Source of the DNA: an uncultured Acidobacterium sp.
GTDB lineage: Bacteria > Acidobacteriota > Terriglobia > Terriglobales > Acidobacteriaceae
Direction: 5' to 3'
Assembly (NCBI GenBank): GCA_964535525.1
Contig: CAZHTJ010000001.1
Location: 197,786 to 261,785 of the forward strand
Length of the DNA stretch: 64,000 nucleotides
Shown here: positions 1 to 64,000 of the stretch, piece after piece
Layout of the letters: each line of letters starts with the position of its first letter
How positions within the stretch are numbered: position 1 is the stretch's first letter
Translations under genes and position numbers: made by a program
The notes under the pieces: model-generated
The model's input: the letters and a program-made list of their open reading frames with translations, nothing else
Told to the model about the DNA's origin: nothing
Databases searched by the model: none

Positions 1-2283
1 TGGGCGCGAGTAGCTGTAACCATAAGCCTCCTCTAGAAATTTTGGACGCACGTCGTTCAGCACGATTCCGAGCATGGGCGTTTGGGTCCGATCAAGCGAC
101 TGTACAAGAGCCGAAAAGAGAGAACGCGTCGTCCGCCCAGATCGCACCACCGCGATAATGCCGCCGACTTTTGTAGCTATCACGGATGCATCCGCGACCG
201 GGAGAATCGGAGGGCTGTCGATCAGAACATAGTCGTACCGAGCTTCAGATGTTCTTAACAGGGTTTCAAACGCAGCCAAGCCGAAGAGTTCGGTTGGCAA
301 CTCCGGCTGTTTTCCGGCTGCCAGCATGTAGAGGGTTGGCAGCGTTGCGTGACGAACGACGTGAGAGACATCGTGCGTAGTTGCCTCTCCGGCGCAATCG
401 CTCAGCCCGGGTGAGAGTTCCGCGCCAAAATGTCTGTGTAACTCCGGGTTACGGAGGTCGGCGTCGACCAACAGGACTCGCGCACCCTGCTGCGCGAAAG
501 CAACGCCAAGGTTGTAGACAATCGCTGTCTTACCTTCGCCCTCGATCGCGCTTGTTACAAGAATGGAGCGCGATTTAGTCGCAGGCATTCCCAGCAGAAT
601 TGCTGTTCGAATGGCGCGGAAGGATTCTGAATAAGGAGACTGAGGCGCAGAGATAAGCTGGCTTCCTCCGTCTCCGGCCCCGAGCAGTTTTCCATTGTGG
701 ATGTTCGGGACATACCCCAGCATCGGCAGGTTGAATACTTCCCTGAGATGACGTGGGCTACGTACGGTTTGGTCCATACTCTCGCGCAGAAACGCCGCGG
801 TGATTCCGGCAAAGAGTCCAAATCCCGTAATCAGAGCCATATACTTAACGTATTCAGGGCTGCTGGGTGATCCGGCCGCACGCGCTTGGTCTACGACGTC
901 GATACGCGCAGCGCGAACTCCAGACGCTAGGCTTGCTGTTTGCAGTTTTGAGAACAAGCTCTCATATAAAGCCCTGTTTGAGTAGGCTTCCTGCGCCAGT
1001 ACCTGGAGCTTGACCGTTTTATCCGCCATCGCATCGGCGGCAGATTGCTGCTCAGTGAACTGTTGCCGAATAGTACCTTCGTTACGCTTGGCATATAGAT
1101 ACGCATTGGCGGCCCGCAGTCTAATGCGTTCTAATTCCGCCTGCATCTGTTGCTTAACGGCATCCATCTGTTGCTGCAACTGAATCATCTTTGAATCATT
1201 TGGTCCATAGGTCACTGCATAACCGGCATACTGGCGTGATAATGCCGCCTCCTGGGCTCGCAAAGATCGAACCAATTCGATGCCGCTGTCGGAAGTCAGT
1301 GTGCCGGTTCCACCACCGATGGCGCTGGCGCCATTCATCGTTCCAAGGCCCAAGACGACCTCTGGATCCTGGGTCTGAACTAAGCGATACACCATTTCCG
1401 TCGAGATTCGGCTCGCTTCCGCCTGCGTAAGTTCCTGATTGAGAGCGAAGAGACGTTCCGTTATGGTGTTGTGCGGAGAAACCGCGACGCTGCTTGTGCC
1501 GTCCCCCGTCGAGGCTCCCGACAGCTCAATCCCTGCGAGCCCGGTTTGGCGCTCATAGTCTGCCAGATTCTGTTCTGAGGTTTCAACCTGTTTCTTCAGA
1601 TCGCCCAACTCCTGCTGTAGCCAGTAAGATGCTTGTGCCGTCAGCCGCTGATGGCGTTCCATCGCATTCTCGATGAAAAGGTCTGTGAGAGCGTTTGCGA
1701 TGTTTGCAGCCAGTACGGGGTCAGGATTTTGATACGTGACGTTGATGAGTCGCGTATCCTCCGGCGATGCCACCTTGAGGCTGCGCTCGAAGAGTTTAAA
1801 CATGCGCTCTCTTGTACGCGGCGCATCTTCGAGAGGCCGGCCTCTTTCTCTGGGATCGTTGACCCGGTCGAAAGGGCGCCTTTGCTGCAGATTCAGCTGC
1901 TTGATTACTTGCATCGCCAGACCTTCGCTCTGCAAAATCCCGATATCGGTCTGAATCTCGCTCTTGAGTTCGTCCGATGTCGGCTGATTGGCGTTCGACG
2001 AAACGCTCGCTCCCTCTATCTGATTCTCCTGTTGCACCTCGATAGTGGCAGTTGCCGAATACTTGGGCGTCATCAAGAAGCACGCAGTAGCCCCCAACGC
2101 GATAATCGCAATCCCCAGAAACCCAACCGTCTTCCAGCGGCGACGAAGAACGCGCAGTAGGCCGGGCAACGTCTCATACTCCGACGCGCTCGGCAAGAAA
2201 ATGACGTCCGAAGCCGGCGTGCTCGGAAGGAGCAGAGGGTTGTGCGGTGGATTCAGGGAGGTATGCAATGAAGAGGAACGCAT
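1..2283 (-). CDS. Polysaccharide chain-length determinant / BY-type tyrosine autokinase (Wzc/GumC-like); 3' end runs off the window
   Basis: Uninterrupted minus-strand frame from ATG at 2283 to the window edge. It is absent from the ORF track because there is no stop in the window. Own translation gives an N-terminal TM/Wzz-like region (TPKYSATATIEVQQ), a P-loop kinase (ILVTSAIEGEGKT, VLLVDADLRNP, VLIDSPP) and a Tyr-rich tail (YGYSYS). Confidence 0.8.
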   Translation of the reverse strand, partial: MRSSSLHTSLNPPHNPLLLPSTPASDVIFLPSASEYETLPGLLRVLRRRWKTVGFLGIAIIALGATACFLMTPKYSATATIEVQQENQIEGASVSSNANQPTSDELKSEIQTDIGILQSEGLAMQVIKQLNLQQRRPFDRVNDPRERGRPLEDAPRTRERMFKLFERSLKVASPEDTRLINVTYQNPDPVLAANIANALTDLFIENAMERHQRLTAQASYWLQQELGDLKKQVETSEQNLADYERQTGLAGIELSGASTGDGTSSVAVSPHNTITERLFALNQELTQAEASRISTEMVYRLVQTQDPEVVLGLGTMNGASAIGGGTGTLTSDSGIELVRSLRAQEAALSRQYAGYAVTYGPNDSKMIQLQQQMDAVKQQMQAELERIRLRAANAYLYAKRNEGTIRQQFTEQQSAADAMADKTVKLQVLAQEAYSNRALYESLFSKLQTASLASGVRAARIDVVDQARAAGSPSSPEYVKYMALITGFGLFAGITAAFLRESMDQTVRSPRHLREVFNLPMLGYVPNIHNGKLLGAGDGGSQLISAPQSPYSESFRAIRTAILLGMPATKSRSILVTSAIEGEGKTAIVYNLGVAFAQQGARVLLVDADLRNPELHRHFGAELSPGLSDCAGEATTHDVSHVVRHATLPTLYMLAAGKQPELPTELFGLAAFETLLRTSEARYDYVLIDSPPILPVADASVIATKVGGIIAVVRSGRTTRSLFSALVQSLDRTQTPMLGIVLNDVRPKFLEEAYGYSYSRP

Positions 2284-2294
2284 ATAGAGATGCC

Positions 2295-3095
2295 TCAGTC
2301 GAATGTCCGAATGCGAAGGAATTGCAAGCTTATGTTCCAGATGAATGTGGGATTGTTAATTAGATATCGTCTCCACAATCGCTTCGGCTCCTGGAAAAGG
2401 CGATGGAGCCACTGTAGCCCGACTGCTTTGATCCAGCGCGGAGCGTCTGCAATCTTGCCGGTGTGAATATCGAACGCTGCGCCGACTCCGATCATGAGAC
2501 GGGTATCGAGCTTCGCCAGATATAGGGCCATGAACTTCTCCTGCTTTGGAGTACTCAGACCGACCCAGATAATGTCAGGCTTCAGGGCTTCGACCTGACG
2601 GATCAGTTCGGCCTCTTCTCCTGGATTAAACGGCCTAAAGGGTGGAGTAAAAGTCCCAACTACTTGGAGCCCTGGTAGGCGCTTCATTAAAACAGCGGCG
2701 AGCTGGTCGGCCACGCCGGGGTTTCCGCCATAAAAAAACTGGGTATAACCTCGGGAGACAGATAACCGGCATAGCTCGAGCATATAGTCGGGGCCGTATA
2801 CACGACGCATACCGCTATGTCCTTGCATCGCGCCAACCCAAACGGTTGGCATTCCGTCCGGGACGGTGACGGTCGCCGTATTCAGAATGTGACGAAAACC
2901 GGGGTCAGACTGAGCCTCCATTACTCCATGAACCCCAGTTACGCATACGTAACCCTTCTTTCCTTGCAGGATATGGTCATCGGCAAGACGCACGGCTTCT
3001 TCCATCCCAACGGCGCTGATATGCACTCCGAGCACATTGCATCGGGGATGCTCGGTTAAATCGGTGTTGGGAAGAGACGACATAAAACTCTCCAA
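2295..3095 (-). CDS. WecB/TagA/CpsF-family glycosyltransferase
   Basis: 266-aa ORF with a family-typical pattern (CNVLGVHISAV..., YVCVTGVHGVMEA, FFYGGNPGVADQ, IIWVGLSTPKQEKF). An alternative start is at 3083. Confidence 0.8.
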   Translation of the reverse strand: MESFMSSLPNTDLTEHPRCNVLGVHISAVGMEEAVRLADDHILQGKKGYVCVTGVHGVMEAQSDPGFRHILNTATVTVPDGMPTVWVGAMQGHSGMRRVYGPDYMLELCRLSVSRGYTQFFYGGNPGVADQLAAVLMKRLPGLQVVGTFTPPFRPFNPGEEAELIRQVEALKPDIIWVGLSTPKQEKFMALYLAKLDTRLMIGVGAAFDIHTGKIADAPRWIKAVGLQWLHRLFQEPKRLWRRYLINNPTFIWNISLQFLRIRTFD

Positions 3096-3145
3096 AGGAA
3101 AAGAGCGATGCAGCGTAACCTAGGCGGGAACCCATTCCGGTCACG

Positions 3146-4243
3146 CTATCGTGCGATCAATTCTGGGACTTTCCGCGATGCCTGCACTTGAGCGTTGATC
3201 CAACCGTATATCTTTTCCAGACCCTCCTGCAATGGCGCAGACGGCGCCCAATCCAGCTTCTCCCGAATCAATCGGTTGTCGGAGTTTCTTCCCCGTACAC
3301 CTAACGGCCCCGGTATATGCCGAATGTGGAGCCGTTTGCCAGCCGCGTCCATTACCATCGCTGCAAGTTGATTAAGGGTGACCATCTCATCCGATCCGAT
3401 ATTCACTGGGCCAGAAAAGTCGGATTCCATCAGGAGTCGCACACCTTCTACACATTCGTCGATATATAGAAACGAGCGCGTCTGACTGCCATCACCCCAG
3501 ATCTCGATCTCGCCATCGTCCTCGACCTCTGAAACTTTGCGACAGATTGCGGCGGGTGCCTTTTCTCGCCCTCCGCGCCAGGTCCCCTGGGGACCGAAGA
3601 TGTTGTGGAAGCGAGCAACGCGAACCTGAACGCCGTGATTGCGCGCAAAGGCGAAGTAGAGGCGCTCGCTGAACAGCTTTTCCCAGCCATACTCGCTGTC
3701 GGGAGCAGCCGGGTAAGCCGATTCTTCACTGCAGATCGGACTCTCGGCAATCTTCTGGTTATATTCTGGATAGATGCAGGCCGAGGATGAGTAGAAGTAT
3801 TTGTAGACGCCGGCCTTTACACCTTCGTGCAGCATGTTCAGATTGATGGTCGCCGAGTTATGCATGACTGCGGCATCGTGTTCTCCCGTGAAGATGTAGC
3901 CGGCGCCTCCCATATCCGCTGCGAGTTGATACACCTGGTCAATCTCCCTGACCACGTCTGCTGTGGTCACAGGGTCGCGAAGGTCACCAATCACGAACTC
4001 GTCCGCGTCGGTTGAGCTGAACTCCGGGTACTTGAGATCCACGCCGCGAACCCACAGTCCTTCACTTTTAAGTCGGGTGACCAGGTGACTTCCGATGAAA
4101 CCGCCCGCTCCTGCTACCAGAACTCGTTTCACGATATCCCCTTTCGGCCCTGTTGAAGTTTCGTAAACACCGGACAAGCCTTTGCTCCTGGCGCTTTCCC
4201 TTGACTCCGTCACACCCTTCGATGGGAATAAATGTTTATCCAC
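3146..4243 (-). CDS. NAD-dependent sugar epimerase/dehydratase (GDP-mannose 3,5-epimerase-like)
   Basis: Rossmann motif VLVAGAGGFIGSHL and an SSSACIYP...K type active-site region. The true start is probably the GTG at 4132, just before KRVLVAG. Confidence 0.8.
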   Translation of the reverse strand: MDKHLFPSKGVTESRESARSKGLSGVYETSTGPKGDIVKRVLVAGAGGFIGSHLVTRLKSEGLWVRGVDLKYPEFSSTDADEFVIGDLRDPVTTADVVREIDQVYQLAADMGGAGYIFTGEHDAAVMHNSATINLNMLHEGVKAGVYKYFYSSSACIYPEYNQKIAESPICSEESAYPAAPDSEYGWEKLFSERLYFAFARNHGVQVRVARFHNIFGPQGTWRGGREKAPAAICRKVSEVEDDGEIEIWGDGSQTRSFLYIDECVEGVRLLMESDFSGPVNIGSDEMVTLNQLAAMVMDAAGKRLHIRHIPGPLGVRGRNSDNRLIREKLDWAPSAPLQEGLEKIYGWINAQVQASRKVPELIAR

Positions 4244-4250
4244 CGATCTC

Positions 4251-5955
4251 TTAGGCTGCTCCTGATCCCCGCATGACCGCAGGAACGGTTTTTGCCAGGA
4301 TCTTTAGGTCTAACCACAAAGACCATTCGTCCATATATTTCAAATCCAGTAGCATCCACTGATCGAAGGAAATACCGCTGCGTCCGTTGACCTGCCAGAG
4401 ACATGTAACCCCCGGCTTAACACTGAAGCGGCGCCTCTGCCAGTCTTCATTGAATCCTTCGTAGTCTCGAACTGGGAGCGGGCGCGGGCCGACCAGGCTC
4501 ATGTCTCCCTTGAGGACATTCAACAGCTGGGGTAGTTCGTCAATGCTGCTTCTTCGGAGCAATTTTCCTATTGGAGTAATCCGAGGATCATTCCTGATCT
4601 TGAATACCGGCCCGGAGACTTCATTCCTGCTCTCGAGGCTTGACATGAGCTGCTCGGCATTGGAAACCATAGTCCGGAATTTGTAGATCCTGAAACGGCG
4701 TTTATTCAGGCCGATGCGTTCCTGAAGGAAGAGTACGGGTCCCGGAGACGTCAGTTTAATGGCAATGGCGACACTGACGATTAGGGGAGCAAAGATCAGC
4801 AGCAAAAGGGAGGAAATCGCGATATCCAGCGCACGCTTCACCGCCAATGGCCACCCCTCGCCAGCGCCCGTATGGGTCGCAATATAGTGGCCGCCTCCGA
4901 TCTCCTCAGTGAGCCAGCGTGCGTTCGTGAGGCCAAATGTGTCCGAATTAAGCCGTACGATGATTCCGTGGTGCGCACAGAGACCAGCGACATCCGCCCA
5001 GTAGCGATAGAACGAAGCGAACGGCAGGTAGATGACGACTTCGTCGACGACGTTCTGCCGGAGAAACTCCGCCAAGTGGGGATAGTCACAGATCACCTCA
5101 AATCCACTGGCTCGAAAGTTTGCGCTTCCGGACCACTCGTCGTCGACGAATCCCAGGATTCGATAGCCGCGTTCTGGGTTTGACGCAATCCTCTTCGCGA
5201 AGGCAACGGCTCGCGGATTGGTTCCAAAATATCAACAGATGACGTAGATTTCTGCCGTGGGCTCGAAGGTGGAAGAGCGAAATTCTAAATGCGACGCGTG
5301 AACCACACAACACCAGTGTCGTGGCCATCCAGAAGATTAGTACGAATGGCAGAGTGACCATTCGGATGGTGAGAATCACACTAATCAGCACGAAGAACGC
5401 GGAGGAAAGAGTGGTCGCTTTCAGGATGTCCACGAGCTCCGCCCGTCGCGTCGACAATCTCCTGGATTTGTAGAGGCCAAATGCTTGAAATATGAGATGA
5501 CAAATATAGATAAGCGATAGAAATATGAGGAAGTTCGATATCTTTGTCCTCATCGAAAGGAATGCCGCAAGGGACACGCTCTTTTGCGCGTGAACGATGA
5601 GTACCGTGCTGAGACCAAAGGATGCTATTACCGCCAGGAGATCGATGATTTTAAGCAGATTGAGAAGACCGAGCAGAAGACGATGCCTATTGTCAGTCAC
5701 GATTTCTCCCTCCACTCTCGAGCGAGCGATTACTGGTTCGGAACGCGGGTTTGGCTTTGAGCCGAGAAAGGTCTTTAGCAACAGAAAGGCGAGTTCGGGT
5801 TGTCGCGGTCGTTTGTCAGACAAGAGTGACGATGCGTTTTCTAGCCCTATTGAACCGGGTCGCGCATAGCTTCGCCCTGTGAGTCCCAGGAGCTTTCCCT
5901 CCCGAGATCTCCGACGCTTCCAGGTGACTTTGGCCCAATCGGAATCGAAGCTCAT
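4251..5955 (-). pseudogene. Exopolysaccharide priming polyprenyl glycosylphosphotransferase (WbaP/ExoY family), split by a frameshift
   Basis: ORF 4251-5096 carries the sugar-transferase domain (VGPRP, DELPQLLNVLKGDMSLVGPRP). ORF 5098-5955 carries the N-terminal TM region. Shifting frame at the A4 run 5226-5229 restores the contiguous sequence LLIFGTNPRAVAFAKRIASNPERGYRILGFVDDEW...FEVICDYPHL. Confidence 0.7.
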
Positions 5956-6041
5956 TCCGGTAACACCCGTTCGTTACGTTCCAGATCCCGATCATCGTTA
6001 CCGCCGTGCGAGCCAACGGTTCGCCTGCTGTTTAACTGCTC

Positions 6042-6401
6042 TTACATCAAGACATGACGGGTTAGTTGGTCGTCACTGAAAATGCCGCGAACCCCGAAAT
6101 AGCCAGAACCCGGTTGTTCGGCCACCCGGGTTACCTTTCCCATACACTCGATCCGAATTTCCTCGGCCCTCTGGTCTGGCGAAGGGATCAAAACCTCAAT
6201 TCGAACATCAGCTCCAACCGGTGGACACCTGCTGCTCAGAATGAGCGCACCGTCCAGCGCGACATCGGTTGTGAAGCCGCCCCCGGTCTGCTCCGTCCCG
6301 TCGTTCCAGTGAAAAATGACTGGCAATCGTAACCTGTATCTCATGGCAGATCGACGCTCAAGGACGGGTCCTGGGGGCATGGGAGTGGCCAGCATAAGCA
6401 A
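6042..6401 (-). CDS. PilZ-domain protein (putative c-di-GMP receptor)
   Basis: RRSAMRYRL (RxxxR) followed by TDVALDGAL (D/NxSxxG-like). Small beta-barrel-size protein. Confidence 0.6.
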   Translation of the reverse strand: MLMLATPMPPGPVLERRSAMRYRLRLPVIFHWNDGTEQTGGGFTTDVALDGALILSSRCPPVGADVRIEVLIPSPDQRAEEIRIECMGKVTRVAEQPGSGYFGVRGIFSDDQLTRHVLM

Positions 6402-6979
6402 ATTTCCAAGGCGTCACAAGATGGTGAACGTTAGGGACATGTATGAGTCGCAGGTGGGATCGCAGGAATGCCTCTGTCCCTGGGCAAGATGGTGCGGAAC
6501 TCTCACAATCGTCCGGCCTTCCTGAGTGAATGTCCTGGACCGTCGTAGAGAAGAAAGTGTGTTGTGAACAAAAATAACTGTTGCGACACTTGAAATGCGG
6601 TACAGTTGTCGCATCAGGCACGCAGCGACTACGCAAGTAGTTGCCCGGATTTCGTGATCGACTCTCCTAAGGTGCCCTGTCGCGCCTAACAGCAACGAGA
6701 TAGCTGGGAAATACTGAACACCCTGAAGGGAAACGGGGGCCGATTTCGTTTCTACAGAAGAGCGGCTTGATCCCAATCTCTGGTGGCTCCCCCCCGCCTC
6801 GATTGTGGAACCAAAGGCCAGAGTCCGCAGGCGCACGGGCGCGGACGGAAATCGCCGGATGTCTCTTTGTAGATAGAATTGGGGGTCTTAAGGTGCAATT
6901 ACAGTCATCAACGTCTTCCTCGCGGCGCCGCGAGACTGTCCCTGTAGTGTTGCCGCAGACTGATCGGGGTTTGAGTGGA

Positions 6980-7696
6980 GTGAGGTCGAAGTATGATGCC
7001 CCTGGATTCCGAGTTCTGATCGTTGATCGTGACTCTATGAGCAGTGACCTGCTCGCTACGGCTCTGGCCCAGAATAGAGATTGTCGAGCTTCCGCTGTCT
7101 CGTCCACCGATCTCCTGCGCATTTTGGAAACGGACCGCGCGGATCTCGTGGTGATCGGCGCTGAACTCAACCAGAAGGCCGGGAACGGATTCGATCTGGC
7201 ACAAACGGTTTCTCGGGCGCACCCCAGCGTCCTGATTGTTGTTCTTTTGAATCAGTCGTCGCATCAGTCGGTTGTTAACGCATATCGCTGCGGGGCACGG
7301 GGAGTGTTCTCGCGCCAGCAACCGGTCGCCGAGTTTCTCGACTGTGTTGAGCACGTGCGCAAAGGCTTCATCTGGGCGGGCAGACTGGAGACGACTTTCC
7401 TGCTGGACGCAATCAAGTGCATTCCCTCGCCTGATATTGCCATGGCCGGCGAGTCAACGCCCCTGACCGAGCGCGAACTGGACGTCGTGCGGTGTGCTGC
7501 GACCGGCAAGACCAACAAGGTTATTGCGGCCGACCTCGGACTCAGTGAGCACACGGTGAAGAACTACCTCTTTAGAGCGTTCGAAAAACTGGGTGTCTCG
7601 AATCGCGTCGAATTGTTGTTTTACTTGACGTTGAGAGGCCACAGATTCGGCCCCGCCGAGGCTGATGAGCCTGAAGATGGCCAAATGGCAGGCTGA
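6980..7696 (+). CDS. LuxR-family regulator with a degenerate receiver domain
   Basis: C-terminal LuxR HTH (LTERELDVVRCAATGKTNKVIAADLGLSEHTVKNYLFRAFEKLGV). The N-terminal REC-like fold lacks the phospho-acceptor Asp (ADLVVIGAEL). GTG start at 6980 after a GAGTGGAG SD-like sequence. The ORF-track start 6767 is probably too far upstream. Confidence 0.7.
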   Translation: MRSKYDAPGFRVLIVDRDSMSSDLLATALAQNRDCRASAVSSTDLLRILETDRADLVVIGAELNQKAGNGFDLAQTVSRAHPSVLIVVLLNQSSHQSVVNAYRCGARGVFSRQQPVAEFLDCVEHVRKGFIWAGRLETTFLLDAIKCIPSPDIAMAGESTPLTERELDVVRCAATGKTNKVIAADLGLSEHTVKNYLFRAFEKLGVSNRVELLFYLTLRGHRFGPAEADEPEDGQMAG

Positions 7697-7745
7697 TCCG
7701 TCCGCCTCGAGCTTTTGCCAGAGCCAGTCTGTGAGATCCGATCCG

Positions 7746-8078
7746 ATGATAATTCCGTTGTTGTTATGGACAGCTATACTTGCCGGCCAGACAAATGCGC
7801 TGCAGGGAAAGCAGGTAGTTTATCTGCAGCCGCACAGCGGTGCTATTCGGGTTGACTTTGGGGGAAAGCAGCTTGATCTCCTCGAGGCGCCAGCGGTTAT
7901 CTATCTACCTATGGCTCCTCCCAAACTGGATTCTCAGGGAAAGCCACGGTCCATCGACATCAGGAATCTGGGACCTAACGCGGTTACGGTGGTCGGCGCT
8001 TCGCAATTCAGCTCGCGAGTCATCGTTGGTCAGACTATCCACGTAAACTCGAACGGCAGGGCGTACTCGTTGAAGTAG
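7746..8078 (+). CDS. Small secreted hypothetical protein
   Basis: Signal-peptide-like MIIPLLLWTAILAGQTNA. No recognisable domain. Confidence 0.4.
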   Translation: MIIPLLLWTAILAGQTNALQGKQVVYLQPHSGAIRVDFGGKQLDLLEAPAVIYLPMAPPKLDSQGKPRSIDIRNLGPNAVTVVGASQFSSRVIVGQTIHVNSNGRAYSLK

Positions 8079-8148
8079 CCCTTTCTGTGGGTTTCGCGCA
8101 GACAGGCTCGGGCAGTTCGGATCCTCGGTTGTTCCAAAGGCACACTTA

Positions 8149-9189
8149 ATGACCCGTGTACTCGTAACCGGCGCAGCCGGCTTCCTGGGCTCTCACCTAT
8201 CCGATCGGTTGCTCGGCTAGGGGCACACCGTTCTGGGCGTAGATAATCTCTCGACCGGCAATCCTGAGAATCTCAGGCATTTAAGAAACGAGTCCCGCTT
8301 TGCCTTCGAGGAACGGGACATCTGCGATGCCTTCGATCCCGGACAGGTGGACTATGTTTTCAATCTTGCCTCGCCGGCGAGTCCGCCCGAATACCTGCGC
8401 CTTGCGATCGAAACGCTGCGGGTCGGCTCGGCAGGAACTGAAACCGCGCTCGAGATCGCGCACAAGTATGGTGCTGGTTTCCTCCATGCTTCCACTTCGG
8501 AGTGCTACGGGGATCCACTCCAGCACCCGCAGCCAGAAACGTATTGGGGAAATGTCAACCCGATCGGTTTGCGCTCCGTCTACGACGAAGCCAAGCGTTT
8601 CTCTGAGGCCCTCACGATGGCCTATCACCGCCATCGCGGCGTGAACACCCATCTGGTTCGAATCTTCAACACCTACGGTCCAAGATTGCACCCCGGCGAC
8701 GGCCGCGTTATCTCCAGCTTCATGATGCAGGCGCTCCGCGGGGAGCCGCTCACGGTCTACGGCGACGGCCAGCAGACTCGCAGCTTCTGTTACGTCTCCG
8801 ACCTCATCGAGGGCATTTTCAGGTTGTCGCGATCGAAAGAACACCTTCCCACGAATATCGGCAACCCGACGGAATTTACCATGCTGGACTGCGCGCAGAT
8901 CGTTCGCGACGTCACGGGATCAAAGAGCGCGCTCTGCTTTGAACCGCTTCCCCAGGATGACCCGACCCGACGCAAGCCAGATATCAGCAAAGCCAAAAGA
9001 GTCCTCGGATGGGAGCCGCGGATCGATCTCCGTGACGGGCTGGGGCTCTGCCTCCCGTATTTTCAGGAGGCAACGCAGATCCGAGTGGTCGAACATACAA
9101 AATTTGTGCCGCAGCCCTCGTCAAATTTCCTCACTGACCTTGGAGCGACGCGTTTAGCGGTGGGACAGGATCCACTGACGCAAGCATGA
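8149..9189 (+). pseudogene. UDP-glucuronate decarboxylase (UXS/ArnA-like SDR) interrupted by an in-frame TAG
   Basis: ATG at 8149 gives MTRVLVTGAAGFLGSHLSDRLLG, then TAG at 8218-8220. The same frame continues [14 protein letters not shown]...[10 protein letters not shown]...YDEAKR... to 9189. Confidence 0.8.
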
Positions 9190-10514
9190 AATCCGGAATC
9201 GGCGCGACGACCGCAGTGCTCCTCCAGTCGGTTTCGATGAGTTTCCATTAGCCTCTTCCGCATGCAGAATTCCGCGTTGGCCATCAGTGCGGCGAAGTCA
9301 GTCCGGGAGGAAAAGAGCCCCCATAATTGCGGAAGGCTCGTTGAGCCACAAGCGCCCAGACTCGTTATCCGTATTTTGTCTCCAACGCAGAAATTGCGGA
9401 GTGATTCGGTCACGCCGAGGACTGTCGATCTGGCCATGTAACCCGAGGGCCGTTGGCGTTGTAGCTGCGTCAAGGGCGCCGTTCTCCGGTGTTCATCTCG
9501 ACCCTTGACGCAGCCCCGCGCGCCGACACAATGGAGGTCGGAACGAAGCGCAGCGTTCACAGCTGAGCTTCGTTCCATAGCAGAAGACGTCCTCTTCCGG
9601 CTCTCTTCGGGCGGATCGGCATCATCCCTCCCGTCGCCTTTTTCGCGAGCGGCGCTGAACACAGGCAGTCCTGGGGTTCACGCACATTCATGACTTTACG
9701 AACCTCCGAGAAGGGGGAAAGCCGACATTCGCGCGTGCGCGGCGGGTTCGCGAGAGCCTGGCAGTCAGGCTTAGCTCCTCCCGAAGTCAGTGTGGTCGAA
9801 CTCGTCGCGCCCAGGGCGAGGTAGCTATCGGCGGTACGCGGCCCGGGTTGCGGTCGCAATTGCGCCAATGTGCCTGGGGTTAACAAAGCCCCACATCTTG
9901 AAACTGCCGTCTTTGGTCATAACAAGCCTCCTCGATGACACCCTCGTCCCCCAGCGACGCGGTGCAGAGATGGCTTGTGATCTTCAACGACCGTGAGGGC
10001 AAATCCCCTTCGCCAACGGAACTCCGGCTGGGGCGGATGTTCCACGGCTCGGCGACTGGTCGGCGCCGTGGCACCATTCTCCCAATCAGTCCTGCGGGCG
10101 TCAAGTGTGCTGCACGAGGCGTCCATCTCGTCGGTAGAGGGAGGGTTGTTCGGGTCTCGACAGATCGCCTGCTTCGGACGAATGACCGGCGTTCATCTCG
10201 CTGTTTACGTTCGTAAACGCAGGTTCCTCCCGGGCAACCAGATTTCGCCGATAAGCTGACCACCCAACAGGTTCGCCGCGAGGAACGCAAGTTCCTCGGC
10301 AGCACCCTATGAGGGGCGGAGTGTCGAAATTCACCCGGTGCGCAGCACCGAACGGCATCGGGGCGCAAAATCAAACCCAACTCAGGGAAGGAATCGGGCA
10401 GTCATCCTCATGTTATTGTTTCGCCTCTTGGCTCTCGCATCGGCCCGGCTGCGGCAAGCGGAGTCCCGGGTCCAAAGGCGAGGCAAGAGACCCCTGATCG
10501 AATCCGGCAATATT

Positions 10515-11192
10515 CTATGGAAGGGCCAGTCGATGGTGGGCAAGCGGCACATGAGGGATGTCACCGACGGCCGCTGCGGAAGCAATCAGAGTGTTTTTCA
10601 CATGGCGCGGAAGTGACTCCAGATCTCCGCCTTCGAAATACACCAGAGCCTTGAGGCATTCGCTGGGTTGAAAGGCTTGCCCGAACAGCGCACGAGCCGC
10701 GCCCAGGCCAACCGCATGGGAGGCGCCTCCTCCCAGGATTGCGGCAACGTCGACATAATCCTTTGCCTCTATGCGTTGCAGAAGGACCTTGAGCTTTGTC
10801 CCCAGCAAATCTTCAGGCGATGCGACCTGCGCGACGCGGTCGCTTGTCCACTGTGGTACACCCACGCGACCAAACGTTATCGCAGCAAAGAAAGATATCT
10901 TAACGGCGTCGTTCGATTGCCCGTCAGGCACCACAAGGAATGTCAGCGTATCGGGCCTGTCCTGAAGCACGCGAGATTCTTCGAGCAAGGGCATGGCCGC
11001 GAATAGCGCATTCCGATCGAGAGGGGCATCAGAGAAGAAACCAAAATCAATCGAGGCGCGATGCCCGAGTCGGAGAGCAACAGCGGTTCCACCATAGAGG
11101 GCAAATCCGAGGGCTGCCGCCGGTTTCAGTTTTGGCCATAGACGTTGTTGCGCCGGGGGGAGAATATCGAGGCGAGGAAACAGTTCAGCCAT
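10515..11192 (-). CDS. Nucleotidyltransferase AbiEii/AbiGii-family toxin
   Basis: N-terminal pattern ILPPAQQRLWPKL...FALYGGTAVALRLGHRASIDFGFF is typical of DUF1814/AbiEii NTases. Its start overlaps the stop of the upstream ORF (TGATG). Confidence 0.75.
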   Translation of the reverse strand: MAELFPRLDILPPAQQRLWPKLKPAAALGFALYGGTAVALRLGHRASIDFGFFSDAPLDRNALFAAMPLLEESRVLQDRPDTLTFLVVPDGQSNDAVKISFFAAITFGRVGVPQWTSDRVAQVASPEDLLGTKLKVLLQRIEAKDYVDVAAILGGGASHAVGLGAARALFGQAFQPSECLKALVYFEGGDLESLPRHVKNTLIASAAAVGDIPHVPLAHHRLALP

Positions 11193-11485
11193 CAGGCGAA
11201 TTTCCGTTCCGGTAGTGCCGGCACTTTGCCGGGATCACTCAGACCGAGTCGATAGTGCCAGTACTTCCATGATCTGGCATCGAATTGGCCCGCTTCGGCG
11301 TGCGTCAGGACCTGACATAAATACGGCAAACCCGCTCCATGGACCAGGGCCTGAACATCGTCATAGTCGCCGATGTTCATCACCTGCGCGACAATTCTCT
11401 CTGGGCGCGCTATAGCCTCTTCAGCCGCCTTCCACCAAACGTATTTGCGCGCGAACTTTTCCAGTAGTTCAGTGTCGAGGGGCAT
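11192..11485 (-). CDS. Small partner protein of the AbiEii-like NTase (putative antitoxin; no obvious wHTH)
   Basis: 97 aa, translationally coupled to the NTase. The pattern YVWWK...ERIVAQVMNIGDYDDVQAL...WKYWHYRLGL resembles short ORFs I recall upstream of this NTase subfamily. Confidence 0.5.
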   Translation of the reverse strand: MPLDTELLEKFARKYVWWKAAEEAIARPERIVAQVMNIGDYDDVQALVHGAGLPYLCQVLTHAEAGQFDARSWKYWHYRLGLSDPGKVPALPERKFA

Positions 11486-11563
11486 GAGATTTCAATTCGT
11501 CTGTGAGTTATGCGGTCCCAACGGATGATTCAGAGCCAGCAACGGCCTGATCGCACACCTCTT

Positions 11564-11692
11564 CTATTTTATCGCGCGCGCTCCGTAGTCTTCGACATCG
11601 CTTCGAGAAGGGGGCAGGGTTGTGCGCAACTGTTCCCAGGCGAGAATTTTCCCTCTGCCGGCGCGTGGGAAGCGAACGATGTCAGATTGCAT
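11564..11692 (-). CDS. Very small hypothetical ORF (42 aa)
   Basis: Its ATG overlaps the TGA of the upstream ORF (TGATG). No similarity recognised, so this is a weak call. Confidence 0.25.
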   Translation of the reverse strand: MQSDIVRFPRAGRGKILAWEQLRTTLPPSRSDVEDYGARAIK

Positions 11693-12090
11693 CACGACGC
11701 CTTCTCCTGCTGGGCACGCCGAGCCAGGATTTCCCTGGCACTTTGAGCCTTCGACCTCTGAATCTCGCGGAAGATCTGGGTGACTCGCTCCTTCGATATC
11801 CCCTCTCCGCTGACGAACGGAGCGAGGACGTTCATGAACAGCATCTGAAGCCCGACCAAATCCGCGAATATATTGCTCAGCATCGAAGCTGAACCTCCGC
11901 CCGGGATGGCGCACTCCAGCAGCTATTCGCGAACCCATTCGCTCGGCACCTTTCCATCAGCCTCAGCGGCCGCGAGGATCTTCGCTTCTTCCTCCGGCGT
12001 CAATTTGGTTCCGATGCTGCGAGAGCGCGCCGAACGCCCCTTCAGCCGCTGCATCCGACTTGCGTTCTCATTCCCATTGAGGATCGGCAT
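11692..12090 (-). pseudogene. Ribbon-helix-helix / MobC-like protein interrupted by an in-frame TAG (or two small ORFs)
   Basis: ATG at 12090 is preceded by GAGGAG. Translation gives ...RSIGTKLTPEEEAKILAAAEADGKVPSEWVRE, then TAG at 11923-11925. The same frame continues LLECAI...MLSNIFADLVGLQMLF... to 11692. Confidence 0.4.
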
Positions 12091-12111
12091 GCTCGCTCCT
12101 CTTTACCCTTC

Positions 12112-13158
12112 TCAAATCTCGCCGTATTCGAGCGTCAGCTCGGCCGTAATGCGCTGCAGTTCGGGCATTTCCCAGGCCCGGCGGAAGCCCTCCTGCAGCG
12201 AGGCCCATTCGTCCGCGGTGAAACCGAACGTTGTCGAGCCATGGCAGCGAACCCACACCGGCGGCACCGTGGACTCCATTGCCGTGTAGCCGAAAAACCA
12301 GCGCCCCCGCCAGAACGAATTCGGCTCGCTCGTATCCCATTCCCGGAGCATCGCACGGAACTCCGTGATCATCGGCCACGACCCGATCTCGTACGTCGTC
12401 TGACGAGCCTCGGGCAAAGTTACGAGGACGGCAAGATCGCCATCGCTTTCCGCCGCGAACGACAGTACAAATCCGCCCTCGAACACGGATGAAATCGCCG
12501 GCCCCCATGGGCGCTCCGCGACGGCGATTCCTGCGGCGCTTCGAACCGGCTGTCCACGCACCAAATAATGTCCTCGGGCTGCCGCCGTCCACACGAGCGG
12601 CCAGAACGGTTTCAGGGTCTGATTCATCGCCTCGATCCCGAAGGGTTCCTCCTCGAGGAACTCGTACAGATTCCGGGCGGCGAACTGCGGCCACACCTCT
12701 TCCGCATCGGGCAAATCCTCTCTTCTCATCAGCCGCTCAACTGCGGTTGCGAGATCGACGGATTCAGCCTCTGATCCCAGGACCTGCTGCCCTTGTTTGT
12801 TGAGAATCGGAAGATTCGAAAGGTAGTGCGCATCCCGGCTCGGCTTCTTTCCCCGCCGCATTCGGTACGCGGCAAGAAATGCCTCCAGAATTCCCCGCAT
12901 CGTCTCCGCGGAAATACGGCCACCGACGTTGCTCTCCACCCCCAGCTGGACGTAATAGGCAACAACGATCCATTCGGCCCGCGAAAGACTCAATCCCGCT
13001 TCGGCTTTGCGTCTCGCCGCGGCGAGTGCCACGGTCGCGTCAGCCAGCAGTTCAGCCACCTCCAGTCGGTCCTCCCGCGCCGACTCGAGAAGCTGCTTGG
13101 CGAACTCGGAGGTGGTGACATTCTCGCCGCTCTTTCTCGTCGTGGCAATCCGTCCCAA
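12112..13158 (-). CDS. Hypothetical protein (348 aa), no recognisable domain
   Basis: Long ORF with normal amino-acid composition. It is the first gene of a minus-strand string running to the AbiEii pair and lies divergent from alpA. TTG start is uncertain. Confidence 0.5.
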   Translation of the reverse strand: MGRIATTRKSGENVTTSEFAKQLLESAREDRLEVAELLADATVALAAARRKAEAGLSLSRAEWIVVAYYVQLGVESNVGGRISAETMRGILEAFLAAYRMRRGKKPSRDAHYLSNLPILNKQGQQVLGSEAESVDLATAVERLMRREDLPDAEEVWPQFAARNLYEFLEEEPFGIEAMNQTLKPFWPLVWTAAARGHYLVRGQPVRSAAGIAVAERPWGPAISSVFEGGFVLSFAAESDGDLAVLVTLPEARQTTYEIGSWPMITEFRAMLREWDTSEPNSFWRGRWFFGYTAMESTVPPVWVRCHGSTTFGFTADEWASLQEGFRRAWEMPELQRITAELTLEYGEI

Positions 13159-13163
13159 AGAAA

Positions 13164-13415
13164 TTGCCCCAGTCTCAGAACCCTGAGCAGGAGACTCGCA
13201 ATGACGAGTCCGTCAGCCGGGATGACCTGAGTTTCCTGCGCCTGCCGGAAGTGAAAGCGATCACTCGCCTCTCGAAGACGAGCCTCTACGCAATGATTCG
13301 GAACAAGACCTTTCCCGCGCCCGTTCGTCTGGGCCCGCGTGCAGTCGCCTGGCTAAGATCCGAGGTCCGGCAATGGGCCGTGGATCGCGTCCACGCGTCG
13401 CGGTCGGCCGCCTAA
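13164..13415 (+). CDS. AlpA-family phage/island transcriptional regulator (excisionase-like HTH)
   Basis: LRLPEVKAITRLSKTSLYAMIRNKTFPAPVRLGPRAVAWLRSEVRQW matches the AlpA/Phage_AlpA pattern. Confidence 0.75.
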   Translation: MPQSQNPEQETRNDESVSRDDLSFLRLPEVKAITRLSKTSLYAMIRNKTFPAPVRLGPRAVAWLRSEVRQWAVDRVHASRSAA

Positions 13416-13454
13416 CCCGGTTTTGGCTGTACGACATTATACGATTATGTCATA

Positions 13455-13748
13455 ATGCCGGTTATGGGCCTCTCCAGATCGCGCACATCCCGTGTATTCA
13501 CCATCAGCTTCCCGGAAGACTTGGCGACGCAGGTCGAAGAGGTCGCCAGGCAAGAGAGCCGGAACATCAGCGAGCTGTTCCGGGAAGCCTTCCGCACCTA
13601 TCGCCTGGAGCGGATGCAGCGAAAACTCGCAACCACGCGCGCCGCCGTTGCCGCTCGCACCGGACCACGCTATACCGAAGAAGATGTAGAAGAGTTGGTT
13701 GACGAGATTCGCACAAAACTGTCGTCGGTGAGAAAACGCAAGGCGTGA
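13455..13748 (+). CDS. CopG/ribbon-helix-helix antitoxin
   Basis: RVFTISFPEDLATQVEEVARQESRNISELFREAFRTY (beta-alpha-alpha). A 4-nt overlap with the downstream PIN gene. Confidence 0.7.
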   Translation: MPVMGLSRSRTSRVFTISFPEDLATQVEEVARQESRNISELFREAFRTYRLERMQRKLATTRAAVAARTGPRYTEEDVEELVDEIRTKLSSVRKRKA

Positions 13749-14152
13749 TCGTCGTTCTCGACTCCGGTATTTGGATCTCAGCGTTCCAGTTCGGTGGCGC
13801 CCCTCAGGCCGCTGTTGAGTCTGTGTTCAGCGAACATACCGTCGCGATTTGCGATCAGATCGTTGCTGAAATTCGGGCGGCGCTGGTACGGAAGTTCTCA
13901 TGGAAAGATGAGGAAGTACTCGCCATTCTCACCGAATACATCCGCGATGGAAAACATGTAGAAGTGACGGGAGCCGTGCATGGGGTGTGCCGTGATCCCA
14001 AGGATGACATGGTCTTCGAGTGTGCCCTGAAAGCTGACGCCGAGATCATCATCTCCGGCGACAATGACCTTCTCAGTGTGAAAACCTATCGCGGTATCCA
14101 GATTTTTACCGCCCGGCAATACCTGGATCGGTTTAGCACGCCACCCGCGTGA
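13745..14152 (+). CDS. PIN-domain toxin (TIGR00305-like)
   Basis: VVLDSGIWISA..., CRDPKDDMVFECAL, IIISGDNDLL: the acidic PIN residues appear in canonical order. Confidence 0.8.
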   Translation: MIVVLDSGIWISAFQFGGAPQAAVESVFSEHTVAICDQIVAEIRAALVRKFSWKDEEVLAILTEYIRDGKHVEVTGAVHGVCRDPKDDMVFECALKADAEIIISGDNDLLSVKTYRGIQIFTARQYLDRFSTPPA

Positions 14153-14159
14153 CGTGCGT

Positions 14160-14572
14160 TTACTCTTCCTGTGGCTCAACCGGCCTGGTCCAATGATCGA
14201 GAGCCGTTTTGTGCCGCATTCTCATGCTTGTGGAGGAACTTCGAGCGACTCCGCGAGTTTTCCGATGGCGAAGCCGCAGCCGCCGTCCGTACACCCATTA
14301 GGTTAATGCGTCGTACATTTTTTAGGTTATTGTGTCCGGATCAATGCAGAGCTCTTTGCGGCCTTAGGCTTTCGCCCTTCATGATTGCGGGTCTGCTCCT
14401 CGCCTCTGGCCAACTGGCGCCATCATCTTTTCCTTGCCATCGAAGCGGTAGCGCCAACGCCAGAGTTTCGCACCGACCGGGAAACCAGAAGACACAACCC
14501 GGCGCTGTCAGTCAGTTTGTACGGCTTGCCCTGCGGTTTTGCGTTATCCACCTGCCTGGCGGTGAGTCCCAT
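14160..14572 (-). pseudogene. P4-type tyrosine integrase remnant (N-terminal ~130 codons, multiple frameshifts)
   Basis: MGLTARQVDNAKPQGKPYKLTDSAGLCLLVS, then after a frameshift GAKLWRWRYRFDGKEKMM. It decays further and ends at the PIN gene. It lies directly downstream of the tRNA-Gln 3' end. Confidence 0.6.
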
Positions 14573-14770
14573 GATGTGAGCCTCCCCGGGGGGATTTTCG
14601 TACGATACCCACAGATCACCCTCACTCGTACCCACAGCAAAATGTGGCTGCAGAAGACCCTTCCAGGACGTCTACGAACGCGCAGCGCCCCATAAAGTTC
14701 CTGTAATGAGCACAATAAATGCGTTTGAAGAGGTTCGGGAGTGGATGGAAAAGTCGGGAAAGTGCTGGAA

Positions 14771-14844
14771 TGGCTGCCCCCCAGGGATTCGAACCCCGAT
14801 ATGCTGATCCAGAGTCAGCTGTCCTGCCGTTGAACGAGGGGGCA
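14771..14844 (-). tRNA. tRNA-Gln (anticodon CTG)
   Basis: Hand-folded 74-nt cloverleaf: acceptor TGCCCCC/GGGGGCA (U1:A72, G73, CCA encoded), anticodon stem GCTGA/TCAGC with loop CTCTGGA, T-loop TTCGAAT. Confidence 0.9.
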
Positions 14845-14881
14845 GTCTTACAGGAAAGTCGTGGCGCAAAGCCGCTTTTTC

Positions 14882-14910
14882 ATACTATCGGCACCGCCCA
14901 CACGGGTCAA
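14882..14910 (-). promoter_or_regulatory. Sigma-70-like promoter for tRNA-Gln
   Basis: On the minus strand, TTGACC-17 nt-TAGTAT lies about 38 nt upstream of the tRNA 5' end. Confidence 0.4.
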
Positions 14911-14974
14911 TGCACCAGGGGGTTACGCACGCCATTGACATCGATCCCGGCAGGAGTACGGCTAGCCCGGCTTG

Positions 14975-15030
14975 TCCTGTTCCCTATAGCCTATTCCCTA
15001 CTTCCTGTTCTGTGCTTCTCACTCCTCTCT
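14975..15030. repeat. Heptad (7-bp period) tandem array spanning the stop of the FtsX-like gene
   Basis: tcctgtt ccctata gcctatt ccctact tcctgtt ctgtgct tctcact cctctct. On the coding (minus) strand, TAG occurs 3x at 7-nt spacing just after the TGA stop. Confidence 0.8.
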
Positions 15031-17625
15031 CAGAACCTCCAGCGGCTTCTGCCCCAGAATCCTGAAGCTCGCGATCCATCCCGTCGCCACCGCCAGCACG
15101 GCTGTCCCCAGCACTGCCGTCAGCGATCCGCGCACATCGCGCAGGAACACCACATCCATCCGGTGCAGCAAAATCCGCGACAGCACATTCGCGAACAGCG
15201 TCCCCACCGCGCCCGCCAACAGCCCCAGCACCACAAACTCCACGCTGAACACGGTCGCGATCCGGTTCCGCGTCGCGCCCAGCGTCTTCAACACCACAAC
15301 CTCACGCATTCTCCGGAACCGCGTGCTCGCCACACTCGACGCCAAAATGATCAGCCCCGACAAAATCGAGAATCCCGCGAGGAACCGGATCACCATCGTG
15401 ATCTGATCCACAACGCTGGTAATTGTCGACAAAATATCCGCAATGTTGATCACCGTCACCGTCGGATACGTCGCGAACAGCGCGCGCTCGATCTCCGGAA
15501 TCGCCGCCGGCCGCGCGTGAATATCGCCATACCAAACCGTCGGCGCATCCGCGAGCAGAGCCTTCGGCAGAATGAACTCACTCCGCGCAAACGCATGCTC
15601 ACCCACGATCTTGTAAATCGCGGAAACCCTCACCGGAATCGGCGTGTCCCCCACAACGAAAGTCACCTGCGATCCGATTTTCAGATTCAGCCGTTTCGCC
15701 ACATGGTCCACAACCGCGAATTCCGCACCCCCGGAACCATCCCACCACTTCCCTTCCGCGACCTTCGTTCCCGCCGGCGCCGCATCGGCCCACGACAACG
15801 TCGCGTTGCGCAGCAGCCGATTCGGATAATTCTTCAGCTTCAGCTGATCCACCGGCGTCCCATCAATCGACTCCATCCTCGCCGAAATAATCGGGACCGC
15901 CTCCAGATCCCCAATCACGCCGGGGCTCTTCTTCAGCTCCGCACGAATACCCGGCATCTCCTCCGTGCTCATGTCGATCAGAAACAGATTCGGCGTGTCC
16001 GGCTTCACGTCCTCATGCAGCGCATTCACAATCGATCGCTGCATCAGAAACACGCTCAGGATCAGCATTACACCCGTGCCCAGCGCCGCCAGCACCGCCG
16101 CCGACTGGTTCCCTGGTCTGTACAGATTCGCGAGGCCATGCCGCAGCGCCGAATGCAAATGTAACCGTGTCCGTGACAAAAAGGCACGCAGCGTCCGCAG
16201 CGTGACCGCCGAGAGCCCCAGGATGAACACCAGCAGCCCCGCCAGACAAATCGCAAACCACTTCCCCACCACCATCGAGTCGGCCAGCGCCGCCGCGATC
16301 CCGCCCAGCCCCGCCAGGATCACCACCACCGACGCCAGCTGTAACTTGTGGTCCTTCAGCCATTCAATCCATCCCGTCCCGTCCCCCGACTCCACCATCC
16401 GCCGCAGCACCAAACTCGGCCGCACATTCCTGACATCGAGCAACGGCGGCAAGCAAAACAGCAACGTCGTCAGAATCCCGGTGCCCAGCGCCGCCAGCAC
16501 CGGACTCAACGGCAGCCCTATTTCCGGCCGCAGCGGCAGCAGTTTCCCCAGCACCGTCGGAAACGCATACTCCACGCCCAGTCCCAGTGCCACGCCAATC
16601 AGCGCTCCGGCCACACCAAGAAACAGTGTCTGTATCAAATAGATGCGCAAAATATCCGACGACTTCGCCCCAATCGACTTCATGATCGCCAGAATCTCGA
16701 TCCGCTGTTGCAGATGCGCCCGCATCGCCATGGCCACGCCAATCGCGCCCAGCACCATAGCCACCAGGCAGATCAAACTCATCAATCCTGTTGCGCGATC
16801 CACGCCCTGCGTCAGCGCCGGGCTCGTCTCCCGAAAATCCGTCACCTGCGCGTCCGGCAGAATCTTCTCGATCTGCGCCCGCACATCGGCCACCTTCAGC
16901 TTGTCGCCCAGCGCAAACAAGTACCGCTCCGTCGCGCGGCTCCCCGGCTGCAGCAGCTCCGTCTCCTCCATCGCCCGCCGCGTCATCATCACGCGCGGCC
17001 CCAGACCCACGCCCGCCGTCATCCGGTCCGGCTCCTTCGTAATCACCGCCGCAATCCGGAACCATCGCCCGCCAATCTTCAGCTCATCGCCCACCTTTGC
17101 GCGCAGCCGCACCAGCAGATTGTCATCCACCACCACCGTGTCGTCCCTCAGCGCTGAACGAAGATCCTGGCCCGTCGACAACACCACCGTTCCGTAAAAC
17201 GGATATTCGCTGGGATCGACAGCCTTCAGCGTCACCAGCAGCGGCACCGGATCGCCCTCGACCATCGCCATCGACACGGTTTCCGTCACAACCGTCCGTC
17301 GCACACCCAGCCCCGCCTCTGGCGTCGTCAGCGCATCCAGTTGCTTCGATTCTGCCGGAGTAGCCTGACGAAACATCCGCGCCGACAAATCTCCCGCCAT
17401 AATGCTGCGCGCCTGCAACAACAGCGTTCGCGCAAACGATGTGCTGAATCCGCGTACGCCCGTCAGCGCCGCCACCCCAATTGCCACCGACAGCAGCACA
17501 AATAGAAACTTCGCCTTGCCCGCGCGCAGCTCCCGCCACGCTATCCTCGCCGCCACTCCCCACGGCAACGGCTGCTTCTCGCGGACCAGCCTCCCGTTCG
17601 CAGAGATTTCCTGATCGCTGCTCAT
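15019..17625 (-). CDS. ybbP: FtsX-like ABC transporter permease (YbbP family, duplicated FtsX domains)
   Basis: 868 aa with multiple TM segments. It overlaps the upstream ATPase gene by 4 nt. The tesA / ybbA-ybbP synteny is conserved. Confidence 0.85.
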   Translation of the reverse strand: MSSDQEISANGRLVREKQPLPWGVAARIAWRELRAGKAKFLFVLLSVAIGVAALTGVRGFSTSFARTLLLQARSIMAGDLSARMFRQATPAESKQLDALTTPEAGLGVRRTVVTETVSMAMVEGDPVPLLVTLKAVDPSEYPFYGTVVLSTGQDLRSALRDDTVVVDDNLLVRLRAKVGDELKIGGRWFRIAAVITKEPDRMTAGVGLGPRVMMTRRAMEETELLQPGSRATERYLFALGDKLKVADVRAQIEKILPDAQVTDFRETSPALTQGVDRATGLMSLICLVAMVLGAIGVAMAMRAHLQQRIEILAIMKSIGAKSSDILRIYLIQTLFLGVAGALIGVALGLGVEYAFPTVLGKLLPLRPEIGLPLSPVLAALGTGILTTLLFCLPPLLDVRNVRPSLVLRRMVESGDGTGWIEWLKDHKLQLASVVVILAGLGGIAAALADSMVVGKWFAICLAGLLVFILGLSAVTLRTLRAFLSRTRLHLHSALRHGLANLYRPGNQSAAVLAALGTGVMLILSVFLMQRSIVNALHEDVKPDTPNLFLIDMSTEEMPGIRAELKKSPGVIGDLEAVPIISARMESIDGTPVDQLKLKNYPNRLLRNATLSWADAAPAGTKVAEGKWWDGSGGAEFAVVDHVAKRLNLKIGSQVTFVVGDTPIPVRVSAIYKIVGEHAFARSEFILPKALLADAPTVWYGDIHARPAAIPEIERALFATYPTVTVINIADILSTITSVVDQITMVIRFLAGFSILSGLIILASSVASTRFRRMREVVVLKTLGATRNRIATVFSVEFVVLGLLAGAVGTLFANVLSRILLHRMDVVFLRDVRGSLTAVLGTAVLAVATGWIASFRILGQKPLEVLREE

Positions 17626-18347
17626 CGGGTCCCCACCGCATCCACACCCACAGAGCCAGGACGCCCGGACCCCTGGTTCTGCAAATAATCCGCCACTACC
17701 AACCCATCCTTCAGCTGAATCCGCCGGTCAGCCCGCTCCGCAATCTGCGCATCGTGCGTCACCAGCACCAGCGTCGTCGCTGACTCCCGCTGCCGCTCGC
17801 CCAGCAGCTCCAGCACATGCTGCCCGTTCGCCGAATCCAGATTTCCGGTTGGTTCATCCGCCAGCACAATCGGCGGCTCCAGCACAAACGCCCGCGCCAG
17901 CGCCACCCTCTGCTGCTCTCCGCCCGACAACTGCACCGGATAATGATGCAGCCGATCCTGTAGTCCCACCGATGCCAGCAGCGGCTCCGCCTTCTTCCGC
18001 GCATCGCCGCGCGCGTTCAGCTCGTACGGCAGCATCACATTCTCCAGCGCCGTCAGCGTCGGGATCAGCTGGTACGACTGAAACACAAATCCAATCCGGC
18101 TCCCGCGCACCTCCGCCAGCTTGTCCTCTTCGAGCCTGCTGATCGCGATCCCGTCCAGAATCACTTCCCCTTCCGACGGTGTATCGAGCCCCGCCAGCAG
18201 CCCCAGCAGCGTACTCTTCCCGCTGCCGCTCGCGCCCATAATCGCCGCAAACTGCCCCTTCGGAATCACGAGATCTATCCCGCGGAGAATCTCTACCGTC
18301 CGCGTCCCATTGCGTATGGACTTCTTCAGCCCCCTCACCTCGATCAT
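17622..18347 (-). CDS. ybbA: ABC transporter ATP-binding protein (LolD/YbbA-like)
   Basis: Walker A GASGSGKST, signature LSGGEQQR, Walker B LADEPTGNLD. Confidence 0.9.
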   Translation of the reverse strand: MIEVRGLKKSIRNGTRTVEILRGIDLVIPKGQFAAIMGASGSGKSTLLGLLAGLDTPSEGEVILDGIAISRLEEDKLAEVRGSRIGFVFQSYQLIPTLTALENVMLPYELNARGDARKKAEPLLASVGLQDRLHHYPVQLSGGEQQRVALARAFVLEPPIVLADEPTGNLDSANGQHVLELLGERQRESATTLVLVTHDAQIAERADRRIQLKDGLVVADYLQNQGSGRPGSVGVDAVGTR

Positions 18348-18395
18348 CCGCTCTCCTCAATAACCATCCGTCTACACTCAATAGGAAGAAAGGCT

Positions 18396-18453
18396 GTCAT
18401 CCTGAGCGAAGTTTGACGCGCTCCAGGCGTCAAACGAAGTCGAAGGACCTGCG
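18396..18453. repeat. REP/MITE-like element (GTCATCCTGAGCGAAG - hairpin - CGAAGGACCTGCG)
   Basis: Conserved termini are shared with 25849-25905. The internal perfect hairpin is tttgacgc/gcgtcaaa. Confidence 0.7.
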
Positions 18454-18483
18454 TTTCTCTTCTGTCGATTTCCAAAAGCCATC

Positions 18484-19149
18484 GTGACACACAAACCTCA
18501 TCGCTTGTTTTGCCGTCTCGCGACCCTCGCCGCCGCGCTTTCTCTCTCTCTTCATTTGTACGCTGTCCCGCCCCGCCCTGTTCCCGTCCCCGCTCGCACC
18601 GCTCCCGTCATTGCCTGCTTCGGCGACAGCATCACCGCCGGTTACGGCATCGCCCCCGGCCTCTCCTGGCCCGACGACCTGCAGAACGCCCTCGATCGCC
18701 GCGGCTACCGCTACAAAGTTGTCAACGCCGGTATCAGCGGCAACACTACCAAAGACGGCGTCGACCGCCTCAAAGACGTCCTCCGCCTCCATCCCGCCGT
18801 TGTCATCGTCGAGTTCGGCGGCAACGACGGACTCCGCGGCATCCCCATCGCCGACACCCGCCGCAACCTCGACACCATCGTCTCCGCTCTGCTGCAGTCC
18901 GGCAGCAAAGTCATCCTCGCCGGCATCACTCTGCCGCCCAATTACGGCCCCGACTACATCAAACCCTTCGACGAAACCTACCGCCTCATCGCTGCCAAAT
19001 ACCATGTTCCCTTGCTCCCCATGCTCTACGCCGGCGTCTACACCGTCCCCGGCGCTATTCAGGAAGACGGCGTCCATCCCACCGCAAAGGGCGCGCAATT
19101 AGTAGCCGACAACTTCCTGCCCCTGCTTCTGCCCCTGCTCCACAAATAG
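18484..19149 (+). CDS. tesA: SGNH/GDSL arylesterase/thioesterase (TesA-like), secreted
   Basis: GDSITAGYG block I, GGNDGL block III, signal peptide. Divergent from ybbA-ybbP as in enterics. Confidence 0.85.
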   Translation: MTHKPHRLFCRLATLAAALSLSLHLYAVPPRPVPVPARTAPVIACFGDSITAGYGIAPGLSWPDDLQNALDRRGYRYKVVNAGISGNTTKDGVDRLKDVLRLHPAVVIVEFGGNDGLRGIPIADTRRNLDTIVSALLQSGSKVILAGITLPPNYGPDYIKPFDETYRLIAAKYHVPLLPMLYAGVYTVPGAIQEDGVHPTAKGAQLVADNFLPLLLPLLHK

Positions 19150-19452
19150 CTGCCGATCCTCTCATCCCCAATAACACCGAACATTCAGGGCCAATCGCCT
19201 GAACATTCGGAGGGAAGGCGAAGCGGTCCCGCGTAAGCAGGACGACGGTAGAAGCCACGGCCTTTAGGCCGTGGAGAAGCGCGCCGGGGGAGACGGGCTT
19301 CAGCCCCGGAAACTCGCCTTCAACCACATTCTCCAAATTTTGTTGCGCCCATTTTCCAGCAACAAAATCAGCCCCGCGTGTTTTCACCTTGCGTAAGGCG
19401 AATGACAAAAGCACGACCGCAGTCAAGCCATTCGCGCACAGGAGCCCACGCC

Positions 19453-19761
19453 ATGAAACTGACCTTCGTTGCTACTGCCCTTCTCGCCCTCACTACCACC
19501 GGCGCCTTCGCGCAGACTATCAATCAGCGCAAAGTGGACCAGCAGGACCGCATCGCTCAGGGAATCCGCAGCGGTGAACTCACCGCGCGCGAGACCGCCA
19601 ATCTCGAAGGCCGCGAAGCCTCCATCAACCGGGAAGAGTATCTTATGCGCCGCGCCGACGATGGCCGCCTCACCGGCCGCGATCGCGCCATCCTGACCTG
19701 CCGCCAGAACCACGTCTCCAGCGCCATCTATCGCGACAAGCACAACGGCTTCGTCCGGTAA
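19453..19761 (+). CDS. Small secreted hypothetical protein
   Basis: MKLTFVATALLALTTTGAFA signal peptide followed by a charged repeat-like region (GELTARETANLEGRE / GRLTGRDRAIL). Confidence 0.55.
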   Translation: MKLTFVATALLALTTTGAFAQTINQRKVDQQDRIAQGIRSGELTARETANLEGREASINREEYLMRRADDGRLTGRDRAILTCRQNHVSSAIYRDKHNGFVR

Positions 19762-19890
19762 ATCTGTCCCGTAATTCCGTTTCCGGTGGCCACATCTGCC
19801 TGCACTTTGCGGATGTGGCTGCCGCGCCCCGAGTGTCTTTGTGTGATTTGCCAGAGAAACTCAGCCAGCGACGCGGCCCGGGTTTTCAAA

Positions 19891-19925
19891 CTCTAAACTC
19901 CAATCCCTAAACTCTGCCCTTTCAC
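19891..19925. repeat. Heptad tandem array at the truB stop
   Basis: ctctaaa ctccaat ccctaaa ctctgcc ctttcac. Confidence 0.7.
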
Positions 19926-20797
19926 ACCAGCACCACGAACGGCTGAAACAAAGTCCCCGCCACCCGCCGCCCCACCGCCACCAGCTCCCGCTGCCCCTCG
20001 AAAATCTTCACCAGCGCCGCGCCCGAATACTCCGGCAGATTCACCTGCATCCCGTTCCGAATCCTCCCCACCGTTTGCTCGTCTGCCGTCACCGCCGGCA
20101 TTTCCGGCAATATCGTCCGAGGATGGGGCATCCGCTCCTCCAGCTTCCCTTCCGCAGCCAATGCCTCCATCGTATCCACCGTCAGCGCCGCATCCAGAGT
20201 GAACGGCCCCGCCGCCGTCCTCCGCAAACTCGCCAAATGCGCACCACACCCCATCGCCTGCCCCATCGCATGCGCAATCGCCCTCACATACCCGCCTGCC
20301 GAAATCCGCATCGCGAACCGCGCCGTATCGCCCTCGATGCCCTCGATCGCAAACGCATCCACTGTGATCTTCACCGCCTTCAGCTCCGGCGTCTTCCCCG
20401 CTCGCGCCAGCTTGTACGCCGGTTTCCCTTCGATCTTCTTCGCGGAATACGGCGGCGGCATCTGCTCAATCTCACCTAAAAACTTCGCCGCCTCCGCGCG
20501 CACCGCCTCTGCCGTCAGCACCACCGACCGAGCCTCGCCAACGCACTGCCCCTCCGCATCATACGTATCCGTCGCGAACCCAAAACGGATCGTCCCCGCG
20601 TACGCCTTTTCGCTGGTCGAGAAAAACTGTGCCAGCCGCGTGAACTTACCCAGCAGCAGCGGCAGCACGCCCGTCGCCATCGGATCGAGCGTCCCCAGAT
20701 GCCCCACCGAATCCTCGCCCGTCGCCCGTCGCACCCGCGTCACCACGTCATGCGACGTCATCCCGCCCGGCTTATCCAGAATCAGCAGCCCGTTCAC
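19922..20797 (-). CDS. truB: tRNA pseudouridine-55 synthase
   Basis: MNGLLILDKPGGMTSHDVV...GHLGTLDPMATGVLPLLLG (catalytic Asp motif). Confidence 0.9.
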   Translation of the reverse strand: MNGLLILDKPGGMTSHDVVTRVRRATGEDSVGHLGTLDPMATGVLPLLLGKFTRLAQFFSTSEKAYAGTIRFGFATDTYDAEGQCVGEARSVVLTAEAVRAEAAKFLGEIEQMPPPYSAKKIEGKPAYKLARAGKTPELKAVKITVDAFAIEGIEGDTARFAMRISAGGYVRAIAHAMGQAMGCGAHLASLRRTAAGPFTLDAALTVDTMEALAAEGKLEERMPHPRTILPEMPAVTADEQTVGRIRNGMQVNLPEYSGAALVKIFEGQRELVAVGRRVAGTLFQPFVVLV

Positions 20798-20930
20798 TCA
20801 ATTACGATACCGCGTCGGCGCACTACGGTTCGCGGGGTAAGATTATTGCGAAATCCGAACAAGAGGCAGAACGATAAATAAACATTACGTTGTTCTGAAA
20901 GAGCCAAGCGGAGAAATCGAGAAATTTCGA

Positions 20931-21537
20931 ATGAAGCCCTGGCTACGAGAGCATCCGGAGGAAATGCCAGAAGGTAGGGACGCAACCGAGCACACGGCCT
21001 ACCAACTTCGCCGAGCACTCCAAAAGAAGGGCTGGCGGCTGGAGATCCTTCCTGAAGAGACACGTATCACCCGACTCCAACGGCGATACGTCGCACGCCG
21101 AGGAACACCCTTCCGCCAATGCAAGTGACCAGGAACTGATAGAGGAAGAAGAAGCTGAAGAAGTAACGTTCGGTCTTGAACGCGACCTAGAGGATGCACT
21201 TCGAAAGAACATAACGCAGTTGGAAGCGGGACTAAAGGTTATCGATGGCGGGAAGGAACGTACCGTCGAAGCCGGTAGAATTGACATTACTGCGCGTGAC
21301 TCAAAGTCGCAACACGTAATTATTGAACTGAAAGCCGGCCTTGCAGGACCTGGCGTTGTAACTCAGGTGCTGGCATACATGGGCTGCATCTCTCAATCAG
21401 ACGGCAAGCCCGTGCGAGGAATCATCGTCGCTGGCGACTTCCATAAGAAGGTAATTCTCGCATCGCGTGCGATTCCGAACCTGGAGCTCAAAAAGTACTC
21501 ATTCCAATTCAGCTTCGGTGCTCCGGAGCCTCTATAG
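20931..21537 (+). pseudogene. NucS/DUF91-like PD-(D/E)xK endonuclease-domain protein, apparently frameshifted
   Basis: N-terminal ORF 20931-21128 (MKPWLREHPEE...GWRLEILPEE). The C-terminal part is in another frame that is open from upstream (...DSNGDTSH...EVTFGLERDLEDAL...GRIDITARD...VIIELKAG). The frames join near 21060-21075. Confidence 0.6.
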
Positions 21538-21554
21538 CGCCGCTGGCCCACGTT

Positions 21555-21596
21555 CTCTAATCCCTAAGCCCTAAACTCTAATCCCTGTTCCATCCC
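21555..21596. repeat. Heptad tandem array between convergent genes, with stop codons in all frames on both strands
   Basis: ctctaat ccctaag ccctaaa ctctaat ccctgtt. TAA on the plus strand at 21558/21565/21572/21579. TAG on the minus strand at 7-nt spacing, one of which is the folE stop (21571-21573). Confidence 0.85.
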
Positions 21597-22218
21597 GAAT
21601 CAGCGACAGAAACTCCGTCCGCGTATTCTGCTTCTGGAAAACCCCCAACATTGCCGAAGTCACCGTCGACGAATTCTGCTTCTCCACGCCCCGCATCATC
21701 ATGCACAGGTGCCGCGCCTCGATCACCACTCCCACGCCCTGCGGGTGGATCGCCTCCTGAATCGCCTCCGCAATCTGCCGCGTCAGCCGCTCCTGCACCT
21801 GCAGCCGCCGCGCGAACACGTCCACCAGCCGCGGAGCCTTGCTCAGCCCAATCACTTTCCCGTCCGGAATATAGGCGACATGCACCTTGCCGAAAAACGG
21901 CAACATGTGGTGCTCGCACAGCGAGTACATCTCGATGTCCTTCACGATCACCATCTCGTCGTACGCTACGTCGAACAGTGCCCCGTGCAGCACATCCTTC
22001 GGATCCTCGTGGTATCCCCTGGTCAGAAACTCCAGCGTCTTCTCGACGCGTTCCGGCGTCTTTTCCAGACCCTCCCGCGTGGGATCGCTATCGTAGCGCC
22101 GAATAATCTCCCGATACATATCCCGCGTTGTTACGTTTTCCAGACCCGTTCGCCCGATCACCTCGGCGTCCAGCCTCTCACCATTCCCATTCACGGTCGT
22201 TCTTGCCATCTTCAGCAC
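21571..22218 (-). CDS. folE: GTP cyclohydrolase I
   Basis: Canonical FolE motifs [36 protein letters not shown]. Confidence 0.9.
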
Positions 22219-22267
22219 TCCCTGTCACGAACTCCTGATGCCCGCTCGCCGCATCCCTATCCACCCG

Positions 22268-22302
22268 CTACTGGCTACAGGCTACCGGCTACTGGCTGTA
22301 CT
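22268..22302. repeat. Heptad tandem array at the stop of the second PTPS gene
   Basis: ctactgg ctacagg ctaccgg ctactgg ctgtact. On the minus strand, TAG occurs 4x at 7-nt spacing. The first is the gene's stop (22289-22291). Confidence 0.85.
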
Positions 22303-22693
22303 CAAAAAAATTGTTCGACGTCTCCTCTACCCGTACTCCCAATGTGACCTTCTGCGGCAGCGCCTTCCGCAGCCTCTTCTGAATCTCCATCACCAGATTC
22401 TCCGTCGTCGGTACCACCTCGCGAAAGCACTCCAGTGTATTCAGATTCGTGTGATCGAACGGCTCCAGCACTTCCCTGTTCACGCAACCATCCAGTTGCG
22501 CAAGATCCATCACCATCCCCGTGGCCTCATCGATCTCGCCGCCCACAATCACTTCCACGGTGTAGTTGTGCCCGTGTCCATGTGGATTAGCGCACTTTCC
22601 ATACACATTCTGATTCTCCGCATCGCTCAGTGACTCGGAAAAAAGCCGATGCGACGCGCTCAGCCGATACCGCCGCCCCAAATGCGCGCGCAT
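22289..22693 (-). CDS. 6-pyruvoyl-/6-carboxy-tetrahydropterin synthase family protein (PTPS/QueD), copy 2
   Basis: SASHRL..., GKCANPHGHGHNYTVEV, TTENL: Zn-His triad and catalytic Cys context. Confidence 0.85.
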   Translation of the reverse strand: MRAHLGRRYRLSASHRLFSESLSDAENQNVYGKCANPHGHGHNYTVEVIVGGEIDEATGMVMDLAQLDGCVNREVLEPFDHTNLNTLECFREVVPTTENLVMEIQKRLRKALPQKVTLGVRVEETSNNFFEYSQ

Positions 22694-22695
22694 GA

Positions 22696-23109
22696 TCAGA
22701 AGTCCCCGTAGAAGTCCGCAAACAAAGCCGGCATCTCGTATACCCGCACCCGATGCAGCCGCGCTTTTCCCGGAATCTTACCGTCCAGCCTTCTCCAGAT
22801 CGCCGCCGCAATGTTTTCCGTCGTCGGCTGCGACGTTTTGAATTCCGGCGCCTCCAGATTCAAATGGCGATGATCGTACGCCGCCACCACTTCCCGCTCC
22901 ATCACGTCCTTCAGCTGCTTCAGATCCACAACAAAACCCGTGACCGAATCGACATCGCCCGCAATCGTCACCTCCAGCGTGTAATTGTGCCCGTGACCGT
23001 TACGATTGGCGCATTTCCCGAACACGCGCGCGTTCTCCTCCGCGCTCCACCGCTCGTTCCAGTAATAGTGCGAAGCCGAAAACTCCGCCTTTCTGGTTAA
23101 CAAGATCAT
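22696..23109 (-). CDS. 6-pyruvoyl-/6-carboxy-tetrahydropterin synthase family protein (PTPS/QueD), copy 1
   Basis: FSASHYY..., GKCANRNGHGHNYTLEV, TTENI. A 2-nt gap to copy 2. Confidence 0.85.
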   Translation of the reverse strand: MILLTRKAEFSASHYYWNERWSAEENARVFGKCANRNGHGHNYTLEVTIAGDVDSVTGFVVDLKQLKDVMEREVVAAYDHRHLNLEAPEFKTSQPTTENIAAAIWRRLDGKIPGKARLHRVRVYEMPALFADFYGDF

Positions 23110-23141
23110 CGCCTGTGCTCTTCCCTCGCCCTTTGCTCGCC

Positions 23142-24332
23142 TTACCGCTCGCCTTTCGCTCGCTTTTTCGCTGCACCCTGCACCCTATCCCCTACACCCT
23201 GACTTCGTCCCTTCCAGACTACCCGCTTCAGCACCGTCACGCGAAACCAGCTCCGCCACAGCAGCCATACGTACAGCGGAATCCCCACCGGAGCCAGCAC
23301 GCAATCCCTGAACGGAAATCCCGACTTCGCCACGCGCCCATACACCCCCCACAACGCCCGCACCCACACCAGCACCAGCGCCGCAGTCGCCATCGGCGTC
23401 CCAAGAACCCCGGTTGCCGCCCCGCGTCCCACTTCTCGCAGCCACCACAAAAACCAGATCAGCGCCGGCACCCCCACCAGCACGCCCAGCTGCAGCAATC
23501 GTATCCCCGCCAACATGGGAGCATTCCCAAACAGCAGCGCCAGGTTCTTCGTCCACCCCTCCACCATCGCGCCAAAGCTGCGATACATCCGCGCCGCAAC
23601 AGCCTCCGGAGCATTCCGGAATCTCAATCCGAGTTTCCGCCGTTTCACCAAAGACGCCAGCTCCACATCCTCCAGCACCGAACCCTTCACCGCCGCGTGT
23701 CCGCCTATCTTGTCGTACACATCGCGCAGCACCAGCAGAAACTGCCCATTCGCCGCCGCCACCCGCGTCGTTGGATCGTTCACCTTCGCCGGCGCATACG
23801 TCACCGCCAGATCGGCAAACACCAGCGGCATCAGCGCTCGCTGCGCCAGACCCCGCACAATCTGCCGCGGCGAGTACGACAGCATTCCCACCTCATGCCG
23901 CTCCGCCTCAATGATCGCCAGCCGCAAAGTGTTCGACGCCCCCATCACCCCACCTACCAGCACCGCAGGACCATGCGCCCGGGCCCCCCGCACGCCCCAT
24001 TTTGGCGTGATGGAACCGTGAACCGTATCCGCATCCGTAAACAGCAGCCACTTCCCCCGAGCCCTCTGCGCGCCCGCCCAGCAAGCATTCGCCTTCCCCG
24101 TCCACCCCTTCTCCAGCCTCGGAGCATCCATCACCGTCACAGCCGCGAAACCCGCCGCAATCTCCCGCGTCCGGTCCGTCGACGCATCGTTGACGACCAA
24201 AATCTCCCACTCTGCACCGAGCCGCCACCCGTCCTCCTCCTGCGCCACCAGCGAGCGCAAACACTCCCCCACACAATCTTCCTCATTGCGCGCGGGAATA
24301 ATCACGGAAAGAATCGGCGGCAGGGCGTCCAC
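23142..24332 (-). CDS. Membrane-anchored family-2 glycosyltransferase
   Basis: VIIPARNEE...VVNDASTDRT...FTDADT GT-A motifs plus C-terminal TM helices. First gene of the GT2-PTPS-PTPS-folE string. Confidence 0.8.
   Translation of the reverse strand: MDALPPILSVIIPARNEEDCVGECLRSLVAQEEDGWRLGAEWEILVVNDASTDRTREIAAGFAAVTVMDAPRLEKGWTGKANACWAGAQRARGKWLLFTDADTVHGSITPKWGVRGARAHGPAVLVGGVMGASNTLRLAIIEAERHEVGMLSYSPRQIVRGLAQRALMPLVFADLAVTYAPAKVNDPTTRVAAANGQFLLVLRDVYDKIGGHAAVKGSVLEDVELASLVKRRKLGLRFRNAPEAVAARMYRSFGAMVEGWTKNLALLFGNAPMLAGIRLLQLGVLVGVPALIWFLWWLREVGRGAATGVLGTPMATAALVLVWVRALWGVYGRVAKSGFPFRDCVLAPVGIPLYVWLLWRSWFRVTVLKRVVWKGRSQGVGDRVQGAAKKRAKGER
23171..23205. repeat. Heptad tandem array inside the 3' end of the GT2 gene
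   Basis: ctgcacc ctgcacc ctatccc ctacacc ctgactt. It shares the CTGCACC unit with 38031-38058. Confidence 0.7.
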
Positions 24333-24357
24333 AGTAGCTGCACCTTATTATAGGAAC

Positions 24358-24894
24358 GTGCTCGCATCACCCAGCCGTCAGCGCCTGTCCGCTATCCGCT
24401 ATCCGCTATCCGCTGTGTCTGTGCTCTGTGCTCTGTGCTGTGTGCTCTGCTCCACAGGCTGCGACCGCACCACCCACCCCGCCCAGGTTGGCGAACGCGC
24501 GCCCGCCATCGTCATCCGCGACGGTAGTCAAACCGTCAGCCTCAAACAGTACCAGGGCAAAGTCGTCGTACTCAATTTCTGGGCCAGCTGGTGCGTTTAC
24601 TGTGCCGCCGAGTGGCCTTCCCTGGAGCAGCTTCAGCAGCAGGTACCCAACGTCGTCGTCGTCGCCGTCGCCTTCGACACCCAGCCCGCCGACTACCGCC
24701 AGTACCTCACCGACAACAATCTTCACAACATGACCGTCGTCAACGACACCACCAACCAGTCCAGCAACGCCTTCGACACCACACGCCCGCCGGAAACTTA
24801 CATCATCGACACCCACGGCGTCATCCGCCGCAAATTCATCGGCGCCCAGGACTGGACCACACCCGAGATCATCAACTACCTGCGCAATCTCTGA
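24358..24894 (+). CDS. TlpA-like thiol:disulfide oxidoreductase (redoxin), probable lipoprotein
   Basis: VVLNFWASWCVYCAAEWP (CxxC) with lipobox-like LCSTGC. The start is uncertain: GTG 24358, or GTG 24415/24421 within the heptad array. Confidence 0.75.
   Translation: MLASPSRQRLSAIRYPLSAVSVLCALCCVLCSTGCDRTTHPAQVGERAPAIVIRDGSQTVSLKQYQGKVVVLNFWASWCVYCAAEWPSLEQLQQQVPNVVVVAVAFDTQPADYRQYLTDNNLHNMTVVNDTTNQSSNAFDTTRPPETYIIDTHGVIRRKFIGAQDWTTPEIINYLRNL
24387..24455. repeat. Two abutting heptad arrays (GTCCGCT/ATCCGCT x4, then GTGCTCT x4-5)
   Basis: gtccgct atccgct atccgct atccgct gtgtct gtgctct gtgctct gtgctgt gtgctct gctccac. The first unit type recurs at 39275-39302. Confidence 0.85.
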
Positions 24895-24897
24895 TCC

Positions 24898-25560
24898 ATG
24901 TCCTCCACTCCGCCGAAGCTCAACATCAAACCCGAGCCCCGCTGGCCCGCCCTGGTCGCACTCCTCGCCGTCGGAGGCCTCCGCCTCGCGCTCCCCGAAT
25001 CCCTCTCCGTTGGCCCCGACTGGCTCCTGCTTGCCGTCATCGGCGTGCTCGCCGTTCCCTCCGTCGCGGCCCACCAGCGCGGCCTCAACGCCCTCAACCG
25101 AATCCTCGGCATCCTCATGGGCTCCATCGTCACCCTCGACATGATCTGGTCCCTCGGCCTGCTCATCGCGGCACTCCCCAAACACACGCAATCCCCCGTC
25201 GCCCTGCTCGAATCCGCCGGCGCCCTCTGGCTCACCAACATCCTCGTCTTCGCCTCCTGGTACTGGCGTCTCGACGGCGGCGGCCCCGCGGCCCGCGAAC
25301 TGCGCGGCGTCCACACCGACGGCGCCTTCCTCTTCCCGCAAATGACCCTCACTCCGGAGACCAGACGCTCCATGGGCGAAGACACCTGGAACCCCGGCTT
25401 CATCGACTATCTCTTCCTCGCCTTCAACACCTCCACCGCCTTCTCCCCTACCGACGTACCGGTCTTATCGCGCTGGGCCAAAGTCCTCATGATGATCCAG
25501 TCCCTCATCTCGCTGGCCACCATCGCCCTGTTAGCCGCCCGCGCCGTCAATATCCTCTAG
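24898..25560 (+). CDS. DUF1345-family membrane protein
   Basis: Multi-TM protein with WYWRLDGGGP...FLFPQM...DYLFLAFNTSTAFSPTD, which matches my recollection of DUF1345. Confidence 0.7.
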   Translation: MSSTPPKLNIKPEPRWPALVALLAVGGLRLALPESLSVGPDWLLLAVIGVLAVPSVAAHQRGLNALNRILGILMGSIVTLDMIWSLGLLIAALPKHTQSPVALLESAGALWLTNILVFASWYWRLDGGGPAARELRGVHTDGAFLFPQMTLTPETRRSMGEDTWNPGFIDYLFLAFNTSTAFSPTDVPVLSRWAKVLMMIQSLISLATIALLAARAVNIL

Positions 25561-25590
25561 ATTGGCGTTTCGCAAGTCTCTATACCAATT

Positions 25591-25770
25591 TGTCATCCCG
25601 ACCGGAGCGCAGCGAAGCGAAGGGACCTGCTTTTTGTCATCCCGACCGCAGCGCAGCGAAGCGAAGGGACCTGCTTTTTGTCATCCCGACCGGAGCGCAG
25701 CGAAGCGGGGGGACCTGCTTTTGTTTGTCATCCCGACCGGAGCGCAGCGAAGCGGAGGGACCTGCTTTTT
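25591..25770. repeat. Four tandem 44-47-bp units GTCATCCCGACCGGAGCGCAGCGAAGCG(A/G)AGGGACCTGCTTTTT
   Basis: Units start at 25591/25592, 25636, 25680 and 25727, with a truncated fifth at 25771. A single copy with a similar left flank lies at 26989-27031. Confidence 0.9.
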
Positions 25771-25848
25771 GTCATACCGGCAAGAGATTTCAGAAACGCC
25801 ACACCAGCCTGGTGTGTTGCCCCAAAATCTCACTTCATATTTACCGCG

Positions 25849-25905
25849 GTCATCCTGAGCAAGTTTGGCCGAGAATTCGGCCAAACTCAGGCGAAGGATC
25901 TGCGG
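25849..25905. repeat. REP/MITE-like element (GTCATCCTGAGCAAG - hairpin - GCGAAGGATCTGCGG)
   Basis: Same termini as 18396-18453, but the internal hairpin is tttggccg/cggccaaa. Confidence 0.7.
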
Positions 25906-25973
25906 TTGCTTGTTGCGAGTTGTGTCACGAACCTCCAGGACACCACACTGGAGAAACGCAACGGTGCCCGCGC

Positions 25974-26936
25974 TCACTTCCCCTGCATGAACCCCCGCAC
26001 TAACTCCGCCATCTCGTCGGCCTTCGTATCCAGCGCGAAGTGTCCCGCATCCAGCACGTGGACCTCCGCCTTCGGCACATCCTTGCGATAACGTTCCGGC
26101 TCCCCCGAGTCAAACGACAAATCATGCTTTCCCCAAAGCACCAACAGCCGCGGCTGCGTCTTCTGCATCCATGCCTGCCACTTAGGATAGTTACCGACAT
26201 TCGTCCGGTAGTCGTAGAACAAGTCGCTCTGGATCTGCCCCTGACCCGGCGAGTTCAGAAATGCAAATTCATCGGTCCACAGATCCGGATCGTATAACTC
26301 CACATGCGGGTCGTCTCCAACATGCCGCGTCTTCGTCGCCGCCATCGACAACAAATTCTTGCGCAGCGCCTCGTCATTCTTCGCGCGATCTGCCCAGAAT
26401 GCGCGCCGTGTTACCCAGTTCACCCCCAGGCCTTCGTTGTGCGACACCGCATCCTGCACAATCAGCGCCTGCACCCGCTCCGGATGCGCCAGCGCCATGC
26501 GAAACCCAACCGGCCCGCCGTAATCCTGCATATAAAGCGTGTAGTGCTGCAACCCCAGCGCCTCGGTGAAGTCATTCATCACCACAGCAATGTGATCAAA
26601 GGTGTAATCGAACTGTTTCGGATCGGGCCAGTCGCTGTGCCCAAACCCCGGATAATCCGGTGCCACCAGGTGATAGCTGTCCGCAAGCCGCGTCAACAGC
26701 GGCTGAAACATCCTGGACGACGACGGCAAACCATGCAGCAACAAAATCGTCGGAGCCTCCTTCGGCCCCGCCTCTCGATAGAAGACCGACAGTCCGTCAA
26801 CCTGCACCGTGCGATAAAAGATAGGTTGCTGCATCGAAGCTTCCTTTCCGCCGCTTTGGGCCATCGCCGACACGCCCAACGCAATGCACAAAAACCGTGC
26901 GTGCCAAGTCAGCCGAAGCCATCGCAGAAGAGCCAT
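25974..26936 (-). CDS. Secreted alpha/beta hydrolase (epoxide hydrolase/haloalkane dehalogenase-like fold)
   Basis: ILLLHGLPSS, MQDYGGPVG (nucleophile elbow with Asp), C-terminal His context (LDAGHFAL). Signal-like N-terminus starting at MALLRWL. Confidence 0.8.
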   Translation of the reverse strand: MALLRWLRLTWHARFLCIALGVSAMAQSGGKEASMQQPIFYRTVQVDGLSVFYREAGPKEAPTILLLHGLPSSSRMFQPLLTRLADSYHLVAPDYPGFGHSDWPDPKQFDYTFDHIAVVMNDFTEALGLQHYTLYMQDYGGPVGFRMALAHPERVQALIVQDAVSHNEGLGVNWVTRRAFWADRAKNDEALRKNLLSMAATKTRHVGDDPHVELYDPDLWTDEFAFLNSPGQGQIQSDLFYDYRTNVGNYPKWQAWMQKTQPRLLVLWGKHDLSFDSGEPERYRKDVPKAEVHVLDAGHFALDTKADEMAELVRGFMQGK

Positions 26937-26988
26937 CGTCCCCCTCGCATCCCATAGTGTCGCGTTTCGCAAGGCTCTTGACCAGATT

Positions 26989-27031
26989 GTCATCCCGACC
27001 GGAGCGTAGCGGAGCGGAGGGACCTGCTTTT
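26989..27031. repeat. Solo copy of the GTCATCCCGACCGGAGCG...GGGACCTGCTTTT unit
   Basis: It includes the shared left flank GCGTTTCGCAAGnCTCT..ACCAnATT, as at 25563-25590. Confidence 0.8.
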
Positions 27032-27039
27032 AAAACTCC

Positions 27040-27152
27040 GGCTAACCGGCTTTTTAGCTAACCGGTCTTTAGCTAACCGCTTCTTAGCTAACCGCATCTT
27101 AGCTAACCGGTTCTTAGCTAACCGGTTTTTAGCTAACCAGCTCTTAGCTAAC
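27040..27152. repeat. Eight tandem 15-16-bp units built on the palindrome TTAGCTAA
   Basis: (t)tagctaaccNNNNc(t)t x8. The last unit supplies the TAA stop of the alcohol dehydrogenase gene. Confidence 0.9.
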
Positions 27153-28205
27153 CGGCGTTCTCGGCACCGTTCGCATCGTCAGAACTACCCGGAACTCCGC
27201 CTTCCCGCTCATCATCCGCGCATACGCCTCGGCCGCCTTCTCCAGCGGATAGGTCTCGATCATCGCACGCACGCCACTCAGTTCCGCAAAGCGCAGTGTA
27301 TCTTCGGAATCCGCCGGAGTTCCCGCCGCCCATCCCTGGATCGACTTACTTCCACTAATAAGTTGGATCGGCGTAACTTCAATAGGATCGAAGGTTGCCC
27401 CGACTACAATCAGCTTCCCATTTGGCCCCAGACCGTCGATCAGCTCCGACATCGCCTTGGAGTTGGGCGCAGTCGCCAGAATGACCTTCGCCCCGCCCAG
27501 CTTCTGCAATTCCTCCGCTGCGTTCGTCGCCTTGCTGTCGATATACACCCTCGCTCCGAGCTTCTTCGCCAGCACTGCGTTGTCCGGTCCCCGCCCGATC
27601 GCCGCCACCTTATACCCAAACTTGTTCGCGAACTGAACTCCCAGATGACCCAAACCACCGATCCCCTGCACGGCAACCAGATCCCCCGGAAACGCCCCGC
27701 TGTGTCGCAATGCGTTGTACGTTGTAATCCCCGCGCACAGCAGCGGCGCCGCCTCCGCATCTTTAAGACTTTCCGGTATCGAAACCAGCGCCTCCACTGG
27801 AGCCACCATGTACTGCTGGTATCCACCGTCATAACTGATGCCCGCAATTTTAAGATTCCGGCAGTTGCGAAAATCCCCGCGCCGGCATTCCGTGCAGGTG
27901 TTATCCTGGCCGCCGTGCCACCCCACGCCGACCCTCTGCCCCTTCTTCCACCCGGAAACACCCGCCCCCACTTCGTCGATGACGCCCGCCACTTCATGCC
28001 CTGGCACGCGCGGATACTGAATCCCCGGCCACGCTCCTTCCACCGTCAACATATCGCTGTGACAGACACCGCAGGCCTGTACTTTGATCCGCACCTGTCC
28101 TGAACCCGGCCTTGGAATCTCCCGCTCAACCACCTCGAAACCCGCTCCCGGCTTAGTAACTTGCGCGACTTTCATGGTTGCTACCGCTACTGCTGCTGCC
28201 GCCAT
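27144..28205 (-). CDS. Zinc-dependent alcohol dehydrogenase
   Basis: GVCHSD, GHEVAG, GxGGLG (GIGGLGHLG). ATG at 28205 is preceded by AGGAGGGG. Confidence 0.85.
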   Translation of the reverse strand: MAAAAVAVATMKVAQVTKPGAGFEVVEREIPRPGSGQVRIKVQACGVCHSDMLTVEGAWPGIQYPRVPGHEVAGVIDEVGAGVSGWKKGQRVGVGWHGGQDNTCTECRRGDFRNCRNLKIAGISYDGGYQQYMVAPVEALVSIPESLKDAEAAPLLCAGITTYNALRHSGAFPGDLVAVQGIGGLGHLGVQFANKFGYKVAAIGRGPDNAVLAKKLGARVYIDSKATNAAEELQKLGGAKVILATAPNSKAMSELIDGLGPNGKLIVVGATFDPIEVTPIQLISGSKSIQGWAAGTPADSEDTLRFAELSGVRAMIETYPLEKAAEAYARMMSGKAEFRVVLTMRTVPRTPVS

Positions 28206-28308
28206 AACCCCTCCTGTGATTTCTCGGTAAGTGTTGTTGTAACTGTATCGCGCATGATTTACTTTGCAACTTCGAAGACTTCTTCGCGTTCCCCGGAACT
28301 CATCCCGC

Positions 28309-29016
28309 TTACCACCGCCCCACATGCGCACCGTCGTCCACGTGCAGCACCTCCCCGGTTACATGAGCCGCTTCGGTCAGATAAACCACAGCCTCGGCAA
28401 TATCCTTCGGCTGGGAAACCGTCCCCATCGGTGAGCGCGCCTCAAGGGTGCCCTCGTGCAGAGCCGTAGCCACAACGCCCGGCGCGACGGCGTTGAAGCG
28501 AATCTTCTCCTTCGCGTATTCGTTCGCCAGGCTCAGCGTGATCGCATCGATGCCGCCTTTGGTCATCATCGGGACAGATGCCGGAGCCTCAGTCATAGGA
28601 TTATCCGCCAGCGATGCGCTGATACTGGTCACGCTGCCGCCCCTGCCCTGCGCCAGCATCTGCCTCACCGCACACTGCGTAATGTAGACGAATCCGTCAA
28701 GGTTGGTGGAGATGAAGGCGTGAACTTCCTCGGCGGTGTACTCCGTGAATGGCTTCGAAAAATAGATGCCCGCATTGTTCACCAAATGGTCGATCCCGCC
28801 AAACCGATCGATCGCCATCCGCGTCACCGCCTCCGCCGTCCCTTGTTGCCCAATATCCCCATCCACCAGCGCGAGCTGCGGCGATGCCGCGTAGCCCGCC
28901 TTCGAAACGCTGCGTGAAGTCGCCACCACGTCGTACCCGCGATCCAGAAAAACCTGCACAATCGCCGCTCCGATCCCTTGCGAAGCGCCCGTTACGATTA
29001 CCGTTTTTCCTGGCAT
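28309..29016 (-). CDS. SDR-family oxidoreductase
   Basis: TGASQGIGAA, NNAG. Typical ~235-aa classical SDR. Confidence 0.85.
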   Translation of the reverse strand: MPGKTVIVTGASQGIGAAIVQVFLDRGYDVVATSRSVSKAGYAASPQLALVDGDIGQQGTAEAVTRMAIDRFGGIDHLVNNAGIYFSKPFTEYTAEEVHAFISTNLDGFVYITQCAVRQMLAQGRGGSVTSISASLADNPMTEAPASVPMMTKGGIDAITLSLANEYAKEKIRFNAVAPGVVATALHEGTLEARSPMGTVSQPKDIAEAVVYLTEAAHVTGEVLHVDDGAHVGRW

Positions 29017-29235
29017 AGATGGCTCCCAAACAAAGCCGTCTGGAGATCCGGCTTAGCACGCCCGGCCCCCGGGATCGCGTAGCGTGCGAACCATGACACA
29101 CAGGCAGATTCCTGCGACCTGCCCGGCGATTCTTAAAAACATTACGCCCGCAATGTGAAAATCCGCCATCCCGCGCGTTCTTCTCGATCATCTGCTCCCA
29201 ACGCCGGACCGGCAGCCCGCGGCGGCAACAATCCG

Positions 29236-30450
29236 TTACACCGCGCTAAACTCCGCGCAAATCACTCGTACACCCTTCAGAAATTCCTCCTCCGGCGTCA
29301 GCAAGCTCACCACCAGCCATCCCGCCTCGCCGAATCCGAAGAAGGATCCCGGATGCACGTACACTCCGCGCTCCTCCACCAGCCGCACCGCCAGATCCTC
29401 ATCGCGACCCACAGCCGGAACCCGCAGCACCGCGTACCATCCCGCTTCCACCTTCAGCCGCGTCACAGCGGGATTACGTAACAGTATCTGATCCAAATTC
29501 CGCAGATTCGCCCACGTCCGCATCCGAATCTGCTCCTGGATCCCCCCGCACCCCTCCAGCCACGCCGGCAGCGCGCACTGTACCGGCGCATTCATCGACA
29601 AAAACGTATCCGCCACCACCTCCAGCCTTGCAAGCGCCTCGCTCAATTCCCGCTCCGGGCCGAACCCCGCAATCCACGCGGCCTTCATCTGTGGCAGCGC
29701 AGCAATCTTGCTGATCCCGCTCAGCACAAACGTCAGGCACGAATGCTCGCCCACACCAAAACTCTTTCCCTCCGCCCTGTGGTCATGGCCGCGCAGCGGC
29801 GACTCGCCCTCCGCGGTGTAATCGAGAAAAACCTCATCGACGATCAGCGCCAGACCGTACTCTGCGCAAATCCTCTCCAACTCCCGCCGCTCCGCAGCCT
29901 TCGTGTAGTGCCCCGTCGGGTTATTCGGATGCACCACCGCAATCGCCCTGATTCTGCTTTCGGCCCCCGCCGTGATCCGCTCCCGCAGCTCAGCCAAATC
30001 AATCTGCCATCCGTGGTCGTACACCATCGGATAACTGACCAGCCGCACATCCTCGATCTGCGCCAGAAAATCGAACAGCGGATAACTCGGCGTTGCGATC
30101 AGCACCTCATCGCCCGCATCGCACAGCAACCGGAACAGCCAGCTGTACGCCTCGCTCGTCCCCGTCGTCAGAAAAATCCGCTGCGGGTCGACGACCGCAC
30201 CCCGCGCCGCGTAGTACGCACACACCGCTTCCCGCGCCCGCAGCATCCCACGCGGCTCCGGATCATAAACCAGCGCCTCGCGATCCCCCAGCGCCGCCAG
30301 TATCCCCGCCTCATCGTAAGCAAACCCGCACTGCGTCGGATTCGAAGCCGTAAGATCCAGCACCTCGCGCCCCGCGGCCCGCCGCTCTCGCAGCGCCTGC
30401 GCCAACTGCGTCTCCGACACATCCCACGCCGTCCTCGCAGAAAAGCGCAC
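29236..30450 (-). CDS. PLP-dependent aminotransferase (class I/II)
   Basis: HPNNPTG, SGISK (PLP lysine context), class I fold order. Confidence 0.85.
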   Translation of the reverse strand: MRFSARTAWDVSETQLAQALRERRAAGREVLDLTASNPTQCGFAYDEAGILAALGDREALVYDPEPRGMLRAREAVCAYYAARGAVVDPQRIFLTTGTSEAYSWLFRLLCDAGDEVLIATPSYPLFDFLAQIEDVRLVSYPMVYDHGWQIDLAELRERITAGAESRIRAIAVVHPNNPTGHYTKAAERRELERICAEYGLALIVDEVFLDYTAEGESPLRGHDHRAEGKSFGVGEHSCLTFVLSGISKIAALPQMKAAWIAGFGPERELSEALARLEVVADTFLSMNAPVQCALPAWLEGCGGIQEQIRMRTWANLRNLDQILLRNPAVTRLKVEAGWYAVLRVPAVGRDEDLAVRLVEERGVYVHPGSFFGFGEAGWLVVSLLTPEEEFLKGVRVICAEFSAV

Positions 30451-30539
30451 CCGCTTATCTTTTCACAATGCGACTCGCTGCCGAACCCACCCCACGTCGG
30501 TCATAATCAACGCAGAGCCTAGCCGAACGAGGAGCACCG

Positions 30540-31190
30540 TTGCCCAGCCACTCCCCCATCAAAGCAGTCATCTTCGACTACGGCGAGGTCCTCTGTTCCG
30601 CCGAGCCCGCTGCGCGCCGCCGCCTCCTCGCCCTCACCGGCCTCGACCACGACGCCTTCGAGCGCCTCTACTGGCGCGACCGCCGCGATTACGACCTCGG
30701 CCTCCTCGACGGCCCACGCTACTGGGCCAAATTCGCGCGCGACGCCGGCCTCTCCTTCACCCCCGACGCAGTCGCCGCTCTGATCGAAAACGATGTCCTC
30801 ATGTGGACCGGCCATCTGAACGAGCCCATGCTCGCCTGGGCCGCCGCTCTCCAGGACGCGGGCCTCCTCACCGCCATCCTCTCCAACATGGGTCCCGACG
30901 TCCTCCGCACCATGCGCCAGGAATTCGCCTGGCTCGCCCATTTCAACCAGCTCACCTGGTCCTGCGAGCTCGGCATCGCCAAGCCCGACCCCGCCATCTA
31001 CATCCTCACCTGCGAAAAACTCGGCGTCCCTCTCAGCGAAGCTCTCTTCATCGACGACAAACAGGAAAACGTCCACGCCGCCGAACAACTCGGCCTCCAT
31101 GCCATCCAGTTCCGCAATGTGGACCAACTCCGCCGCGACCTCGCCGCCCGCGACCTCCTTACCCAGCTCCCCGAACCCATCCCTGCCTGA
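30540..31190 (+). CDS. HAD-superfamily hydrolase (subfamily IA)
   Basis: VIFDYGEVL motif I, LSN motif II, FIDDK motif IV. Confidence 0.8.
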   Translation: MPSHSPIKAVIFDYGEVLCSAEPAARRRLLALTGLDHDAFERLYWRDRRDYDLGLLDGPRYWAKFARDAGLSFTPDAVAALIENDVLMWTGHLNEPMLAWAAALQDAGLLTAILSNMGPDVLRTMRQEFAWLAHFNQLTWSCELGIAKPDPAIYILTCEKLGVPLSEALFIDDKQENVHAAEQLGLHAIQFRNVDQLRRDLAARDLLTQLPEPIPA

Positions 31191-31309
31191 AAACCACTGG
31201 CGGCAAAACCTTGCGTGGAGAAAGCGCCGTTCTCAGCAGTCTCGGCGGGATTCACTCTCACGAAGAAACAAAATTCTCAAGCCATGCCTGTTTCTTCGGC
31301 CCACGCAAC

Positions 31310-33262
31310 CTACCGGTCTTCTCCTGAATCGTCCAGTCCAACCCGGCGAATCAAATCCTGGAATCGAGGATCTCCGCGAAGAAAATCATAGCCAGGCTCT
31401 ACCTTGAGGCCAGTCATGGCATTGGACCGCTGCGCATAGGCTTTGTTGAGCCACAGAAGTGTGTGCTCCTTGTCGTACATTCCGGCATACGCCCAGGCGA
31501 TTGTGGCGGGATCCTGGGGTGGGCGACGGTCCAACCGCTCTAACTCCTCTACCGCGTGCCTGGCTTCCGCAGTGTGGCCGGAGCGGCCCAGCATAAAAGC
31601 CATCTCCGACCAGTACCGGTTCATACCGAAGAGCGGCTTGCATTTTTCGATGTCGGCCAGAGCCTGGGCGAACTGGCCGTTCTCTATATAGACGTCGCTC
31701 ACGCCGTGGGCGCGGGGAAAATTCGGGTCCATTTCGAGCACCGCATTCAGCCTGGCTTCGGCACGGTCGTAGTGGCGCGAGTAGTAATAGATCATTCCGT
31801 TATCCGAGGCAATGATCAGGGAGAGGGGATCCAGTTCGCGGGCGCGCTCGCTTGCCCGCAGCGCCTCATCGAAGCGGCCTAACCAGGTGAGATACTCCGC
31901 GTACCATTGGTAAGCGGTGGCGTAGTTCGGATCCAACTCGATCGCCCGGCGGTATTCCTTCTCCGCCGCCGGCCAATCCCAATCGTAGTTTTCCGTAATT
32001 AAGGCGAGAGAAGTATGCGCTTCGGCGAGCCCTTCATCCAGATAGAGGGCTTTCGTCGCTGCCGCCCGAGCCTTCCGCATAGGCTCAGCAGGAGGTCCAC
32101 CACTATAAGCCGCCAAAAGAATGTAAGAGTCAGCCAAACCTGCATACGCCTGCGCGTAGTTGGGATCTTTGGCGATGGCCTGCTGAAAATATTGAATTGC
32201 CTGTTCGAAACCGTCGTCCGTTCTCTTATTCCAGAAGTACCGCCCCCTCAAATAGAGGTTGTACGCTTCATACGAATTGGTCGATCGCGGCAGCGGCTCC
32301 CCAGCCCGAGTGACCGTGGTGTGGCCGAGGGAGCGCTGAATCTCCCCCATGATCGCCTGCGCGATCTCGCCCTGCACCGCCAGCGTGTTGCTCAATTCGC
32401 GGTCGTAACGTCGCGCCCACAGGTGGCTCTGGTCCTTCAGCTCGATCAGCTGTGCCGTGATCCTTACCTTATCCGCGTCGCGCCGAACGCTGCCCTCCAG
32501 CGCATACTGCACTCCCAGTTCCTGGCCGATCTGGTCCAGCGGCGTCTTGCCGCCCTTGTAGTGCATCACCGAGGTGCGCGCGATCACCCCCAGGTGCTGC
32601 GGATCGAGATCGCCCAGCTGCGCGATCATCTCTTCCGTCATGCCGTCGCTGAAATAATCCTGCCCTGGATCCCCGGTTAAGTTTTCGAAAGGCAGAACCG
32701 CCAGCATCACCCGCTCCGGCGCGGCCTGTGGCCGAGGGTGATGTCGCCCACGCCATACCTCTGCCCCCGCCAGCGCGATCGCCACCACGCCGGCCGCCGC
32801 CAGCCACATCCAAAGCGGTTTCCTGCCGGCGCCTCGGCCTGCATCCCCATGCGCGATTGCTTCCCGATGAGCTGGCGTTTCCGCTGCTGCCACTCCGCCC
32901 GCCGCGTTCGGAGCCGCCGTCGAGCCGCCCGCGTCGATCTCCCGCACCTCAACCGCCAGCCGATATCCCTTCCCCGGGATCGTGATGATGTAGCTGCTGT
33001 CCTGCGCGCTTTCTCCCAGAGCTTTGCGCAGCAGAAAGATGTTTTGCGTCAGGTTCGATTCCTCGACATAGGAATCGGGCCAGACCGCGTGCATCAGTTC
33101 CTCTTTGGAAACGGTCTCCCCGCTGCGGGCCACCATCGCCAACAGAATTTCAAGGGCTTTGGGTGGCAACGGAACGGCGCTGCCGTCGCGCCAGAGCTGC
33201 AATTTCCGCGGGTCCACCTGGTACGGGCCGAACTCATACAACTTGTTGAAATCTTGAGCCAT
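31310..33262 (-). CDS. OmpR/PhoB-type winged-helix DNA-binding protein with TM segment and TPR repeats (CadC-like, one-component)
   Basis: N-terminal YEFGPYQVDPRKLQLWRDGSAVPLPPKALEILLAMV...IITIPGKGYRL. One TM segment (LWMWLAAAGVVAIALAG). C-terminal TPR-like AYxxLG repeats. Start taken at MAQDF (33262). Confidence 0.8.
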   Translation of the reverse strand: MAQDFNKLYEFGPYQVDPRKLQLWRDGSAVPLPPKALEILLAMVARSGETVSKEELMHAVWPDSYVEESNLTQNIFLLRKALGESAQDSSYIITIPGKGYRLAVEVREIDAGGSTAAPNAAGGVAAAETPAHREAIAHGDAGRGAGRKPLWMWLAAAGVVAIALAGAEVWRGRHHPRPQAAPERVMLAVLPFENLTGDPGQDYFSDGMTEEMIAQLGDLDPQHLGVIARTSVMHYKGGKTPLDQIGQELGVQYALEGSVRRDADKVRITAQLIELKDQSHLWARRYDRELSNTLAVQGEIAQAIMGEIQRSLGHTTVTRAGEPLPRSTNSYEAYNLYLRGRYFWNKRTDDGFEQAIQYFQQAIAKDPNYAQAYAGLADSYILLAAYSGGPPAEPMRKARAAATKALYLDEGLAEAHTSLALITENYDWDWPAAEKEYRRAIELDPNYATAYQWYAEYLTWLGRFDEALRASERARELDPLSLIIASDNGMIYYYSRHYDRAEARLNAVLEMDPNFPRAHGVSDVYIENGQFAQALADIEKCKPLFGMNRYWSEMAFMLGRSGHTAEARHAVEELERLDRRPPQDPATIAWAYAGMYDKEHTLLWLNKAYAQRSNAMTGLKVEPGYDFLRGDPRFQDLIRRVGLDDSGEDR

Positions 33263-33488
33263 ATGGCTCTCTTGGGAAAAATTGAGAAATTTTGAGCCGG
33301 CGCCTGAAGACCTTTCGGCCTCCTGCAAGGCAATGTAACCAGCGTTGGTGAGATCGCGGGGAAAACGATCAATAGGATAGCACGCTTCCAGCGCCCAGAG
33401 CTGGATTGCAAGCCAGCAGCGCCGCGCAGTCTGATCCGCTTTCCGCGATTTCGACGGCTACATCAATCCTTCTGAATGAGGTTCGACC

Positions 33489-34631
33489 ATGAAGCATCTT
33501 TCCAGACTCTCGATTTTGATTTTCTGCGCGGCGCTCACTGCCTTCGGACAAGCGGTCCCATCCCAAATTGCCAACGTCCAACTGAGTAATGCGGCCGGGA
33601 ATCGCACCGGTTCCGGCATACAGGTGAATTACGCTATGACCGGAACCGGCAATCACGGCTTCAACGGCTACCTCCAGTTCAACATGAGCGTCTTCCCCAC
33701 GCTCACGCCGGCACAGGTGCAGAAAGCCACCCTGGTCCTGTATCTCGAACCCGCCGGAGGCCCCGGCACAGTGGCCTTGTGCGCGGCAGCCTCCTCCTGG
33801 TCCGCCACCACGATTACCGGTACTCACGTGCCTGGCTGCATCGCCGGCACCACGACGAACCTCGCCATCACCACAGCTCAGCTCAACACTGGCGCCTATG
33901 TCGCCGCCGACGTCACCTCCATCGTGCAGAGCTGGTATAACGGCACAGCGAACAACGGATTCATCCTCAGTGCCACAACCATCGGGACCAACGTCACCTT
34001 CAATACTGTCACCAACGTCCTCGGCTATACCGTTGGCGATTCGCCCGTGCTCGACCTCGTCCTCCAAAGCCAGGGCCCGCAAGGACCGATCGGTCCGCAG
34101 GGTTTAACAGGACCCGCAGGACCCATGGGTCCGATGGGTCCGCTCGGACCGATCGGGCCGGCTGGACCGGTGGGACCCCTGGGACCGGTAGGGCCGGCTG
34201 GGCCAACCGGGCCGACGGGACCAGCGGGTCCGGCCACTCCCAACACCCTCTACTACAACCAGATCAACTCCGTCGGCGGCGACCCGCAGAATATCGTTGA
34301 AGTGGATGGCCTCTATTACCTGCCGCCCGGAACCTGGATGATCTGGGCGCCCACCCATACCACCGGCGACACCACCGGAAACGCCGGATGCTACCTGGAG
34401 ATCAACCGCGACGATCCTTCGAATGGCGGTTCCTTCCTGCTCGCTGAGGGCGGAACCGCGATCTACAGCGCCGACGACTCGACTTACGGACGCCTGGACA
34501 TGTACGGAGTTGTGATCTTGCCCAACGCCGGCTACAACATCGTGACCACCGTATGCGGCACGCACAACACCGGTGTGCACTTCGTCGGACAGATGTTTGC
34601 CTTGCTCATCGGCAACCCAGTCCAGGACTAA
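33489..34631 (+). CDS. Secreted DNRLRE-like domain / collagen triple-helix repeat / C-terminal globular domain protein
   Basis: Signal peptide. The segment ...[21 protein letters not shown] resembles a DNRLRE domain. About 17-18 uninterrupted G-X-Y triplets at 34074-34235 ([20 protein letters not shown]...). Then a ~130-aa Cys-containing C-terminal domain. Confidence 0.8.
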
Positions 34632-34652
34632 CCCTTCCCCAGTTCCTCCACC

Positions 34653-34714
34653 GGGACCCCGCCCCGACCCCGGCGCGCCAGCGCTGGGATCGAATCAGGC
34701 GGGGTCCCTCTTTG
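34653..34714 (+). terminator. Long GC hairpin + T-rich tail after the collagen-like gene
   Basis: gggaccccgcc (34653-34663) pairs with ggcggggtccc (34698-34708), with an inner imperfect stem, followed by tctttg. Confidence 0.5.
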
Positions 34715-34747
34715 CGGCTGCCAGCCACCAGCGGCCAGCCCCCGGTT

Positions 34748-36034
34748 TCAGCCCCCCGCTTCCAGCTTCCGGCTTCCTGCTTCCTGCTCCACTCTCACCT
34801 GCTCCACAATCTCCACGCTGAACCCCTGCAGCGCCGGCACATGCGTCGGCGTATTGCTCAGCAGCCGGATCCGATGAATCCCCAGATCCGCGAGGATCTG
34901 CCCGCCCAGCCCCACTTCGCGCAGAGTCCGATGATGCCGATCCTCATGCAGCTCCCGCGCCCGCGCCTCGCGATGAAACACGATCCGATGCGGCGTCGCC
35001 GTGCGATCGATTTCAAATCCACGGCTCGCGTTGTGCAGATAAATCAGCGCCCCGCGCCCCGCCTCCGCAATCATCTTCAGCGACTGCCGCAGAATCCCCT
35101 GGCACTCGCACAGCGTCGTCCCAAACACATCGCCCGCCAGGCAATGCGAGTGCACTCGCACCAGCACCGGGGCCCCCGACGCGCCCGATGTTGGCGTGGC
35201 GGGGTGGAGCACCGGCACGTCCTGTTCCGATCCGCCCGGACTCAAACCACCATGCCCCGCGCCGCTCTGATGCACATCCCCGCGCACCAGCGCCACATGG
35301 CTTTCCCCGCCATGCACCTCGCTCTCGTACGCAATCATCAGAAAATCCCCCCACTCCGTCGGCATCGGGCTCTGGGCCACCCGCACAATGTAGCGCTCGT
35401 GCTGCAGCCGGTGCCGGATCAGCTCCGCCACCGTCAGCATTTTGATACCGTGCCTGTTACAAAATTCCAGCAGGTCCGGCACCCGCGCCATTCTGCCGTC
35501 GTCGTTCATCACTTCGCAGATCACGCCCGCCGGAATCAGCCCCGCCAGCCGCGCCAGATCCACCGACGCCTCCGTCTGCCCCGCCCGCACCAGCACCCCG
35601 CCCTTGCGCGCCCGCAGCGGAAACACATGTCCCGGCCGCGTCAAATCCTGCGCCGTCGACGTAGGATCGATCGCCACCTGAATCGTCCGCGCGCGATCGT
35701 ACGCCGAAATCCCGGTCGTCACGCCCTCCCGCGCCTCAATCGACTCGGTAAACGCCGTCCCAAACCGCGACGAGTTCTGCACCGTCATCGGTCCCAGCTG
35801 CAGATAATCCGCGCGCTCCTCGGTCAGCGCCAGGCAAATCAGCCCGCGCCCCTCCCGCGCCATAAAATTAATCGCTTCCGGAGTTACATATTCCGCTGCC
35901 AGCATCAGATCGCCCTCGTTCTCGCGATCCTCATCGTCCACGACAACAATCATCCGCCCCGCCTGGATCTCCTCCAGCGCCCCCGGCACATCCGTCATCA
36001 CCCGCGCATCCCGCATTCCCCTATTCTCCGCCAT
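34748..36034 (-). CDS. ribBA: Bifunctional DHBP synthase / GTP cyclohydrolase II-like protein (RibBA; C-terminal half divergent)
   Basis: RibB motifs [19 protein letters not shown]. The RibA-like half keeps the Cys triad ([17 protein letters not shown]) but not the QEGRGIGL / D.RDYG blocks. It has a ~30-aa low-complexity insert. The start may be at 36016. Confidence 0.85.
34758..34799. repeat. Heptad tandem array inside the 3' end of ribBA
   Basis: gcttcca gcttccg gcttcct gcttcct gctccac tctcacc, which encodes the ...[13 protein letters not shown] tail. Confidence 0.8.
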
Positions 36035-36956
36035 CGCCCCCTTCGTCGGCTACCTTATCCCCTGCCTGTCGCTTCGCCTGCGATCGTTTGCGATCCTGCT
36101 TGGGGGCCGCGGGCTTCGCCGCTGCCGGTTTACCCGCATCCTTTCCGGGAACCAAATGCAGGGAGAGCGAGGCCAAAGTGTCCTCCCTCTTCCCATCGTT
36201 ATCGATGCGTGACGCCAGCAGACTCCCCAGCATCAACTGATGCGTCTCTACCAGCCGCGAATGAAAGGCGGCCAGCGTCTCGCTGCTCGACTTATTCATA
36301 TTCAGATAGATTGCCCCAACGAAATTCGTGAGTATCGCCCCCACTCCGCCAAGGGTCGCTGTGATCACTTTGCCCGCCTGATCACCTTGTTGCGAGAACT
36401 GCACGATGTACATCGTGACGCCGATGATCGCCGCGCCCATTCCAATACAGGCGATCCCTAGCAGGAATACCCAACGGTTCTGGCTCAGATTGAGGTTGTA
36501 ATAGCGGCGCAACTGAATATCGTTCAGACGCAGCAGCTTCTCAGCCCTCGTTTCCCTCTTGCTCACTTCATAGCTGAATAAGTCGATCTGAAAATCCACC
36601 TGCTCCAGCTCATTATCCATGTCTCTCAGACTCGAACGGAGCCCCGGCAATATCGCGATCGGTATGACGAGATAGAGCCCAGGAAGCAGCAGGACCGGCT
36701 TCTGCTGAAATCGCGCGTGGAGAATCCAGAAAACGAAGGGGAGAACACCCACGCACACAATCGAAGCGGCCGACAAGAAATAGAAGGACAGTTGCACGCG
36801 CTGCCTTTGCTCTTCCAGCTTCTGCTTGCGCTTCTTCAGCGCCCTGACCGCTTCTGTATCCGCGTTCTCCTGCTGGAACTGCGGGCCCACTTGCGGCGCA
36901 GTCAGATCGATCGTTTCTTCCTGGTTCTCGTTTACCTGCGGTGGCTGAACAGGCAT
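36021..36956 (-). CDS. Four-TM membrane protein of unknown function (two 2-TM hairpins separated by a coiled-coil-like linker)
   Basis: TM1 LSFYFLSAASIVCVGVLPFVFWIL, TM2 VLLLPGLYLVIPIAILPGL, TM3 WVFLLGIACIGMGAAIIGVTMYIV, TM4 VITATLGGVGAILTNFVGAIYL. Lys/Ala-rich tail. Start taken at MPVQPP (36956). Confidence 0.6.
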   Translation of the reverse strand: MPVQPPQVNENQEETIDLTAPQVGPQFQQENADTEAVRALKKRKQKLEEQRQRVQLSFYFLSAASIVCVGVLPFVFWILHARFQQKPVLLLPGLYLVIPIAILPGLRSSLRDMDNELEQVDFQIDLFSYEVSKRETRAEKLLRLNDIQLRRYYNLNLSQNRWVFLLGIACIGMGAAIIGVTMYIVQFSQQGDQAGKVITATLGGVGAILTNFVGAIYLNMNKSSSETLAAFHSRLVETHQLMLGSLLASRIDNDGKREDTLASLSLHLVPGKDAGKPAAAKPAAPKQDRKRSQAKRQAGDKVADEGGDGGE

Positions 36957-37157
36957 ATTTCTCTCTCCAATCGGGCGATTGAAACGCGCTGCTTCCTCCG
37001 GAAAGGCTGCTGAACCTGGGGAGTGAAACAACGCAGAGAGAAACTTGAAAGGTCAGATGCTATGTGATCCTCGCTCTCATCGTTCCGATGCTGCGAGTAA
37101 TCCGGTGGCTTTTGCCCGGCTCCTTCTGGCCCGGTCCGATCTTATCCTGCCCCGGCC

Positions 37158-37463
37158 CTACCGTACGATCTTCAGTTCCTGAAGACTGTCGCCCTTCCTG
37201 AGCAGAATTTTGGTGTCAGGCTCGGCATTCGCATTCACGATCAGGTCGCTCAGGCTGATAGCCTGCCGCAACGCGTCCGAAAGGCTAATATTCTGCATCT
37301 TCGCCAGCCGCTGAAGCGTATCATACTGATCTCCCGAAAATATGACATTCACCCGTCTGGAATCCGTCGAGCGCTCCGCCACACCACCGGTCGGCGCAGA
37401 CTCGCTCTGAGTCGGCGCGGTGGGCTCGGAAATTGCCTCTATTGCCCGTGCTCCTCCCCCCAT
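37158..37463 (-). CDS. Small ribbon-helix-helix-like protein
   Basis: Strong SD (AAGGAGG, 8 nt before the ATG). Disordered N-terminus, then VNVIFSGDQYDTLQRLAKMQNISLSDALRQAISL (beta-alpha-alpha pattern). Confidence 0.55.
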   Translation of the reverse strand: MGGGARAIEAISEPTAPTQSESAPTGGVAERSTDSRRVNVIFSGDQYDTLQRLAKMQNISLSDALRQAISLSDLIVNANAEPDTKILLRKGDSLQELKIVR

Positions 37464-37477
37464 CTCCGTAATCCTCC

Positions 37478-37497
37478 TTACGTATTTTCTACGTAAA
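37478..37497. promoter_or_regulatory. Inverted repeat TTACGTA-N5-TACGTAA overlapping the RBS of the RHH gene (candidate operator)
   Basis: ttacgtattttctacgtaa lies immediately upstream of the AAGGAGG/ATG of ORF 37158-37463 on the minus strand. Confidence 0.35.
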
Positions 37498-38030
37498 GCT
37501 TACTCATCGCCCAGGCAAACGTCAATTCGCCCTTTCTTTCCTCCCAAAAAACCGGTGAACACGGGGAAGTTCGATTTGTCCTTTGCGTCAGGAATATCCT
37601 CGAAATCCTCTTCAGTCCTGCCCTCGTGAAGCGCGAAATGAAAGATTGCGCGACTATGGGCTTAGGAATTGGCGGGGCTCGGGGAGCAAACAACGCAGGC
37701 GAACGCCATCCTTATACATCTCACCCCCCCGAAAACCCGGTAACGTGACCTTTGCCCCAAAAACTGTCAATCCTTACGTCGGTAACAGTACCCACTAACT
37801 CCTTTCCCTGCCCCGCCCACACCCCCCAAAACCCCCATCTTTTTTGGCAGTTTTATTCTCCACGCTTGGTATCCTGAACTTAGATAGGAAAAAAAGAAAA
37901 AGCCTTACCTTCCCGGTGGGGCTTTTCTGTTTTCCGGAGCAGTTTCGCATAGGTCCCGCGAAGGCTCCGCAGGCGTGCGGACCCTTCCTTTTCCTGAATT
38001 CCGCCGTGAATCGACGCCATGCGCCGTTCT

Positions 38031-38058
38031 CTGCACCCTGTACCCTGCACCCTGTTTT
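38031..38058. repeat. Heptad tandem array upstream of ORF 38074
   Basis: ctgcacc ctgtacc ctgcacc ctgtttt. Confidence 0.7.
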
Positions 38059-38073
38059 TTGAAAGGATCAACA

Positions 38074-39663
38074 ATGTCCGACGCCGCAACCGACTCCGCC
38101 CGGGCCCAGGTTCCACCCCAGGTCCCGCCCCAGCCCAAAGAAAAACGCCGCTGCCGCGCCCTCCGTGTCAACGGTCTCCAGTGCAACTCCACTGCCCTCC
38201 ACGGCGGCATCTTCTGCTTCACCCATAAAAATTACGGCCATCCCGAGTGCCCCAAAAAAGGCTCGAAGATCGTCCTCCCGCTCCTCGAGGACCATTCCTC
38301 CATCCAGCTCCTCCTCTCCCAGGTCGCCCACGGTATCCTCTCCGGCGCCCTCAATCCCGCCGAAGCCCGCGCCCTCTCCTATAACTGTCAGGTTGCCGCC
38401 CAAACCCTGGCGCGCCCCGTCGCCGTCCGCCCCAAACCCACCGAGCAGAACACCCGCATCCAGGAAACCGTCGCCGAAGTCGTCACCAGCCCCGACGGCC
38501 AGCCCCTCGGCCCCGTCGAGAAGTACTTCGGCCCCACCGGCGCCTTCGAGCCACAGTGGTCCGTTTCCAAATATCTGTACGAGCAGCGCTGCGAGCGTCT
38601 TGGCATTCCCAAACCCACCTGTGCCGCCGACTTCCCCGCCTCCGGCTGGCTCACCGAAGAGGAAATCAACGAAGACCCCGACGACTTCGCCGCCCGCTAT
38701 GAGGAAAAGATTCGCCTGGCCGAGGAACACAACGCCGCCGTCCGCGCTCAGGAAACCGCCGCCGCCCTCGCCGCCGGACTCCCCGATCCTCACGCCCAGC
38801 CCAAAAGCAAAAATCCCAACTGCCCCTTTGACACCGACTGGTGCCACGGGCCCGCCGACAGTCATCAGTGCTGCTACTGCGCCAACCAGCTGACCATGGA
38901 ACCGTCCAACCCGCGCTATCCCGGCGATGACGTCATCGCTCGTCTCAAGCGGTTCTGGAGCGGAGAGGACAAAACGCTGAACCCCTCCGCCACCCTCGAC
39001 CTCCAGGCTGCCGCGGACGGGCCAGAAGTCGAACTCTGCGCCGCGCTCCGTGCTCCGTGCTCCAGGCTCCAGGCCCCAGGCTCCGAGCTCCAGGCTCCAG
39101 GCTTTGCCCTTAGCCCTGAGAACTGCCCAGTTATCGAGCTCGATAACATTCCCAACCCCAGCGTTGTCAATTCCCAGCTGGATACCGGCACCCCAGGGGA
39201 GGGGCCCTTTCTCTACCCCAAAACAAAAAGGAGCAGCCACTCGCCGCTCCCGCATCACCGCTGTTCTGTACGCTGTCCGCTATCCGCTGACCGCTGCCCT
39301 ACCGCCCGTCCCGCAGCCGAGCCGCCAGCCGATCCGGCAAACCCGCCTGCACAATCCGCTCCTGCGCCTCTTTCACGTCATACGGCACGCGATACCACGT
39401 CACCGTCATCCGCGCATCGTCATACAACGCAAAGGCTGCGCGCCAGTCACCGTCCCGCGGCTGCCCCACCGATCCCGGATTCAGCAGATAGCGTGCGCCA
39501 ACGCGCAGCTCCAGCTCGAACTCCTCGGCTTCCGCGTGGCCTCCCTGCTCTCTGTGATCTCCGGGGTGGAACCGGTGCCCCGCATACTGCGGACTCAGCC
39601 GAAACCACTCATCGCCATTCGTGGCGAAACCGCCCTGCACATGCGTGTGCCCGAAAAACGTAA
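38074..39663 (+). CDS. Cys-rich hypothetical protein (N-terminal CxxxxxxxxC...CxxH zinc-ribbon-like motif); 3' end doubtful
   Basis: ATG at 38074 after AAAGGA. RRCRALRVNGLQCNSTALHGGIFCFTH and NPNCPFDTDWCHGPADSHQCCYC clusters. There is no stop until 39663, so the last ~600 nt run through a heptad array and a minus-strand terminator and lie antisense to the metallophosphoesterase gene. Confidence 0.45.
   Translation: MSDAATDSARAQVPPQVPPQPKEKRRCRALRVNGLQCNSTALHGGIFCFTHKNYGHPECPKKGSKIVLPLLEDHSSIQLLLSQVAHGILSGALNPAEARALSYNCQVAAQTLARPVAVRPKPTEQNTRIQETVAEVVTSPDGQPLGPVEKYFGPTGAFEPQWSVSKYLYEQRCERLGIPKPTCAADFPASGWLTEEEINEDPDDFAARYEEKIRLAEEHNAAVRAQETAAALAAGLPDPHAQPKSKNPNCPFDTDWCHGPADSHQCCYCANQLTMEPSNPRYPGDDVIARLKRFWSGEDKTLNPSATLDLQAAADGPEVELCAALRAPCSRLQAPGSELQAPGFALSPENCPVIELDNIPNPSVVNSQLDTGTPGEGPFLYPKTKRSSHSPLPHHRCSVRCPLSADRCPTARPAAEPPADPANPPAQSAPAPLSRHTARDTTSPSSAHRHTTQRLRASHRPAAAPPIPDSADSVRQRAAPARTPRLPRGLPALCDLRGGTGAPHTADSAETTHRHSWRNRPAHACARKT
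39045..39107. repeat. Heptad tandem array (GCTCCAG family, ~9 units)
   Basis: gctccgt gctccgt gctccag gctccag gccccag gctccga gctccag gctccag gctttgc. Confidence 0.85.
39219..39250 (-). terminator. Rho-independent terminator of the metallophosphoesterase gene
   Basis: Minus strand: GGAGCGGC-GAGT-GGCTGCTCC (8-bp stem with one G.U pair) followed by TTTTTGTTTT. Confidence 0.6.
39275..39302. repeat. Heptad array at the metallophosphoesterase stop
   Basis: gtccgct atccgct gaccgct gccctac. Same unit family as 24387-24414. Confidence 0.7.
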
Positions 39664-40090
39664 TCCGCGCATCGGTCGCCTCCAGCGCAGGCCATGCATC
39701 GCGCACTGTGAGCACGTAATCGTCCTCATCCGCTGGCGATCCGTGCACGCAGCGCACAAACGGCCCATCGGGCGCAATCGGGCCGACTGCCAAGTGCCGC
39801 AGCCAGTCGCGATGCTCGCCGGTGAGCACGCACTCGGTCCAGCGAGCCGCCCGCTGCGCCACGGGATTAAATTCCTCGATGCCGCCGAGCCCGCTGCACA
39901 CGCGATCATGGTTTCCGCGCACAAAAACATTCCCCAGCCGCCGGGTCTCATCGATCACTTCGTTGGGATTTGCACCGTACCCCACCACATCGCCCAGGTT
40001 CCAGACCACGTCGTGGGACGGAGCCGCGGCGAGCACCGCTTCGAGAGCCTCGAGGTTGGCGTGAATATCCGAGATGAGCAGCGCGCGCAT
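39299..40090 (-). CDS. Metallophosphoesterase (YfcE/MJ0936-like calcineurin-fold)
   Basis: MRALLISDIHAN, LGDVVGYG, GNHD, FFGHTH, GSVGQPRD motifs in canonical order. Start taken at the MRALL ATG. Confidence 0.8.
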   Translation of the reverse strand: MRALLISDIHANLEALEAVLAAAPSHDVVWNLGDVVGYGANPNEVIDETRRLGNVFVRGNHDRVCSGLGGIEEFNPVAQRAARWTECVLTGEHRDWLRHLAVGPIAPDGPFVRCVHGSPADEDDYVLTVRDAWPALEATDARITFFGHTHVQGGFATNGDEWFRLSPQYAGHRFHPGDHREQGGHAEAEEFELELRVGARYLLNPGSVGQPRDGDWRAAFALYDDARMTVTWYRVPYDVKEAQERIVQAGLPDRLAARLRDGR

Positions 40091-40303
40091 AGCGAAAATA
40101 TCGGCCCGCTTTTCCACCACATCTCTGGCGATGGATCTCGCGGACCTTAGCTCCTGGCACGCCCGGGGTTAGCGTGGGGGTAGCAGACCGTTTACTACTT
40201 TATTAGACGGAGCAGACGCTTGTCGCGTCTTTTTAACATTGGCTGCGGTGTTTTGCGGGCGTTTTTCCGTTTACAGTCCGTTTTCGCTCGCTTTTGCTGC
40301 CCG

Positions 40304-41215
40304 TCAGACCCGCGCCCAGTGTCCGGGCGCCGCCTCTCGCAGCGGAAGGACTGCGCCCGCCTGGCCACCTGAACCAGCATCGCCCGCCGCAACCATCGCC
40401 AGGGGCGCCCGCAAATCGGTCCGCATCGTCGGCACCGCGCCCAGCAGGCTGCGTGTATAGGGATGCAGCGGCTCACGGAAAATGGCCGCACGCGGCGCCT
40501 GCTCCACCAGCAAACCGTTGCGCATCACCGCTACACGATCCGCAACCTGAGAAACAACGGCAAGATCATGCGAGATAAACAGCATCGCCAACCCGAACCT
40601 CTCCCGCAAATCGGCGAGCAGTTCCAGAATCTGCGCCTGCACCGTCACGTCCAGCGCCGTTGTCGGCTCGTCGGCAATCAGCAGCCGTGGCCGGTTCGCG
40701 ATCGCCATCGCGATCAGAATCCGCTGCCGCTGCCCGCCCGAGAATTGATGCGGATAATCGCCGTACCGTCTTGCCGGATCCGGCAGCGACACCGCCTGCA
40801 TCGCGTCGAGCACCTTCTCCCGCACGGCGCGCCGCGAAAGCTCTCGCTGATGCACACGCACCGCCTCCGCAATCTGCTCGCCCACGGGCAGCACAGGGTT
40901 CAGCGCCGTCATCGGCTCCTGAAAGATCATCGCGATGTCGCGCCCGCGCAGCCGCCGCATCTCCTCGGCCGGCAGCGCGGTCAGGTCGCGTCCGTCGAAC
41001 TCAATCCGTCCATCCACGGTGGCCGCCGCGTCCAGCAGACGCAGAATCGCCAGCGCCGTGACCGATTTCCCCGAGCCCGATTCACCTACGAGTCCCAGCG
41101 ATTCACCCCATGCAATCGCGAGCGAAAGCCCTCGTACGGCCTGGATTGCGCCAAACCGAATCGTGAGATTTTCAATGGAAAGCAGAGCCACAGCGCCATC
41201 GTACAGGACACCCAT
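40304..41215 (-). CDS. Dpp/Opp-type ABC transporter ATP-binding protein (orphan; no permease or SBP nearby)
   Basis: GESGSGKS, FSGGQRQR, LIADEPTTALD and the C-terminal oligopeptide-type tail (PLHPYTRSLLGAVP). Confidence 0.8.
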   Translation of the reverse strand: MGVLYDGAVALLSIENLTIRFGAIQAVRGLSLAIAWGESLGLVGESGSGKSVTALAILRLLDAAATVDGRIEFDGRDLTALPAEEMRRLRGRDIAMIFQEPMTALNPVLPVGEQIAEAVRVHQRELSRRAVREKVLDAMQAVSLPDPARRYGDYPHQFSGGQRQRILIAMAIANRPRLLIADEPTTALDVTVQAQILELLADLRERFGLAMLFISHDLAVVSQVADRVAVMRNGLLVEQAPRAAIFREPLHPYTRSLLGAVPTMRTDLRAPLAMVAAGDAGSGGQAGAVLPLREAAPGHWARV

Positions 41216-41293
41216 CGCTCACGCAGTCCGCGCCGGACGCGCTCAACCGGCCGTCCTGAACCGGTCTTGGAGCCCTGGAACTTAATACCGGAA

Positions 41294-41698
41294 CTACGCC
41301 TTGCTCTTCTTCTTCTTGTATTCGGCAAGGCCCTTCTGGAAATCGAGCGAAGTGCCGGCATAAGGCGAGGCAATCCGCGCCCGGGCAGCTTTGCGCGGGG
41401 TTACCGGCGCCTCTTCGGCCGCAACGGTATCGGCGCCCTCGGTGCCAGCCGCCTCCGGCTCGCCGCGAAACGACCGCGGCAGTTCCGATGCCTTGAACTC
41501 GATCCCATCGTGCACCATCTGACGAGCCGCGCGCGCCAGCAACTCGCGCTTGGTCTTCAGCCGCTTCACTTCCGCGTCGCGGTCGGCGTCGGAGCGAAAT
41601 TCCTCGAAGCGAAGGATGTGAGCCAGCTTGCGATCGAAGAGGTCGATCTCCTCGTGAAGAGACCTGAGTGAATACTTGTCCTGCGCCATTGCGGGCAT
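41294..41698 (-). CDS. Hypothetical charged protein
   Basis: 134-aa ORF with coiled-coil-like composition. No domain recognised. Confidence 0.45.
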   Translation of the reverse strand: MPAMAQDKYSLRSLHEEIDLFDRKLAHILRFEEFRSDADRDAEVKRLKTKRELLARAARQMVHDGIEFKASELPRSFRGEPEAAGTEGADTVAAEEAPVTPRKAARARIASPYAGTSLDFQKGLAEYKKKKSKA

Positions 41699-41744
41699 TG
41701 GAAGACTCCAGCAGCCGTAGCCGAGGTTAAAACCGGCGATAAGT

Positions 41745-41769
41745 GCAAAAAGGGGCCGCTCTGGCCCCT
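41745..41769 (-). terminator. Rho-independent terminator after csp
   Basis: Minus strand: AGGGGCC-AGAGC-GGCCCCT followed by TTTTTG. Confidence 0.7.
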
Positions 41770-41791
41770 CTCAGAGGTCGCTTGTCCTTAC

Positions 41792-41992
41792 TTACACAAC
41801 CTGGACGTTCTCTGCCTGCCAGCCCTTCGGGCCCTTTACCACGTTGAACTGGACCGCCTGACCTTCCTGCAGCGAGCGGAATCCGTTGCTCTGGATCGCC
41901 GAAAAGTGCACAAAAACATCCTCGCCGTTGGCCCGGCTCAGAAAGCCAAACCCTTTGGCGTCGTTAAACCATTTCACTGTTCCCTGTTCCAT
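41792..41992 (-). CDS. Cold-shock protein (CspA family)
   Basis: [18 protein letters not shown]...DVFVHFSAI (RNP1/RNP2 motifs). The ORF-track start 42055 is too long. Confidence 0.9.
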
Positions 41993-42196
41993 AACTGTAT
42001 CTATTTCCTTTTTCTTTGAAGTGGATCGCTGAACTCTGCGTGGAATTTTTTGCAAGTCAGCGGTACAGCCAGAACAGGCAAGAAAGCCATTTCGGATTCG
42101 ACGATGCTGTTTTCATTTTACCATGCTGTCCGCCCCACCACCGGGAATACTTCGCGCCCAACTTCTCGCAATTCCCCCGTTGAAAGGCGAACGGGT

Positions 42197-43696
42197 TCAA
42201 ATCGGCGCCGAATCCAGCGCCCCGGCAAGAACCCGCTTCGTCATGACCTGGAAGTGATATCCCATCACCGCCATCGTCATGGCCGCTCCGAACGATCTGG
42301 GGTGACGCGTGGCTGCGGTCGCGACAAATTTCCAGTAGCTGGCGCGCGATTTTCCGAGAATCCCCTGCCGTACCAGCGACAGGACGAATGCACGCACATT
42401 CCCGAAGCTGAAGTGCGGCCGATACTGCGGCCGGCAGCGGCTCAGATAACTTCGCACTCGCTGGTAGTAAGTTTCGCTCGCGTAGATACGTCTCAGCACC
42501 GAGCGATAACCCTCGATCAACCGATCCGCATTCATGCGCGGTCGAAAGTTGAGATGGCAATCCATGTTGTTCCCTGCGCCGCTGTCCAGAATGCGGCCTT
42601 CCTGCGTCAGTCGCCGAAACAACTGCGTACCGGGCATCGCCTGCAACAACCCCACCATCGCGATCGGGATTGCGCTCTTCTGAATGAACTCGACCATGCG
42701 ATCGAAAACGTCTTCCCGATCCGTGTCGAATCCCAGAATGAATCCGCCCATCACTTCGATCCCGTAACTCTGGATCGTCGCCACGTTGTCCAGCAGATCG
42801 CGGCGCGTGTTCTGGAGCTTGTTGGCCGCCGCCAGGCTCGATTCGTCCGGCGTCTCAATGCCGAGAAACACCGAATTGAATCCCGCCTCTCGCATCGCTT
42901 CCAGCAGAGCCGGATCGTCCGCCAGGTTGATCGAGGCCTCCGTGATGAAGCGGAACGCGTAGTCGTGTGCCTTCTGCCAAACGCGCATCGCAGCCAGCAG
43001 CAGGCGCGCCCGCACCTTGTTGCCGATGAAGTTGTCATCCACAATGAACACGGGACCGCGCCAGCCTGCGTCGAACAACTGGTCCAGCTCCGCCAACACC
43101 TGCGCCGGTTCCTTTGTGCGCGGACGGCGCCCGTAAATTTCGATGATGTCGCAGAACTCGCAGCTGAAGGGACACCCCCGCGAGCACTGCACCGTCATCG
43201 TACTGTAACGATGCATGCGGATCAGGCTCAGGTCCGGCAGCGGGCTTCGTTCGAGGCTGGGCCGCTCCTCACTCTGATACAGCGGTCGCGCTGTCCCGCG
43301 CTTCAGATCCGCGGCGAGTCCATCGATCAGGTCTTCCGCCTCTCCAATCACCATGTGATCGCACTCCAGTGCCGCATGCGGCAGGCTGCTGGTGATCGGC
43401 CCTCCCACCACGGTGCGCAGGCCGCGAGCGCGGCAACGGCGGACAATCGCGATCAGATCGCGCTCCTGCACGTGCATACCACCGATGAAGGCCACGTCGG
43501 CCCATGCCAGATCGCGATCACGCAGGCGCTCGACGTTCGTGTCGACGAGCCGCTTGTTCCACGAAGCCGGGATCAGGGCCGCTACCGTAAGCAGTCCCAG
43601 CGGAGGCTGCGCCGCTCGCTTGCCCTGAAACGACAGCGCATATCGAAAACTCCAGTACGTATCGGGAAATCGCGGATAGATCAGCAGCACGTTCAC
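42197..43696 (-). CDS. B12-binding-domain radical SAM protein with DUF4070-type C-terminus (HpnP/HpnR-like architecture)
   Basis: N-terminal MNVLLIYPRFPDTYWSF...PPLGLLTVAA (B12-binding domain), radical SAM CxxxCxxC (CSRGCPFSCEFC). Confidence 0.85.
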   Translation of the reverse strand: MNVLLIYPRFPDTYWSFRYALSFQGKRAAQPPLGLLTVAALIPASWNKRLVDTNVERLRDRDLAWADVAFIGGMHVQERDLIAIVRRCRARGLRTVVGGPITSSLPHAALECDHMVIGEAEDLIDGLAADLKRGTARPLYQSEERPSLERSPLPDLSLIRMHRYSTMTVQCSRGCPFSCEFCDIIEIYGRRPRTKEPAQVLAELDQLFDAGWRGPVFIVDDNFIGNKVRARLLLAAMRVWQKAHDYAFRFITEASINLADDPALLEAMREAGFNSVFLGIETPDESSLAAANKLQNTRRDLLDNVATIQSYGIEVMGGFILGFDTDREDVFDRMVEFIQKSAIPIAMVGLLQAMPGTQLFRRLTQEGRILDSGAGNNMDCHLNFRPRMNADRLIEGYRSVLRRIYASETYYQRVRSYLSRCRPQYRPHFSFGNVRAFVLSLVRQGILGKSRASYWKFVATAATRHPRSFGAAMTMAVMGYHFQVMTKRVLAGALDSAPI

Positions 43697-43860
43697 GATT
43701 GCATCTCCACCGGACCGGTCGCCGGCGGATTCGAAAGCCCATTCAGATCTCTTCCCACTGCGCTCGTGCCGCGTCCATCCTCAGTGTGCGCCTGTAGACC
43801 GCGCGCGCAAGCACTCGTACAAAAACATTACAAAGACGCTCACACCATCGTCACTCACCG

Positions 43861-43892
43861 CAAAGCAAAAGGAAGCGGATTGCTCCGCTTCC
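43861..43892 (-). terminator. Rho-independent terminator after the HU gene
   Basis: Minus strand: GGAAGCGGA-GCAA-TCCGCTTCC followed by TTTTGCTTTG. Confidence 0.7.
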
Positions 43893-43924
43893 TCTTTACT
43901 AATCGGATGTACCTAAGCCCGATA

Positions 43925-44221
43925 CTACTTCTTCGGCGGCGCGATCGAGTCCTTCGCCGACTTCGCGACGCGGAACTTCACGACCGTCTTCGCCTTGATC
44001 TTGATCTGCTCGCCCGTCTGCGGATTGCGGCCCATGCGCGCCTTCCGCTCCGCCTTCACCAAACGGCCCAGTCCGGGAATGACAAACACGCCACTCTTCT
44101 TCGTTTCCTTGATTGCCGTTTCCGCCAGCAAATCGAGAAACGCCGCCGATTGCTTATTCGTGAGTTCCAGTTTCTCCGCCAGCTGGCGAACCAGCGCGGT
44201 TTTCGTCATTGTTGCTGCCAT
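43925..44221 (-). CDS. hup: HU-family DNA-binding protein
   Basis: ...TKTALVRQLAEKLELTNKQSAAFLDLL...GRNPQTGEQIKI...VKFR. AAGGAGG lies 8 nt before the ATG. Confidence 0.9.
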   Translation of the reverse strand: MAATMTKTALVRQLAEKLELTNKQSAAFLDLLAETAIKETKKSGVFVIPGLGRLVKAERKARMGRNPQTGEQIKIKAKTVVKFRVAKSAKDSIAPPKK

Positions 44222-44550
44222 CGAGTCTTCCTCCTTGTTTTTTCTTCTTCGAGGTCGCCGGAGTTACTTCGCTCCCAACCTGCGCGAAAGCCAGTATTGA
44301 TGCGGCTCCGAAAGAACCTGCCGCCGTTTACCTTGCGGCTTTCAAAAGCGTTTGTCAATGGCAAAACCCCCGTTTCCACAGGTTTTTTGCGGTTTTCTTT
44401 GGTTTTTCTCTGGAAAACCCGATTTTCACCGGTTTTCCGCCCTCTCAGGCGCTGAAAACCACCAATGACGCGCTTCGCGGAGCCCTTCGTCTCCACCGAC
44501 CTCTGCTGGCGTGGAGTCTAGTCCTTCGCGCACACAGTCGCAATCCGTTA

Positions 44551-45315
44551 TCACCCATGATGCCTGCCTCCGGTCCACACCGGTCGCGGTCGCTCCGCCC
44601 TCACCAGCGGCGCGTTCAGAAAATCCACCAATGGCGCGGCCAGCCGGAACCGCTTCTCGATCTCCTCCGCCACTTCCGGCTTCAACGCCGTCTCCGCCGG
44701 CAGGTGCGCGGTCACGCCCCACTGCCGCCACTTTATCCATTCGATCGCCGGATGCTCCGCGGGAAATCCTTTCGGCGCTCGCGCCAACGCCATCGGATCA
44801 TGCACCTGAAAAGCGCGCAGCAGTTTCTTATCCTCAATCAGCTTCTTCCACACCGCATGACGCTCCAGCAACCGCCGACGAATCGCCAGCAGCTGGTTCT
44901 TCTCCGGCATATAAACACCGGCAGCGATCACAAATTCCGCCGCGCCCACGTGCATGTAGTACCCGCCACCCGACGTCTTCTCCAGACCGCTGCGCGACCA
45001 CCACGCGCCCAGGTGGGTCTTGTACGGCGACTTGTCGGCGGAGAAACGCGTGTCGCGATAAATCCGGAACATGCACTTCCCTGCCGGGCGCATATGGGCG
45101 GGCGCATAATGCGCCATGCCTTCGGTCAGCCGCTCGATCAGCGCCAGCATCGGCGCTTTCAGCTTTTCTTCGTAGATCCCTCGCCGTGCTTCGAACCACT
45201 CGCGTTGGTTGTTGCGTTTCAACCCGCGCAGGAAACGCAGCGCCGCTTCGTCGAAATATGCATCGCGATTCACTCGCTCATTGTAGCGGCGTCGTCTTGT
45301 GGATTCGCCGCCCAC
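44551..45315 (-). CDS. DUF2461 (TIGR02453) family protein
   Basis: FLRGLKRNNQREWFEARRGIYEEKLKAPM and FRIYRDTRFSADKSPYKTH match that family's pattern. Confidence 0.75.
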   Translation of the reverse strand: MGGESTRRRRYNERVNRDAYFDEAALRFLRGLKRNNQREWFEARRGIYEEKLKAPMLALIERLTEGMAHYAPAHMRPAGKCMFRIYRDTRFSADKSPYKTHLGAWWSRSGLEKTSGGGYYMHVGAAEFVIAAGVYMPEKNQLLAIRRRLLERHAVWKKLIEDKKLLRAFQVHDPMALARAPKGFPAEHPAIEWIKWRQWGVTAHLPAETALKPEVAEEIEKRFRLAAPLVDFLNAPLVRAERPRPVWTGGRHHG

Positions 45316-45369
45316 TATACGCCGTCAGTTGTATTGCACCGCGCGGCCAAAAAACATCAAACTGGAAGT

Positions 45370-45828
45370 ATGCGCCGCCCGTTTTTCCCGCTCGCCCTGC
45401 GCCTGGTCGTCGCTCTTGCCGGAGCCGCCACCGGCCTCGCAGCGCAGTCCGCAAAGCATGAGATCACCCCGCGCCAGGCACACCAGATCGTGGTACTCGT
45501 CGCTCATCACGACGACATCGATCTTGCCGACACGCACATCGAGATGAACAGCATGGACCTCGGCTCTCCGTTCGCTCCGGGCTTCTTCAGCTTCATCGTC
45601 ATTCGCGAGAGCACCTCCCCCGGTCCCGACGAAACGCTGCGCCGCTATGCTGTCAGCCGCCGCACCGGCGACGTGTGGGAGATGAATCTCTGCACCCACT
45701 ACGCCTTCCCGGAGTTGTCCCGTCTGCAGCGCTCGTTCTCCGGCCGCAGCGGCGTCGACGCCTCCGAGGTTTCGTCGCAAGCGAAGCGCCTCGGGTGCTC
45801 GCAACCGGCGGCCGCTCCCACCTCTTAG
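45370..45828 (+). CDS. Secreted hypothetical protein
   Basis: MRRPFFPLALRLVVALAGAATGLAAQS signal peptide, in frame within a much longer spurious ORF. Confidence 0.45.
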   Translation: MRRPFFPLALRLVVALAGAATGLAAQSAKHEITPRQAHQIVVLVAHHDDIDLADTHIEMNSMDLGSPFAPGFFSFIVIRESTSPGPDETLRRYAVSRRTGDVWEMNLCTHYAFPELSRLQRSFSGRSGVDASEVSSQAKRLGCSQPAAAPTS

Positions 45829-45865
45829 CCATCCCGGGCGCTCAAGCGTGCGTCGCGCCGGCGCA

Positions 45866-46432
45866 TCACGATGCCTTCGCGACGCCAGGCGATCCGATCT
45901 GCCGGACGACGCGCCACGCGTAATGGAAGCCGGAAAGCAAAGTCAGAACAACCGTGGTCGTTAGAGCCCAGGCGCGCAGGTGAAGAACCCACGGCGCCGG
46001 GTAGAACTGCGCCAGCATCACGGCCGCCAGGGCGAGAATCTGCGCTACCGTGTTTCCCTTTCCCAACAAGCTTGGCTTGAAGTTGCGAATTGAAGTCGTC
46101 GCGAACAGAATCGCCGCAACCACCATGATCCCAAGATCGCGCGCAAACACGAGTACCGTCACCCGTCGCGAGATCAGCGCTTCATGATGCAGGACCAGAA
46201 ACAGCGTGCTCAGCAGCAGCTTGTCCACCACCGGATCGAGGTACTGTCCCAGCAAAGTCCGCTGATGGAGCCACCGCGCCAGCAGCCCATCCAGCGCGTC
46301 CGTCACTCCGGCGAACACAAAGAGCCCGAATGCCACCTGGAATCGCCCGTCCAGGACCGCCAGCACCAGGAACGGCACGATACACAGCCGGAGAAACGTC
46401 AGCAGATTGGGAGTCGCTCGAAGATCGTTCAT
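45866..46432 (-). CDS. pgsA: CDP-alcohol phosphatidyltransferase (PgsA-like)
   Basis: DALDGLLAR...DPVVDK (the DG..AR...D...D motif) in a multi-TM protein. Confidence 0.85.
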   Translation of the reverse strand: MNDLRATPNLLTFLRLCIVPFLVLAVLDGRFQVAFGLFVFAGVTDALDGLLARWLHQRTLLGQYLDPVVDKLLLSTLFLVLHHEALISRRVTVLVFARDLGIMVVAAILFATTSIRNFKPSLLGKGNTVAQILALAAVMLAQFYPAPWVLHLRAWALTTTVVLTLLSGFHYAWRVVRQIGSPGVAKAS

Positions 46433-46672
46433 CGGATCATTCGCCGCGCGGGCCCGCGTACTCGCCTGCCGCCGACGCTGTTTGGGAAGGATTCATAGTA
46501 TCGCAGCGGCTCCGGATTTCCCACGCCGAAACGCCATCCCCTCGTCGGGCTCCGCCGTTGGCGCGCAGTGGGATCGCCGTCACCCGTCCCGCCGGCAGTG
46601 GATCACCTTGCTCGCGTGCCGGCGCACCCTCCATCCCTGCTATCATGACAAAAAGGCCATTCCGCCTCGCGT

Positions 46673-46749
46673 AGGCGCGTAGCTCAGTTGGTTAGAGCGC
46701 TACCTTGACACGGTAGAGGTCAGGAGTTCGAGTCTCCTCGTGCCTACCA
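46673..46749 (+). tRNA. tRNA-Val (anticodon GAC)
   Basis: Hand-folded 77-nt cloverleaf: acceptor AGGCGCG/CGTGCCT, D-arm GCTC..GAGC, anticodon stem CTACC/GGTAG with loop TTGACAC, T-arm AGGAG-TTCGAGT-CTCCT, CCA encoded. Confidence 0.9.
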
Positions 46750-46750
46750 T
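46705..46750 (+). repeat. attL core (3' 45 nt of tRNA-Val + 1)
   Basis: ttgacacggtagaggtcaggagttcgagtctcctcgtgcctaccat, identical to 56285-56330. Confidence 0.9.
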
Positions 46751-46779
46751 ATCTTCCTAAAAACAAGCAACTTGGAACG

Positions 46780-47979
46780 TCATGCGGAGATGGCCTGAAG
46801 TTCCAAGGGTGCTGAAGGGTGCTGAGACTCCGCATCCTTGTTGTTTTGGGGCAGGAGCAGTTCGATAATCCTGCCGGTAGCTTCGTGCTTCCGAGCCGAA
46901 ACAGCGTGCGTGTAAATGTCCAGTGTGGTGCGACTGTTCGCGTGCCTTAGCAACTCTTGCGCGACCTTCACATCAACACCCAGGCTACGCAGGTTCGTCG
47001 CCAGTGAGTGACGGAAGGAATGCCAACCGATCACCTTGCCCTTGACTTCAGCTTTCGCCAGAGCGGGGCGGATGATCTTCCGCAAGAGCGTATCCGGGGA
47101 CAGGGGCTTTGCACCCTTGAGCCGATCTGACGGAAACAGAAAATCCGTGTCCGCCTGATAGTGCGAAACCGCGCGCCATTGGAGGAGAGACCCCAACACA
47201 GTGGGATGGAGCGGAACGGGTCTGTGACTCGCTTCGGTTTTGGTGTCGCCGATGCGATTACGGAAACACGACTTCGTGACGGCAATCTCCATCGTCTCGG
47301 AGTTGATGTCGCTCCATCGCAGGCCGATGAACTCAGACCGCCTCAGCCCTGTACTGCCCGCAAGCATCACCATCGCTCTATCCCGCACGGTCAACTGTGC
47401 GAGTAGCGCGGCGAACTCCGCAGGTTCGAGAACGTCTTTTTCACGGACCCGCTTTGCCGAACAGCGCACCGCACGGATGGGGTTGCTCGAAACCCACTCG
47501 TGCCGGATTGCATGTGAGAACAGCGCGGAGAAAACAGCTTTGATCTTTGTCCGCGTTGCCGGTGACTTCGGCAATTTGGAAAGCCACTGCTCTACAGCAA
47601 CGGTATGCACCGCCGATAGCTTCATGCTGCCCCAGGTCGGAGTGACGTACAGCTTGAGGAAATTCTTGTTCACTTCGACCGTAGAGAATGCCTTCCGTTC
47701 GGTGGTCAATTCGTGCTTCGTGTAGTGGGCCAGGAGTTCGCTCACCGTTGCCGGGGAACGAACCTCCGAGTTGATGTTGGCGCGGAGACTGAGCACAGCT
47801 TTCTCAGCGTCACGGCGAAGTGGAAACTCTCTCACCGTGCCGATGCGCTGTTTCCGATAGACCCGCTTTTCTCCAACCTCTTCATAGAAGCGGAGGAACC
47901 AGGTGTCGTCTGTGCTTTTGTTCTTCACGCGGATGAGACTTCCATGCTGAAAACGCGGTGTTCCGATCATTGGAATCAT
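46780..47979 (-). CDS. Tyrosine-type site-specific integrase
   Basis: C-terminal catalytic region ...TGLRRSEFIGLRWSDI...WHSFRHSLATNL...LLRHANSRTTLDIYTH (R..HxxR..Y). Confidence 0.9.
   Translation of the reverse strand: MIPMIGTPRFQHGSLIRVKNKSTDDTWFLRFYEEVGEKRVYRKQRIGTVREFPLRRDAEKAVLSLRANINSEVRSPATVSELLAHYTKHELTTERKAFSTVEVNKNFLKLYVTPTWGSMKLSAVHTVAVEQWLSKLPKSPATRTKIKAVFSALFSHAIRHEWVSSNPIRAVRCSAKRVREKDVLEPAEFAALLAQLTVRDRAMVMLAGSTGLRRSEFIGLRWSDINSETMEIAVTKSCFRNRIGDTKTEASHRPVPLHPTVLGSLLQWRAVSHYQADTDFLFPSDRLKGAKPLSPDTLLRKIIRPALAKAEVKGKVIGWHSFRHSLATNLRSLGVDVKVAQELLRHANSRTTLDIYTHAVSARKHEATGRIIELLLPQNNKDAESQHPSAPLELQAISA
46805..46825 (+). promoter_or_regulatory. Tandem AGGGTGCTGA motifs near attL (candidate integrase arm-type sites)
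   Basis: aagggtgctga agggtgctga lies inside the int 3' end. The same decamer pair occurs in the same orientation at 56182-56204 near attR. Confidence 0.4.
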
Positions 47980-48251
47980 CCTTTGGTCGGAGCATCGGTG
48001 GCTGGAACGAGTGTAGCGGCTGCCCCTCGAATATCAAGGGAATTCTGCCCAGTGCATCGGGCGCGCATCCACTGCTCAAGATCGCTCTCCAGGAACCGCC
48101 AGAGCCGTCGCTTGCCCTCGCCGATGGGATACGCAGGCAGATAGCCCTGGCGCGCCCAGCGGGTCACTGTGCGACTGTGGAGGCCACCCAGATACTCGGC
48201 TGCATCTTCGGGACTGAGGAAACGACGCGTCTGCTTTTCGTTGCTGTTCAT
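47976..48251 (-). CDS. Excisionase-family helix-turn-helix protein
   Basis: FLSPEDAAEYLGGLHSRTVTRWARQGYLPAYPIGEGKRRLWRFLESDLEQWM (MerR/Xis-type HTH). A 4-nt overlap with int. Confidence 0.7.
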   Translation of the reverse strand: MNSNEKQTRRFLSPEDAAEYLGGLHSRTVTRWARQGYLPAYPIGEGKRRLWRFLESDLEQWMRARCTGQNSLDIRGAAATLVPATDAPTKG

Positions 48252-48454
48252 ATCGTCCCCGCGACGTGTCTGCCCTGAGCTATGAACTGCTCAAGGTCGC
48301 TTTGGTGATACCGCACAGGGGCTTTCTTGCCATCCCCCAGTTTGACGTACACGGGGCCGATTCCACGGCAGCGCCATGAGCGCAAGGTGGGCATACTAAC
48401 GCCCAGACGCTTTGCGACCTGAGCCTCGTTCAAAAGTGAGCTTTCGTTGTTCAT
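48248..48454 (-). CDS. Second small HTH DNA-binding protein
   Basis: LLNEAQVAKRLGVSMPTLRSWRCRGIGPVYVKLGDGKKAPVRYHQSDLEQFI. Start taken at MNNESS. Confidence 0.6.
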   Translation of the reverse strand: MNNESSLLNEAQVAKRLGVSMPTLRSWRCRGIGPVYVKLGDGKKAPVRYHQSDLEQFIAQGRHVAGTI

Positions 48455-48576
48455 TTTTCTCCAAGAGTGTTGCGCGTTAGGCGCAAAGAAAGACCCCTGC
48501 CCACCTATCCTTGGACCCAACGTCAAGGAATAGAAGAGCAGGGGTTTTCTACTTAGGCGGTCACGACCGCACTAAC

Positions 48577-49737
48577 TTATGCGTGATTGACAAGGTTGTA
48601 CACGGGCGGAACCCCAGCGCTCAGGGCAAACCCGCCATAGCGCGCTTTTGCCAGGAAGGCATAGCTTCCGTAGTCAGGCAGGAAGCGCTCAGTCAGCCGG
48701 AACAGGTGAATGTCCGACACACTGCGCAGGCAGTAACCGGATTCCCAGTTGCCGAATTGGATACTACCTACCACGCCACTACCCATGTTCGGGTGAGCCA
48801 CAGAAAGCTGAATCGGATAGCCCAGGATGCTGTCGAACTGTTCCGAACCCGCAGACGCGGTGAACAGCGGGCGACCGAGCGAATCGGTCATCGCAGCCAG
48901 CGCCATCTTGGTACTTTGGTTCATGACGAACTTCGCGCCAGGCAGATACGAAGGGTCCAACTGTTCAATCAGGTTCGTCAGGTCGCTCCACACTACCGTG
49001 GTAGCTGCGGACGACGCGGGCGCATTGGTTGCCGACGTGATCACGCTGGTGATGTTGGTACTCCCAGCGACCAGCTTGGCAGCCAGTCCGCGATAGATCC
49101 TCCGAAGCAGAAGGTCTCTAAGTAACGCCTCGATATCGTAATCCGCATCTTCCAGTTCGGCCACGGTCACCAGCGAATAGCCCGAGTCGAATTCATCGAC
49201 GTTCGAGATAGTCGAAGTGATGGGCGGTTCAAGCTCACTGGACGCAGACCCATCGGTGATGTCCGCCGCTACGTTGCCAGTGTCATTCACGAAAGGAGTT
49301 TTCGCAGGCATCCCCGTGTCAGTGTGCCACTGGCGAACGATGTTAGCCACGCCCGCGTAGCTCTTCTGCGCCTGGACCACTTCAGGGAACATATCCTGAT
49401 TGATCACAGCAACGCCAGAGGTACTGCCGGTAGAGATGGCCGCGCGGTTCTCCATTGGAGTTCCGTAGCGTGCCCAGTTCCGCAGAGCTTCGCGGTTCTC
49501 AGTGTTCACACCAGGCTTGGAATTGAACGCTCCGCGAGCATTGGCCGCGCGGGTTTCACGTTCGATTGATTCCATGCCCTGTATGGTCCGCAGCGACTCT
49601 TCCGCGTCAGTCATCATGCGGTTAAACTTGGTCCGAACTTCCGCCGTCATGGGCGTGGTGCCCTTCGGGATAAGTGCCTGCGCGTCCGCGACAAGTTTCG
49701 CTCTCGCCTCGCGCATAGCTTTAATCTGTTCAGTCAT
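48577..49737 (-). CDS. Phage major capsid protein, HK97 family
   Basis: N-terminal delta-domain-like helix (MTEQIKAMREARAKLVADAQAL...) and HK97-fold-typical C-terminal region (...LGYPIQLSVAHPNMG...GNWESGYCLRSV...). Confidence 0.85.
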   Translation of the reverse strand: MTEQIKAMREARAKLVADAQALIPKGTTPMTAEVRTKFNRMMTDAEESLRTIQGMESIERETRAANARGAFNSKPGVNTENREALRNWARYGTPMENRAAISTGSTSGVAVINQDMFPEVVQAQKSYAGVANIVRQWHTDTGMPAKTPFVNDTGNVAADITDGSASSELEPPITSTISNVDEFDSGYSLVTVAELEDADYDIEALLRDLLLRRIYRGLAAKLVAGSTNITSVITSATNAPASSAATTVVWSDLTNLIEQLDPSYLPGAKFVMNQSTKMALAAMTDSLGRPLFTASAGSEQFDSILGYPIQLSVAHPNMGSGVVGSIQFGNWESGYCLRSVSDIHLFRLTERFLPDYGSYAFLAKARYGGFALSAGVPPVYNLVNHA

Positions 49738-49800
49738 TTGGTATTGCCTTTCTGTTTTGCAAAACAAGGGAGCAACTTTCCACTGCCCCCACACTTGGGA

Positions 49801-51093
49801 TTAGGCTTCGATGCCGTCCTGGGAATCGTCTAACTCTTCGTCGAGTTCTTCTTTGTTGGACGCGGCTCCCACTTCGTTCATATTGGCCGGTTCGAGATAG
49901 CGGTCGCCATCGGGGATGCTTGGCAAATCTTCCATCGCGCGGCACTCATTGGCCGATAAGATACCGGCATTCCGCATTTGGGTGTAGTAAGTGGCGCGGT
50001 CTGTGATGCTGGATCTTAGAAGACTCCGGGTATCCGCACGGATGATGTAGGAAGCGGTCGGAGCCAACTTAGCCGTCATTGGCTGCTCAATCCGGGCCAG
50101 GATAGGACCGAGACCGTACTTAAGAAAGTTCGCGTCCTGTTGCTCTGCGCTGGCACGGGGCGCACGGTCATTCAATCCAAGGATCGAAGGAGGCACTCCC
50201 AAACTCCAGCACAACTTTTCGGCAGACAGCTTAGCGGCTTCGACGAGTTGCCCGTCGATTGGCTTTGCAGTGAGTACTTCGACACTCTGCCCCTGATCTA
50301 AGATTGCAGCCTGGTGTGTGTTCCCGCCCGTGAATAGTGCGTTCCACGCATGGCGTAGCTCTGTCTTCTGCTCAGGTTTCATCGTGCCCGGATACGTGAT
50401 CGCAACCGAAGGCACTCCACTGGACGCATAGTAGCGGGAACCATAAATGGTCTGGGCCATGGCTTGGCCAATCTCCTGGCGCAGCATCTTCACAGTGGGT
50501 AGCCCCACGATGCCGTCAAGGGAGAGACCGGCGCAGTGGATCATGTCATCCGCTTTCACCGTCCGCTGTTTCGAGTCGGGAGTGTCGCGCGTGGTGTAGT
50601 AGAGCAAGCCCCCATCATCACGGTGAACGTCAGTGAGATGGGAGGCGCGAATCCACATAGCCAGTGGTTGCTGAGTTACGGGATTGCGCTGGATCTCGGC
50701 AAAGCCGTTGCCCCACAGGAGCATGAGCAAAACCAGAGTCGAGTAGAACGAGATCGGAGTGGCGTCCGGGTTCGGAGCCGTGCCGATCAGTTGCGCAACC
50801 GGATGGTCGCGGATTTCCTGGCGGTGCATCGGGTTCGTTTTATCCTGGCGGTAAAGCCGGAAGGGTAGCTGCGCAGTGGTGTTAGCCAGAACGCGGCAGC
50901 AACCATGGAACGCGGCGCATTCGAGGGAGTTCCCTGGCGACACACGCACGCCCGCTTCGCTATTCCTCTGCCCGTCGATTAGCTGCCACCAGGCAGGGCC
51001 GGAGAGGGGAGTACTTGGACTTTCGAGGATGCCACTACTGCGGAACGCGGCGACGGCGCTCTTAATTCGATTCGTAATCGACATTGTTACCAA
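49801..51093 (-). CDS. Phage portal protein, HK97 family
   Basis: 430 aa with the pattern AAFHGCCRVLANTTAQLPFRLYR...NPVTQQPLAMW...ILGLNDRAPRASAEQQDANFLKYGLGPIL, and an acidic C-terminus. Confidence 0.85.
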   Translation of the reverse strand: MVTMSITNRIKSAVAAFRSSGILESPSTPLSGPAWWQLIDGQRNSEAGVRVSPGNSLECAAFHGCCRVLANTTAQLPFRLYRQDKTNPMHRQEIRDHPVAQLIGTAPNPDATPISFYSTLVLLMLLWGNGFAEIQRNPVTQQPLAMWIRASHLTDVHRDDGGLLYYTTRDTPDSKQRTVKADDMIHCAGLSLDGIVGLPTVKMLRQEIGQAMAQTIYGSRYYASSGVPSVAITYPGTMKPEQKTELRHAWNALFTGGNTHQAAILDQGQSVEVLTAKPIDGQLVEAAKLSAEKLCWSLGVPPSILGLNDRAPRASAEQQDANFLKYGLGPILARIEQPMTAKLAPTASYIIRADTRSLLRSSITDRATYYTQMRNAGILSANECRAMEDLPSIPDGDRYLEPANMNEVGAASNKEELDEELDDSQDGIEA

Positions 51094-51670
51094 TTCCTTT
51101 TCCGTGCGCAGCGATCTGCGCTTCGACTTTCAGATACTCTGCTTCGAGTGCGGTCCATTCCTCGGGGTCACCCTCATCCCAGGGGTTGCGCCCGAGCATT
51201 TTCCATAGCTCGTCACGCTGCGCTAGCAGGTCGCCCTGTTGCCCATGCAATTCCCAGGCACGCGTGTACAGCGCTTCGAGGGTCGATTCACTCTTCGCGG
51301 GCTTCCTCTGCGCAGTCAGACCCATCTGCCTTGTCAGGCGGACGCAGATTAGTTGGTTATCGCGGCTGATCTTGACGTAGGGGTTTGCTACGGACTTCTC
51401 ACCGACCGGAGCGCCGTGACGGTCTCGCATCGTCTCGCGGACGACGAGTCCCTGCCGCTTCAGCATCTTCTCTGCCGCTTGCCACTTGGCGAAGCTCGTG
51501 ATGTACGAGTTCAAAAGGGCAGGATCAACGTCGGGGAGCCGGTCCGTCGCGGCGAGAACCGTGACGATGCGCTCCCATTCCCGCTGGGCGACCGCAGATA
51601 GGCCCTTGGGTACCTTTGGGGCGGAAATCGGCGGTTTTGCCTTGCTTTTCGGTCGTTTTGTTGATACCAT
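51062..51670 (-). CDS. Phage terminase small subunit, P27 family
   Basis: PKGLSAVAQREWERIVTVLAATDRLPDVDPALLNSYITSFAKWQAAEKMLKRQGLVV...NPYVKISRD. It overlaps the portal gene by 32 nt. Confidence 0.75.
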   Translation of the reverse strand: MVSTKRPKSKAKPPISAPKVPKGLSAVAQREWERIVTVLAATDRLPDVDPALLNSYITSFAKWQAAEKMLKRQGLVVRETMRDRHGAPVGEKSVANPYVKISRDNQLICVRLTRQMGLTAQRKPAKSESTLEALYTRAWELHGQQGDLLAQRDELWKMLGRNPWDEGDPEEWTALEAEYLKVEAQIAAHGKGIGNNVDYESN

Positions 51671-51878
51671 GAAAGTATCCCCTCAACCTGTAACTTCTTT
51701 GAAATGAGCAGAACGATGCGTAAACCGTCGAGAATCAACGGTGGGTGGTCGATTACGTTTTGGATTGCGTGAAAATTCACCTGGCCTGTTGGTCCCGGCT
51801 GGTGCTCACCCTCCGAACGTCATGCCCCCTACCATCAGTAGTTAGCTCGACTCGTGTTGATTGCACTGGAGTTAGCAG

Positions 51879-52235
51879 CTACTCTGTGGGATCAATCTCA
51901 TAGGCGAGAAGATCAACCGTGATGTTCCGCTCCTCAGTGTTGATGAATCCCTCCGCCAGCTTGAACACCCGCGTCCCGAACAGGATCAAATAGCCGGGTT
52001 TGAGCACGACGCTTGCTCCGGGATAGCGAATCGTTATGCGGTGCGACAGCTTCATTGACACCTGCGTTGCCTGAAAGACTTCAGACGACGTGAGCGGACG
52101 GATGCACGCCCACAGTGTCGCTACTGTGGTCGGCGTTGCGGTGCCGGGTACGAATGGGTTCGATGGTGCAGCCGGAGCTTGGATCGTGATCCTGTGCCGT
52201 AGCCTGCCCGCTTGGGGTGAGAGAGGGTTCGCCAT
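51879..52235 (-). CDS. Phage head-closure / head-tail adaptor protein (SPP1 gp16-like)
   Basis: LRHRITIQAP...ATLWACIRPLTSSEVFQA...LSHRITIRY pattern. Confidence 0.7.
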   Translation of the reverse strand: MANPLSPQAGRLRHRITIQAPAAPSNPFVPGTATPTTVATLWACIRPLTSSEVFQATQVSMKLSHRITIRYPGASVVLKPGYLILFGTRVFKLAEGFINTEERNITVDLLAYEIDPTE

Positions 52236-52913
52236 CTATCCTCCACCGAAGTAGCCGAACGGCAGCACGCGGTACGGTGTCAGCAAAGCCTCAGCCGCAT
52301 ATGGAAGTTCCACTGCGTTGCCCTGCCCAACCACAAACGACTCACGGTTGTTATAGAGCGCGCCGCACGTCAGCTTGATTGCTGCAATGATCGTTGCGGG
52401 GATGGTGCCCGTGTATCCGGCTGTGAACTGAATCAGCACGCTGTTCATATCAGACAGTGCGACGGGCCAGTTCGCACCGTACACGGGTTTCAGCCGTCCC
52501 GGTTCCGACAGGTTGTCTATCTCATAGGTGCTGGGGTCAAGCGTGATCGACTCGCCGGTACCTTGATCGCTGTAGGTGATGCCGGTGACCGCAATGAGCG
52601 GTGAACGCGGGATGGTGATCGTCTGACTGCGGTTCCACTGGGCCATGCCATCCCAGCCGATACGGTCATGGTCTGCACGAGACGGCGCGGCGCTGATGTG
52701 GTGATAGCCAGGGAAGCGATCCAGTCCGAAGGTCCAAGTCTGTGGAACGAAGCAACGGCCAGTGAAGTCCTCTGCGCGTTCCCGTGCCGCACTTATCAGC
52801 GCCTGGATGAGCGAGTCATCATCGTCAATGTCCACCCGTAGGTGGAGCTTCATGTCCGACAAGCTCACTGGCTCACTGGACGGTGGCGTCGTTTGTTTCA
52901 GCGCGAATGCCAT
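52236..52913 (-). CDS. Phage gp6-like head-tail connector protein (with C-terminal extension)
   Basis: VSLSDMKLHLRVDIDDDDSLIQALISAARERAEDFTGRCFVPQTW matches the N-terminus of the connector family. Confidence 0.7.
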   Translation of the reverse strand: MAFALKQTTPPSSEPVSLSDMKLHLRVDIDDDDSLIQALISAARERAEDFTGRCFVPQTWTFGLDRFPGYHHISAAPSRADHDRIGWDGMAQWNRSQTITIPRSPLIAVTGITYSDQGTGESITLDPSTYEIDNLSEPGRLKPVYGANWPVALSDMNSVLIQFTAGYTGTIPATIIAAIKLTCGALYNNRESFVVGQGNAVELPYAAEALLTPYRVLPFGYFGGG

Positions 52914-52928
52914 AGCTACTCATTTCTG

Positions 52929-52942
52929 TTGCACGTGTGCAA
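52929..52942. promoter_or_regulatory. Operator-like motif TTGCAC-GT-GTGCAA, copy A
   Basis: 16 nt upstream of the connector gene ATG (52913). Related copies at 53503-53519 and 55531-55571. Confidence 0.4.
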
Positions 52943-53502
52943 TTTGGTGGTGATAACTCGCAGCGGCGGGTGTTGCCAACCGGGTGAAAGAGAAGACCCT
53001 GCCCGGAATCATCTTCCGATGCCATGCCCGCGCCACCGCGTCAGCCGTTGGGACGACGGCTGGAACTCAAATGATGATCTTTAGTGGCCGATGCGCTGGA
53101 GTACCACGCGTGCCCGCGCAGTGATGCGGGTGGTTTGCAACTCCCACCTTGCCCCAGCCGATAGCATCGGCCAATCGGCACGTCGCTAGTTAGCACCGCC
53201 GCAAAGCGGTGACGGTACGACGCGCAGACATTCATTGGCCCGTTCCGGCTATCGACCAAGAAGCGGGGACGGGCCAAGTTGCGGTGAAGCCTGGAAGAAT
53301 CACCGCAAGCTCAAAACAAAAGTGGGGCAACCAGTCCCTGTGACTGACTACCCCGAATGCGGCACGTGACGTGATGGCCGTTAATCCATCATGCACGTTG
53401 CTGTGAGGCAGCCGCGAACTTGGAAAAGATGCGGGACGAACACCCATGACAGGTTCGCCCCGCGCAGTGGTTGAGCGACGAGCAAAACTCAATCTTTGTG
53501 TG

Positions 53503-53519
53503 GCACGTGTGCAACTACC
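53503..53519. promoter_or_regulatory. Operator-like motif GCACGTGTGCAACTACC, copy B
   Basis: A 17/17 match to 55531-55547. It sits at the upstream edge of the 600-bp ORF-poor gap. Confidence 0.4.
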
Positions 53520-53742
53520 CTCTGCTGTAGTCTCCCAGCCAGCCAAACCCACTGGCGTGGCGCTGGGCGCGTAGTTCGGTACGCTGCCTGGAGAGCCTGG
53601 CCAGACGGCGGTCAACGCTCTTTAGTTCCTTCCACGCGGTTTCGCGCTCGACACCATCGGTGCAGGAGTGCTCGATGACGAGGTGCTCACGCTGGCGCTG
53701 CAAATCGGGGATCTCTAGCTCGATCTCACTGAGGGATTTCAT
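53515..53742 (-). CDS. Hypothetical small protein (coiled-coil-like)
   Basis: 75 aa, overlaps the upstream ORF by 17 nt. No domain recognised. Confidence 0.4.
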   Translation of the reverse strand: MKSLSEIELEIPDLQRQREHLVIEHSCTDGVERETAWKELKSVDRRLARLSRQRTELRAQRHASGFGWLGDYSRG

Positions 53743-54100
53743 CTCTCTCTTCTTTCAACATTCGGCGCAACGTTAACTCGACTCCCGCGAGATGACAGAT
53801 AAACCAGAAAGTCTGTGGGAAATTGCTTGGCACGTCACCATAGACGTACCCGGCCAGTTCCGACCGGAAACCGCGAAGGATCATATCGGCCAGGCTCTCA
53901 GCGAGCTTGACCGCCTTGCGCTGTACGGCGGATGTCTGAATCTCCGAGGGAGTGAGCAGAGCCATGAGAATGAAAAGCATCGCTGCATCCTCATCTTTGT
54001 TCGGGTCCGGGTTCTGGATTTGCTCCATAGTCAAGTCTGGCGTCTGTGAAGAGATGAGCGCATAGGCGCGTTCGCACCACTCACGATGTTGCTTTGTCAT
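53726..54100 (-). CDS. Hypothetical protein
   Basis: 124 aa. AGGAGG lies 9 nt before the ATG. No domain recognised. Confidence 0.5.
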   Translation of the reverse strand: MTKQHREWCERAYALISSQTPDLTMEQIQNPDPNKDEDAAMLFILMALLTPSEIQTSAVQRKAVKLAESLADMILRGFRSELAGYVYGDVPSNFPQTFWFICHLAGVELTLRRMLKEERDEIPQ

Positions 54101-54120
54101 TTATGCGTTCCTCCTCTCTC

Positions 54121-54180
54121 TTCTATAAGCCGGGACAAAACGGGATTTTTGGAACTCAAAGTGAAATATTCTTCGAGTGT
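54121..54180. repeat. ~55-bp direct repeat, copy 1 (TAAGCCGGGACAAAACGGGnTTTTTGGAAC...GAAA.TATT.TTCG)
   Basis: Aligns with 54365-54425 at roughly 85 percent identity by eye. It lies immediately upstream of the ATG at 54100. Confidence 0.8.
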
Positions 54181-54325
54181 GGTTTCTGAGCAGGGTGTGG
54201 CCTTCAGAATTAATCACTTGGGGTTTGCGCCGCGTCATCCACCATCTTCGCTCGCACTCACTCGCTATCGCTCGTTCGTCCCGCTCGCTGTTTTAGCGGC
54301 AGAGTCTGTTCGATAGCAGCCCCCC

Positions 54326-54550
54326 CTATCCCCCCCAACCGTCAAAATTCTTAATGGCGGTCGTTATAGTAAGCCGGGACAAAACGGGTTTTTTGGAACA
54401 ACTCTGAAAATTATTTTCGCGGCGGGGGTGCGGGGTCTTTTTGGGCAGACCATTTCGGCCCATGCAAGGCTCGCCGGGGTTGGCCTTGCAACGTGGGCAC
54501 GTGACCGATAACACATGCTGATAAGGCCCCCGAAGGTCATCTTGACTCAT
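54326..54550 (-). CDS. Small zinc-ribbon-like phage protein
   Basis: VTCPRCKANPGEPCMGRNGLPKKTPHPRR resembles the CPxC...GxPC...HxxR motif of small actinophage/prophage proteins. Its C-terminal ~25 codons overlap repeat copy 2, so the true end is uncertain. Confidence 0.35.
   Translation of the reverse strand: MSQDDLRGPYQHVLSVTCPRCKANPGEPCMGRNGLPKKTPHPRRENNFQSCSKKPVLSRLTITTAIKNFDGWGG
54365..54425. repeat. ~55-bp direct repeat, copy 2
   Basis: See 54121-54180. The copies are 244 bp apart and flank a (GAGCG)n-rich stretch and C7-TAT-C7 (54320-54336). Confidence 0.8.
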
Positions 54551-54558
54551 TGCGGCTT

Positions 54559-55542
54559 TCACTCTGCGATTGCTCCTTTCATCGCGGCTTCCGCTTTCTG
54601 CCCCAATGTTCGGACGTACCGGGGACTGCATCCCAGCGCCGTCGCTATTGCCTTGTCATCACTTCCTGCCCAGCGCATCTCGATTACGACTCGCTGATGT
54701 TCGGGTAGCTGTGTGATCAGCTTGCGCAGGAGGCGTCGGTCATGGTCGGGACGGGATGGCGCACCGTCTGCCGCGTCACGGGTCGGAATCACTTCATCTT
54801 CATCCACTACAGTCTCGCTCCCATCCTCGCTCTCGGTTGGAGGTTTGGTTTCATAATCGAAGTGGACATGCTCCCGCCATTCCTCCGCGTCGCGTCCTGC
54901 TCTTACAATGATGAGCGTCTGAGTGAGTCTGTAGTTAGGACTGGCTTTCAACTTATGGAAGAGCTTCAGCGTGGATAGCTGCACCACGTCGGGAATGTCG
55001 TCACCCAGCCGTGGCCACTTTGCCCGGAGGTGAAAGGTGGCGTACTCCGATATCACCTGGCAGAGTTGATCGTCGCTAAGTGTGCCCTGCAACCATCCCT
55101 GGTGGGTTGTGGTGATGGTTTTGGGCGCATGGTCTTTGCCCCAGTAGTGTCGGTCATCCGCTCCGGTCTGTGCGTCCGCCGTTTCCTGGCTGCCCCTCTC
55201 ACCCTCTTTCGCATGCAGCGTGAATGGCTGATCTGGGATTCGCTCCACAACGGTCACCGGCAACGCGCAGCGGTACCGTAGGGCCGCCTGCTCCTCTTCC
55301 GTGCCCCAGACGCCCCGCCACTGGTCCGACCGTGTTTCGTCGAACTCACGCAGCGTGTGGGCATGGGGCAGTTGCTTGCTCAAGCTGAGTGCATGAATGG
55401 GACCGGGCGCGGGTGGATTCCTCCACTTCGGCCCCTTCTCTGCAACAAACTCACTTGGAAACTTTGGATATTGCCCCAGACCTTTGCCAGGACGTGCGAG
55501 TGCCCACTGAGTCAAAACCGATCCTCGTGCGCACGTGTGCAA
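54559..55542 (-). CDS. Sigma-70 region 2/4-like (ECF-type) protein with ~180-aa unknown N-terminal extension
   Basis: C-terminus LPEHQRVVIEMRWAGSDDKAIATALGCSPRYVRTLGQKAEAAM (region 4 HTH). DDIPDVVQLSTLKLFHKL...IIVRAGRDAEEWRE is region-2-like. The likely start is the TTG at 55515 (GAGGA 7 nt upstream) rather than the TTG at 55542. Confidence 0.6.
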   Translation of the reverse strand: MHTCARGSVLTQWALARPGKGLGQYPKFPSEFVAEKGPKWRNPPAPGPIHALSLSKQLPHAHTLREFDETRSDQWRGVWGTEEEQAALRYRCALPVTVVERIPDQPFTLHAKEGERGSQETADAQTGADDRHYWGKDHAPKTITTTHQGWLQGTLSDDQLCQVISEYATFHLRAKWPRLGDDIPDVVQLSTLKLFHKLKASPNYRLTQTLIIVRAGRDAEEWREHVHFDYETKPPTESEDGSETVVDEDEVIPTRDAADGAPSRPDHDRRLLRKLITQLPEHQRVVIEMRWAGSDDKAIATALGCSPRYVRTLGQKAEAAMKGAIAE

Positions 55543-55571
55543 CTACCGAAGGAGGCAGTCTGCACACGTGC
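55531..55571. promoter_or_regulatory. Operator-like motif pair: GCACGTGTGCAACTACC + inverted TGCACACGTGC
   Basis: Two copies in inverted orientation, 13 nt apart, directly upstream of or overlapping the start region of the sigma-like gene. Confidence 0.45.
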
Positions 55572-55686
55572 ATTTTCCTTTGGGATGGTTCGCTCTTGAG
55601 GCACCCTCGGGAGAGGGTCAGAGCCGGGAGCTTGTCCGCTAAATTCTGCGTCCAGTGGTCTCCTGATGATGTGGTGTGTAATTCAA

Positions 55687-55763
55687 GACTAAATGTTTTG
55701 GGGGATGGGTGTCAAGGAAAATCGGGGAGTTTAAATTAGATCACGGGTTGGAAGATGCGTCAA
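55687..55763 (-). promoter_or_regulatory. Two tandem sigma-70-like promoters facing the sigma-like gene
   Basis: Minus strand: TTGACG-17-TCTAAT (55763-55735) and TTGACA-17-TTAGTC (55715-55687). Confidence 0.3.
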
Positions 55764-55800
55764 GCAGCGCGGTGCGGGGTGTTGCGGGGCGTGCGGAGTG

Positions 55801-56058
55801 CTACTTCTGATCCTCTGCGGCCCATTGCCGTTGGTAATCGCGCCAGCTTTGGTGGCCCTCGTACTGTGGAACCAATTCCTGCATGGCGCGCTCACACATC
55901 TTGTAGTTGATGTGGTTCGAGGGCCAGTCCAAGTCAAAGAGGAGGCCGTGCCCCTTCACCCATACGATTCGCTCTTCCGGAGACATCACGGATAGTGGGA
56001 CGCCGTTCAGACTCTCGGCAAGGGCGGTGAGTTTCTTCATTTTTTCGCTCGGGTTCAC
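55801..56058 (-). CDS. Hypothetical protein (first ORF inside attR)
   Basis: 85-aa ORF (alternative ATG at 56040). No domain recognised. Confidence 0.4.
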   Translation of the reverse strand: MNPSEKMKKLTALAESLNGVPLSVMSPEERIVWVKGHGLLFDLDWPSNHINYKMCERAMQELVPQYEGHQSWRDYQRQWAAEDQK

Positions 56059-56127
56059 AGGCAGATGCTAGCAGGCGGGAAGCCGGGTGGGACGTTGGAA
56101 ATGGAGAGCAGGCGAGAATTGGTACCC

Positions 56128-56204
56128 TTGACCTCTACCCTATTTCTACCCAGGAACGGTAGAGGTCAGGCACCGAATTTCGAGGGTGCTGACGAGGGTG
56201 CTGA
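56128..56204. promoter_or_regulatory. attR-proximal integrase-site cluster: inverted copies of a core fragment + tandem GAGGGTGCTGA
   Basis: ttgacctctacc (56128-56139) and ggtagaggtcagg (56158-56170) repeat part of the att core in inverted orientation. gagggtgctga occurs x2 at 56182-56204. Confidence 0.4.
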
Positions 56205-56284
56205 GGGTGGTTTAGGAGTGCTCTAGGGTGCTTTTCGGTGCCACCGGTGCTCCTAGAATCAATGGGTTACAACCCGATTTCGCT

Positions 56285-56330
56285 TTGACACGGTAGAGGT
56301 CAGGAGTTCGAGTCTCCTCGTGCCTACCAT
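56285..56330 (+). repeat. attR core (partial tRNA-Val 3' half; not a functional tRNA)
   Basis: Identical 46 bp to 46705-46750. The upstream sequence does not form the 5' half of a tRNA. Confidence 0.9.
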
Positions 56331-56693
56331 CCTTTCAGCAACTTACAGCGGAATCACGGCGTTGGATGCTCCATAGCTGGAGCAGTTCTTGCTACCAAAA
56401 CTCTACCAAGTCACATTCAGATGCAACGCATCTCTTTGATTCCGCGCCAGAGATAGCCGCAAAGACACCTATGACCTCTACCGCGCTCGAAAGGGGGTCA
56501 CGGCCTCCGATGCCTCATTCATCGCAGTCAGCAGGACGGAAATGGCTGGATGCCGGCTTGCAGCGACAAACTGACCGATTCCTGGAATCAGGCAGGCCAT
56601 TTCCGGGTTCCGCGTGCTGCAGAGGTGGCGCAGCAAGGACTACGAAAGGGGCCTCGGCGCAAGATCACAGGCAGAAACGCAGCAGAGAGCCCA

Positions 56694-58244
56694 TCATTGG
56701 AGACTCAGGAACTGCTGCAGGCTATCGGCCGCGCTCGCGACCGATCGCGCTAAGCTGAGCTTTGCCACGTTGTGGGCGAATACGCTGTTGATCACGTCAA
56801 GCTCAGCAGAGGTTAAGGACTCCTGGGCCTGCACAACCTCCACATTGTCGGTCACACCGGCATCGAAGCGCTGTCGCGTCAGGTCCAACGTTTCTCTTGT
56901 CACCTGGAGGTTCCTCTGAGCCACTTCTGCCTGGCTTGTTGCAGCCCTGAGGTCGAGGTAGGCGTTGCGGACGTCGCTTTCCACCTGGCTTCTGGTGTCT
57001 TCGAGTTCCGCTCGCCGCTGGGCCAAAGAAGCCTTTGCCTGCGTGATTTCTCCCTCTGTGCGGCCTCCCAGCCAAATCGGAACATTGAGAGTGGCGGCTC
57101 CAAGAAACGTCGTATGGGCCTGGGAAGGGTTTGTTCCGATTGCTCCGTAGTTGCCACTTACTGAAAGCGAAGGCAGTCGCTCATCACGAGCAGCGGCAAG
57201 TGTGTGTTCGGCGGCGCGAATTTGTGCCTGCGCGGCCATAATATCTGCACGATGCTCAAACGCCTGCTTGAGTGCGTCATCGAAGCTAAGATCAGGCGCA
57301 GCCGAAAAGGGTACCTCGTCGGTAAGATCGTATTCGTCGCCTGGAGGTAACCCAGTGATGCGGGCCAAAATGATTTTCTGCTTGGCCACTTCGTTCTCAA
57401 GCGAGATGACTCGTTGCTGCTGCGTAAGCTGTTCGACTTCGCTCCGGTCGACGTCTATTTGGGGCACCAATCCAACACTTCGCTTTTGCTGCGTCTGCTG
57501 AAAAAGAGCAGTAGCTGTCTCGAGTTGTGCGTGCGCGGACTTAACCCTTTCTCTTGTTGCAATCACTTGCAGATAAGCACCGCACACTGCAAGAACGACC
57601 AACTCTCGTGCATCCCGCGCGGCAAACTGGCTGGCGCGAAAAAGCTCTCTGGACGACCGATAGTTGTTCCACGCGGTCAGATCGACGATTGACTGAGAAA
57701 GGCTGCCGCGCAAATCGATGTTGTTAAAAGGTCCTATGGTCGGTGGGATGGTAAAGCCCGGAATTATGAGGCGCAGCCCCTCCGCCCCGAGGCTGATTTG
57801 CTGTATTGTTTCGGCCAGGTAGCCGCTCACATTGACAAGCAGGGCGCTTCGCGCAACCTGACTCTGCCCTTGAGCCTGACGTACAGCGTTGCTCTGGCCC
57901 ACCGCGCCAAGGTTATAGTCGAGTCCTCGCGCGATGGCTTCGCGGAGAGAGAGCTTCCCCGAAAACGGCATCGTGGCCGTGCTCGAAGCGCCGCCGGTAT
58001 ATGGTCCCTGAACCTGAACTGAAGGGTTTATCGTATCTACGCTGGTTGTCGTTCCTGCAATGGGAGATTCCACTGCGGTCACTGACCCGGTCTGTCCAGA
58101 GCGCCCGGAAAGGGGGAGCGGACTTGCCTGCGTACTCTGCGATTGGCCCGGCAGCGATGCGATGAGGAGGGTCCCTATGCAAAGAATCGCGGCAGTTCCC
58201 CCGATCCGGCGAATTGGCGTGGTCTTTGTCTTTCGATGATTCAT
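56694..58244 (-). CDS. TolC-family outer-membrane efflux protein
   Basis: Signal peptide and two internal repeats of coiled-coil/beta structure. Pattern LSLREAIARGLDYN..., ...AELDVINSV. Last gene of the ABC-2 operon. Confidence 0.85.
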   Translation of the reverse strand: MNHRKTKTTPIRRIGGTAAILCIGTLLIASLPGQSQSTQASPLPLSGRSGQTGSVTAVESPIAGTTTSVDTINPSVQVQGPYTGGASSTATMPFSGKLSLREAIARGLDYNLGAVGQSNAVRQAQGQSQVARSALLVNVSGYLAETIQQISLGAEGLRLIIPGFTIPPTIGPFNNIDLRGSLSQSIVDLTAWNNYRSSRELFRASQFAARDARELVVLAVCGAYLQVIATRERVKSAHAQLETATALFQQTQQKRSVGLVPQIDVDRSEVEQLTQQQRVISLENEVAKQKIILARITGLPPGDEYDLTDEVPFSAAPDLSFDDALKQAFEHRADIMAAQAQIRAAEHTLAAARDERLPSLSVSGNYGAIGTNPSQAHTTFLGAATLNVPIWLGGRTEGEITQAKASLAQRRAELEDTRSQVESDVRNAYLDLRAATSQAEVAQRNLQVTRETLDLTRQRFDAGVTDNVEVVQAQESLTSAELDVINSVFAHNVAKLSLARSVASAADSLQQFLSLQ

Positions 58245-58262
58245 ATCTCAGGTGCCCCGTCC

Positions 58263-59432
58263 CTAACTGAGCTGCTTTCGGAATCGCCAGACGCTGAGCG
58301 AGCCGAGCACCAGCGTGATAATGAGCAAGCCAAGGAAGTTCGGCCAAAGGTCCATGAAACCGCTGCCCTTAAGCGTGCTTCCACGAGCGATAGTTGCGAA
58401 ATGGTGAATTGGGTTCAGAACCGTGAAAGGCTGCAACCATTTCGGCATTGCCTCAACCGGATTGAGCGCTCCAGACAACGCTGACAGCGGAGGATTGACG
58501 AAAAAAGTCGTTAGCTGTGCTTGTTGAGCCGACTTGCTGAAGGTGGAGACCACGGTACCTATGCTGATGCCAGACAAGATGCACAACGCGCCACCGGCGA
58601 GCAGCAGAAGGAGGTTGCCGTGGAACGGAACCCCGAATACAAATTTGAGCACGCCCAGGGCCAGGAACATCATCAGGAATAGCAGCAAAAACAATGGTGT
58701 GATCTTGGCAATGATGATCTCCGATGTGCCGGCCGGGGATATGAGCAGTTGTTCGAGCGTCCCGGCTTCCCGCTCGCGAACCATGGCCGCGGCGCAAATG
58801 AGGGAACTATCCAGGATCAACAGCAATCCGAGCACGCCGGTGACGATAAACCACGAATCGACCAGACCGGGATTGTAAAGGAACGCCGGCTCAAGCTGCG
58901 CCCAACCGCGGCGGGCTAAGTTTGATCCATCAGTTGGCTGGACGCGGACATGAACTCCCTCGGCTTCCAGTCCTGTATTGAATCTCTGAATGATGCTTTC
59001 CGCATATCCGCGGCTAATCGTCGCGGTGTTTGCATTCGTAGCGTTCAGCAGGAACTGAATCGTCGTATGGCGGTCCCGAACCAGATCCCGCGCATAGTCG
59101 TAAGGAACGACCATTCCGGCATCGGCTTTGCCTCTGCTGACTGCATCTCCAAGTTGATCGGCCGACGAATAATAGCCCGCGAGGCGGAAACTCTTGCTCT
59201 CGGTCAGCGTCGCAATCAGCTCCCGGCTCTCGGGTGACCGGCTATCGTCGACGACAGCAAGACTGACGTTCGTTACTGCCGCGCTCAGGGCAAACCCCAC
59301 CAGAGTCAACTGCACGACGGGCAACACGATTAGAGTAAACATGAGTTTGCGGTCATGGCGAGTCTGAGCAAACTCCTTCCTGATAAGTGCGCGCAGACGA
59401 TAATTGATGAGGCGATCAAGAAGCTTTCTCAT
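58263..59432 (-). CDS. ABC-2 type transporter permease (YbhR/YbhS-like)
   Basis: N-terminal REF..TRHDRKLMF, a large periplasmic loop and 5 C-terminal TM segments. Confidence 0.85.
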   Translation of the reverse strand: MRKLLDRLINYRLRALIRKEFAQTRHDRKLMFTLIVLPVVQLTLVGFALSAAVTNVSLAVVDDSRSPESRELIATLTESKSFRLAGYYSSADQLGDAVSRGKADAGMVVPYDYARDLVRDRHTTIQFLLNATNANTATISRGYAESIIQRFNTGLEAEGVHVRVQPTDGSNLARRGWAQLEPAFLYNPGLVDSWFIVTGVLGLLLILDSSLICAAAMVREREAGTLEQLLISPAGTSEIIIAKITPLFLLLFLMMFLALGVLKFVFGVPFHGNLLLLLAGGALCILSGISIGTVVSTFSKSAQQAQLTTFFVNPPLSALSGALNPVEAMPKWLQPFTVLNPIHHFATIARGSTLKGSGFMDLWPNFLGLLIITLVLGSLSVWRFRKQLS

Positions 59433-59435
59433 GAT

Positions 59436-60539
59436 TTATGCCTTCACCTGCATCCGTCTCATGCCGAGCCAGGCCAGGCTATAGAAGGTGGCTCCAATCG
59501 CTCCGATGATAAGAACCCTGTACCACATGGCGGGCCATCCCCCGCCTTGCAGGAGCGCGTCGCGCACAATCTCGATGTAGTACCGGCCCCAGACAAGATC
59601 CGAAATCCAACGGAGCGCGGCCGGTATGTTTTGAACCGGAAAGATCAGGCCTGAAAACAAATAGACGAGCAGAAATCCGCCGAACGCCACAGCCTGCAAT
59701 GCCGCTGCCTGGTTGGGGATGACCGCACCGACCATGGTTCCAAACGCCGCCACGCAAAAGAAATAGAGGAGGGTAGCCACCAGGGCGGGCGTAGGATCGC
59801 CGGCAAAGCTCAGGCTGAAATAGGTAAACAAAAGCAAGGACATGATGAGACACTCGCCGAATGCAACGACCATGAACGCAATAATTTTCCCCAGCAGGAA
59901 CTCGTGCGCGGGAATGCTCGAGACGTAAACCTGCAGAATCGTTTTTAACTCGCCCTCTTTCGCCATGGCGAGCGCAGCCAGCAGAGGCGGGAACATGGAG
60001 AGGCCAAGCACGAATATTCCTGGGCCGAAGAACTTCTCCGAAGAGAGTCCGGGATTGAACCAGAGCCGGATGGCGGTCTGTATGGGGCCTGCTTGCGTTC
60101 CACTGCCCCGCTGGTTGTACGAGATTGAAATCTGGCCGGCATAAGCTGTAACTAGCTTCGCTGTATTTGCATCCGATGCGTCCACCAGCAATTGGACTGG
60201 CGCGTTAATGCCGCGCGCTATGTCGCGGCCAAAGTGCGGGGGGATGATCAGCACGGCTCGCGCGGCATTGGAGGCAAGGGCCCCTTCGGCGGTTCTATCG
60301 ATCGGCCATGGGACCACCTTCAGAGTTATCGAAGCCCGGAAAGCGTCGATAAAATCACGGGATGCCGGTGAACCATCAAAATCCTGTACGACAATCGGAA
60401 GTTCGTTCACTGTGAGCGAGAGCGCCGAGCTCATCAGGACAAGCAGGAAGGTGGGAAGGGCAAGGGCGAGAGCCAGGGTACGCCAGTCGCGAACAATCTG
60501 GGTCAACTCTTTGCGCGCCTGCGCAACGATACGCCTCAC
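59436..60539 (-). CDS. ABC-2 type transporter permease (YbhS/YbhR-like)
   Basis: Paralogous architecture to 58263-59432 (KELTQIVRDWRTL...). Confidence 0.85.
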   Translation of the reverse strand: MRRIVAQARKELTQIVRDWRTLALALALPTFLLVLMSSALSLTVNELPIVVQDFDGSPASRDFIDAFRASITLKVVPWPIDRTAEGALASNAARAVLIIPPHFGRDIARGINAPVQLLVDASDANTAKLVTAYAGQISISYNQRGSGTQAGPIQTAIRLWFNPGLSSEKFFGPGIFVLGLSMFPPLLAALAMAKEGELKTILQVYVSSIPAHEFLLGKIIAFMVVAFGECLIMSLLLFTYFSLSFAGDPTPALVATLLYFFCVAAFGTMVGAVIPNQAAALQAVAFGGFLLVYLFSGLIFPVQNIPAALRWISDLVWGRYYIEIVRDALLQGGGWPAMWYRVLIIGAIGATFYSLAWLGMRRMQVKA

Positions 60540-60551
60540 GCGAGCCCCTCC

Positions 60552-62582
60552 TTAGTCATCGGTGGCTGCCTTACCCTGAGTGCGCGCTGTTTCCACGATG
60601 GAGATAAACACATCTTCGAGCGACAGGGGGATTTCCCTCCCGCTGGTCACGTGGAGCCCGTTCTCTTCGAGCCGCTTTGTGGTTTCCCTGATGGCGGCAG
60701 ATGGGTCTCCGTCGGTGATCAGATGCAGGCGTTCGCCGAACAGGGACACTCGCCAGCTTTCTGTCTTGCTCCTGAGCAGGTCGGCGGCGCGTTGGGGCTG
60801 GTCGACGATGAGCTCCACTATGTGTCCGGATTGCTGACTTCTAATGCCGCTGGGTGTGCCCTCAGCGACAAGCTCTCCCGCGACCATCATTCCAAGACTG
60901 TTGCACTGTTCCGCTTCCTCCAGATAGTGGGTGGTCACGAGGATCGCTGCACCGCCGTCGGCCAGACGATTGATCATGGTCCAGAACGCGCGCCGTGCCA
61001 GAGGATCGACGCCCGAAGTCGGTTCATCCAGAAAGAGGATGTCCGGTTCGTGCATAATTGCGGCGCCGAAGGCCACGCGCTGCTTCCACCCTCCCGGCAG
61101 GCTCCCCGTAATCTGATTCTCTTTTCCTTCGAGACCCGAAAAGGAAAGCACCCATTTAATCTTTTCTTCGCGGTCCTGGTCGGGCACGCCATAGACGCCC
61201 GAAAAGAAATCGAGGTTTTCCCGAATCGTCAGGTCTTCATACAGAGAGAATTTCTGCGACATGTAACCGATGCGGTTGCGGACAGCTTCTGTCTTCAGAT
61301 TGCCGCCCGTACCACCCAACTCCATGGTTCCGCTTGTCGGGTCCAGCAACCCACAGAGCATCCGGATGGTTGTTGTCTTACCCGCCCCATTTGCTCCGAG
61401 AAGTCCGTACACTTCCCCATTTCGAATCTGAAGGCTCACATTCTTCACAGCCGTGAACGCTTTGAACTGCTTGACGAGATTCTTCGCGCCGACCGCAACT
61501 TGTCCGCGCAGACCGCTGTGATCGTGCTTTGCTGGAAACTCTGATGTGTCGGACTTCTCCCGCAGAGCACGCAGCTTGGCTACAAAAATGTTATCGAGTG
61601 TCGGTTCATCGACCCGCATCTGGTCGACGGACAGGCCTGCGCCCTTCAGCTTCTCGGCAACCCACTTTTGCTCCTTTTCCGGATCGTTTACCAGCAAATC
61701 GAGCCTGTCGCCAAACCGTTCGACGTCGATAACGTCGCTATCGGGCCCCGCCCCCGCGGAAAGCACGCTTTCCGCTTTCCTCAGGTCTGTGGTGCGGAGT
61801 TCGATCCGCTTCGCGCCCAGACTGGCGCATAGCTCCGTTGGCGTGCCGATCCGAAGAATCTCGCCCGAATACATAAAGGCGATCCGATGACACCTTTCAG
61901 CCTCATCCATGTACGGGGTAGCCACAAGGATCGTCAACCCCTCCGCCGTTAGGTGAGCCAGCGCGTCCCAGAACTCTCGACGAGACACAGGATCGACGCC
62001 GGTGGTTGGTTCGTCGAGCAGCAACACTTTCGGTTGTGGAACGAGCGCGCACACCAGAGCAAGCTTTTGTTTCATCCCGCCGCTCAGTTGGCCAGCGAGC
62101 CGGCCCGCGAATCGGTCCATATCGAACATTCGAAGATATTGAAGACTGCGATCCGCGATCTCATCCGGCGGAATGAGGCGCAGATCGCCGCTATAGCGAA
62201 TGTTTTCCGCAACAGTCAGATCGGGATAAAGACTGAAGTCCTGCGTCAAATACCCGGTTTGAGATCGCATATCCCGAGCCGGGCGGCCGAGGATCTTCGC
62301 GCTGCCCGCGGACGCTTCCATGACGCCAGCAAGAATCTGGAAAGTCGAAGTCTTACCGGCTCCATCCGGGCCAATCAGGCCAAACATCTCGCCGCGGGTC
62401 ACTTCAAATTCGATTCCGCGGATTGCCTCAAGCTTGCCATAGCGTTTTGACAGTCCGCGAACATCAATCGTCCGTTCGACTGCGACGGCTTTTCGAGCGT
62501 CAACCTCTCGCTCTGGGACCGCCTGTTCCGGCACAGCTCGATCTGGGCTAGTGGCGATCATTTGCGCCTGACCTTCGGCCAC
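60552..62582 (-). CDS. ABC transporter ATP-binding protein with two fused ATPase domains (YbhF-like)
   Basis: Two Walker A motifs (GPDGAGKT, GANGAGKT), two signatures (LSGGMKQK, LPGGWKQR) and two Walker B motifs. The start may be the ATG at 62561 (ATGA overlap with the upstream small ORF). Confidence 0.9.
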   Translation of the reverse strand: MAEGQAQMIATSPDRAVPEQAVPEREVDARKAVAVERTIDVRGLSKRYGKLEAIRGIEFEVTRGEMFGLIGPDGAGKTSTFQILAGVMEASAGSAKILGRPARDMRSQTGYLTQDFSLYPDLTVAENIRYSGDLRLIPPDEIADRSLQYLRMFDMDRFAGRLAGQLSGGMKQKLALVCALVPQPKVLLLDEPTTGVDPVSRREFWDALAHLTAEGLTILVATPYMDEAERCHRIAFMYSGEILRIGTPTELCASLGAKRIELRTTDLRKAESVLSAGAGPDSDVIDVERFGDRLDLLVNDPEKEQKWVAEKLKGAGLSVDQMRVDEPTLDNIFVAKLRALREKSDTSEFPAKHDHSGLRGQVAVGAKNLVKQFKAFTAVKNVSLQIRNGEVYGLLGANGAGKTTTIRMLCGLLDPTSGTMELGGTGGNLKTEAVRNRIGYMSQKFSLYEDLTIRENLDFFSGVYGVPDQDREEKIKWVLSFSGLEGKENQITGSLPGGWKQRVAFGAAIMHEPDILFLDEPTSGVDPLARRAFWTMINRLADGGAAILVTTHYLEEAEQCNSLGMMVAGELVAEGTPSGIRSQQSGHIVELIVDQPQRAADLLRSKTESWRVSLFGERLHLITDGDPSAAIRETTKRLEENGLHVTSGREIPLSLEDVFISIVETARTQGKAATDD

Positions 62583-62683
62583 TTGTCCCCCCCAACCAGG
62601 ACTTCGCCATCGACAGGGCCCAGCAACACTTCCTGATTCGGAAGCCGGATTCGGATTCGTTTCACTTCGGCCTCTGGATTCAT
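62558..62683 (-). CDS. 41-codon ORF at the position normally occupied by the HlyD-type membrane-fusion gene (possible remnant)
   Basis: MNPEAEVKRIRIRLPNQEVLLGPVDGEVLVGGDKWPKVRRK. Its stop overlaps the ATPase ATG as ATGA. Weak call. Confidence 0.25.
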   Translation of the reverse strand: MNPEAEVKRIRIRLPNQEVLLGPVDGEVLVGGDKWPKVRRK

Positions 62684-62719
62684 TTCAGTTCCCGTGCTTT
62701 GAATTCGGCCTTCCACCGA

Positions 62720-63919
62720 CTATGCTTTGTTCTTCTCGAAGACGTCGTCCAACCAGTCGAATATGATCTGGTGCGCAAGGCTTTCGTCGTTGACTCCGCA
62801 GTGAGCCTCGCCGCCCTCCTTCGTGGTGATGATGTGCTGCGCCCTGGGACAGGTCAGCTTGTCGTAGAACTTCTGACTGACAACAGCCAGTTGTCCCTCG
62901 CCTTGTCCACCGATGTTGAAATACGGGCAGGTGATCTTGCCCTCCAAACCCCACAAGTTGTACTTGCTCAGCCCGTCGACAAACTCCGCGATCGTTCCGC
63001 CGCTCGCACCATGTCGGTAACGTATGTCTCGCTGGGCGATAAACCTGCTCCCAACGGTCGACAGATCGATTTTGTCCTCAAGGTTTCTGGGGCAAGGTTG
63101 ATCCACCGGTAACCCGAGCATTACCTGCGCCGCATTCTGCCAGTTAGGCAAGGTAGTGCTCGCAATGCAGGCCTTTATCCGCTTCTCAAAGGCCGCTGCC
63201 CTCGGCGCAAAGTACCCGCCCAGGCTCCAGCCGGCTAAGGCAAGGCGCGTCGGATCGACATCGGCACGACCGAGCACCCAATCGCAAACGTATTGCAGTG
63301 GAACTTCGGTATCCGGCCGAAAGAACAGCTCCGCACCGGGATTCGAATACATCGCACCTCGCTGCCCCGGAATCTCGAACAGCAATGCGTTGTATCCCCG
63401 GCGAACCGCCGCCGCGCCGCCGCCCCAGAAATAGAGTTCCTCCGCCAGGGAGTCGGCTCCCCCCAGGCTCATCAATGTTGGTCGTGGCTCATCGCTCGCG
63501 TTAGCTTTCAGGAAGTAGCCGGGAAGCGACCACCCATTCTCATAGGGAATGCTGACAACCTCGAAGGGCAGGTCCATCAATTTTCCAGCTTGCATAAAAC
63601 ACTCACGTTGACGGTCCCAGCCAGCGTGGCAGCCGGGATCAGTTGTGCTTTGGTAAAACCCCACCTCGCGCCAGTACGACGATGCCCGCAGGAAAGCCTC
63701 TCGCGCACTCACCAGATGCCTGCCCGCAAGCGATTTGCGTGCGATAGCCTCCACCCGCTCCGCGGTAACGCGCCATGCTTCCGTATAGCTATCTTCCTTT
63801 TCGTCCTCGATGCGCGAGGCGGTCTCATAGCACTCGCCTATCTCCGCCCCCTCATACGTGGTACACCCCATCGTTCGCACGAACTGGAAATCGAAGTTGC
63901 CCTTGAATCGCCCCGGCAT
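62720..63919 (-). CDS. Alpha/beta hydrolase (FrsA / dipeptidyl-aminopeptidase-like fold)
   Basis: Nucleophile elbow GWSLGG. Cap-like N-terminal domain. C-terminal ...GGEAHCG... His context. Confidence 0.75.
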   Translation of the reverse strand: MPGRFKGNFDFQFVRTMGCTTYEGAEIGECYETASRIEDEKEDSYTEAWRVTAERVEAIARKSLAGRHLVSAREAFLRASSYWREVGFYQSTTDPGCHAGWDRQRECFMQAGKLMDLPFEVVSIPYENGWSLPGYFLKANASDEPRPTLMSLGGADSLAEELYFWGGGAAAVRRGYNALLFEIPGQRGAMYSNPGAELFFRPDTEVPLQYVCDWVLGRADVDPTRLALAGWSLGGYFAPRAAAFEKRIKACIASTTLPNWQNAAQVMLGLPVDQPCPRNLEDKIDLSTVGSRFIAQRDIRYRHGASGGTIAEFVDGLSKYNLWGLEGKITCPYFNIGGQGEGQLAVVSQKFYDKLTCPRAQHIITTKEGGEAHCGVNDESLAHQIIFDWLDDVFEKNKA

Positions 63920-64000
63920 CCCGGCAGTGGCGCCAAACGGCCCTGTGGTGCTCTTTTGAGTGGCAGGGGCGGTTAATGTGTTGGAAATCGTATCTTGTAT

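Follow-up and report, generated by a model that had tools for sequence, protein, structure and literature searches.

How could an integrated element that encodes its own HK97-type shell, portal, and TerS but lacks genes for TerL, prohead protease, tail, and lysis be passed on to new cells? This question is raised by a tRNA-Val island in the 64,000-nucleotide stretch of DNA analyzed here (the window). Judging from its genes and those of its relatives, the most likely answer is that the island spreads by borrowing the missing functions from a helper phage.

Integration is site-specific, the target being the 3′ half of tRNA-Val(GAC), and the island is missing from otherwise identical chromosomes. 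Its unit of 9,580 bp is set by a perfect 46-bp direct repeat taken from that half of the tRNA gene (46705–46750 = 56285–56330); the coordinates, the repeat, and the 9,580-nt spacing given in a preliminary description of this DNA were all reproduced, and the tRNA is still intact after insertion. An empty attB was found in metagenome contig L135, where window positions 56383 to 56331 are fused directly to the core and tRNA at 100% identity. A second vacant site is present in contig L133, and in L001 this tRNA-Val site is taken by a sister element. One flank carries CDP-alcohol phosphatidyltransferase and DUF2461 genes and the other carries outer-membrane efflux protein and ABC-2 transporter genes, all ordinary host genes. 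That the host is acidobacterial, as first guessed from the sequence, agrees with an HU protein encoded in the window that exactly matches HTV15420.1, "[Acidobacteriaceae bacterium]". The features are as follows (window coordinates; supporting matches in parentheses).

46673–46749, plus strand: tRNA-Val(GAC), the integration target (ARAGORN; Rfam RF00005, 70 bits)
46705–46750: attL core, 46 nt, 3′ half of the tRNA, perfect direct repeat
46780–47979, minus strand: tyrosine integrase (Int), 399 aa (PF00589, 1.7e-28; phrog_1, 7e-69)
47976–48251, minus strand: HTH_17 excisionase/AlpA-like DNA-binding protein, 91 aa (PF12728, 6e-15; TIGR01764 "excise", 1.5e-9; phrog_66)
48248–48526, minus strand: second HTH_17 protein, 92-aa ORF (PF12728, 1.5e-9)
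48577–49737, minus strand: HK97-fold major capsid protein (MCP), 386 aa (PF05065, 7.6e-28; TIGR01554, 7e-49, residues 7–370)
49801–51093, minus strand: HK97-type portal, 427–430 aa (PF04860, 3e-81; phrog_12, 8e-92)
51062–51670, minus strand: P27-type TerS, 202 aa (PF05119, 1e-13; TIGR01558, 46.3 bits, cut-off 45.6; phrog_83)
51671–51878, minus strand: noncoding DNA conserved ahead of terS, candidate cos/pac site and/or late promoter
51879–52235, minus strand: head-closure protein of the gp7/gp16-SPP1 type, 118 aa (PF05521, 8e-15; TIGR01563)
52236–52913, minus strand: gp6-like head-tail adaptor, 225 aa (PF05135; TIGR02215, 4e-29; phrog_442)
52914–53514, minus strand: hairpin-rich noncoding block, 601 nt, ORF-less
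53515–53742, minus strand: 75-aa coiled-coil orphan, part of the family core (homologues in L002, L003, L007, L008, and L231)
53726–54100, minus strand: 124-aa all-helical orphan (homologue in L007)
54326–54562, minus strand: phage-type zinc-finger DNA-binding protein, 78 aa (PF24623, 8e-10)
54559–55383, minus strand: divergent ECF-sigma-like regulator, 274 aa (PF08281, 7e-7; TIGR02937, 2e-6, below cut-off)
55529–55573, minus strand: two palindromic sites of the TTGCACACGTGC type ahead of the sigma-like gene, candidate operator/promoter element
55801–56058, minus strand: 85-aa orphan adjoining attR
56131–56240: attR-proximal repeats, candidate Int/Xis arm sites (sequence read; repeat search)
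56285–56330: attR core, 46 nt, perfect direct repeat (empty-site contig L135)

Every HMM-supported ORF lies on the minus strand, as had been described, and the Pfam, PHROGs, and NCBIfam matches agree throughout with the gene order proposed earlier. At the integrase end, gene callers place the start of the second HTH_17 protein at 48454, which gives 68 aa; both HTH_17 proteins have weak MerR matches and none to an AlpA model. The candidate arm sites next to attR comprise the core segment GGTAGAGGTCA in inverted orientation (56131–56170) and about four copies of AGGGTGCT (56184–56240), in a region that is 90% conserved with positions 1–134 of L003, whose Int is 84% identical. TerS bears a C-terminal extension of about 80 aa. 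The delta-domain-like N-terminus ascribed to the MCP is real by two measures: TIGR01554 spans residues 7–370, and the first ~100 aa are conserved across the relatives described below and with the MCP of phage L009, in which the homologous delta domain belongs to an MCP encoded beside an S78 protease. Three small ORFs gave little: the 75-aa protein has no family in Pfam, PHROGs, or NCBIfam profile searches, the 85-aa protein matched nothing in any profile search run, and the 124-aa protein has just four homologue clusters in a set of 1.84 billion representatives, and its AF2 model (pLDDT 62.6) matches no fold in the PDB.

Genes for TerL, prohead protease, tail, and lysis are absent from the island, as is any recognizable replication gene, so that these modules of a complete HK97-like prophage are all missing. 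TerS overlaps the longest portal ORF by 32 nt at the usual phage position of TerL, and portal and MCP are 63 nt apart, both exactly as first reported. Neither TerL nor protease was found by Pfam, PHROGs, NCBIfam, tblastn, or custom HMMs on six frames; HMMs built from 86 TerL and 43 S78 protease sequences, run at maximum sensitivity, returned nothing below E = 4 and revealed no pseudogene traces of either gene in any frame. A tblastn search with 3,239 ORFs from 113 phage loci matched only HNH, TerS, portal, MCP, adaptor, head closure, and Int, with no tail gene among the matches; this island itself has no HNH endonuclease, and Pfam, PHROGs, and NCBIfam contained no match to a primase-replicase. 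The ORFs without an assigned family are 75–274 aa long, the largest being the sigma-like protein, and neither they nor any frame held a homologue of a TerL, protease, tail, or replication gene. Profile-HMM annotation of the ORFs and of the 600-bp gap, proposed at the outset as a check, likewise brought to light no missing phage function in Pfam or PHROGs. The absence of a recognizable replication module leaves amplification after excision without an explanation, which counts against reading the island as a satellite.

Absences of this kind could arise if chance deletions had taken the TerL, protease, tail, lysis, and replication genes of a decaying prophage, and the phage-derived head genes and a tRNA location like that of many prophages would fit such a history. 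Relatives of the island make it very improbable. Judged by sequence comparison, the island belongs to a small, deep-branching, previously undescribed family of elements of 8.4–9.6 kb, with a core of sigma-like regulator, two small orphans, TerS, portal, HK97 MCP, HTH_17 protein, and Int. Family members occupy three different insertion sites, all with ordinary host flanks: tRNA-Val (sister elements L001 and L003), tRNA-Gln (L002, 9.43 kb, with a 63-nt repeat), and a non-tRNA site (L008, about 8.95 kb). The hosts of this island and of L008 were identified as Acidobacteriaceae MAGs. In neighbor-joining trees of portal and MCP, the family forms an exclusive clade, and both proteins reach no more than 34% identity to phage homologues among 5.8 billion proteins, IMG/VR, and GenBank phages; no family member was found in the viral-contig collection.

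The two junctions without TerL and protease are kept in six independent relatives, with gaps of −111 to +27 nt between TerS and portal and of 7–156 nt between portal and MCP. Among more distant portals (100+ loci, for those with the flanking gene detected), the corresponding gaps are 1.5–4 kb for TerL and 0.55–2.5 kb for the protease; the odd-order loci L045 and L050 were counted apart, and canonical phage order was confirmed in L009 and L232. A decaying prophage would have had to undergo the same two precise "deletions" in six or more members, with portals down to 38% identity, at three sites, and within one exclusive clade. It would also have to retain perfect att repeats beside an existing empty site, leave no pseudogene trace of TerL or protease, and keep a dN/dS of about 0.12. 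The remnant reading is contradicted by these data; the relatives come from different samples and are 38–90% identical, so they are not assembly artefacts of a single sequence. No related genome carried a full prophage at this tRNA-Val site, a finding that also speaks against a plain deletion remnant. Comparison within the family shows the MCP (with its delta-like N-terminus), portal, and TerS to be selectively maintained, with dN/dS values of 0.117 for the MCP and 0.125 for the portal at dS 0.7–0.9; the value for Int, relative to L001, is 0.09.

Conservation extends to noncoding DNA. The block upstream of terS can be aligned in this island, L231, L128, L001, and L002 despite a differing upstream gene. 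In the 601-nt block, profile searches found no ORF matches and Rfam none; it contains a terminator-like hairpin (53354–53324), has palindromes of the form TTGCACACGTGC(A/C)A at both ends (53514–53501 and 52942–52929), and folds with z-scores of −4.95 and −5.75. About 500 nt of it are 98–100% identical in L231, at a dS of 0.58 for the adjoining adaptor gene. The TTGCACACGTGC-type motif also lies upstream of the sigma-like genes in L002, L003, and L008, and the perfect 14-mer palindrome is confined to family loci among the 233 loci compared. The sigma-like protein scores 27.4 bits against a cut-off of 42.9 for TIGR02937 and 29.2 against 25.7 for PF08281 (region 4), its region 2/region 4-like part being residues 127–269. 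Its L002 homologue has a faint region 2 match, and the AF2 model is confident for the C-terminal HTH only. At the position of the zinc-finger gene, L128 has a gene with a weak CHC2 Zn-ribbon match. We infer possible roles for the sigma-like protein, the palindromes, and both conserved noncoding blocks from their position only.

The placement of connector genes before terS, to which the preliminary description drew attention, holds for the order seen here and is not part of the family core: within the family, adaptor and head-closure genes occur only in this island and L231, and other members have an HNH endonuclease or unknown genes at that position. The HNH gene lies directly upstream of TerS in L001, L003, and L008; HNH proteins are the usual partners of TerL in HK97-like cos packaging. 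The adaptor is 70% identical to that of L138, 57% to that of L232, and 47% to that of L009, and the head-closure protein is 82% identical to its homologue in L138, a 3.9-kb siphophage contig with the order MCP-adaptor-hcp-gp10-like. The MCP of L138, in contrast, is just 28% identical to the island MCP. Neck genes so much closer to those of L138 than the MCP is point to the L138 lineage as the helper lineage, a candidate known from this one contig only. Tblastn with phage ORFs detected no helper phage within the window.

Another possible reading is an arrangement like the redirection of capsid size by Ccm, the capsid homologue of SaPIbov5, in which the island MCP, with the portal, would co-assemble with helper capsid protein, for example at vertices, into small chimeric capsids that the helper protease enters by way of the helper MCP. 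This would explain why the island has no protease or scaffold of its own, and the cf-PICI preprint cites satellites whose MCP homologues redirect the capsids of the helper. We nevertheless consider it unlikely: the portal, here together with adaptor and head closure, makes a complete set for an independent head, the full-length MCP brings a delta-like scaffold region along, and 25–28% identity to MCPs of the candidate helper lineage is low for co-assembly. An improbable alternative is a multipartite phage-like system, with TerL and protease supplied by another small resident element or defective prophage in the same genome rather than by an infecting or inducible helper phage. Mini-elements with other parts of the head module do occur in similar samples, such as L127, which consists of HTH, S78 protease, MCP (33% identical), HTH, and Int and lacks portal and TerS; however, no partner lies in the window or beside any family member, members sit at three unrelated sites, and the neck genes match a complete siphophage lineage.

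These comparisons favor a capsid-forming satellite, known from its genes, that probably makes its own shell and portal and outsources TerL, protease, tail, and lysis. This interpretation, put forward in the preliminary description, gains from the island's own MCP, portal, and TerS, from the lack of TerL and protease in six frames, and from conservation in relatives; the island is a mobile element without a complete virion, lysis, and packaging set, as satellites in general are. Upon induction of, or infection by, a helper siphophage, the HTH_17 proteins and Int would excise the island, and the ECF-sigma-like regulator, at or alongside the family-specific TTGCAC-NN-GTGCAA sites, would turn on packaging and head genes. 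The satellite portal would nucleate satellite MCP into procapsids of its own, probably small ones fitting an 8.4–9.6-kb genome, from which the helper protease (or a host protease) would remove the delta domain. TerS may then bind within the conserved noncoding stretch that precedes its gene and recruit helper TerL to package satellite DNA. The island's adaptor and head closure, putatively gained recently from the helper lineage, would close the head and make it fit for helper tails, and the helper would lyse the cell. Portal and MCP are so far from their phage homologues (at most 34% identical) that their compatibility with a foreign TerL and protease is an assumption.

The same genes could instead serve to poison the assembly or packaging of invading HK97-like phages through portal, MCP, and TerS, with the island itself unpackaged. 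Head genes under strong purifying selection without a full virion gene set would suit this, as would the assembly-targeting defences that have been described. We give this reading little credence: no match to known defence families was found, and a matching TerS, a candidate packaging site, helper-type neck genes, and a size of 8.4–9.6 kb would be superfluous for interference. Interference and satellite transfer are compatible with each other; satellites often act as anti-phage systems too.

Among known systems, the satellite proposed here shares with cf-PICIs (prototype EcCIEDL933) an integrase-bounded island with its own HK97-type MCP, portal, and TerS, here with adaptor and connector, and the lack of tail and lysis genes, so that the head would join helper tails. 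cf-PICIs, however, "encode all the proteins" needed to form capsids and package DNA, among them TerL, a protease for head maturation, and, in most cases, HNH, as well as a primase-replicase and an AlpA-type regulator. The island lacks TerL, protease, and primase-replicase, its regulator is ECF-sigma-like, and its family is Acidobacteriaceae-associated with its own portal/MCP clade. The SatelliteFinder cf-PICI model requires at least 9 of 11 core components; the island reaches 7 if HTH_17 is counted as the regulator (together with integrase, TerS, portal, MCP, head-tail adaptor, and connector; tail and holin genes are absent), and primase-replicase, TerL, head maturation protease, and HNH endonuclease are missing. 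The label of a reduced cf-PICI fails by that definition, and the family is an independent clade. Classical PICIs are defined by int, a regulator, pri-rep, and either terS or a gene for capsid remodelling, and may not contain portal, adaptor, or connector; the island is not one of them, since it has all three of the latter and lacks pri-rep.

As in pac-type SaPIs, a satellite TerS without TerL would redirect the helper large terminase to satellite DNA; SaPIs, by contrast, use helper MCP and portal remodelled by CpmA/B and encode Rep/Pri, whereas the island supplies both MCP and portal itself and lacks a replication module. Ccm of SaPIbov5 is likewise a satellite MCP homologue without a cognate protease, but it acts on helper-built capsids and comes without portal, adaptor, and head-closure genes. 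The Streptomyces satellites MulchRoom and MiniFlayer share the "satellite virus" logic of encapsidation genes without key replication genes; they differ in carrying TerL and a scaffolding protein and in size and host, and MiniFlayer is non-integrating. PICMIs, the minimalist Vibrio satellites, resemble the island in their very small gene set and heavy helper reliance, but have no capsid genes and are packaged as concatemers in helper capsids. HK97-like siphophages (the L009 Bryobacteraceae prophage, L232, and L138) have homologous P27-family TerS, portal, MCP, adaptor, and head closure; in these phages, unlike in the island, TerL separates TerS from portal, an S78 protease separates portal from MCP, and adaptor, head closure, and then tail genes come after the MCP.

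We are evenly divided on a more specific proposal, namely that these elements constitute a new, "enzyme-free" family of capsid-forming satellites, the first satellite family described for Acidobacteriota. Its members would encode an HK97 shell, portal, and DNA-recognition subunit, depend on a helper for the two enzymatic functions of the head (TerL as motor/nuclease, and a maturation protease), swap neck genes or HNH as accessories, and carry a near-invariant noncoding element of about 500 nt, at a level of autonomy between PICIs and cf-PICIs. To our knowledge, the satellites described so far fall into two kinds: those that take over whole capsids (P4, SaPIs, PLEs, PICMIs) and those whose heads are complete and self-packaging (cf-PICIs, Mulch/Flayer). 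Elements like these would be overlooked by tools that demand 9 of 11 cf-PICI markers or disallow portal genes, and helper-matched neck genes would offer a purely computational route for pairing satellites with helper lineages in metagenomes. The mechanistic question raised is how a foreign TerL and protease would work on a highly diverged portal and MCP. If the proposal is true, satellites would extend to the Acidobacteriota, an abundant soil and peat phylum in which, as far as we know, phage genetics is almost non-existent. Capsid autonomy could then be gained or lost gene by gene, with shell, portal, and TerS alone retained across deep divergence.

The island is inserted at a tRNA gene and is delimited by the following features of the window:

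46673–46749, plus strand, tRNA-Val(GAC), called by ARAGORN and Rfam
46705–46750 and 56285–56330, att core, a perfect 46-nt direct repeat that equals the anticodon-loop-to-3′ part of tRNA-Val(GAC)

The tRNA call and the repeat positions confirm the preliminary description, according to which a perfect 46-bp repeat of one tRNA-Val(GAC) half bounds the element. The repeat pair delimits a unit of 9,580 bp, and ordinary host genes lie on either side. An HU protein encoded in the window matches HTV15420.1 exactly, which makes the host an Acidobacteriaceae MAG. Empty insertion sites were found in two contigs. In L135 (JGI 3300014199), the stretch corresponding to window 56383..56331 is fused directly to the 46-nt core with 100% identity, and beyond the core follow the remainder of the tRNA and the cardiolipin-synthase side, likewise with 100% identity. 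L133 has the same empty site, with a right flank that is 77% identical. Hence, sites with and without the island differ exactly at those junctions that had been predicted. Within the 130 nt proximal to attR, a segment of the core recurs in inverted orientation and AGGGTGCT is repeated about four times; this region is 90% conserved in the sister element L003, whose integrase is 84% identical to that of the window element. Such conservation would be expected of arm sites for the integrase and excisionase.

Copies of the same element from other samples (L129, L130, L132, and L122) encode a 396-aa integrase allele, compared with 399 aa in the window, despite having identical major capsid protein (MCP) and small terminase subunit (TerS); this difference at the integrase end reflects either recombination or variation at the population level. 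Peat metagenomes that contain the element are JGI 3300014169, 3300014199, 3300014200, 3300014654, 3300014658, 3300041809, and 3300042090, as well as ENA ERZ272xxxxx. The 44-nt att core of L002, a sister element integrated in tRNA-Gln, has a single exact match in the window (14772–14815), located in tRNA-Gln CTG (14771–14844), which therefore is an unoccupied attB for a second family member.

The genes of the island, starting from the integrase, are as follows:

minus strand, integrase (PF00589)
minus strand, two HTH_17 proteins, excisionase/AlpA-like
minus strand, HK97 MCP (PF05065; TIGR01554 over residues 7–370 of 387)
minus strand, portal (PF04860, 3e-81)
minus strand, P27-type TerS (PF05119, TIGR01558)
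minus strand, head-closure protein (PF05521)
minus strand, gp6-like adaptor (PF05135, TIGR02215)
ORF-less gap of 601 nt
minus strand, orphans of 75 aa and 124 aa
minus strand, phage Zn-finger protein (PF24623)
minus strand, ECF-sigma-like protein of 274 aa, with the likeness in residues 127–269 (TIGR02937 2e-6, below cut-off; PF08281, above cut-off)
minus strand, orphan of 85 aa

The claim that every ORF is on the minus strand holds for all ORFs with profile support, and both the 32-nt overlap between the TerS and portal ORFs and the 63-nt spacing between portal and MCP are as originally described. Since the TIGR01554 match starts at residue 7, it includes the delta-like N terminus of the MCP. 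For the sigma-like protein, a sequence search against the PDB gave weak sigma matches only, and in a single-sequence structure model the C-terminal HTH alone was confident. The single-sequence model of the 124-aa orphan (pLDDT 62.6) had no match at E below 0.8 in a PDB fold search. An 89-aa ORF over the 5′ end of terS (51511–51780) had no matches in profile searches and was considered spurious. A 30-nt direct repeat (54126–54155 and 54370–54399; 97% identical, 244 nt apart) has one copy between the Zn-finger and 124-aa genes and the other inside the former gene, at its 3′ end.

Standard profile libraries revealed no large terminase subunit (TerL), protease, tail, lysis, or replication genes among the island ORFs. 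A tblastn search of the entire window and of the relatives with 3,239 ORFs, taken from 113 loci of canonical phages, gave matches confined to HNH endonuclease, TerS, portal, MCP, adaptor, head closure, and integrase. Six-frame translations were also scanned, without filters, using purpose-built HMMs of TerL (86 sequences) and of the S78 prohead protease (43 sequences), and no match had an E value below 4. The remaining unassigned ORFs encode 75 to 274 aa and are thus too small for TerL, a primase, or a helicase. The absence of TerL, protease, tail, and replication homologues, for which a profile check had been proposed, was upheld. PADLOC did not find a defence system.

Searches of 5.8 billion proteins with the portal and MCP yielded a handful of close relatives, after which identity fell to 34% or less. 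The contigs of these relatives contain at least six independent elements in addition to the window copy:

L001, portal 88% identical, same tRNA-Val site
L002, portal 61%, tRNA-Gln(CTG), 63-nt repeats, 9.43 kb
L007, portal 58%
L003, portal 49%, tRNA-Val, about 8.4 kb
L008, portal 49%, Acidobacteriaceae MAG (DATASQ01), about 8.95 kb, site not in a tRNA gene
L128 and L231, additional family members

In all family members, the TerS-to-portal gap is −111 to +27 nt and the portal-to-MCP gap is 7 to 156 nt. For portals with 34% identity or less, the same gaps are 1.5 to 4 kb and at least 0.55 kb, respectively, in loci where the flanking gene was detected and with the exception of two loci of odd gene order, L045 and L050. 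In two HK97-like siphophage loci, the Bryobacteraceae prophage L009 and the complete siphophage L232, these intervals contain TerL and the S78 protease, and the adaptor, head-closure, and tail genes follow the MCP. Neighbor-joining trees were built for portal and MCP from 54 sequences each, and the elements without TerL group exclusively in one clade on a long stem. Compared with L001, dN/dS was 0.117 for the MCP and 0.125 for the portal, at dS values of 0.7 to 0.9. The preliminary description had named a plain deletion remnant of a full prophage as an outcome that would refute its reading; the shared junctions, the clade, and the dN/dS values show instead a family of elements at several insertion sites, and a decaying prophage is effectively excluded. 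A metagenome scan with the portal profile returned canonical phages only, at no more than 34% identity, and an IMG/VR scan with the MCP profile did not find a family member. Among GenBank phages, the best identity was at most 33% for the portal and at most 39% for the adaptor.

L003 and L008 are 86 to 99% identical over the block from sigma to TerS (regulators, HNH, and TerS), with 38% identity for the portal, 55% for the MCP, and different integrases and insertion sites; this mosaicism indicates that the family recombines as modules. Near attL, L002 has cargo on the opposite strand, a gene for a Sel1-repeat protein (696–1589, minus strand). It also has two 62-nt promoter-like direct repeats (TTGACC...TACTAT; 2590–3173), which flank 522 nt without ORFs that separate the sigma-like gene from the next one.

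The family-wide core comprises the sigma-like regulator, an orphan of 118 to 166 aa, the 75-aa orphan, TerS, portal, MCP, HTH_17, and integrase. The slot upstream of TerS is variable and contains an HNH endonuclease in L001, L003, and L008, unknown genes in L002, L007, and L128, and the adaptor and head-closure genes in only the window element and L231. The window adaptor and head-closure proteins are 70% and 82% identical, respectively, to those of L138, an IMG/VR phage contig with the order MCP, 83-aa gene, adaptor, head closure, and gp10-like gene, whose MCP shares only 28% identity with that of the satellite. The adaptor of L232 is 57% identical to that of the window. Based on these identities, we read the neck genes as probably captured recently from a helper lineage, with the consequence that satellite heads would fit helper tails. 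IMG/VR scans with the head-closure protein and the L138 MCP did not find a longer helper contig.

The window element, L002, L003, and L008 share a near-palindrome, TTGCAC-NN-GTGCAA, which is found both upstream of the gene for the sigma-like protein and at the 3′ end of the one for the 75-aa orphan; the window element has a further copy 17 nt before the adaptor ATG. Among 233 loci, the perfect 14-mer occurs in family loci only. About 200 nt upstream of terS are conserved in five members though the upstream gene differs. The cos sites of HK97-like phages are located upstream of terS, and we propose this block as a candidate site for packaging and/or a late promoter. On either strand, the 601-nt gap folds far more stably than shuffled sequences (z = −4.95 and −5.75), and one hairpin within it is strong and terminator-like. 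About 500 nt of it (window 52914–53420; L231 1795–2293) are hairpin-rich and 98 to 100% identical between the two elements, with three differences in the 402 nt beside the adaptor gene, whereas dS is 0.58 for the adaptor and 1.29 for head closure. This implies either extreme constraint or very recent exchange, and the block could represent an ncRNA, a site in the DNA, or a cassette that was exchanged recently. Of this block, L001 has only a CAGCCGT...ACGGCTG hairpin of ~45 nt (window ~53082–53035), located upstream of HNH. A known RNA family was ruled out for the gap, for which Rfam gave no match (two tRNAs only in searches of the island, at E up to 1, and of the whole window). Two ORFs in the gap (127 and 78 aa) had no database matches and were treated as spurious, and a degraded HNH gene was rejected because phage HNH queries had no tblastn match in the window. 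A 30-mer from the noncoding block had no copy in IMG/VR. A sigma-70 promoter scan gave one site versus 3.2 expected.

The best-supported reading is a satellite that has its own head and borrows TerL, protease, tails, and lysis functions, the rivals being a chimeric capsid of the Ccm type, an island that serves interference alone, and a resident partner element that supplies the enzymes. Mini-elements with S78 plus MCP, as would suit a resident partner, do exist: L127 (Logan ERR11523670, a 9.8-kb contig) encodes HTH_17, a 174-aa protein, Peptidase_S78, an MCP that is 33% identical to that of the window, HTH_17, and integrase, without portal or TerS, which suggests other islands with partial head modules in similar communities. 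Other satellite-like arrangements might be represented by L050 (Ga0335081_10007135), with portal, adaptor, and head closure, then MCP about 1.2 kb on, and an integrase, and by L045 (Ga0335072_10001901), with the MCP ahead of the portal. For the satellite with its own head, the procapsid would be formed from its MCP and portal, and its DNA would be marked by its own TerS, and also by HNH in some members. In the window copy, helper-type neck proteins would cap the head. A helper siphophage would provide TerL, tails, and lysis as well as the maturation protease, a role that a host protease could also fill; replication would probably depend on the helper or the host. All known phages are far removed from the satellite in portal and MCP; the compatibility of these two proteins with a foreign TerL and protease is therefore assumed, which is the main weakness of this reading.

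Literature searches found no paper describing satellites in Acidobacteriota and none on satellites with MCP, portal, and TerS but without TerL. Capsid-forming PICIs (cf-PICIs) are defined by 11 components (int, regulator, primase-replicase, HNH, TerS, TerL, portal, protease, capsid, adaptor, and connector), at least nine of which are needed for detection. The HNH-type relatives have six and the window element has seven if its HTH_17 proteins are counted as the regulator, which is below this threshold, and the latter also carries both portal and connector genes, which the classical PICI model forbids. Thus, the window element would act like a capsid-forming satellite but is a member of neither the cf-PICI nor the PICI class.
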